Shown here: piece by piece, positions 1-25,060 of the stretch
How the letters are laid out: each line of letters begins with the position of its first letter
How positions within the stretch are numbered: position 1 is the stretch's first letter
NCBI RefSeq assembly: GCF_004010195.1
Contig: NC_057718.1
Span: 39,922,579-39,947,638 of the forward strand
Direction: 5' to 3'
DNA length: 25,060 bases
Source of the DNA: Chiloscyllium plagiosum
Taxonomy: Eukaryota
Translations under genes and position numbers: made by a program
The notes under the pieces: model-generated
Seen by the model: only the letters and a program-made list of their open reading frames with translations
The model's database searches: none
Told to the model about the DNA's origin: nothing

Positions 1-1915
1 TAATAGTCAGCACCCCACATCGGTACGGACCATATTAAATCAGAAAGCAGGACAATGGCTCACAGGCTCTAGGATCTTGAAATATGAGGCAATTTTAATA
101 GAGAAGGATGACCTTGTGTTAGTCACAGACAGTTGCTTAAATCCAGCTGCATTCCTGTGGCATGGAGACGGGGAGGCCCCTGGTAATCCAGAACACGACT
201 GCCTCGATATTATTGAATATCAGGCAAAAGTATGGATGGACTTAAGGGACATCTCGCTGCATGCGGGAGCTCAGTTGTTTATCGACGGGTCCTCCTGGAT
301 GATTGAGGGTAAAAGGCACAATGGATATGTAGTAGACGGGATAGAGGGAAGCGTTATTGAGGCTGAAAGACTGCCTAATGGCTGGTCAGCCCAAACTTGT
401 GAACTCCATGCCCTAGAAAGAGCTCTCAGAGCCTTAGAAAACAAGGAAGGAACGGTGTATACAGACTCCAAATATGCATTTGGAGTGGTAACACTTTCGG
501 AAAAATTTGGCAAGAAAGAGGACTAATAAATAGTCGAGGAAACAAACTAGCACATGAAGAATTGATAGAATGAATACTAGAATCCCTGTTACTCCCGAGG
601 GAAATAGCGATAGTTCATATAAATGGACATCAAAAGAGGAATTATCCGGAAGTAAGAGGAAATAGACTGGCCGATGAGGTAGCTAAAGAAGCGGCCCTGA
701 ATCTATAAGGAGCCACAATATACTCCATAATACCAGTAATTCCGGATCCTCAGGGTACCCCATTGTTTACTGCAAAGGAGGAAAAGGAACTAAAAGTCTT
801 AGGGGCAACAAAGACAGTGGTTGGGCACTGGATGTTACCCGATGGGAGAGAGATGTTGAATAAAATGATGATGCGAGAGATTATGGCTGTCCTATATCAG
901 GGGAGTCATTGGGGAGTGCAAGCAATGTGTGATTTAGTCTTAAGGAAATATGGATGCAAAGGGATATATACGATAGCCAAACAGATATGTGTGGGATGTA
1001 TAACATGCATGAAGGTAAACAAGAAGGTGCTAAGGAAACAAGTCCCAGGAGGGAGAGAGCCTGGGCTAAGACCATTCCAGAGCATCCAGGTAGATTATAC
1101 CGAATTACCCAGAGTGGGAAGACTGAGATATGTTGGTAATAGTTGATCATTTATCTGGATGGGCGGAGGCGTATCCTCTGGCCACTGCCACTGCAAGTGG
1201 GGTGTCCAAGATAATACTTGAACACATAGTTCCCAGATATGGGATAGTGGGGTGTATAAATTCGGATCAGGCAACTCACTTTACCTCCAGGGTACTCCAG
1301 GGAACGATGAAGGGGTTAGGGATCTCCTGGGAGTTCCACACCCCTTGGCACCCACCCTCATCAGGAAAGGTTGAGAGAATGAACCAGACACTCAAGAGGC
1401 AGTTATCTAAATTAATAATAGAAACCAGACTCCCTTGGACTAAGTGTTTACCTTTAGCCCTCTTGCGAGTGCGGACGGCCCCAAGGAAAGATTTGGGGCT
1501 GTCCCCTTATGAAATATTGTTTAGCTTGCCCTACTTGGGAACAAAAGGGGAACTGCCAATCCCAGAAACTAAAGATTTGTTCTTAAAGAAGTGTATACTG
1601 GGCTTGACCTCCTCTTTGTCTTTCCTCAGGAAACAGGGTTTATTGGCACAGACTCCGCCCCTTATATTCACCGTTCATCCCATCTGGTCGGGAGATTGGG
1701 TCCTGATTAAGTCATAGACAGAAACTAAATTGCAACTGGATTGGGAGGGACCATACCAGGATCTTTTGACTACCAAAACGGAGATAAGAACGGCGGAGAA
1801 AGGATGGACTCACTACACCAGGATTAAGGGACCAGTGGAATCCCTGGTTGAGAAAGAAGTCTGGACAAACGAATCAACGCAAGAACCACTGAAGCTCAGG
1901 CTAAAAAGACTTTAA
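1..1915 (+). pseudogene. pol: Retroviral pol 3' part (RT connection, RNase H, integrase), disrupted
   Basis: Connection VRTILNQKAGQWLTGSRILKYEAIL. RNase H motifs LFIDGSS, SAQTCELHAL, VYTDSKYAFG, IVHINGHQ, GNRLADEVAK. IN Zn finger Y(for H)QGSHWG...CITC (895-1008). Catalytic D 1093, D 1265, E 1373 give D(35)E spacing. C-terminal WEGPY. Frameshifts near 22, 491, 1129; in-frame stops at 571, 706, 1715; terminal TAA 1913-1915. Confidence 0.95.
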
Positions 1916-2006
1916 GTGACTGATTATACTGTGACGACGTGAGCACTGGATGTTTTTTTTAATAGATTGGATGTAAAGTCTCTCAGCGCTTCAATACTAC
2001 TGTAGA

Positions 2007-3746
2007 ATGCTGGGGATGCTTAGAGTTATGATATTAGCTCTCTTAGTATTGGGATTTTGTCAAACATCGTCTCCACACTTGTTATTAACGGTTCCTGAGT
2101 CTGATAATCCGCAAGTAATAGACGCCGATGCATGCAGCTTAGTAAATTGTGGGGATGTAGATAATCAGAGACAGTACCGCAGCTCAGAGATACATCTTAA
2201 GTCCTATGGGGATGGTACTTGGTATAATGGTCTTGTCACAGTACACCGGACCCCCTTCCGACCAACTCTCGATTATCCCGATAAAAAGTGTAACCCAATA
2301 TACCTAAAGATAAAGAAAACCACATGGCACGAAGCGATTCGGTGGGGGGAACACCTATCGGGTACAATTAAATGAAACATTTGGGATAGAAATGAAAACA
2401 AACAGGAAGGATTTCTCGGACTGTTGTTTTCAAATTAGCATAGGAATAGGAAAGGGAAAACGGGCCGAACAACTGGATATAAGATACAACCTTTCATCCC
2501 TGCCAATGACCCTAAGGTGGTAAAAATTATAGAGGTGAAGGGCTTGAAACAGACCATCAAAATAGAAACTGAATACGGGGATGCAAATGCCTGTGTAGAA
2601 TGGGTAAAGTATGCTGTATGAAGTCTGAATAAGAGCAATTGCTATGCATGTGCCTCCGGTAGACCAATGGTTCAAGTAGTCACCTTTCCGCTCGGGTGGA
2701 AGCAAAACAGGAGGGGCATGACATGCATGATAGCCCTGTATCAGGATGAAACTGCATGGAGTAATAAAAAGTGTATGCCCCTTCTATTAATGTTCCCTCC
2801 TTTAAAGAAGGAAGGTTTAAAGACGCCCCTCCATGTTTTCTGCCGTGGTCAGAAACCACACATCGTGTGTAAACAGGCGAGGAACAAATCGGTCCAGATA
2901 TTTGGGGGAACTGAAATCATGTACCGAAATTGAGTATGAGATGGAAAAGGGAGGAAACTACTCAGCACTGAAGGTTCCCCGAGCGGATCTGTGGTGGTAT
3001 TGGGAGGTAAAATATTGAGACCCACCCTACTTCCAGATTGGAGAGGGATTTGTGCAATTGTACAATTGACAATCCCATTCAACTTGGCATTTGAAAAGGA
3101 GAAGATAGCAATAAAAAGGGGGAGGAGTAAAAGATCATTATTAGACACTTCTTTTGATGATAGGATTTATCTAGACTCTATAGGAGTTCCTAGAGGGGTA
3201 TTGGATGAGTACAGATTGCAGCAGGTTTTGAATCGGCTCTATTCTGGTGGGTAACGTTCAACAAGAATGTGGACTGAATAAACTATATTTTCTAAAATCA
3301 GCAAAGATTCATCAATTACACTAAGGATGCAGTCAAAGGCATAGCAGAACAGCTTGATGCAACCAGTAGAATGGCCTGGGAAAGTAGAATGGCCTTAGAT
3401 ATGATCTTAGCTGAAGAAGGGGGTGTATGTATGATGTTAGGAGGGAGATGCTGTACTTTTATTCCAAATAATACAGCACCTGATGGGTCAATCACTCGTG
3501 CCTTGCGAGGATTGACCACCATGGCGGAAAACTGGCTGAGAATTCAGGGGTGGACACATCATCACGGGATGGCTGGAATCATGGTTTGGGAAATGGAAGG
3601 GAGTGGTAGTCTCCATCCTCACCTCCCTGATAGTGGTAGCAGGGGTACTGGTAGCAAATGGCTGTTGTATCATACCTTGTGTATGGGGACTAACCCAACG
3701 GCTGATTGAGACAGCCTTGGCAAAACAGATGCCCCTAAACGGGTAA
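2007..3746 (+). pseudogene. env: Gamma-type retroviral env, disrupted
   Basis: Signal peptide MLGMLRVMILALLVLGFC; SU CXXC motif CYAC (2640-2651); furin site RSKR (3123-3134); ISD-like ESRMALDMILAEEGGVC; CX6CC CMMLGGRCC (3428-3454); membrane anchor VVVSILTSLIVVAGVLVANGCCIIPCV (~3603-3685). Stops at 2619, 3275, 3293 and several frameshifts. 3' end uncertain; the tail may have run toward the PPT. Confidence 0.93.
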
Positions 3747-3885
3747 TCAGGCAGAGGAACTCTACCCCTTGAACAATGAGGGGATGAGTGACCTTGAGGC
3801 CAAGATGGACGAAGTCTTGGGGATGATGCTTGCAAATTTGGGGACGACATATGAGAGAAATGCAGAAAACAACAATTATTTTTTT

Positions 3886-3897
3886 AAAAAGGGGTAA
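3886..3897 (+). other. Polypurine tract (plus-strand primer), preceded by a T-run
   Basis: TTTTTTT-AAAAAGGGGTAA directly before the LTR-initial TG at 3898. Confidence 0.85.
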
Positions 3898-4261
3898 TGT
3901 GAGAGGCGCTTGCAAATGTTGTTGTTTCTGCAAAAATCACAAGGTTGAATCATGATGGGGGGGGATATATGTCAAGCTAGACATGCTTGCACAAACAGCT
4001 ACAAGTAGCTGCATCTTGCTTCTGCAGGAATCGCAAGGCGGAATCATGAGGGTGAATACCAAGAAATAACTAACCGAAATGGGAGGTAGTCGACTGGTAG
4101 AAATAGATATATTGACATGACAGTTGCAATTGTCACGCACTTAGGGAGTTAATATGAAAAAGATAACCAAATAAGACCCAGTGTTGTGTCAGCAAAAGTA
4201 ATAAGACTCAGCTATCAAGGGGGGGGCATGCTAACAACAGGCCACAGACAGATGTGGTAAG

Positions 4262-4315
4262 CCAATTAGATTAGCAGCTGCACAGAGCAATACAACTATC
4301 ACATATGAAGTATAA
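4262..4315 (+). promoter_or_regulatory. LTR U3 promoter candidates: CCAAT box (4262-4266) and TATAA (4311-4315)
   Basis: Motifs lie ~50 bp apart and ~100 bp upstream of the poly(A) signal, the usual LTR layout. Confidence 0.55.
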
Positions 4316-4414
4316 GGGGAGTACCGAGAGACTCAGCTGAACTGTATTAATTGTAATGTAACCTCCTGATCGGTGTGCCTACTTTGTGGTCACCCAGGCT
4401 TGCAAGAACGTATG

Positions 4415-4420
4415 AATAAA
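4415..4420 (+). terminator. LTR polyadenylation signal
   Basis: AATAAA about 60 bp before the LTR end. Confidence 0.7.
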
Positions 4421-4509
4421 GACTGCTTCAGAATTTGACTCAGACTGAAATTATTGAACAGTAAGCTTCGTTTCTCACAGGTAATATTTTCAAAGCAAAG
4501 ACAAACATA

Positions 4510-4715
4510 AATCTGGAAGTGCAGGAGGAACATATTTTAGAGACAGGGTATTGGCTCTGTGAACAGATTACAGGCATAGTGGTGGATCTAGAAACATTAA
4601 TAGTATTGAAGAAGGTACCAAACAGCTTCTTCTCAACAAAACAATTTGTTTTTATTATAACTGTGCCAATATAGTACAGTGACTGGATGAATCGAAGGTC
4701 TTCTCCTGCCTGAAA
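4510..4715 (+). mobile_element. Old, degraded CR1 LINE 3' end next to the ERV
   Basis: Resembles the CR1 ORF2 C-terminus and the 3'UTR motif (gactggatgaatcgaaggtcttctcctg), compared with clearer CR1 copies in this window. Confidence 0.5.
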
Positions 4716-5052
4716 CTAATACTTTGCTATTCAGGTTTCAGAGATGAATAAACAATGTTCACTCCATTGTATTATTTGCATCAAAACATTCTGAAAAATT
4801 CTGCCTTTGAAGTGAAGAATTAAATTATGCTTACCAAAATGGCTATTAAAGTTTGTCATAATTGAAATAATTGTGCAAAACTCGTCATGCCTTATCTTCA
4901 AACTTACCTGAGGTATGTTAATTTTCCCAAAGTATTGACACGAATGTTGTGAAATGAAACAGTATGCAGCCTTATTTATTCTAAGTTGTGAGTTGCATTA
5001 TGAATAAGAGAATTGAATCATTAATAGCCAAACCATGACTGACAATACAATG

Positions 5053-6159
5053 TCATGGGCACCCGCATGGGCCCCAGCTATGCCTGCCTCTTCGTTGGAT
5101 ATTTGGAACAGTCCATCTTCCGCAGCTACACTGGCACCACCCCCCACCTTTTCCTCCGCTACATCGATGACTGTATCGGCGCTACCTCGTGCTCCCATGA
5201 GGAGGTTGAACAGTTCATCCACTTTACTAACACCTTCCATCCCGACCTCAAATTTACCTGGACCATCTCAGACTCCTCCCTCCCCTTCCTAGACCTCTCC
5301 ATTTCTATCTCGGGCGACTNNNNNNNNNNNNNNNNNNNNNNNNNNNNNNNNNNNNNNNNNNNNNNNNNNNNNNNNNNNNNNNNNNNNNNNNNNNNNNNNN
5401 NNNNNNNNNNNNNNNNNNNNNNNNNNNNNNNNNNNNNNNNNNNNNNNNNNNNNNNNNNNNNNNNNNNNNNNNNNNNNNNNNNNNNNNNNNNNNNNNNNNN
5501 NNNNNNNNNNNNNNNNNNNNNNNNNNNNNNNNNNNNNNNNNNNNNNNNNNNNNNNNNNNNNNNNNNNNNNNNNNNNNNNNNNNNNNNNNNNNNNNNNNNN
5601 NNNNNNNNNNNNNNNNNNNNNNNNNNNNNNNNNNNNNNNNNNNNNNNNNNNNNNNNNNNNNNNNNNNNNNNNNNNNNNNNNNNNNNNNNNNNNNNNNNNN
5701 NNNNNNNNNNNNNNNNNNNNNNNNNNNNNNNNNNNNNNNNNNNNNNNNNNNNNNNNNNNNNNNNNNNNNNNNNNNNNNNNNNNNNNNNNNNNNNNNNNNN
5801 NNNNNNNNNNNNNNNNNNNNNNNNNNNNNNNNNNNNNNNNNNNNNNNNNNNNGGACTCAGCACCGCCTTCTTGACCTGCAATCATCTTCCCGACCTCTCC
5901 GCCCCCACCCCCTCTCCGACCTATCACCCTCACCTTAACCTACTTCCACCTATCGCTTTCCCAACACCCCTCCCCCAAGTCCCTCCTCTCTACCTTTTAT
6001 CTTAGCCTGCTTGGCACACCTTCCTCATTCTTGAAGAAGGGCTTATGCCCGAAACATTGGTTCTCCTGCTCTTTGGATGCTGCCTGACCTGCTGCACTTT
6101 TCCAGCAACACATTTTTCAGCTCTGATCTCCAGCATCTGCAGTCCTCACTTTCTCCTCC
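5053..6159 (+). mobile_element. 5'-truncated Penelope-like element with 14-bp TSD, spanning an assembly gap
   Basis: RT motifs MGTRMGPSYACLFVG, FLRYIDD (YIDD 5160-5171), LPFLDL; 3' terminus shared with other PLE copies; exact direct repeat CTGACAATACAATG at 5039-5052 and 6160-6173. Confidence 0.9.
5320..5852. other. Assembly gap (533 N); a second 10-N gap lies at 15492-15501
   Basis: Runs of N in the sequence. Confidence 1.
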
Positions 6160-7041
6160 CTGACAATACAATGAACCATTTAAGGAGACCATTCCTGTCA
6201 TTATATACTAATCCCCAAGGTCAAGTTGCAGACATTTCTCGGAGTAAGAAGTTGTCTAATTGAGTTTCTTGGCTTAAAATTAATATAAAAGTGAATGCTA
6301 CAAACATGAAATATTCAGAATTTTGAAACAATTCTATATTTAATGTTATGTCTTCACAATGTATTACTTTTGAACTTATAAACAATATATCCTTCCATAA
6401 ATGGAATGTTATAGTCCATTTGGCAGGTTTCCAGGCAAATCCATCTCTTGCTCCTGAATCCACAGCCCACAATCAGCACACAGCCCAATGTCAAATATGT
6501 AGACAATCTAAGGGTGGCCTACTCTATTCCAGTATCCACGAAACAACATCAGACTGACCTTCATATTTATACTAGAAACACAAGTTGTTGCAGCTGCTCT
6601 CAGTGTTCTGTATCACATTAGAAGTTCCACGCAGCATATAAGTTTCAAAGTTTTATCCATCAGTTTTTCTGATCATTGAGGTCTTTGCCAGAAATGTTGA
6701 TATAAATAAAAAGCTAAAGACAGGCAGTTTAAACATGTTAACTGTGTAGAAAAACCTTAGCAAGGGGAAGGTCATACTAATAATTTACTTTATTTATTAA
6801 CAGATGATCTATAAAAAGAATGATCATGTTCTGTATCATTCTGGGCACTTCTGATTGGATTCACAATCTTTTACGTGTAAAAGCAATCTCAACCAGCTCC
6901 CTTTTAGAAAGATTCTTTTTTTGATTTTGTTGTTTTCTTCACTATTAATTTTGGTTTTTAAGCACTGAGTCTGTGGACATTAGCTTAAAATGGGATATAT
7001 GGAATTGGCCCTCATCTTTAAGTAAATAATGCAATTAATTA

Positions 7042-7107
7042 AGATTAGATTCCCTACAGTATGGAAACAGGCCATTTGGCCCAACAAGTCCACACCGACC
7101 CTCCAAA
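7042..7107 (-). mobile_element. Short CR1/HE1-type 3' tail fragment
   Basis: Reverse complement ttgttgggccaaatggcctgtttccatactgtagggaatctaatct resembles the CR1 3' stem-loop plus short tandem tail at 9650-9703. Confidence 0.7.
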
Positions 7108-7955
7108 ATAACTTTTAAACCAAGTATTTAGAAATGTTCTGGCTTGTTTGTTTTGTATCTTCTCATATTTAGTTTGTCTACTGTGGAAGAGTAGGGAGCT
7201 GCACAAATTACCAGTTTGACTTTCTACCTGTTTTTAACTGTGTCATGAATACCCCTTCCTTCGCTGTCAGACCTTGGGCTGGAATCTGAACCTGAATTGT
7301 CTCAAAAGCCTCCTAATGTTCTGCTGAATGGCCAATGTCAAAAAAGAAAAGCTTCTCAGGCATTATAACATCAAGAATTTCTCCTGATAAGCATATGAAA
7401 GCACAGGAAGACATTGTCAAGAAAATAAAGTTGTGCCCCACGCAAGGAGAAAGTTCAAATATGAAATATATAGCTCAGCAGTGCACAAATATGAAACTGG
7501 AATGACAAATGTTTTACAAAAGAACAAGAAATCAAGAAGAGTGTTTACCTAACATTCAGAATGTTATACAAATAGAGGAAATCATCACTGTTTGGATGAA
7601 ATGCATTGGAGGCATGGAAGAGTTGAATTTGAGCTCTCTCATAAGTATCAGATTTATGCTACAAATTAAAACATATCTCACACTAATGTTAATGTTGCCT
7701 TCATTAAAATGTCTAGATGTTAAATGCAAGTACAATTAAAAATTTATTAACTGGTAACTATTGGCAAAGCTAAAACAGCTGATTTTTACCTTTTTGGTTA
7801 AGTGTGAGTTGTGTTGAATGCTTTTGAGGATTTTTCACAATGTGGCCGAGTGAACCTTCGCGCTTTGTTTTATTAAATGAGCCTAATTAATTACCTATGA
7901 TGACCCTATGCTGTCCTTCAAGTCGGATTCCAGACTCATCTTACCTGTGAACTGA

Positions 7956-8088
7956 CATTCCTGATGAAGTGCTTATGCCCGGAACGTCGCTTCTCCTGTT
8001 CCTCTGATGCTGCCTGACCTGCTGTGATTTTCCAGCACTACACTTTTTGACTCTGATCTCCAGCATCTGCAATCCTCACTTTCTCCTA
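7956..8088 (+). mobile_element. Solo PLE terminal repeat (pLTR) starting with a degenerate hammerhead motif
   Basis: Closely similar to 6026-6157; ATTC-CTGATGA-AGTGCTTATGCCC-GGAA-CGTC at 7957-7988. Confidence 0.85.
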
Positions 8089-8089
8089 G

Positions 8090-8283
8090 AGGAAAGTTGG
8101 TGTCCTGCTTTGCAGACAGGGTCATGGAGATGCAGCTGGATGGGGCAGTTCAGAGGCAGGCCACAACAACAGATCATACCAACCTAGCTGAGGTTTTCAC
8201 CTGGGTTAAAGTAGTCTCAGTCGTCTGGACGAATTGCCCAGTTCTGTTCGGAACAAAGACAATGACCTATTCCACTCTGCCAG
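8090..8283 (+). pseudogene. Degraded Myb/SANT-like DNA-binding ORF, probably from a Harbinger/PIF transposon
   Basis: Across frames: CFADRVMEMQLDGAVQR ... AEVFTWVKVVSVV ... RNKDNDLFHSA, matching the F..E..LL / W.EVA..V / RKK.NDL pattern of MSANTD/Harbinger Myb domains. Confidence 0.4.
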
Positions 8284-8718
8284 CATAAGTGTGTCACCTT
8301 CTCTCTGATAGCTACACTCACTCTATCTCTGCCTTTGTACACACCACCTACCAAGTTGCATGCTGTCCCAATCTCACTATTTTCTGCACCATTTTACCCC
8401 ACTCACTGTCACCAACCTGACCCTTGTCAACATTAACTCTGCATATCTCCTGTGCTGCCTACTGACTCACTTGTGTCACTTCCCCATCTGTATAAGCTGT
8501 GCCACCCACTTTCATCTCCTGTGATACCCAGTCATCTCTCATTCAAGGAGGAAAACAGCTACCAGTAGAGGAGAAAGAATCAAGACGGGTGGTGGGCTGC
8601 CTAAAATTTGGCTCCTCACCCCCTTATGTGAACACTGTCTCAACTCTGACCATCTATAGAGGCTGACTGACTGTCTCTAAGCCCCTGAACTACAGTCAGA
8701 GGCTGGCCTTGACTTACT

Positions 8719-9703
8719 GTGCCAGGGGGTCCTCTACTTTTTGTCATTTATATAAATGATTTGGATGTGAGCATAAGAGGTATAGTTAGTAAGTTTGCAG
8801 ATGACACAAAAATTGGAGGTATAGTGGACAGTGAAGAAGGTTACCTCAGGTTACAACAGGATCTTGATCAGATGGGCCAATGGGCTGAGAAGTGGCTGAT
8901 GGAGTTTAATTCAGATAAATGCGAGGTGCTGCATTTTGGGAAAGTAAATCTTAGCAGGACTTATTCACTTAATGATAAGGTCCTAGGGAGTATTGCTGAA
9001 CAAAGAGATCTTGAAGTGCAGGTTCATACCTCCTTGAAAGTGGAATCGCAGGTAGATAGGATAGTGAAGAAGGCGTTTGGTATGCTTTCCTTTATTGGTC
9101 AGAGTATTGAGTACAGGAGTTGGGAGATCATGTTGTGGCTGTACAGGACATTGGTTAGGCAACTTTTGGAATACTGCCTGCAATTCTGGTCTCCTTCCTC
9201 TCGGAAGGATGTTGTGAAACTTGAAAGGGTTCAGAAAAGATTCACAAAGATGTTGCCAGGGTTGCAGGATTTGAGCTATAGGGAGAGGCTGAATAGGCTG
9301 AGGCTGTTTTCCCTGGAGTGTCGGAGGCTGAGGGGTGACCTTATAGAGGTTTACAAAATTATGAGGGGTATGGATAAATAGACAGAATCTTTTCCCTGAG
9401 GTCAGGGAGTCCAGAACTAGAGGGCATAGTTTTAATGTGAGTGGGGAAAGATAAAGAAGAGACCTAAGGGGCAACGTTTTCACACAGAGGGTGGTACGTG
9501 TATGGAATGAGATGGTAGAGGAAGTGGTGGAGGCTGGTACAATTGCAACATTTGGATGGGTATATGAATAGGAAGGGTTTGGAGAGAAATGGGCTGGGTG
9601 CTGGCAGGTGGGACTAGATTGGGTTGGGATATCTGGTCGGCATGGACATGTTGGACCGAAGGGTCTGTTTCCATGCTGTACATTTCTATGACTCTACGAC
9701 TCT
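8719..9703 (+). mobile_element. 5'-truncated CR1 LINE (HER1-like), relatively young
   Basis: Open 220-aa frame with GPLLFVIYINDLD, KFADD (FADD 8794-8805), FNSDKCEVLHFG, LERVQKRFTK; frameshift near 9375; 3'UTR stem-loop ggaccgaagggtct and tail ctatgactctacgactct. Confidence 0.95.
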
Positions 9704-9805
9704 TTGAGTGAAAACTATCCCCTTGACTGAGGCCTGTTGAAGACCAGGACAAGCTTCTTGCCTTTGTGTCTGCATTAAACAGCGTGGCAAAACTGGCTTA
9801 ATATG

Positions 9806-10172
9806 AAACAAAAGCAGAAGTTGCTGGTGAAATTCAGCAGGTCTGACAGCATCTGTGGGGAGAAAGCAGAGTTAATGTTTCAAGTCCCCTGCTGACTCTG
9901 GGGGAGCAAGAAGTCCTGCCTCTGAACCACCCCATCCAGTTGCATCCCCATGACCCTGCCTGCACCAATTTTCCTTTGTCTACCAATTCAAGGCAAATAT
10001 CAGGAACGATGCAGGGAAGCTGGTGGTGTGGGCTCAAGGGATGTTGGTCTTCATCAGAATTTACAGTCACCAGACTCGAAACATTAACTTCACTTCTCTC
10101 CATACCTGCTGAGGTTTGCCAGCATTTCCTGTTTTTGTTTCAGACCTCCAGCATCTGCAGTTCTTTGTTTTC
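9806..10172. mobile_element. Fold-back PLE terminus (inverted pLTR arms) with ~160 bp of unrelated sequence inside
   Basis: 9806-9886 is the imperfect reverse complement of 10073-10140; hammerhead halves tcttcatcagaa (10048-10059, minus) and agtcaccagactcgaaacattaac (plus) lie at the junction. Confidence 0.7.
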
Positions 10173-10821
10173 TTTTCAATGTATTATGAGAGTGGTATCT
10201 CTGGGTGAACAGGCAAAAAGCAAGGCAATGCAAGGCAGGGATGCTGGGGTCATCCAGGTAGGCCCAGGGTGAATGTGCACTATGACAGTGAGCAAAGAGC
10301 CCAGAGATACAGCTCACCCCGTCAATGAGCTGGATGTGTGTCCTTGAACAGACAGTGTCCTGCCAGCAGGATTACAATGTTAATTGCTGGTGCAGCACAA
10401 AGTGCAGCACTGAAGTGCTGAAGCATCCTGTAAGTGGATCAGAGATGTACCATGAGGTTTTGTGTCAGATGCCAATGCCCAGGGATGTGGGGTGCACGTG
10501 ACTGGTGCCCATAGAGGCTTTGGTTCTCAGTGTCTAACGTGAGGGTGGCTCAGAGCAAGCAGCGAGCTCACTTCACTGGGTACCCACTCTGATTCCCATG
10601 ACAAGATTCCTCAACGTCTTGCTTGTTTTGAGCATTTGCTCAGACAGGAAGTTGAATATTAATGAGGCATGTTGGCCTGTCAGCATGGCATTTAACAAAC
10701 TACAGTCTCCCTGAAGTGAAACTTGCCGCTGCTTAAGAAAAAACTCATCAAACTGCTTGTCAAAAGCAAGAATGATGGTATGGGATGCTCCTGATGATGA
10801 CTTCTCACAATACATATGCCA

Positions 10822-11147
10822 TGTCATAGGATTCTTACAATGTGGAAGCAGGCCATTCAGCCCTTTGAGCTCACACAGATTCTCTGAAGAGCATCCCACC
10901 CCTACCATATAACTCTGCATTGCCCATGGCTAATCCACCTAACCTATACATCCCTGGACACTGCAGGACAATTTAGCACAGCCAATCCACCTATCTTTAG
11001 ACTGTCAGAGGAAAACAGAGCACCTGGAGAAACCCATGCAGGCATGGGGAGAATGTGCAAATGCCACATGGTTAGCTGAGGCTGGAATTGAACCCAGATC
11101 TCCAGTACTGTGGGGCAGCAGGGCTAATTATTGAGCTACCATGTTGC
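10822..11147 (-). mobile_element. tRNA-derived V-SINE (HE1-like)
   Basis: Minus strand: A-box-like tggtagctcaataattagc, B box GGTTCAATTCC (11084-11094), V-domain-like tttgcacattctccccatgcctgcatgggtttctcc, CR1-type 3' tail. Confidence 0.85.
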
Positions 11148-11752
11148 TCAAGCCCCCTAAAAGACTCTTCCCAATATATTATTTTGAAAGAGCAAAAATA
11201 TTCTAGAAATTATTAGTGCTGTGCAATTGTAAATGTTGGTTACATTTGCACTCAATGGACACCATATGGAATCCATCCAGCTCAGTGTATGTTTTGCTTA
11301 TCTTGGTTGTTTTTTCTACAAATGCAGCTGATTCTTCAATACACTTGGCAGGAGGTACACCGCTACACTCTGCAGTAACCTATAATTCCAAACTTTTATT
11401 TTCTACCTTTATCAACAATTGAGATAACATTTCACTCTCAGCATTTACTTTATATTAATAATTATTTACTTTTATTTGTTAAATTCTCATATTTAATATC
11501 TTTTAATAGTAGGGGCATAGCCACGTATTCCGATCCTGTGTTTGAAAGCTGCAGAGACAGCAGGAATTCTGCTTTATTATGATGCCTGCAATTCCTTGTT
11601 GTATATTTATATACTGTGGAAATGGAATTAAGTTTAAAAGTCTTCCAAAAATGTTTCAATGAAGGTGCTAAACAGTGGTAAGTGAAATTCACAACTGAGT
11701 GGAAAACTAGTTTGACCAGTCAGCCTGGCATCATTTGTAACAGCACTAAAAG

Positions 11753-11937
11753 GGAGATCGTGAGAACTGCTGATGCTGGAGAGTCAGAATCGATAAAGGG
11801 TGATGCTGGAAAAAACACAGCAGGTCAGACAGCATCTGAGGAACAAGACATTTGACGTAATATGCCCAAAACTTCAACTGTCTTGCTCCTCAGCTGCTGC
11901 CTGACCTGCTGTGCTTTATCCAGAGCCACACTTTATC
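11753..11937. mobile_element. Short fold-back PLE-derived insertion with ~14-bp TSD
   Basis: Arms 11792-11850 and 11879-11937 are imperfect inverted repeats of the PLE terminus; flanked by AACAGCACTAAAAG (11739-11752) and AACAACACTAAAAG (11938-11951). Confidence 0.85.
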
Positions 11938-12046
11938 AACAACACTAAAAGAATTAGTTTAAACTATGATTTGGAGATGCTGGTGTTGGACTGGGGTTAC
12001 AAAGTTAAAAATCACACAACATCAGTCCAACAGATTTAATTGGAAG

Positions 12047-12081
12047 CACTAGCTTTCGGAGTGCTGCTCCTTCATCAGGTG
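12047..12081 (-). ncRNA. Minimal type I hammerhead ribozyme motif, core intact
   Basis: Minus strand CAC-CUGAUGA-A-GGAG(CAGCA)CUCC-GAAA-GC-UA-GUG: stem I CAC/GUG, stem II GGAG/CUCC, loopless palindromic stem III (AGCU), CUA triplet. Confidence 0.75.
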
Positions 12082-12554
12082 GTTGTGGAGTACACAATTG
12101 TAAGACACAGAATTTATAGCAAAAGACACTCACAACCCCCTCACCCCAGACACACACACACATGCACACACATGCACACATACAAATATACATTTGTGGA
12201 TTGAATTTGTACTTGCAGAGAAACAATGTACTTTGCTCAAAAACTACATGAATCCATGTACGACACTGTTAACTAATTTTTTAGATTAAAATCAGTCTAA
12301 ACATTATGGCACAGACAACAGCACACAGGGGGCTAACACCTTCAACACATTATCTGGGCTAACACTAATTGTCACAGTTAACTTTTTAAAAAGTTTTGTG
12401 ATTTACATATGAAAGAAGTGAAACTATCATGGCCATTCTAACAGATGAGAGACTTAATAAACAATCAAGGTATTTTTCAATGTATAATTTCAGTTACATC
12501 ACACTGTAAACTTTTGCTATAAATTCTGTGTCTTGCAATTGTGTACTCCATAAC

Positions 12555-12589
12555 CACCTGATGAAGGAGCAGCGCTCCGAGAGCTAGTG
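12555..12589 (+). ncRNA. Minimal type I hammerhead ribozyme motif with one core substitution
   Basis: CAC-CUGAUGA-A-GGAGC(AGC)GCUCC-GAGA-GC-UA-GUG; conserved GAAA is GAGA (12579-12582). Confidence 0.65.
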
Positions 12590-13500
12590 CTTCCAATTAA
12601 ACCTATTGGACTATAACCTGGTGTTGTATGATTTTTAACCTAGTTTAAACTAACTCACTAATTACCTTGAAAATGTATATTTTGTGATTTTTAGAAATTA
12701 ACATGAAATGTACCACTGGTCATATCAGGAAATAGAAGGGAGAGAGGAACTCTGAAAAGTTGCAGTCACCAGGGAGGTGGTACTGAGTAACTTGTTGGAG
12801 CTGAGGACTTAGAAGTGCTGCAGTTCTGGTGGACTTTATCCTCAGGTCTTAAATTATGTTTTTACTGGGATAGCTAATGCACCAATTTTAACTTTCCAAA
12901 ATTCCCTCAATTCTGCAGATGGTCTATTAGAATGGAAAATGGCAAATGTAATTCAAAAAGGGAGGGAGACAGTTAGCAGGTAACCCCAAGCTAGTTAGCT
13001 AATGCCTGTTATAGGGAAATGTTCAAAGCTATTAGTAAAAATATAATGGGACACTCAGACAGTTCACGGTAATTAGATAGAGTCAATTTGGTTTTCTAAA
13101 AAGAGAAAGCACGTATAACCAATTTATTGTAGTTCCTTGAGGAAGTATTATTCAAAGTATAAAGTGCAACCAGTGGGTGTATTGTAATTAGATTTCCAGA
13201 TAGCATTTGATAAGGTGCCATATCAAAGGTATTGCAGAAAATAAAAGCTCATAGTACAGGGATAACAGATTGGCATTGATAGAAGGTTGACTAGCTAACA
13301 AGAAACAAAAGTTAATATAAATGGTTCATTTTCTGGTGGGCAAGACATAACAATTGGGGTACCACAGATATCAGTGCTGGGTCATCTTAAAGAAATGAGC
13401 TAGATGAAGGGAATAAAGGTATGGTTGCTGCACTTGCTGATGACAACAACATAGATAGGAAATAAGAGAAGAGAAGCTAAAGGGATATTGATTATTATTG

Positions 13501-14140
13501 ACTTCCAAGATGCCGGCGGCAGGGATTGGCAGCATTTGGCTCCTGAGAGTGGGGCCCAGCTGTTCTTGGCTCATGCAGTGGATTCTGCTGCATCTGCATG
13601 GCTTCATTGTTGTCATTCTAGCTCAATAACTGTTTCTTTTGTTTGGGTTTCCTGAGGCCTCCTCCTAATGTCGGACCCCATCTACCACCATCCCTGCTCT
13701 GTCTCGGGTGGTGGTTTTGGAAGATGAACCAGGACCCCATCGATCAACTTGGAGCCAGGACCCGTCAGTTGATGTCTGGCATTGGAGGAAGTGCGGGACA
13801 CGCACACAGTGTGACCATCTCCAGCTTGGAGGTGGTGCAAGTGATGATGCTGGTGGCAGCTACAATGGAGCCCTTTGCCAGTACTCCAGGTTTGATGTTG
13901 GATGGTAGTGACTGGAGGAACAGTTAGGGTGAAGTCAACAGAGAGAGAAAGATGAACTTTTGCAGCTGTTTCAATTTTAGTAATATTGATTTAATATCAG
14001 TTTATTCAGTATTTTACCATTTATACAATTTATTCAGTGATTTATTCTGTAATCCAAGATGGCATTGGAATGTGGCGACATTATTCACTTTTCACTGCAG
14101 CTAGGTACAAGTGATAATATATTAAATAAATCTACTAAAC
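13501..14140 (+). mobile_element. ~640-bp non-coding retroposon-like insert (non-autonomous LINE derivative?)
   Basis: Interrupts the CR1; starts CTTCCAAGATGCCGGCGGC (YY1-like) and ends cacttttcactgcagctaggtacaagtgataat...aataaatctactaaac, resembling Rex1/L2-type 3' ends. Confidence 0.55.
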
Positions 14141-14629
14141 AACTTGAGTGGGCAAAGAGCTGGCAAAGGGAAAATAATGTTGGAAAATTGGTGAGATTGC
14201 AAAGCTCTGAGATGTCGAGTGATCTCAAAAGGTTAGTTTTCAAGTACAGCAAGATATTAGAAAAGCTAATACAATGTTATTCTTTATTTTGAGGGGAACT
14301 GAGTATAAAAGTAACAAGCATTGTATGAGAAATTGTCTGGAGCACTGTACACAATATTAGTCTTTTTATTTAACAAAGGATGTAAATGAGTTGGAAGAAA
14401 GCAGTTCAAAGAAAGTTTACTAGGATAGCAGCTAAACTATATGAATTGTCTTATGAGAAAGGGTTGGACAGACTAAGTTTGTACCCACTGGTGATATGAA
14501 AAATAAGAGACAATTTGGTTGAATCTGGAATGATTTTAACAGGACAGATGAGGAAAGGATGTTTTCTGCGGTGGAAGAATTGAGCACCAAGTGAATGAAG
14601 CTGGCCATTTTGTGGCCCTCTTGTGACAA

Positions 14630-16345
14630 ACTGAACTAATTTCTACCTACCTCGATGCTGTCCTATCCCCCCAGTCCAGTAAGTCCCCACATATGTTCGA
14701 GACACCACCCATGCCCTCCATCTCCTCCAAGACTTCCGTTCCCCCAACACCTAATCTTCACCATGGATATCCGATCCCTCTACACCTCCATCCGTCATGA
14801 CCAGGGCCTCCAAGCCCTCCGTTTCTTCCTCTCCCAACGTCCCCAACAGTACCCTTCCACCGACACTCTCATTTGTTTGGCCGAACTGGCCCTCACCCTT
14901 AACAATTTCTCCTTCAAATCCTCCCACTTCCTCCAGACCAAAGGGCACCCGTATGGGCCCCAGCTATGCCTGTCTCTTTGTTGGCTACGTAAAACGGTTG
15001 ATCTTCCATAATTACACCGGCACCACTCCCCACCTCTTCCTCCACTACATTGATGACTGGCGCCACCTCGTGCTCCCACGAGGAGGTTGAACAATTCATC
15101 AACTTCACCAATACATTCCACCCTGACCTTAAATTTACCTGGACCATCTCTGACACCTCCCTCCCCTTCCTGGACATCTCCATCTCCATTAATGACGACC
15201 GACTTGACACCGACATGTTTTACAAACCCACCGACTCCCACAGCTACCTGGATTACACCTCTTCCCACCCTACCTCTTACAAAAATGCCATCCTCCATTC
15301 CCAATTCCTCCGCCTCCACCGTATCTGCTCCCAGGAGGACCAGTTCCACCACAGAACACACCAGATGGCTTCCTTTTTTAGAGATAGCAATTTCCCTTCC
15401 CACGTGGTTGAAGATGCCCTTCAACACATCTCGTCCACATCCCGCACCTCCACCCTCAGACCCCACCCCCTCCAACCGTAACAAGGACAGANNNNNNNNN
15501 NTCCCTCCCCACCCCTTTCCGCCTTCCACAAAGACTGTTCCCTTCATGACTACCTGGTCAGGACCACGCCTCCCAACAACCCACCCTCCCGGCTTGGCAC
15601 CTTCCCCTGCCAACGCAGGAATTACAAAACCTGCGCCCACACCTCCTCCCTCACCTCCATCCAAGGCCCCAAAAGAGCCTTCCACATCTACCAAAGTTTT
15701 ACCTGCACATCCACCAATCTCATTTATTGTATCCGTTGCTCCCGATGCGGTCTCCTCTACATTGGGTAGACTGGACACGTCCTAGCAGAGCACTTTAGGG
15801 AACATCTCTGGGACACCCGCACCAATCAACCACACCGCCCTGTGGCCCAACATTTCAACTTCCCCTCCCACTCAGCCGAGGACATGGAGGTCCTGGGCCT
15901 CCTTCACCGCCGCTCCCTCACCACCCGACGTCTGGAGGAATTACGCCTCATCTTCTGCCTCGGAACACTTCAACCCCAGGGCATCAATGTGGACTTCACC
16001 AGTTTCCTCATTTCCCTTTCCCCCACCTCACCCCAGCTCCAAACTTCCAGCTCAGCACTGTCCCCATGACTTGTCTTACCTGCCTATCTTACCTCCGCCC
16101 TGACCTATCACCTTCATCCCCTTCCCCACTCACCTATTGTACTCTATGCTACTTTCTCACCACCCCCACCCTCCTCTCATTTATCTTTCCACCCTTCAGG
16201 CACTCTGCCTGTATTCCTGATGAAGGGCTTTTACCCAAAATGTCAATTTTCCTGCTCCTCGGATGCTGCCTTGAACTTCTGTGCTTTTCCAGCACCACTC
16301 TAATCTAGACCCTGGTTTCCAGCATCTGCAGTCATTGTTTTTACA
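14630..16345 (+). mobile_element. 5'-truncated Penelope-like element (probably Neptune-like), RT plus GIY-YIG endonuclease, disrupted
   Basis: FTMDIRSLYTSI, MGPSYACLFVG, YIDD (15046-15057), FYKPTDSHSYLDY; Cys-rich linker GTFPCQRRNYKTC; NLIYCIRCSRCGLLYIG* (15716-15769); C-terminal GTLQPQGIN; 3' pLTR ending gtcattgtttttac. Confidence 0.93.
16213..16248 (+). ncRNA. Degenerate hammerhead motif in PLE pLTR (another degenerate copy at 6027-6060)
   Basis: ATTC-CTGATGA-AGGGC(TTTT)ACCC-AAAA-TGTC-AATT; GAAA mutated to AAAA, consistent with CpG decay. Confidence 0.55.
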
Positions 16346-16445
16346 TAGTAGTAGTGTCCTTACCCCTGGGCAAAGTGGCCTAGGTTCAAATCCCACCTCC
16401 TTCTGAGGTCTGTAATAACATCTCTGAACCGGCTGATGAGAAAAG
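16346..16445 (+). mobile_element. tRNA-derived short element; its 5' tip probably lies at ~14614-14629, separated by the PLE
   Basis: agtagtagtgtcctta...GGTTCAAATCC (B box)...gaggtctgtaataacatctctgaaccggctgat matches the reverse complement of the array units at 20312-20925, whose 5' ends read gggctcttgtgg (compare ggccctcttgtga at 14614). Confidence 0.75.
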
Positions 16446-16810
16446 TAGCTTAAGCGAAAAAAGGAATCGAAAACCAGGTGTCCCTATTTATACAGGTTAA
16501 AAGTAAGTGGTTACCCATTTAAGATAGAGATCAGGAGAATTTCTTTCAACAGAGCATTGTGAGTCTTTGGAACTTGTTTCCTCAAAATGTGGTGGAGGCA
16601 GAGTTGTTGAATGTTTTTGTGGCAGAGGTTTGATAGATAATTGATAAAAAAGGGTGTGAAAAGCTATCATGGGTTAACAGAAATGTGAAGAAAACGTGAT
16701 CTTATTAAATGGCGGAGTAGGCTCGTGGAACTGAGTGTCCCACCCCGCTCCTAATTTGTATGCTGTAATGTACGAGACATTTACGGCTAAATGAGACTTC
16801 CTAAAGACTA

Positions 16811-17125
16811 AACAAAAAAACTGGAAGAACTATGGATGCTGGAAATCAGAAAAAAAACAAAAACTGAAAATGCTGGAAAACTCAGCAGGCCTGCCAGCAC
16901 CTGATGCAGAGGAATCAGAGTTAATGTTTCAGGTCCAGTGACCCTTCTTCAGAACTGACGATAGTTAGGAAAAGGATTATATTAATGCAGAAGATGGGGT
17001 GGGGGAGGGGGGAGACTAAACAATAGGTGGAGATAGAGCCCAAAGAGAGGGCAAACCTTTGACAGACAAAGGAGTGGTTAAAGGCCAACCTAGGGGAATG
17101 AATAGCTGCTAATGGGGCTATTTAC
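16811..17125 (-). mobile_element. PLE 3' terminus (further subfamily) with hammerhead motif at 16920-16955
   Basis: Minus strand GUU-CUGAAGA-A-GGGUC(ACUG)GACCU-GAAA-CA-UU-AAC followed by the pLTR block gcaggcctgctgagttttccagca...tttccagcatcc. Confidence 0.8.
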
Positions 17126-17869
17126 CTCTGTGTCCAAAGAACAAATTTAGACTTTTGATTTTGTCCCTGCTGTAGTGGTAAACCTGGACAGAAAATCTGT
17201 GAAGAAGAACAGTTTTGCAAGGTTAGAGAGGTTATTCAATTCACAGTTTTCAGGATATATTTCCAGGAAGAAACTGATGCAACGTGGTGAAATTGCTTTT
17301 AAAAATATATTTTCTTGCTACAAACATGCCTTGTTAAGCAGTTTCATTTCGTGCTTGAAGCAGATATGCCAGAATTGCCAATGGCTTCAATCATGTGCAG
17401 CTTCTGTAACAAAATAATATTATTTTCAGTAACTTATCACTATAAGATATTTAAATAGAAGTACTTATTTGATTCAAATTACCATGCTTGACTGTATTCT
17501 GGGTGAAACCTGATGAAACATGGCTAACTGAGTGTGATAGTGAGCTTGTTTCCTGCATGGCATATGTTATGAATTGCATTAAGTGTTCATGTTACTTCAA
17601 CTGTTTTAATAAACTACTTTGTATATTTTTGATAATTCTGTCCAGAATTATGTTTAAACTTTACATTGAGGTGTGCAATGTTCCCTGGATGAGCAAATAA
17701 TGCTAAGTACCTGATCAGTAGTGCAGACAGGAAAATTAAGGACTCCTTTCTTTTATGTCAAGGGAAAAAGTGACTTTAAAACGTATAATTTCTGGGAATA
17801 TCAATTTGTTCACAGACCATCAATTAACTGTAGGGGGAGAACATAGCAATCTACAATAAAAAAAACTAT

Positions 17870-17955
17870 ACTAGAGAAAACTATTCAAGTCTGGCAGCAT
17901 CTGTGAAGAGAGGAAACAGTTGGCATTTCAAATCAAATGTGCCTGTTCTTCAGAT
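17870..17955 (-). mobile_element. Degraded solo PLE terminus
   Basis: gtctggcagcatctgtgaagagaggaaacagttggcatttc...ttcttcaga resembles 9840-9886 and 16885-16955. Confidence 0.6.
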
Positions 17956-17977
17956 CTTTTGGATAAAAAGGCATCAG

Positions 17978-18557
17978 AGAACCAATGTCCTTTAGGGAAG
18001 GAAATCTGCTGTCCTTACTCAGTCTGACTAACATGTGTTTTCAATTCACAGCAATGTGGTTCACTCTAGACTGCCTTATGTAGTATGTCATTCAGTTGTA
18101 TCAAATCACAAAGTATGTCTTAGAATGAAACAACACTGACTCAGCTTTGATTGAAGCGTTAGATTTAGATATGAAAAAGACAAACACAAGCCATTTGACG
18201 TTGCAACATGCTCCTGCTAACATCTGGAGACTTAAACCAAAGTTGGAAGAGCTATTCCACAGGTTAATCAAGCAAGGCCTTGACATAGCCACACTCACAG
18301 AATCATAACTATTACTCAATGTCCAGATAACGCTGGTATATGAAAAAATAGGATTAAAATAGTTTGATGTGTGTTTTTGAGTGACACGATAGGCCAAAGG
18401 GCTTTTTCTGTGCTGTAGACCTCTGTGTCTCTAGTCCTCGACTTAAGGCAGGACAAATTCATCATGGTCATGGCAAATTGGTTTACAGTCAGAAGGTAGT
18501 TACCCTGGATGTCCTCAACAATAACTTTGGACATCATGAAGTTTCAATTACATCAAC
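17978..18557 (+). mobile_element. 5' part of a LINE: Deu-domain-like leader followed by APE endonuclease N-terminus, interrupted at ~18340-18433
   Basis: aatgtcctttagggaaggaaatctgctgtcctta...cacagcaatgtggtt resembles the DeuSINE/SacSINE-type body; then ANIWRLKPKLEELFHRLIKQGLDIATLTES (APE N...DI..LTE motif). Confidence 0.65.
18340..18433 (+). mobile_element. Short CR1 3'UTR fragment
   Basis: gacacgataggccaaagggctttttctgtgctgtagacctctgtgtctcta, a CR1-type stem-loop and tail. Confidence 0.6.
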
Positions 18558-18608
18558 CACACTGCAGGAGCAATTGGCAGTGAACAGTTAAACTCACTGC
18601 TGCTCAAC

Positions 18609-18738
18609 TAAAAGCAAATACCGCAGATGCTGGAAATCTGAAACAAATGTAGAAAATGCTGGAAAGATTCAGCAGGTCTAGTAGCATTGGCAGAGAGGAA
18701 AACAGAGTTAACGTTTCGTATGACTCTTGTTCCAAAAC
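18609..18738 (-). mobile_element. Solo PLE terminus
   Basis: gcagatgctggaaatctgaaac...cagcaggtct...agagttaacgtttcg matches the other pLTRs and ends in a decayed hammerhead. Confidence 0.75.
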
Positions 18739-18759
18739 TTCTTGTTTGCATTACTGCTA

Positions 18760-18859
18760 GTGCTGGCAAATGGAACTAGATTAGGTTGGAATATCTGGTC
18801 GGCATGGACGAGTTGGACCGAAGGGTCTGTTTCCATGCTGTACATCTCTATGACTCTAT
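18760..18859 (+). mobile_element. CR1 3' end, same family as 8719-9703
   Basis: Closely matches 9598-9697 (atatctggtcggcatggac...ggaccgaagggtctgtttccatgctgtaca...ctatgactcta). Confidence 0.9.
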
Positions 18860-20204
18860 AAAATCCCATGTTTCAAGGTGGGTTCCGTCAAACAAAATGC
18901 ACAGTAATGCTTTGCTGCACAATGCCAGACTAAGACCTGACAGCACAAGTACAACATACTTTTTTCTCATACCAACAAACCTTCTCTGAATGAAATTATT
19001 AATCTTCTACCAAGTTGTACCAAAGTAGGTGAACCATTTTTGACATGTCTGTACACCCAAGAAGAACTGGACCAGGATTGCTCAAAGTTTTTTTTATCTT
19101 GTACTATTATGAGATTGAAAAGATTCTCACTCCAATAGTCTGCACTTAGCAGTGTTCCATTCACACGGGGAAAAGACAGTGTGCGAGTTTGCTGCAATAT
19201 TCAGTCTCTCAACAATTATTATATCAAATTGATTATGAAAACAAACATTTGTTCCTATCTAGGTTGAAACTCAATCATTTCTCAGAAAAATAATTAAAAT
19301 AATTTCAAAACCTGACCAGAGAGACAGTTTTGTTTTATGACAGTCGCAGAACACCGAAATGATCGGCAACAAAGAATTACGATATGGGAGAGAAAATAAT
19401 TCTGGCTATGTAATTGAAAATGTAAATGCTTTTATATTCAGTAGGTTTCCATCTATGATTAGAGTTCCAGCTTTGATCTCGATAAAGGAAACAATTATGC
19501 CATATCAGCAATGACTTTCAGGCAGATCTTGAATTTACAAATAATCTGGAAATTGAGGAAGCACCATAATTAAGCAATGAGAAACACATAGAAAGGATTG
19601 AGTTGGAATGAAATAAGAATAACTTTGGTCTTAAAAATACTTGAAGCAATGCAAGTGAATAAAAGGAGTTTATACTGGTTTAACCAAAACCTGAATGAGT
19701 CACTCGTCAACACAGAGAGATGACTTGATTTGCCAGAAGCTACACAACACAAACTTTATATAGTACTTTCCACAAATCAGGCTATTTTTTTGTTCAGCTT
19801 TTCATCACTAATATGGTAACGTTTGATAATACATCAAAATTGATCAAAGTAATCTGGTAATTTCGCACAGAACATCTTTGTAGAAGGTGTAGAGATTAAT
19901 GACAATATGGGCAAATGTGACTGTTTTCTTGTCGCATTGATCTTAAAGCACAGAGATGAGGTGTTGAGGGAAAAAAGTCTTAATCTAAATAAATGTCCTG
20001 CACTCAGAATCATAAGTGGGACCTACCTGACTTTTAATCTATTTAGAATCATTGTCCACTTTTGCAAGTTTGCACTTTTCAGAAACCTTGTTTGGCTAGC
20101 TCCATTGCAACTTTATGGATTGTATTCAGTAGAACTGACAAATCAATTCACTGAAATTCCATTTTGAGATATATAGATGGTGAAGTGCTTTCTTGGGCAC
20201 GTGG

Positions 20205-20315
20205 ACTGCAGCAGTTCAAGAAGACAACTCACCACCACCCTTTCAAAGGCAACTAGGAATGGGCAATGAATGCTGGCCCAGCCAGCAATGGCCATGTCCC
20301 ATGAATGAAAAGAAA
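20205..20315 (+). mobile_element. LINE/Deu-SINE-type 3' end
   Basis: gcagttcaagaagacaactcaccaccaccctttcaaaggcaactaggaatgggcaatgaatgctggcccagccagc...cccatgaatgaaaagaaaa; homologous to 24400-24500. Confidence 0.7.
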
Positions 20316-20925
20316 ATCTGCTCAGACATGCTGTGACACACCTCTGGAGCAGTGAGACTTGAGCATGGGCCTCCAGGCTCAAACATAAGGACACACCCAA
20401 GAGCCCAAGCAAAAAAAAATAGTTTTCATTTTGCACTCTAGATCAACCCAGCAGATGTATTCAGACACACCTCGGAAGCAAGTTGGACTTGAACCCAGGG
20501 TTTTGTTGACACAGATGTGGAGACATTGCCACAAGAGCCCAAACAAAATATCAATTTTTAGATATTTTCTAATCAACCTATTCAGAGACATTATTGGACA
20601 CCTCTGGAGCAGATGGGACTTGAATCTTGCCTCCAGGCTTAGAGATAGGGACACTCTCACTGCACCATTAGAACATTCCCCGCTTTGAAATAATCACATC
20701 TTCTTTTCTGGATGTCAGTCAGGTTTCTCTAATTCAGTTTAAATAACATTTCACCAAACTGTTCAGATGTGCTACCACATATGTCTAGAGCAGCTGGGAC
20801 TTGCTGGCTCAGAGGAAGGGACAGTACCACTTTCTCATAGGAACCGCTCCAAAATTGAGCTCAGTTATAGATATTTTTAATCAGTGTGTTTAGACGTGTT
20901 ACAACACATGTGCTTGAATCCAGAT
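20312..20925 (-). repeat. Array of five diverged, same-orientation copies of a ~100-115-bp tRNA-derived element
   Basis: Units at ~20312-20406, 20441-20540, 20561-20674, 20745-20850 and 20870-20925 (partial) share gacacacctctggagcag.tgggacttgaa and agggacac blocks; B box GGTTCAAGTCC is intact on the minus strand of unit 2. Confidence 0.8.
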
Positions 20926-21475
20926 ATGGAGATGGTGAGGGTGAAAGGTCAAATGGTTCTGTATCAGAAGCAGCCGATCTGTTAAAAGCTGACATATTAG
21001 TTTTTATGGATTCACTGGTATAAAACAGTTTTAACTCAAGGGAGGGGTAATGTTGAGTCAGTATAAAAATGTCTGTTTATGTCTTCGTAGTCTGAAAGAA
21101 CAGCATGTATCATTGGTAGCCAAATGATAAGTCAGGAAACATTGAAGTTTTAAGCTTCCTATCCTTCAGCAGCAGACTTCACTGGTGTATCTGTGATGAA
21201 GGGCACATAATGAAATTTAATGGCAGTCAGACGCTATCGGGAGGGAAGTAATATTGGTTGATCTCCCAAATTAGAACAAGCATACAGTATGCGAGATTCA
21301 CATTCAAGTATTTGTTAAAGCTGTAGTTATGTGGAAATGTTTTTCAATATAGGATTTTGAATGTTCAAACATATAACTGGCAAGATAACAACTCTACTAA
21401 GTCCTTTGATTTTGAATTTGTGATTGTGCAATTATCAATTGCTGCCAGTTTCTGAAGAATTGAGGTATTTTTGGT

Positions 21476-21996
21476 GAGTATTGTGTGCAGTTGTGGGTGC
21501 CACCTTATACGAAAGATGTGAATGCATTGGGGAAGAGTGCAGAAGAGATTCAAAAGAATGGTTCCAGGAATGAGAAACTTCAGCTATGAGGATAGATTGA
21601 AGAAGTTGGCACTATTCTCCTTGAAGAGAAGAGGCTGTGAAGGGATTGGAGAGAGGTTTTTGAAATTGTGAGTGTGTTGGGTAGAGTAGAGAGGGAGAAG
21701 CTGTAACCGCTCAATAAATGGAAGGTATACAATTGGTATACAAACAAGGCAAGGGTAATGTGAGAAAAACATCTTTTTCACTCACTAAGTAGTTAGATAT
21801 GTAATGCTTTGCCTGGTAATGTTGTGGAGGCAGGTTTAATTGAAGTATTAAAGAAGGCTTTGGAGGCTATTTGGATAGAAATGGGATGCAGGGATATGGG
21901 GAAAAGGCAAGATATTGACACGAGTTAATAGAAACAATGCAGGCACAATGGGCCGAATGACCCCCTTCTGCACTATAACATTTCTGTGATTCTGTG
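21476..21996 (+). mobile_element. 5'-truncated CR1 LINE, degraded
   Basis: EYCVQLW...RVQKRFKRMVPGMRNFSYEDRLKKLALFSL; 3'UTR gggccgaatgacccccttctg and canonical CR1 ATTCTGTG tail repeats. Confidence 0.88.
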
Positions 21997-23147
21997 GTGG
22001 GCAACATAATGGAAAACTTGAATTACCTCTTCAGATGTCACAGCTTCTTCCACAATGCCTTTATGGCAAGAATGGTGTCAGCTCTGATGTAAATTGTTTA
22101 CAATGATACACTGACCTGGTCTTTGTCTGACTTTGTCTTAGAGCCTGAAGCAGTATGCTATCTGCTAAATTGTCAACACCATTATACTCAATTCACAACC
22201 CGGTCAGGGCCCTTTGTATGTTCCACATCATCTGATGAAGGTAAACTGCTCCATCCTCAGTGTATGTACTTTTGGATAATGGCAACCAAATGCTACTTTA
22301 CCCATGCTTTTGCAATTTTTGCGCAAGCTTTATTTCTTTCCATGGTCCATTGTATGCATCTTCTCTTGTACAGTTATGCCTTTCTATAAATTCTTGCCTC
22401 TTCAGAAATGTATTACTTGCTGTAGTCTTTGATTTATTTTTGCTTGCAGTGTTCTCTGCTGGGGGTCTTTTGTCATGTTTTTCCAGCCTTTGAAAGTGCT
22501 TTTTCTCTTCAAGGTTTGGCACTTAGGTGGGTCATGACGTCTGTCATTTATTGGTCCCTGTCACTGCTGAGGTTCTCTTCAGGTGTTTCTCTACACTGGC
22601 CTTGTGGTTTACCAAATAAACTGAACGATTATTGAGCTTCTCTTCAACTCTTTCACTGCCATTTGTTTTTGGTTCCATAGGTCTGGTCCCTGCTGCTACA
22701 ATGTAGAAGTGGGAAGCCTACCATCATCTGAGTGAACATGATCAGATATTATTAAATGTATCTATTCAGGGCAGAGTAAGAGAGAGCACCTTCTGAAGCC
22801 TTATTAGTTCAGGCCCCAGTTCCATATGGTCTGACATCACTATGTCTTTGCTAATTTTGCATATACTCAGTAGCTATTTCTAGATTAATTGAGGTTAATT
22901 AACCGTTTAGCCTACAGTAATTGATACATGAAATGCTGGTGTCACCAGGAATGCCCTGGAAAGGAGCCCCAGATTCAGGTAGCTATTCCTCTTGCTTTCA
23001 GGCCTTTCTCTTAACTCTTTGCTCAGCTGAGCAATTTGAGGACCTGTGATGACTCCAGGATTTCTGTGACCAGCTTAACAGCCATTGCTCCACAGAGGTA
23101 AATGCCAAGCAGGTCAGCACATCTACCCAATATTCCCTGAAGGGTAT

Positions 23148-23497
23148 TGCAGTGATTGGAACCAGGTTGACCTTGTTGACTATGAGGTTGCTGATTGGAA
23201 TTGTTAAGCTGGGTCAATCAGGAAAGACCTGGCTGACCAATATAACCAGGAGATAAAACAGGTGTGCTAAAAAAAGAAAAAAAAAGAAGAAAAAAAAATA
23301 AACAGGAGTGCCCCCTTTTTTGTGAAGGGCAGTGCTTGTTACTGGCCAAGAAGAAAAAAATATAACCAGGAGATTTAGAATCACCTTCATTCAGGCGATT
23401 GACTCTGAACTGGCTGGCTACAGCCAGTGTATTGTACACAAGTAAATAAAGAGTGACTTGGTGACAGGATACCAGCCTCTGTGCTGAATGTGGTTCA
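23148..23497 (+). mobile_element. Probable small solo LTR (retrotransposon type) carrying an internal insertion
   Basis: TG...CA ends, GATTGG/CAATC boxes, TATAA, AATAAA (~23446-23451) and short U5-like gtgacttggtgacaggataccagcctctgtg; no clear TSD, boundaries approximate. Confidence 0.5.
23255..23358 (+). mobile_element. 104-bp A-rich insertion flanked by a 16-bp direct repeat
   Basis: AATATAACCAGGAGAT at 23239-23254 and 23359-23374; insert ends in aagaagaaaaa. Confidence 0.8.
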
Positions 23498-24139
23498 TAA
23501 TAAAGTTGCCCCCCTCCCCCGCACTCTCTGACCAGTCCTTCTTAGCTGGTCAGCTCCCAGGCCTACCAGCCATTAATTGGATGTCCTTGAGAATATCTCA
23601 TTTCACACACCACTCCCCCAGCTACATAAACATGCCAGCAATTTCAGCTCCTGACATTAGGATTTTTATTATTGTCAATAAATGTCTAGCCAATGTTTTA
23701 CAGTAACTTGCAGTAACTGAAATGCCCAGGGTGTAATGGTTTGCAAATTCCAGAAAATGCACCGAATGAAGTGTCACTTCAAATGTTTTTTATGGTTGGG
23801 ATAGGATCCCTAGAGACCCCACCCTTGAAGCAGACTTTCAGGTCATATCCCTTTCATCATTTTTTGCATATTTAAATATCTATAGCCTAACAATGAGATC
23901 CCCTAAAGCCATAAATTATGAGTCTGTATTAAGGATTGCATTGTGTTATCAGATTTTTGAGACTGTGGATTAACTTTAGTTTTACTCACTTGACACGCAT
24001 GCAGAACTGAACTTGAAAGTCTAAAATAGCATCACATGATTTCTTAGGCATGTTCACACTAATATATTGAAAGTCAATCTCCTACATCAACATAAATGAC
24101 ACTATGGACAGTAGGGTGGCTAACTGAACAATACATCAG

Positions 24140-24502
24140 ACATTGGATTGACCAACACTTCACCACTGATGCACAGTGTCAGCAGAAGATATTCCACAGA
24201 AACTCATCAAGTCTCCTTCAATAGCTTCTTCCAAACCTGCAATCTCTCCCACCTCTGAAAAGGGCAGCAGATGAATGGGAAATCACCACACCATTCTGTA
24301 TTGGAACTACATTGCTGTTCCTTGACTATCACAGGATCAAAATCTTGGATCTCTCTCCTCAGGAGCTCTGTGGATGTATTTGCAACAAATTGCTCACAGT
24401 AGTTCAAGAAGGGGCCTTAACGTGACTTTCTCAAGGGCAGTTTGGATGAGCAAAAGATGTTGGCCATGCCAGCAATACCTATACCCCATGAAAGGATTTT
24501 AA
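24140..24502 (+). mobile_element. Degraded LINE 3' end (same family as 20205-20315)
   Basis: Shared terminal block agttcaagaagg...ttctcaagggca...ggatgagcaaaagatgttggccatgccagcaatacctataccccatgaa. Confidence 0.65.
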
Positions 24503-24824
24503 AGATGTGTGCATTGCTGACAAGTTATTAATTATTGCCCATTGTTAATTTCCTTGAGACAACTGATTTGCTTGCTGGGCTATATCAGAGGGTTAAAAAC
24601 AGCTACCACCCCCACGCTGATTGATGATGTCACTTCTGCCCCCATCATGGCCACTCCCACAGCAGATGTGTGCATTGCTGACAAGTTATTAATTATTGCC
24701 CATTGTTAATTTCCTTGAGACAACTGATTTGCTTGCTGGGCTATATCAGAGGGTTAAAAACAGCTACCACCCCCACGCTGATTGATGATGTCACTTCTGC
24801 CCCCATCATGGCCACTCCCACAGC
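24503..24824. repeat. Perfect 161-bp tandem duplication
   Basis: 24503-24663 and 24664-24824 are identical on base-by-base reading. Confidence 0.95.
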
Positions 24825-25060
24825 CACTTCCGGCCCTCACATCATTGCCGATGCCACACGCTCAGTGACTTCCGCCACCCCTACTGCCGTGTCTGCCACC
24901 ACTTCCGACCCCACCAGCGCCACACACCTGCATTCTGCTGACACGCCCCCCACAGACCCCACTGTCACTATCCCCACCCTCCAGAACCCCGAGGGGAACA
25001 CTACCCCTGCTCATGACTCTACCCCCATTCCCCCCACCATCACACCCACTCCAGGTACTG
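24761..25060 (+). mobile_element. C-rich, CpG-retaining repeat running off the window, possibly the low-complexity region upstream of RT in a PLE ORF
   Basis: Abrupt switch to the strongly C-rich composition seen in the PLE copies; repeated cacttccg motif; no diagnostic protein motif inside the window. Confidence 0.4.

What the first reader, a model, noticed from the sequence alone, without database searches (positions are those of the whole stretch)
1..4479. HERV-I/HERV-IP-like provirus with reconstructable env and complete LTR in an apparent shark genome
Seen: full pol-env-PPT-LTR order. Recalled similarity: peptides such as ILNQKAGQWLTGSRILKYEAIL, NGWSAQTCEL, LNKSNCYACASGRP..VTFPLGW, PRADLWWY, IYLDSIGVPRGV and CCTFIPNNTAPDGSITRAL match my memory of the primate HERV-I/HERV-IP(ADP) group in both pol and env, even in the normally fast-evolving SU. 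HERV-I-related pol fragments are known from non-mammalian vertebrates, so the lineage is not new. Inference: an env-to-LTR copy from a chondrichthyan could inform on deep conservation versus long-range cross-species transfer.
Basis: partly seen in the sequence, partly recalled or inferred. Interest (0 to 1): 0.7.

Follow-up and report, generated by a model that had tools for sequence, protein, structure and literature searches.

The report
Shark provirus related to human HERV-IP/ADP
This is the decayed back half of an old retrovirus in a shark genome; it belongs to the same lineage as the human HERV-IP/ADP elements and the human EnvP(b)1 gene, and its envelope is closest to shark and bird copies, which points to a jump between sharks and land vertebrates rather than inheritance from their common ancestor.

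Summary
Confirmed: 1-4479 is the dead 3' half of a class I provirus: RNase H, integrase, gamma-type env, polypurine tract and a 582-bp LTR. It is a multi-copy family; the LTR-flank junction is bridged in two organisms' runs and consistent in a third. The nearest env is a Chiloscyllium punctatum ORF. Env trees put the window with sharks, sister to birds, inside a supported clade holding primate EnvP(b)1. An SU piece hits only the EnvP(b)1 receptor-binding domain in the PDB. A close relative's RT is about 79% identical to the HERVADP consensus (counted by eye). Shark-bird env distances (0.45-0.57) are below the largest shark-shark ones (0.64-0.77), and a tetrapod-only clade is rejected (AU p=0.007), favouring cross-class transfer; direction is unresolved. 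A human-ERV-like lemon-shark fragment and Chiloscyllium gamma-type-Env ERVs are already published, so this is a new member of a known kind. It does conflict with two printed statements (gamma clade amniote-only; no EnvP(b)1 relatives outside primates). This scan held no look-alike by sequence.

The parts
1..705 (+). pol: end of connection/tether region and RNase H (broken)
   Evidence: Pfam RNase_H E 1.3e-10 on 2-523, E 0.0012 on 574-702; 76% to P0102 over 168 aa
706..1915 (+). pol: integrase (H2C2 zinc finger, D,D(35)E core, C-terminal domain), broken
   Evidence: Pfam Integrase_H2C2, rve, weak MLVIN_C; 80% to P0102, 61% to C. punctatum P0005, 49-54% to the seven passerine/raptor rows of the main bird clade that align over 233 or more residues
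2007..2470 (+). [quoted passage not shown]
   Evidence: 1977-2372 hits 6W5Y at E 4.4e-7, the only significant PDB hit; 82% to P0069, 40% or less over full length to other envs; model of P0069 residues 28-155 matches 6W5Y at Z 10.5, rmsd 2.6 A, 116 aligned
2471..3135 (+). env: C-terminal half of SU with CXXC motif and furin site RSKR (broken)
   Evidence: motifs; piece 2472-2828 is 74% to P0069, 52-61% to full-length bird rows, 53-55% to EnvP(b)1 orthologues, 29-37% to frog and fish rows
3136..3885 (+). env: TM with fusion peptide, ISD, CX6CC, membrane anchor and tail (broken; 3' end approximate)
   Evidence: TLV_coat E 7.7e-4; syncytin-2/-1 TM E about 1e-6; tblastn with P0069
3886..3897 (+). 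polypurine tract, preceded by a T-run
   Evidence: sequence
3898..4479 (+). 3' LTR, 582 bp: TG...CA, 7-bp terminal inverted repeat, 37-bp U3 direct repeat (3922-3958/4016-4052, 81%), CCAAT 4262, TATAA 4311, AATAAA 4415
   Evidence: depth drop and single-copy contigs ending inside the LTR terminus
4480..4483 (+). candidate 3' copy of the target-site duplication (GGTA); 5' partner outside the window, untested
   Evidence: inference from the LTR end; a 4-bp TSD for gamma-like elements is recalled
4480..5040 (.). single-copy host flank joined to the LTR end
   Evidence: contigs spanning 4433-5040 in organism A (0 differences) and B (20), and 4451-5040 in C (19, 1 gap)

Best explanation
A defective germ-line provirus of a simple gamma-like (class I) retrovirus of the HERVIPADP / avian gamma-1 lineage, fixed in a shark (probably a bamboo/carpet shark) before the split of at least two, probably three, related species. 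SHOWN: pol-env-PPT-LTR anatomy, loss of coding capacity, multi-copy family, shared junction, env clade membership. [quoted passage not shown] INFERRED history: the lineage crossed between tetrapods (birds nearest among rows sampled) and elasmobranchs at least once, long after the hosts parted, then diversified among sharks and rays; some families still have open env or near-identical pol copies. This locus encodes nothing functional.
For: Anatomy. Multi-copy and shared junction. Env tree, 50 rows, LG+G4: both window pieces sit with C. punctatum P0069/P0071 (90/85) in an elasmobranch group (84/91) sister to birds (85/95), inside a 100/99 clade with EnvP(b)1, bilby and caecilian rows, frogs and fishes outside. 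Mixture model, 22 rows: sharks 93/95, sharks+birds 81/84, ingroup 95/96. Path from P0069 to 4 of 4 birds 0.45-0.57, to the 5 other shark rows 0.36-0.77, with 3 of 5 above every bird value. AU test rejects the 12 tetrapod rows as one clade, p 0.007. P0315 is an EnvP(b)1 orthologue (6W5Y E 3e-99) and is 48% identical to P0069 over 93%. RT of P0102 vs HERVADP consensus about 198 of 249 (by eye), vs 61-67% for six bird rows and 50% for Columba. Han 2015 reports a lemon-shark ERV close to a human ERV, thought to be cross-transmitted.
Against: The sharks+birds branch is unstarred in both trees (85/95, 81/84) and open in the 34-row tree. The AU group was named after the first tree had been seen. No reptile env was in the set, although Xu's tree lists snakes, turtles and crocodile beside HERVADP. 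In the integrase tree the order is reversed: elasmobranch rows are paraphyletic around passerines (90/94), with an unsure root, so direction is open. The window lacks RT; the HERVADP comparison is by eye and through an unnamed relative. No HERVIP/HERVADP protein was in any tree. The host was not tested against a repeat library.
Confidence: 0.72

Rival explanations
1. Same element, but elasmobranchs (or other aquatic hosts) are the older reservoir: the lineage took its env from the fish/amphibian gamma-type Env pool and passed from water to birds, reptiles and mammals.
For: The env clade's nearest outside relatives are all frog and fish envs, with TM 66-76% identical to P0069. In the integrase tree elasmobranch and unnamed close rows branch first and passerines nest inside. 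At least two distinct env families coexist in C. punctatum (path 0.77).
Against: In all three env trees mammal and caecilian rows branch before sharks+birds. Xu 2018 found only amniote tips in this clade with 3 cartilaginous genomes screened.
Confidence: 0.15
2. Deep conservation: the lineage was in the jawed-vertebrate ancestor and co-diverged with its hosts.
For: Wide host range (sharks, rays, caecilian, birds, marsupial, primates); sharks and birds each form one group in the env trees; TM evolves slowly across this env family.
Against: Tetrapod rows as one clade rejected (p 0.007); shark-bird paths shorter than shark-mammal (1.03-1.53) and than 3 of 5 shark-shark paths; no teleost member inside the clade among the rows sampled.
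Confidence: 0.06
3. Mosaic: only env is HERVIPADP-like and pol belongs to another class I group (env swap).
For: Chen et al. report frequent Pol/Env incongruence in anamniote ERVs. The window's best named env is C. punctatum while its best pol hits are unnamed and C. punctatum pol is only 61%.
Against: The nearest pol relative has RT about 79% like HERVADP (by eye); named pol hits are elasmobranchs and birds, as for env.
Confidence: 0.06
4. Contamination or mis-assembly of mammalian or bird DNA.
For: Resemblance to human and bird ERVs.
Against: Junction bridged in runs of two organisms from different studies; family at high depth in three; closest env is a shark gene model at 74-89% per piece.
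Confidence: 0.01

Closest known systems
HERVIPADP supergroup (HERVIP/HERVIP10F-LTR10F, HERVADP/HERVP71A-LTR71) and EnvP(b)1/ERVPb1; Vargiu 2016 PMC4724089, McCarthy 2020 PMC7683403
   Same: Env clade membership, shared C-terminal SU motifs, same predicted receptor-binding fold, A-rich pol/env (0.32/0.31), relative's RT about 79% to the HERVADP consensus (by eye).
   Different: Shark host; receptor-binding domain only 23-24% identical; LTR and PBS relationship untested; EnvP(b)1 is a co-opted single-copy gene whereas this locus is dead.
Lemon shark (Negaprion brevirostris) ERV of Herniou et al. 1998, known here only through Han 2015 PMC4422223; HERV-I-related vertebrate viruses of Martin et al. 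1997 (recalled, not read)
   Same: Shark ERV close to a human ERV, read as cross-transmission; very likely the same lineage.
   Different: That record is recalled as a short pro-pol PCR fragment; no direct comparison was possible as the window has no RT. This adds env, PPT and LTR.
Avian gamma-1 / ChiRV1 ERVs (Bolisetty 2012 PMC3482500; Xu 2018 S2 Fig) and bird env gene models (Phasianus, Lagopus, Meleagris, Anser, Larus, Melopsittacus)
   Same: Sister group in the env trees; TM 77-88% and C-terminal SU 66-71% to P0069; passerine integrases in the same 100/99 clade.
   Different: Receptor-binding domain about 25% identical; none of my bird rows is labelled ChiRV1/avigamma1, so that link rests on the papers.
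Chiloscyllium ERVs with gamma-type Env of Chen et al., bioRxiv 10.1101/2021.11.23.469661
   Same: Same genus as the nearest named env; LTR-bearing; 46 orthologous insertion groups reported; gamma-related Pol clades recognised among anamniote ERVs.
   Different: The main text never names HERV (0 hits); whether this family is among their lineages could not be seen, as the supplements were not available.

Membership tests
Class I (gamma-like) provirus | pol (RNase H, integrase) - env - PPT - LTR order with TG...CA ends | tested here: met
Class I (gamma-like) provirus | Gamma-type Env: SU CXXC, furin site, ISD, CX6CC | tested here: met
   syncytin TM hits
Class I (gamma-like) provirus | 5' LTR, PBS, gag-pro-RT, target-site duplication | not testable with these tools
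   upstream of base 1; no genome held
HERVIPADP lineage | Env clusters with ERVPb1/HERVIP Env | tested here: met
   100/99 clade with three EnvP(b)1 orthologues; 95/96 under the mixture model; motifs in HERVIP and HERVADP consensus envs
HERVIPADP lineage | Pol/RT clusters with HERVIP/HERVADP | tested here: inconclusive
   No RT in the window and no HERV reference in the tree. Indirect: relative P0102 (76-80% to the window) is about 79% identical to HERVADP RT by eye against 61-67% to six bird rows. Six RNase H/integrase motifs gave 0 hits in the supplement, whose long runs appear cut.
HERVIPADP lineage | [quoted passage not shown] | tested here: met
   window piece vs 6W5Y E 4.4e-7 by sequence; P0069 model Foldseek E 4e-7, VIA Z 10.5, next 6.0; the folding alignment contained three EnvP(b)1 orthologues
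HERVIPADP lineage | A frequency above 31% (Vargiu 2016) | tested here: inconclusive
   pol 0.32, env 0.314, but the adjacent flank is 0.35 and the rest 0.29
HERVIPADP lineage | PBS type and LTR similarity to LTR10F/LTR71 | not testable with these tools
   PBS outside the window; no Dfam/Repbase library
HERVI in Vargiu's sense (supergroup HERVERI) | Env/Pol like HERVE, HERV3, HERVI | tested here: inconclusive
   The env motifs were found only under HERVIP and HERVADP in the stored text, but that text is cut; Xu's tree lists a tip 'HERVI' beside HERVADP, so the name is used in two ways.
Epsilon-like fish ERVs (clade Mu) | Pol nearest to fish/amphibian epsilon-like elements | tested here: inconclusive
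   No teleost among the named rows of 68 integrase hits; named rows are elasmobranchs, birds, one lizard, one frog; no epsilon reference was in the tree.

The most novel reading that the evidence does not exclude
Sharks, skates and rays carry a broad and partly recently active radiation of HERVIPADP/avian-gamma-1 retroviruses with EnvP(b)1-type envelopes, produced by a transfer between birds (or unsampled reptiles) and elasmobranchs; this overturns the printed views that the gamma clade is amniote-only and that EnvP(b)1 has no relatives outside primates, and has not been described at the level of env.
Probability: 0.45. Interest if true: 0.62.

Novelty: new member of a known kind. Interest (0 to 1): 0.4.

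Why it matters
The locus is an ordinary dead provirus; the value lies in the family. Xu 2018 states that the gamma clade 'exclusively infects amniotes' and McCarthy 2020 that EnvP(b)1-related sequences are absent from avian, piscine and other genomes (they may have meant close relatives). Env gene models in four shark genera and several birds are 47-48% (shark P0069) identical to EnvP(b)1 orthologues over more than 90% of the length and share the receptor-binding fold. That gives an orphan human fusogen a comparative family, turns a 1998 single-fragment observation into a dateable question, and offers a case of retroviral transfer across the land-sea and warm/cold-blooded divide.

Tried and rejected
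No whole genome is held, so no 5' LTR, PBS, TSD or LTR-pair date. Rfam: 0 matches in the window. No second LTR copy in the window. Pfam found nothing on the four SU pieces. The bacterial promoter scan is not relevant to a vertebrate LTR and was disregarded. The PDB integrase search returned foamy virus, lentivirus, Ty3 and similar chains and does not help classification. The representative search (218 hits at E<=0.001, 150 listed, unnamed) served only to pick 10 clusters for naming. Atlas feature search on the P0069 receptor-binding domain gave generic Env clusters at 0.90-0.91, a lead only. Six pol motifs gave 0 hits in Vargiu's file 3, and 5 of 6 motifs 0 hits; the stored runs appear cut, so these are not absences. 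No RNA holder was listed for the stretch. The break count failed on a BLAST option and was redone. The journal version of Chen et al. is not held. PMC12679747, PMC9974502, PMC10435555, PMC9323773 and PMC9967133 (passages) had nothing on this family in sharks. TM identity was rejected as a marker of the lineage. Rows dropped: env trees used 48, 34 and 22 database proteins chosen from about 280 env hits (named or longest first); the integrase tree used 33 database proteins, 32 of the 68 hits plus cluster member P0102.
Full report
OBSERVATION. The first 4479 bases hold the 3' half of a provirus on the + strand. Pfam marks RNase H (2-523, E 1.3e-10), the integrase zinc finger (709-1143, E 2.3e-6), the integrase core (1127-1714, E 3.4e-8), a weak MLV-type integrase C-terminal domain and a weak TLV_coat match in TM; 6 of 11 pieces matched. 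Env runs from about 2007 to about 3885 and keeps the gamma-type motifs CXXC, RSKR, ISD and CX6CC. A polypurine tract (3886-3897) precedes a 582-bp LTR (3898-4479) with a 7-bp terminal inverted repeat and single CCAAT, TATAA and AATAAA signals in the expected order. Sliding intact natural relatives along the three frames shows 2 frame switches and 3 stops in pol, 8 switches and 3 stops in the env segments counted: the copy is dead. No genome is held, so gag, RT, PBS, 5' LTR and TSD were not seen.

COPY NUMBER AND JUNCTION. Three DNA runs from three coded organisms and one RNA run were laid on 1-5040 at 88% likeness (4 of 24 listed runs). Summed depth is 472-19,648, 996-30,942 and 1,753-37,981 over 1-4536 and 5.7, 15-18 and 38-43 beyond; the tool warns this is no copy number, but the step marks a repeated element ending at the LTR. 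Single contigs run from inside the LTR into the flank: 4433-5040 with 0 differences (organism A; possibly not independent of the window) and 20 differences (B); 4451-5040 with 19 differences and a gap (C; only 29 bases on the LTR side, short of the tool's 31-base bridging rule). The insertion therefore predates the A-B split, with about 3% flank divergence. Of 12.96 million RNA reads 78 were laid, none at 99% or more: other copies, not this one.

HOST. The best named integrase hits are Chiloscyllium punctatum, Leucoraja and Narcine, then birds (68 hits). The best env hit is a 626-aa C. punctatum ORF, P0069, 82% identical even in the receptor-binding piece where all other envs are 40% or less over full length. 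A bamboo/carpet shark is the likely host; unchecked notes on this genome say the same. The flank repeats could not be tested against a repeat library.

LINEAGE. The N-terminal SU piece has one significant PDB hit, the EnvP(b)1 receptor-binding domain 6W5Y (E 4.4e-7). P0069 finds 455 proteins (120 listed): sharks of four genera, galliform birds, gull and geese, three primate envs of 664-666 aa (47-48% over 91-93%), a bilby env, then frogs and fishes. P0315 is an EnvP(b)1 orthologue. Vargiu 2016 (passages) clusters ERVPB1 with HERVIP Env and notes similarity of HERVIPADP to avian ChiRV1; in its consensus file (motif searches; long runs cut) PFPLGW occurs twice, in the HERVIP and HERVADP envs, and IGVPRGVP once, in HERVADP. 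An AlphaFold model of natural P0069 (pLDDT 66 overall, mostly 70-88 in residues 21-160; alignment included EnvP(b)1 orthologues) matches 6W5Y best (Foldseek E 4e-7; Z 10.5, rmsd 2.6 A over 116; next Z 6.0). For pol, the window has no RT, but unnamed P0102 (76% and 80% to the window's RNase H and integrase pieces) has an RT stretch that I count by eye at about 198 of 249 identical to the HERVADP consensus shown, against 61-67% for six bird rows. This is indirect and was not computed.

WHICH PARTS ARE CONSERVED. P0069 by region: receptor-binding domain 23-27% to primates and birds; C-terminal SU 66-71% to full-length birds, 56% to EnvP(b)1, 35-43% to frogs and fishes; TM 77-88% to birds, 74-75% to EnvP(b)1, 66-76% to frogs and fishes. 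The discriminating signal is the C-terminal half of SU, not TM and not the receptor-binding domain.

HISTORY. With window pieces entered as separate single-frame rows, both fall with C. punctatum P0069/P0071, in an elasmobranch group sister to birds (85/95), inside a 100/99 clade with EnvP(b)1, Plecturocebus, bilby and caecilian rows. The 34-row tree leaves sharks and birds in an open fork, and its AU test rejects the 12 tetrapod rows as one clade (p 0.007; group named after the first tree). The mixture-model tree gives sharks 93/95 and sharks+birds 81/84; paths from P0069 are 0.45-0.57 to birds, 0.36-0.77 to other sharks, 1.03-1.53 to mammals and caecilian, 1.61-1.95 to the outgroup. Co-divergence from the gnathostome ancestor does not predict birds nearer to a shark than that shark's own second family. 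Against a simple bird-to-shark story: support for the sister pair is moderate, reptiles are unsampled although Xu's S2 Fig lists snake, turtle and crocodile tips beside HERVADP, and in the integrase tree elasmobranch rows surround the passerines with an unsure root. Transfer is favoured; donor and direction are not shown.

MECHANISM. Shown: anatomy, decay, multiplicity, clade. Inferred from established gammaretrovirus biology: receptor binding by the Ig-like domain, furin cleavage, disulfide-linked SU-TM fusion, PPT-primed plus strand, DDE integration, LTR-driven transcription; spread in the germ line by reinfection is suggested by open env ORFs in relatives (four 626-aa C. punctatum ORFs at 93.8-98.9%).

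WHAT IS KNOWN. Han 2015 (whole text) cites a lemon-shark ERV close to a human ERV, thought cross-transmitted (Herniou 1998, not read; Martin 1997, recalled). A review notes HERV-I-related chicken sequences (passage). Chen et al. (preprint passages and one section; supplements not seen, and they may already list this family) found gamma-type-Env ERVs in 6 cartilaginous fishes and 46 orthologous groups in Chiloscyllium, without naming HERV. Xu 2018 (parts 1-3 of 5 and S2 Fig text) says clade Jin infects only amniotes, and no chondrichthyan tip appears in that part of the tip list. McCarthy 2020 (passages and part 2 of 6) reports no EnvP(b)1-related sequences in avian, piscine or other genomes. 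Bolisetty 2012 and the 2025 bird survey (passages) do not mention sharks in this context. Nine searches of the open library found no paper linking shark env to HERVIP/ADP or EnvP(b)1; subscription journals are mostly missing. This scan's notes hold no look-alike by sequence and, by words, only a primate HERVIP provirus.

VERDICT. Real element (about 0.99); HERVIPADP lineage (about 0.88); cross-class transfer rather than co-divergence (about 0.85, direction open). New member of a known kind. Interest 0.40: the locus is ordinary and the lineage was glimpsed in sharks in 1998, but the env-level link to EnvP(b)1 and birds appears undescribed in what I could read and conflicts with two printed statements.

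Noticed in passing
P0134 cluster: A 399-400 aa env ORF of this lineage, lacking most of TM, is kept at 90% or more identity in budgerigar, golden parakeet and kakapo (shorter records in Amazona): a possible co-opted secreted Env of parrots.
   Followed up: no
P0008 cluster, Leucoraja erinacea: Six 882-aa pol gene models on several chromosomes are 99.5-99.9% identical, suggesting very recent activity of a related family in little skate.
   Followed up: partly
P0069 cluster, C. punctatum: Four of 12 members are 626-aa env ORFs, 93.8-98.9% identical; Heterodontus has a 22-member env cluster; C. punctatum also has three 404-aa env models of a second family.
   Followed up: partly
window 2017-2352, run X22: 78 of 12.96 million poly(A) single-cell reads were laid, none at 99% or more identity, mostly over the 5' part of env: other copies of the family appear transcribed; nothing shows this locus is.
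   Followed up: partly
env hits in frogs and teleosts: A large frog/fish env family has TM 66-76% identical to the shark TM, as close as EnvP(b)1; the HERVIPADP env seems to derive from or be sister to this aquatic pool.
   Followed up: partly
window 8713-9381 (-): LINE reverse-transcriptase fragment (RVT_1 E 1.3e-7), CR1-like by recall; a 99-bp repeat at 9598-9696/18760-18858 resembles an elasmobranch LINE/SINE tail (recalled, untested).
   Followed up: partly
window 5043-5318 and 14640-15480 (+): Two related RT-like fragments (83-87% DNA identity), no Pfam hit; Penelope-like by recall.
   Followed up: no
window 24503-24824: Exact 161-bp tandem duplication, possibly an assembly artefact; a Thr/Pro-rich open frame runs from 24682 to the window end.
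   Followed up: no
window 12024-12612 and 11792-11937: Inverted repeats of 102 nt (94%, 385 nt apart) and 67 nt (84%, 12 nt apart), MITE-like or head-to-head repeat tails.
   Followed up: no
window 5320-5852, 15492-15501: Assembly gaps of N.
   Followed up: no

Follow-up and report, generated by a model that had tools for sequence, protein, structure and literature searches.

Minimal hammerhead motifs in decayed PLE terminal repeats of the shark Chiloscyllium plagiosum, with an apparently used poly(A) site behind one family

Since 2014, minimal hammerhead ribozymes have been known from the ends of PLEs, where one genome can carry several covarying families, and in metazoan PLE pLTRs they are reported from Neptune, Poseidon and Xena elements of fishes (Cervera and de la Pena 2014, PMC4209133). 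EN+ PLEs are described with an optional tail of 30-40 bp on one arm, TSDs of 8-10 bp, a putative TATA box and initiator in the pLTR and, in Neptune and Nematis, a CX2-5CxxC linker (PMC3846280, PMC8557442). For PAc, a Poseidon element of anole, an internal RT start that defines the tail, AT-rich targets, protein-assisted cleavage and uncut RNA as the dominant substrate are reported (Frangieh 2024, PMC11167929). Two further hammerhead systems are relevant: the non-LTR retrozymes, whose survey samples one chondrichthyan (bioRxiv 10.64898/2026.07.22.740005), and the Clec2 3' UTR hammerhead, a single-locus, discontinuous and tested ribozyme (PMC6765202).

We analyzed a stretch of 25,060 nucleotides of C. 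plagiosum (the window), in which a first-pass annotation had called about nine hammerheads within 13 kb and had treated minimal hammerheads in PLEs as established. The latter is correct, and the window motifs are of the published kind. Hammerhead sequence is present at all nine sites (9/9), but only six are full motifs; in total, the window holds 12 arms in 10 insertions. None of the three sites called as remnants is a full motif: that near 18720 lacks the 5' half, that near 10060 has its 5' half inverted, and that near 17950 is heavily decayed. Three arms had been overlooked, namely 9800-9892 on the minus strand and the two arms of an A-type fold-back at 11753-11942. As in the motifs of PMC4209133, we find type I topology, an unpaired base between positions 9 and 10.1, a G10.1-C11.1 pair, a palindromic 15.2-16.2 step, several covarying consensus families with mostly solo copies, and opposite-strand pairs 100-700 bp apart. 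Specifically, an unpaired extra A lies between A9 and G10.1 in 6/6 full motifs, and the 10.1-11.1 pair is G-C in 5/6 and G-U at 16952. The difference lies in the host only, no shark term occurring in the searchable supplement files of that paper; set against its motifs, stem II of the shark copies is short (4-5 bp).

Table 1. Features of the window; cut positions are predicted from the motif, and E-values are from the covariance model R1.
Position	Strand	Feature	Details	R1 E
5043..6157	+	Decayed Neptune-type PLE	RT fragment, assembly gap, pyrimidine-rich 3' region, A terminal repeat and tail	
6027..6062	+	Family A minimal hammerhead	C3>U; stem III CG>CA; cut after 6058	2.4e-6
7957..8087	+	Solo family A terminal repeat	Starts at first base of stem I; tail at 3' end	
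7957-7992	+	Family A hammerhead	A13>G; one stem II pair broken	1.4e-3
9800..9892	-	Family C copy	Begins inside stem II; lacks CUGANGA half	
10046..10171	+	Family C copy	Hammerhead 5' half (10046-10060) inverted ahead of 3' half (5' inversion)	
11753..11942	.	Two A-type arms as head-to-head fold-back	Each arm cut within hammerhead; tail on minus arm; TSD 9 bp, 11744-11752 / 11943-11951	
11967..12640	+	Family B insertion	Inverted arm and tail, non-coding interior, direct arm; arms 94% alike; TSD 12 bp, palindromic, AT-rich, 11955-11966 / 12641-12652	
11967-12125		Family B inverted arm with tail	Within 11967..12640	
12047..12081	-	Family B minimal hammerhead	Sole motif intact throughout; stem I 3 bp, stem II 4 bp, stem III palindrome AGCU; cut after 12050	4.7e-4
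12511-12640		Family B direct arm	Within 11967..12640	
12518..12523	+	TATAAA, candidate promoter	40 nt upstream of C3 of the B hammerhead	
12555..12589	+	Family B minimal hammerhead	A14>G (GAGA in place of GAAA); cut after 12586	0.14
12596..12636	+	Poly(A) module	ATTAAA 12596-12601; A-run attachment ~12614; GU/U-rich stretch 12619-12636	
14630..16345	+	5'-truncated, frameshifted Neptune-type PLE	RT, thumb, linker, GIY-YIG, 3' region, A terminal repeat and tail	
16213..16248	+	Family A minimal hammerhead	G12>A; stem III CG>UG; cut after 16244	1e-3
16827..17120	-	Family C copy and pyrimidine-rich upstream region	Upstream limit approximate; body common to family A	
16920..16955	-	Family C minimal hammerhead	Core intact; stem III CG>CA, palindrome broken; cut after 16923	5.9e-5
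17875..17957	-	Old family C copy	CUGAAGA kept; stem II and cut site decayed	
18610..18725	-	Family C copy	Begins in stem II/loop II; GAAA-CG-UU-AAC kept	

The motifs exceed chance expectation. A minimal type I descriptor gave two intact-core matches, with C3 at 12078 and 16952 of the minus strand, where none of 30 dinucleotide shuffles gave any. Allowing a single core mismatch raised the count to four, against a shuffle mean of 0.17, while its loosest setting (20 matches versus 11.7 in shuffles) does not discriminate. R1, a covariance model built from 19 metagenome loci, all of them non-shark, placed the six full motifs at the top of its 25 window matches, in the order 6026-6063, 16918-16957 (minus), 12045-12083 (minus), 16212-16249, 7956-7993 and 12553-12591, five of them at E<=0.0014 (2.4e-6 to 1.4e-3) and the sixth at 0.14. 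R1 matches at 10041-10062 (minus, E 3.6) and 18710-18743 (minus, E 6.1) are at chance level, and the 17950 remnant was not recovered by R1 in the window. An Rfam search of the window gave no hammerhead match at E<=10; a MIR533 match (51 bits, gathering score 80) corresponds to the A-type fold-back and was rejected.

The CUGANGA / GAAA / UH core is intact at 12078 and 16952 (both minus), each of the other four full motifs carries a single core change, and the majority sequence of the three family A copies has an intact core. Core, palindrome and stems are all retained in 1/12 arms only, at 12047-12081 on the minus strand. No monomer has the hammerhead as its MFE fold (z -0.80 to +0.99 relative to shuffles), as expected from a loopless stem III. 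Homodimer MFE folds formed no double hammerhead, although such folds say little either way.

Upstream of its terminal repeat, family A encodes an RT followed by a CX2-5CxxC linker and, at the C-terminus, GIY-YIG, the arrangement of EN+ PLEs. This region matches Chiloscyllium proteins at 87-89%; its linker is decayed in the copy at 14630..16345 and intact in the shark homologue P0003. The element at 5043..6157 is 83% identical to the copy at 14943-15189, and its positions 5052-5318 match the shark PLE protein P0001 at 90% (tblastn). Five PLE fragments in the window went unrecognised by Pfam and were recognised by homology search. We infer Neptune rather than Nematis from the vertebrate distribution, not from a tree. 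Protein searches with chance ORFs across the A and B repeats gave no matches; of two HMMER matches for a family B frame, P0087 was dropped as a repeat artefact and P0088 was retained.

Families B and C have no linked RT/EN within the window, where their copies are truncated; their architecture points to PLE membership, as does, for C, the downstream body shared with A. An inverted truncated arm, a one-sided tail and a TSD occur together in the B insertion and in the A fold-back, and the adjacent inverted truncated pLTR and the solo pLTRs resemble EN+ PLE architecture, while TSDs of 9 and 12 bp and the decayed linker differ from it (PMC3846280, PMC8557442). A scan of seven insertions other than these two gave no convincing TSD, and none was found for the solo repeat at 7957..8087. 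The motifs at 12047 and 12555, which had been taken as copies of family B, exist but are not independent, since they are opposite-strand arms of one TSD-bounded insertion. A cis dimer is impossible within the window because the only intact arm lacks a same-strand partner with a compatible palindrome. The window holds dead, 5'-truncated or inverted pLTR copies of EN-bearing PLEs, with A and C as sisters and B more distant, a description demonstrated for A and very probable for the whole set.

Non-LTR retrozymes likewise carry type I, PLE-pLTR-derived hammerheads (PMC7229834; bioRxiv 10.64898/2026.07.22.740005). They form head-to-tail tandem arrays, whereas the shark copies are dispersed solos or head-to-head pairs, and no head-to-tail tandem hammerhead units occur among the window repeats. 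With anole PAc the shark elements share a pLTR hammerhead, a tail and an AT-rich target and, on the reading preferred below, probably also internal RT starts that set the tail and an uncut RNA substrate; they belong to another clade (PMC11167929).

The first-pass annotation had also read stem covariation and motif density as signs of selection on the fold. Stems II and III covary in all three families and stem I in B and C: in the window, position 10.3 pairs as G-C/A-U/G-C and 10.4 as C-G/G-C/U-A, and stem III as C-G versus G-C. Stem I of family A is weak, with consistency across the three copies confined to the first pair (3' strand GGTT, GCTT and AATT, majority G-N-T-T). This is covariation between families, and three families are too few for a test within the window alone. 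Among metagenome clusters, with one sequence per cluster (53), 7/7 pairs tested exceed shuffles; a viral-contig control shows a slight excess of pairing at two positions (p 0.004 and 0.03). Metagenome pattern matches have a stem II of at least 4 bp in 84/121 cases and a palindromic stem III in 111/121, compared with 7/84 and 42/84 in viral contigs. A pair count in alignment A5 (91% paired, 0/500 shuffles as high) is biased because 8 rows were picked by a PLE match in the locus and 11 by eye for pairing, so the set of 53 serves as the unselected test. Selection on the fold is thus borne out over element evolution, by the metagenome and between-family pairs.

Density, by contrast, reflects copy number (by a rough measure, summed contig depth exceeds that of the unique flank about 1e5-fold), and the window copies decay neutrally. 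In family A, substitutions number 4/36 in the core, 2/24 in stem II and 5/66 in the body, and decay often proceeds via CpG deamination of the ACGU palindrome. The loopless palindromic stem III stands as AGCU in both B arms and as CG in 3/10 A and C arms; the other seven have changed, 6/7 to CA or TG (CpG-type). Among lineages of active elements the fold was kept by selection; the copies left in the genome decay neutrally.

The genomic 5' junctions accumulate at the edge of stem I, and their loose ends are long and unrelated. One genome-wide pile-up is at 16213 (family A), where two DNA runs have 705 contigs each (agreement 0.33 and 0.32); another is at 16954/16955 (family C; 790/729 in run X10, agreement 0.35). 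Both resemble the true 3' junction at 12639. Among the 18 listed of 8,390 loose-end rows none is a junction at a cut site, where a smaller pile-up may exist, and the stem I pile could owe something to upstream sequence specific to subfamilies. Of the 22 members of one metagenome cluster, 16 match over no more than 9 nt upstream of C3. Most copies of the largest cluster (42 matches) run far upstream of the hammerhead, so the stem I pile-up is not universal. Apart from family B, a single metagenome family has the strict TATA box between -29 and -40; C and A fit TATA motifs only after post hoc widening. It is missing in five other ORF-linked families, and a general TATA rule was rejected, with 1/8 anchored loci having the box in that bin. 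The D. virilis start site is found farther away, 46 nt plus an intron upstream of its motif.

On balance, the best explanation is that these are PLE pLTR hammerheads whose RNA starts at stem I and is copied uncut, with cutting as a side step, which we hold to be more probable than all alternatives below. Transcription of the parent would start at or just before stem I, placing the hammerhead at the head of the RNA. The loopless stem III would keep the monomer off, and cutting would occur only with a second copy of a compatible palindrome, probably also with the element's protein. Uncut RNA would be the template; reverse transcription would start internally at the tail, ~100-130 nt downstream, and run off the RNA 5' end, giving solo copies headed by the hammerhead. 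Cutting would be a side or late step, removing the cap at the 5' repeat and, in family B, also the poly(A) tail at the 3' repeat, with its signal 9 nt past the cut.

We consider it unlikely that the fold persists chiefly as a structural cis-element or as a passenger at the RNA 5' end, with negligible cleavage in vivo. Naiad PLEs without hammerheads do outnumber hammerhead-bearing families (PMC8557442), anole RNA-seq has no ends at the cut site (PMC11167929), the shark reads have no read-end pile there among the rows listed, and family B poly(A) reads appear to cross the motif uncut. However, cut products are invisible to oligo-dT libraries, the catalytic core and a dimer-only palindrome are conserved across distant families, and anole core mutations abolish cleavage, which a C3G/G8C double mutant partly restores (PMC11167929). 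A protein-binding site or a promoter-overlapping sequence would be possible roles of such an element.

Slightly less likely again is the processing model (Cervera and de la Pena 2014), also implied by the first-pass annotation, by which tandem-repeat hammerheads cleave as dimers and cut unit-length or circular RNA is the insertion template. The junctions argue against it, as they pile ~30 nt upstream of the cut with no cut-site pile among the rows listed, as do the window arms, 0/12 of which start exactly at the cut, and insertion in vitro, which catalytic mutants leave unaffected (PMC11167929). In its favor are the loopless palindromes of 111/121 metagenome matches, the low dimer and trimer cleavage of a schistosome motif in vitro (PMC4209133) and the cleavage of 1/9 Xenopus dimer elements (bioRxiv 10.64898/2026.07.22.740005). 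Chance look-alikes within repetitive DNA, a reading that fits monomer folds no more stable than shuffles and the lack of an Rfam hammerhead match, can be dismissed given zero strict matches in 30 shuffles, the metagenome versus viral pattern counts, the recovery of all six motifs by the independent R1 model and their fixed place in PLE ends. Hammerhead function can be put to the test in the shark families, whose very high copy number permits a precise junction map: whether junctions fall at the edge of stem I or at the cut site would show which RNA serves as template.

The sole addition to the known systems is a poly(A) site of family B that lies close behind the cut and appears to be in use; the available text of PMC4209133 mentions neither a used poly(A) site nor any pile-up of junctions at stem I. 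A single poly(A) RNA run has 1,074 family B reads that end in A-runs 13 nt behind ATTAAA, with A-run loose ends (512 + 562) behind 12613/12616. The hexamer begins 9 nt past the predicted cut and the poly(A) site lies 28 nt behind it, a spacing that predicts a simple reporter readout. Taken alone, use of this site is likely. Both B arms contain ATTAAA, and none of the tested A and C arms does. As a general rule, a poly(A) hexamer behind the motif was rejected, being missing from A and C and scattered in metagenome matches.

The order that can be proposed for B is a TATA box, a start at stem I, the conditional ribozyme, its poly(A) signal, a GU-rich element and the RT start, resembling U3-R-U5. 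That the B repeat works like a retroviral U3-R-U5 with the hammerhead as R, its dispersed poly(A) sites forming a working tail-removal switch, strikes us as improbable. If true, B copies would supply host transcripts with poly(A) sites, each closely preceded by a cut site that depends on a dimer or on protein, amounting to genome-wide, Clec2-like tail removal that could be tripped by the RNA or protein of an active element. In the open-access literature we found no paper on a poly(A) signal adjoining a PLE hammerhead or on Chiloscyllium hammerheads. In Clec2, too, the cut site lies upstream of the polyadenylation signal, so in both cases cleavage would remove the tail; unlike Clec2, family B is a high-copy transposon end with a minimal, putative ribozyme (PMC6765202).

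Families A, B and C, three Penelope-like element (PLE) terminal-repeat families with minimal type I hammerheads, probably carry a putative ribozyme at the RNA 5' end that is normally silent. The uncut RNA would be the copied template, and conditional cutting would remove the cap or, in family B, the poly(A) tail. As the first-pass annotation held, minimal hammerheads are established in PLEs. The window motifs are of the same kind as those in the available text of PMC4209133, sharing with them the extra base, palindrome, covarying families, solo copies and opposite-strand pairs listed there. A 2026 preprint on vertebrate retrozymes sampled one chondrichthyan (bioRxiv 2026.07.22.740005, in part), and in PMC3601003 the idea that Penelope repeats came before LTRs is no more than speculation.

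Features of the window
Feature	Position (strand)	Remarks
Decayed endogenous retrovirus	about 1-4460	Pfam matches to parts of RNase H, integrase and env, interrupted by stops and frameshifts; a 3' LTR probably follows, starting near 3900
Decayed PLE ending in family A repeat	5043-6157	
Family A hammerheads	6027-6062 (+), 7957-7992 (+), 16213-16248 (+)	
9-base motif common to A, B and C tails	6128-6136, 8058-8066, 11970-11985, 16319-16327	
50-bp inverted pair	8111-8160 / 9915-9964	90% complementary; either side of LINE fragment
LINE-type RT	8713-9381	
LINE RT fragment	8713-9696	presumably CR1/HER1; dispersed copies of 3' tail at 18760-18858, 7055-7100
Two TSD-bounded PLE fold-backs	11744-12652	different families, 3 bases apart; second target site a perfect 12-bp AT-rich palindrome
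Family B, single insertion		inverted arm with ~38-nt tail, non-coding interior, direct arm, within 12-bp duplication
Family B hammerheads	12047-12081 (-), 12555-12589 (+)	
Decayed PLE ending in family A repeat	14630-16345	RT, decayed CX2-5CxxC linker, GIY-YIG domain
Family C hammerhead	16920-16955 (-)	
Possible extra hammerhead remnants	22214-22252, 23828-23865	chance-level scores (E 1.6 and E 8.1, separate searches)
Exact 161-bp tandem duplication	24503-24824 and 24682-25060	possible assembly artefact; overlaps start of third PLE ORF, whose N-terminal part matches shark PLE protein P0001 at 24949-25041

The proposal of several PLE terminus families stands for A, which is attached to RT and GIY-YIG sequence. 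It is probable for C, whose downstream body is common with A (nhmmer E 7.6e-5 to 0.004), and B and C have no linked RT within the window. Homology places the window in cartilaginous-fish DNA: of 590 candidates compared with the RT/thumb fragment at 15002-15478, 86 are homologues, the best of them 87-89% identical and labelled Chiloscyllium punctatum, the next from other sharks and rays. Its element has the layout of Neptune/Nematis, namely RT, CX2-5CxxC linker and GIY-YIG (PMC8557442, in part), although the linker is decayed. The neighbour of the family B insertion, three bases away, is an A-type fold-back flanked by a 9-bp duplication, and both follow the PLE insertion pattern of inverted arm, tail and target-site duplication (TSD) published in PMC3846280 (in part). 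The body of B is otherwise unlike A and C, and the tail match is weak (nhmmer E 0.32); the 9-base tail motif is a candidate RT-start determinant. Metagenome copies of one family (loci L112, L147, L164 and L225), joined head to head a few bases upstream of the hammerhead, resemble the shark fold-backs. An Rfam MIR533 match at 11806-11923 (51 bits against a threshold of 80) was rejected as sub-threshold, the sequence being the A-type fold-back; hairpins of this kind could pass for, or feed, small-RNA precursors.

As the annotated stem covariation would have it, the window families differ by changes on both sides of the stem at 10.3 and 10.4 of stem II and in stem III (C-G versus G-C), and B and C do so in stem I. 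Stem I of family A is doubtful, its majority 3' strand reading G-N-T-T. Since three families are too few for statistics, we scanned collections with a pattern fixing the core and first stem II pair and requiring a purine-pyrimidine second pair. Metagenome contigs gave at least 122 loci, with 121 distinct matches among those listed; stem II reached at least 4 bp in 84, 111 were palindromic, and 45 combined stem II, stem I and palindrome. For viral contigs the totals were 106 loci and 84 distinct matches, and the corresponding counts 7, 42 and 0. Most metagenome matches are short or truncated loci, and a Neptune-type protein match lies just upstream in 8 of the 121 listed. Taking one match from each of 53 unselected metagenome clusters, pairing exceeded shuffles at all seven positions (p 0.01 to 0.0005, several pair types each); the viral set showed a slight excess at two. 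Selection on the fold thus operates across PLE lineages, the case already made by Cervera and de la Peña (PMC4209133, in part). The window copies themselves are not under selection: family A has changes at 4/36 core positions (one tolerated), 2/24 in stem II and 5/66 in the body, and among 10 A/C arms, 6 of 7 altered stem III dinucleotides are CpG-type. Density, also taken as a sign of selection, instead reflects copy number, with summed contig depth, a rough measure only, about 2e6 over A and B repeats versus about 10 for unique contigs. Monomer foldings of the window motifs lacked the hammerhead fold. Among the alternatives to a conditional ribozyme, the best-placed, though unlikely, is that the fold serves as a structure or is a passenger and that cleavage is negligible.

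Two DNA runs were mapped to 12200-17150, where loose ends were counted, incompletely, from listed rows. They fall at 16213, the first base of family A stem I (705 contigs in each run), and at 16954/16955 in family C (790 and 729 contigs, run X10). In agreement (0.32-0.35) and median length (255) these are similar to the established 3' junction at 12639 and differ from breaks within repeats, which measure 16-44 nt; no pile appeared at the predicted cut sites among the 18 of 8,390 rows listed. Copies at 7957 and about 17957 also start at stem I, and the inverted piece 10046-10060 ends there. Of the 22 copies in one metagenome cluster, 16 are alike over no more than 9 nt upstream of core base C3, while most copies of the largest cluster (42) extend well upstream. 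Family B and the 22-member metagenome family have a TATA box 37-40 nt before C3; for C and A a match needs looser motifs, picked after inspection, and five other ORF-linked families have none at that distance. These observations may be taken to mean that transcription starts near stem I and that the template is uncut. This agrees with the anole element, where reverse transcription begins internally at the tail, the protein is required for cleavage and core mutants remain able to insert (PMC11167929, in part). That cut or circular RNA is the template is somewhat less likely still than a passenger fold. Within the window a cis dimer is impossible, because the sole intact arm lacks a same-strand partner and AGCU cannot pair with ACGU.

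All nine sites named in the first-pass annotation are present, but "about nine in 13 kb" overlooked three arms: self-comparison gives 12 terminal-repeat arms in 10 insertions. Only 12047-12081 (minus) keeps core, palindrome and both stems. The minimal type I descriptor search proposed there found 2 intact-core matches versus 0 in 30 shuffles, and 4 versus 0.17 with one core mismatch; with two mismatches and no stem I it was non-discriminating (20 versus 11.7). An Rfam scan of the window gave no hammerhead match. A covariance model trained on 19 non-shark metagenome loci ranks the six full motifs first among 25 window matches, with E values from 2.4e-6 to 1.4e-3 for five of them and 0.14 for the sixth, while remnants scored at chance or were missed. 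That the motifs are chance look-alikes is extremely improbable.

Family B probably carries a poly(A) site that is in use. From a sample, about 2 in 100, of the single-cell poly(A) RNA run X21, 6,944 reads mapped, against 0 from run X22, and depth over 12532-12697 was 761 versus 184, favouring the direction that usually marks the hammerhead-sense strand. In this one run, loose A-runs follow 12613 in 512 reads and 12616 in 562, both representing a single attachment site near 12614 in copies that have C or T at that point. ATTAAA, which begins 9 nt beyond the predicted cut, precedes the site by 13 nt, and a GU/U-rich stretch follows it. The next 20 nt of the family sequence contain 4 A. Such ends may also come from genomic A-runs at individual loci. 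Since the loose parts measure 67-69 nt on 150-nt reads, most of these reads presumably cross the hammerhead uncut. Upstream ends at 12388 and 12555 agree at 0.55 and 0.66, which points to several loci or subfamilies. Families A and C have no poly(A) hexamer. Searches of open-access literature listed nothing relevant on poly(A) signals beside PLE hammerheads or on hammerheads in Chiloscyllium, and the available portions of PMC2377424 and PMC3846280 do not mention polyadenylation. The N-terminus of P0088, a predicted protein, is host-like (its cluster is automatically named RING-type E3 ligase, score 0.91), and the protein ends, at residues 193-218, in translated family B repeat (22/25 identity), which suggests that the repeat may be used as an alternative last exon. 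P0088 reads N-K where the window reads I-K, which, with codons deduced, fits a copy with AATAAA and an intact core.

Follow-up and report, generated by a model that had tools for sequence, protein, structure and literature searches.

Penelope-like elements (PLEs) are described as leaving 5'-truncated insertions, to whose 5' end a second 5'-truncated copy is often attached in inverted orientation; the PLE tail, an extension of 30-40 bp, is often present at one end only (Craig et al. 2021, PMC8557442). The same layout was reported for Pen2a by Arkhipova et al. (2013, PMC3846280), with target-site duplications (TSDs) of 8-10 bp and with head-to-head copies being common. The minimal hammerhead ribozyme (min-HHR) was inactive as a single motif, while dimers and trimers were weakly active, and in Schistosoma pairs of hammerheads lie on opposite strands about 100-700 bp apart (Cervera and De la Pena 2014, PMC4209133). 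For PAc, the Poseidon element of Anolis carolinensis (Frangieh et al. 2024, PMC11167929), a predicted dimer was described that nicks and extends both strands and prefers AT-rich DNA with ATT. Its reverse transcription in vitro had two internal start sites, which bracket the tail and are located near an AC-rich stem-loop, 111-118 nt into an ORF beginning at hammerhead stem II; the hammerhead of this lizard PLE had help from protein (PMC11167929). Non-LTR retrozymes have been reported in one chondrichthyan genome (Li et al. 2026, 10.64898/2026.07.22.740005).

The window analysed here, the whole stretch of 25,060 nt from Chiloscyllium plagiosum (contig NC_057718.1, positions 39,922,579 to 39,947,638), contains a head-to-head unit with a hammerhead motif on each strand at positions 11955 to 12652. 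With a probability of about 0.82 this unit represents one dead insertion of a Penelope-like retrotransposon with an endonuclease (EN+), and minimal hammerheads are its passengers.

Structure of the unit and of its ends

The 12-mer TAGTTTAAACTA was found at 11955-11966 and at 12641-12652 and nowhere else in the window. It is its own reverse complement, and its two copies, which we take to be the left and the right TSD, are separated by 674 bp. Two inverted arms were located between them, one of 122 nt on the minus strand (12004-12125) and one of 129 nt on the plus strand (12511-12639). The preliminary description had claimed a 674-bp unit with arms of about 125 bp and a perfectly palindromic 12-bp TSD; the size and the arms were borne out, and so was the 12-mer as a palindromic flanking repeat. 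The alignment of the arms showed 8 substitutions in 122 columns, all of them transitions, and one gap of 7 nt, a deletion in the left arm relative to the right. The 674-bp unit folded back on itself at -279.6 kcal/mol (z -19.7, 20 shuffles).

Both arms were read as copies of a pseudo-LTR (pLTR). The left arm, a 5'-truncated copy, continues outwards into an AC-rich PLE tail of 37 nt (11967-12003, minus strand), which forms the 3' strand of a hairpin of -16.3 kcal/mol, while the right arm ends, according to the arm alignment, at a short end without a tail. We read the single-copy spacer of 385 nt (12126-12510, plus strand) as non-coding sequence from upstream in the longer of the two 5'-truncated copies; it is presumably collinear with the parent element. 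The unit accordingly consists of two 5'-truncated 3'-end copies placed head to head, one of 514 bp on the plus strand with the short end and one of 159 bp on the minus strand with the tail, whose 5' ends meet at the junction 12125/12126. No hairpin is centred on this junction, and the bases to the right of it were unpaired in the fold of the whole unit. All three frames of the plus strand contained stops between 12193 and 12640. Self-BLAST gave no second copy of the 674-bp unit in the window. A run search with positions 11400-13200 listed 24 runs, 18 of which share part of this stretch (3 organisms, 6 studies); five runs contained at least half of its words, and these shares are uninformative on the junction, on copy number or on an empty site. 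Exact-pattern scans for the hammerhead region yielded 0 loci in metagenome contigs and 0 in viral contigs; shark DNA is hardly to be expected in such collections, and this negative result carries no weight.

Outwards, the left arm exceeds the right one by 37 nt (11967-12003). Since this extension sits on the left arm only, terminal inverted repeats, which define a MITE, are absent at the true ends: comparison of the left end inside the repeats with the reverse complement of the right end gave a match of just 9 of 37 nt, and the unit was rejected as a MITE on this basis. A further criterion for a MITE is a large number of copies with uniform length and ends, and one copy was seen in the window. 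A MITE derived from a DNA transposon, with hammerhead-like sequence present by coincidence in its long inverted repeats, would also be non-coding with inverted arms, and a dimeric transposase would lead to a palindromic target such as the flanking 12-mer. A preference for palindromic targets is known for DDE transposases. Several features speak against this origin. Inside the TSD the two ends do not mirror each other, a tail of PLE size displaces the arm, the arm carries a full min-HHR, and the TSDs at neighbouring PLE insertions are likewise about 12-13 bp long. We therefore regard a DNA transposon as hardly credible.

Perfect 12-mer palindromes were present at 10 of the 24,484 N-free positions of the window, two of these being the TSD copies, and the expectation from local base composition was 4e-4 per random 12-mer. 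When the flanks are joined, the symmetry is one base longer on each side (T at 11954, A at 12653). In an alternative reading the TSD is 13 bp long and contains one mismatch (11954-11966 and 12640-12652). The TSD search, in which bounds were set by eye, gave flanking repeats for four of the nine elements tried; the three neighbouring candidate TSDs, obtained from the eight other elements, were non-palindromic and all came from another family. We read the palindromic TSD as chance plus a bias at its ends. Such a site is rare for one random site, but the rarity is tempered because the site was chosen after the fact, and symmetry at the TSD ends would be expected from a two-strand nick that followed one sequence preference. 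The palindrome is the one detail beyond the PLE model, except at its ends. Neither palindromic PLE target sites nor MITE-like PLE families were found by title and abstract in a search that lay outside most subscription journals, Repbase and Dfam. It is rather unlikely that the junction is a one-off and the TSDs of the family are nevertheless enriched in palindromes. If true, symmetric two-strand nicking and two-sided priming would gain genomic support from such TSDs.

As the 12-mer is palindromic, it is a direct and an inverted repeat at once, and sequence alone cannot separate a TSD from an inverted end. A single PLE stub might have been duplicated later in inverted orientation by local repair or fold-back synthesis, in which case the 12-mer would be the outer end of the duplication and no TSD. 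This explanation is weak because a copy reaching the flank would have carried the 37-nt tail, and the right side is without it. The same asymmetry also occurs with an unambiguous direct TSD in the adjacent element. A later duplication is very unlikely.

Hammerhead motifs and predicted folding

Two hammerhead cores were located 480 bp apart, beginning at 12078 (minus strand) and 12558 (plus strand). The minus motif (12047-12081) has an intact core (CTGATGA...GAAA) with a predicted cut between 12050 and 12049. In the plus motif (12555-12589) comparison of the cores showed a change from GAAA to GAGA, and the position equivalent to the cut is 12586/12587. A hammerhead on each strand, the intact minus core with this cut and the changed plus core had all been claimed before, and each was confirmed. 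The GAAA>GAGA change lies in the conserved core, and its effect is judged from known hammerhead mutants. The minus hammerhead is composed of stem I (CAC/GUG), CUGAUGA, one extra A, stem II (GGAG/CUCC) and GAAA. Helix III is a 4-nt palindrome without a loop, formed by the last A of GAAA and the next three bases, and is followed by the cleavage base. The traits of a min-HHR, namely the extra base after A9, the G10.1-C11.1 pair and the palindromic positions 15.2/16.2, were present. With regard to core, stems I and II and loopless helix III, the minus copy is a full min-HHR, while the plus copy has GAGA. Judged from these motifs, the hammerhead is of the loopless, dimer-dependent type.

A descriptor of the loopless minimal hammerhead matched these two sites in the window and none in 200 mononucleotide shuffles; it was composed after the motif was known, and the test was not blind. 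Rfam showed no hammerhead match in this region down to E=1. An Rfam match to SCARNA7 (E 0.41) was taken as chance, and a relaxed hammerhead match at 17510 with a 4-nt loop, which was uncontrolled, was treated in the same way. An ATG within the hammerhead core is followed by a stop after 8 codons.

The hammerhead was not the minimum-energy state of the isolated arms (z -1.65 and +0.36), the fold with stems I and II reaching -6.2 versus -9.0 kcal/mol. For stem II the pairing probability was 0.18 when the left arm was folded alone and 0.0 in the fold of the whole unit, in which the hammerhead bases were paired with the opposite arm at a mean probability of 0.94 (minus) and 1.0 (plus). The duplex of the two arms was predicted at -192.9 kcal/mol. 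A transcript of either strand contains one sense hammerhead, and the antisense arm is transcribed first.

The folding prediction supports the earlier claim that a read-through RNA would form a long duplex that could mask the ribozyme. The preliminary description had also implied a working ribozyme from either direction of transcription, and this part did not stand: the motif is of the loopless type, whose monomer was inactive in a published assay, the plus core is changed, and the antisense arm comes first on either strand. Cleavage at this unit is predicted to be unlikely because the motif needs a second sense copy or the help of protein, and because the sole sense copy per strand is predicted to be locked in the duplex of -193 kcal/mol. 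The hammerheads are read as passengers of the pseudo-LTR, and from the predicted folding they are probably silent here. A more elaborate alternative is a 'retro-MITE' family of non-autonomous fold-backs with a fixed junction, which a PLE protein would spread; its dimeric endonuclease would pick symmetric, palindromic targets, and the duplex would hold the hammerhead off until the protein opens it; we consider such a family quite improbable.

If the locus is transcribed, the likely effect would be an imperfect double-stranded RNA of about 120 bp. Penelope repeats were reported to be heavily edited (A-to-I) in a lizard (PMC5625713), and by analogy such fold-backs could collectively be a large source of double-stranded RNA and of A-to-I editing in sharks.

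Neighbouring insertions and the homologue at znrf1

A hairpin element of another PLE family lies immediately to the left of the unit (11753-11937, insertion 11739-11951). Its arms are located at 11753-11848 (minus strand, with tail) and 11861-11937 (plus strand, tail-less), and its TSD of 14 bp has one mismatch and is non-palindromic. The right TSD of this neighbour ends 3 bp before the left TSD of the 674-bp unit, and two insertions of different PLE families are therefore found within 3 bp of each other. The hairpin matched Rfam MIR533 with 51 bits, under the cut-off of 80 bits. For the 674-bp unit an identity as a microRNA hairpin was rejected, and the match of its neighbour is a warning that in annotation units of this kind can be mistaken for microRNA hairpins or MITEs.

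The 3' end of this second family also closes a degraded element at 14630-16348, an EN+ PLE on the plus strand with several stops and frameshifts, a decayed hammerhead and a tail. In its translation we recognised what we take to be RT motifs, a thumb, a cysteine-containing linker and a GIY-YIG-like motif. Its Atlas neighbours carry HTH_animal at 0.96. Pfam gave no credible match in 11 fragments of this frameshifted PLE, a match to ATR1_WY-dom (E 0.017) being below its cut-off. The two PLE families share 10 nt only, which are the hammerhead core. The second family thus serves as a control within the window: it shows the head-to-head layout to be local routine and does not supply the parent of the unit.

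More 3' ends of the second family with decayed hammerheads were found at 5043-6157 and 7956-8087, the former element spanning an N gap and having a non-palindromic TSD of 13-15 bp. Diverged PLE-like ends, with TSDs mostly unrecovered, are located at 9800-10171 (head-to-head), 16825-17000, 17878-17950 and 18610-18720. Positions 1-4460 contain the remnant of an endogenous retrovirus on the plus strand, whose frames are broken into short pieces by stops; Pfam matched Integrase_H2C2 and rve in it, and TLV_coat in the env frame was below the cut-off. A LINE fragment at 8713-9696 matched RVT_1 (E 1.3e-07), and its last 99 nt occur again at 18760-18858 with 92% identity. Around this fragment lies an inverted pair of 50 nt (8111-8160 and 9915-9964), 90% complementary and 1754 nt apart. 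A perfect tandem of two copies of 161 bp at 24503-24824 arose either by a very recent duplication or as an artefact of the assembly.

The left arm has a chance reading frame, which was the probe for protein searches. Among longer proteins this frame had no match in 8 candidates, and among proteins of near length there were no candidates. Two matches, P0001 and P0002, were obtained among 50% representatives. P0001, a repetitive protein of 1358 aa with 39% identity over 21 stretches, was dropped as spurious. P0002 is a predicted isoform of Chiloscyllium plagiosum znrf1, the last 25 residues of which (194-218) match the left-arm frame at 22 of 25 positions. The similarity ends upstream of the hammerhead region and short of the 12125/12126 junction; the difference upstream, in this one case, may be a splice junction. 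From its sequence the arm homologue at the Chiloscyllium znrf1 locus is most simply a dispersed repeat, and the C-terminal peptide of P0002 is an apparent exonisation or an artefact of the gene model. P0002 has K where the plus copy has E, which implies GAAA there, and the GAGA of the plus copy is for this reason taken as the derived state. A protein search for a parent with RT and GIY-YIG, using the chance frame as a probe, yielded the apparently exonised fragment alone.

Proposed insertion route and comparison with known systems

The unit had been described as a product of an inverted-pLTR PLE that merely looks like a DNA-transposon MITE. This reading is supported by the one-sided 37-nt tail, the lack of true terminal inverted repeats, the minimal hammerheads and the same layout in the adjacent PLE-derived insertion. 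We infer a Penelope-like parent for the family of the unit. The 12125/12126 junction is presumably a one-off, and the indirect evidence leans that way; its uniqueness is judged from the known mechanism, the neighbouring element and the one homologue outside the window.

In the proposed route the RT-endonuclease of a PLE would cut an AT-rich target with two nicks spaced by 12-13 nt, one on each strand at the far end of the 12-mer. Both 3'-OH ends would then prime reverse transcription, each at one of the two start sites bracketing the tail, the top-strand 3'-OH giving rise to the tailed arm and the bottom-strand 3'-OH to the tail-less copy. The two short cDNAs would finally be joined in the middle. 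By this route the fold-back shape would arise at insertion and would need no fold-back master. Given a PLE origin, we lean slightly towards this two-sided priming. The bottom-strand nick deduced from the TSD is followed by ATT, while the context on the top strand is ACT; a TSD of 13 bp would remove the agreement with ATT. The long end is 104 nt from hammerhead stem II, or 111 nt if the 7-nt deletion is counted. Arkhipova et al. (PMC3846280) favoured self-priming for inverted junctions, and the inverted copy could likewise have been produced by self-priming at a palindromic junction. Self-priming fits less well here because the 5' end of the left arm matches a position 385 nt away from the junction, next to which the bases are unpaired.

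Alternatively, the unit might belong to a non-autonomous family of fold-backs that share a fixed junction. A PLE protein would then mobilise the whole unit in trans, using a minus-strand transcript that ends in the tail. The clean TSD and the intact core on the tailed arm would agree with this, and cargo flanked by pLTRs was described as mobilisable in trans (PMC3846280). Non-autonomous PLEs exist, for example MRC1 (PMC8557442), and tandem retrozymes have been proposed to be PLE-derived (10.64898/2026.07.22.740005). However, self-BLAST showed no second copy in the window, the one outside homologue stops short of the 12125/12126 junction, the region recognised by the RT is predicted to lie inside the duplex of -192.9 kcal/mol, and the adjacent family gives the same shape with a different spacer. 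A fixed-junction family is unlikely, and it keeps what weight it has because non-autonomous PLE derivatives exist.

As a single dead PLE insertion the unit by itself matters little, being one more example of a published pattern. It is a tidy example in which the tail, the target and the two ends can all be read, and together they fit two-strand nicking and two start sites of reverse transcription, as in the lizard PLE in vitro.

Compared with MITEs, the unit is likewise short, non-coding, capable of folding back and flanked by putative TSDs, but it has no terminal inverted repeats at its true ends and shows hallmarks of a retroelement. With the non-LTR retrozymes, as described by Li et al. (10.64898/2026.07.22.740005), it shares the lack of coding sequence, the type I hammerhead and the derivation from PLEs. 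Retrozymes form head-to-tail arrays with two sense hammerheads per RNA, whereas the copies of the unit are head to head with one sense hammerhead per strand; since the copies are inverted and there is no head-to-tail tandem array, a non-LTR retrozyme was rejected. Like the min-HHRs of metazoan PLEs, the hammerheads have type I topology and a loopless palindromic helix III. Stems II and I comprise 4 and 3 bp here, compared with 7-8 and 4-5 bp in S. mansoni, and sharks are not among the hosts named from abstract to discussion of that report (PMC4209133).

The closest agreement in layout was with inverted-pLTR insertions of EN+ PLEs, which also have head-to-head 5'-truncated copies, a one-sided tail (37 nt here), a short TSD (a candidate one here) and a hammerhead in the pseudo-LTR. 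The unit differs from the published EN+ PLE insertions in that it has no ORF and in its perfectly palindromic TSD, and its junction is without a centred palindrome, unlike the A. vaga junctions that were read as self-priming. In contrast to PAc, no ORF starts at stem II in the unit, and the PAc study (PMC11167929) demonstrates no formation of inverted insertions. PAc and the unit have in common two ends separated by the tail, beside which lies an AC-rich stem-loop at roughly 110 nt downstream from stem II, as well as an AT-rich target (a putative one here) and, in the proposed route, the use of both strands.
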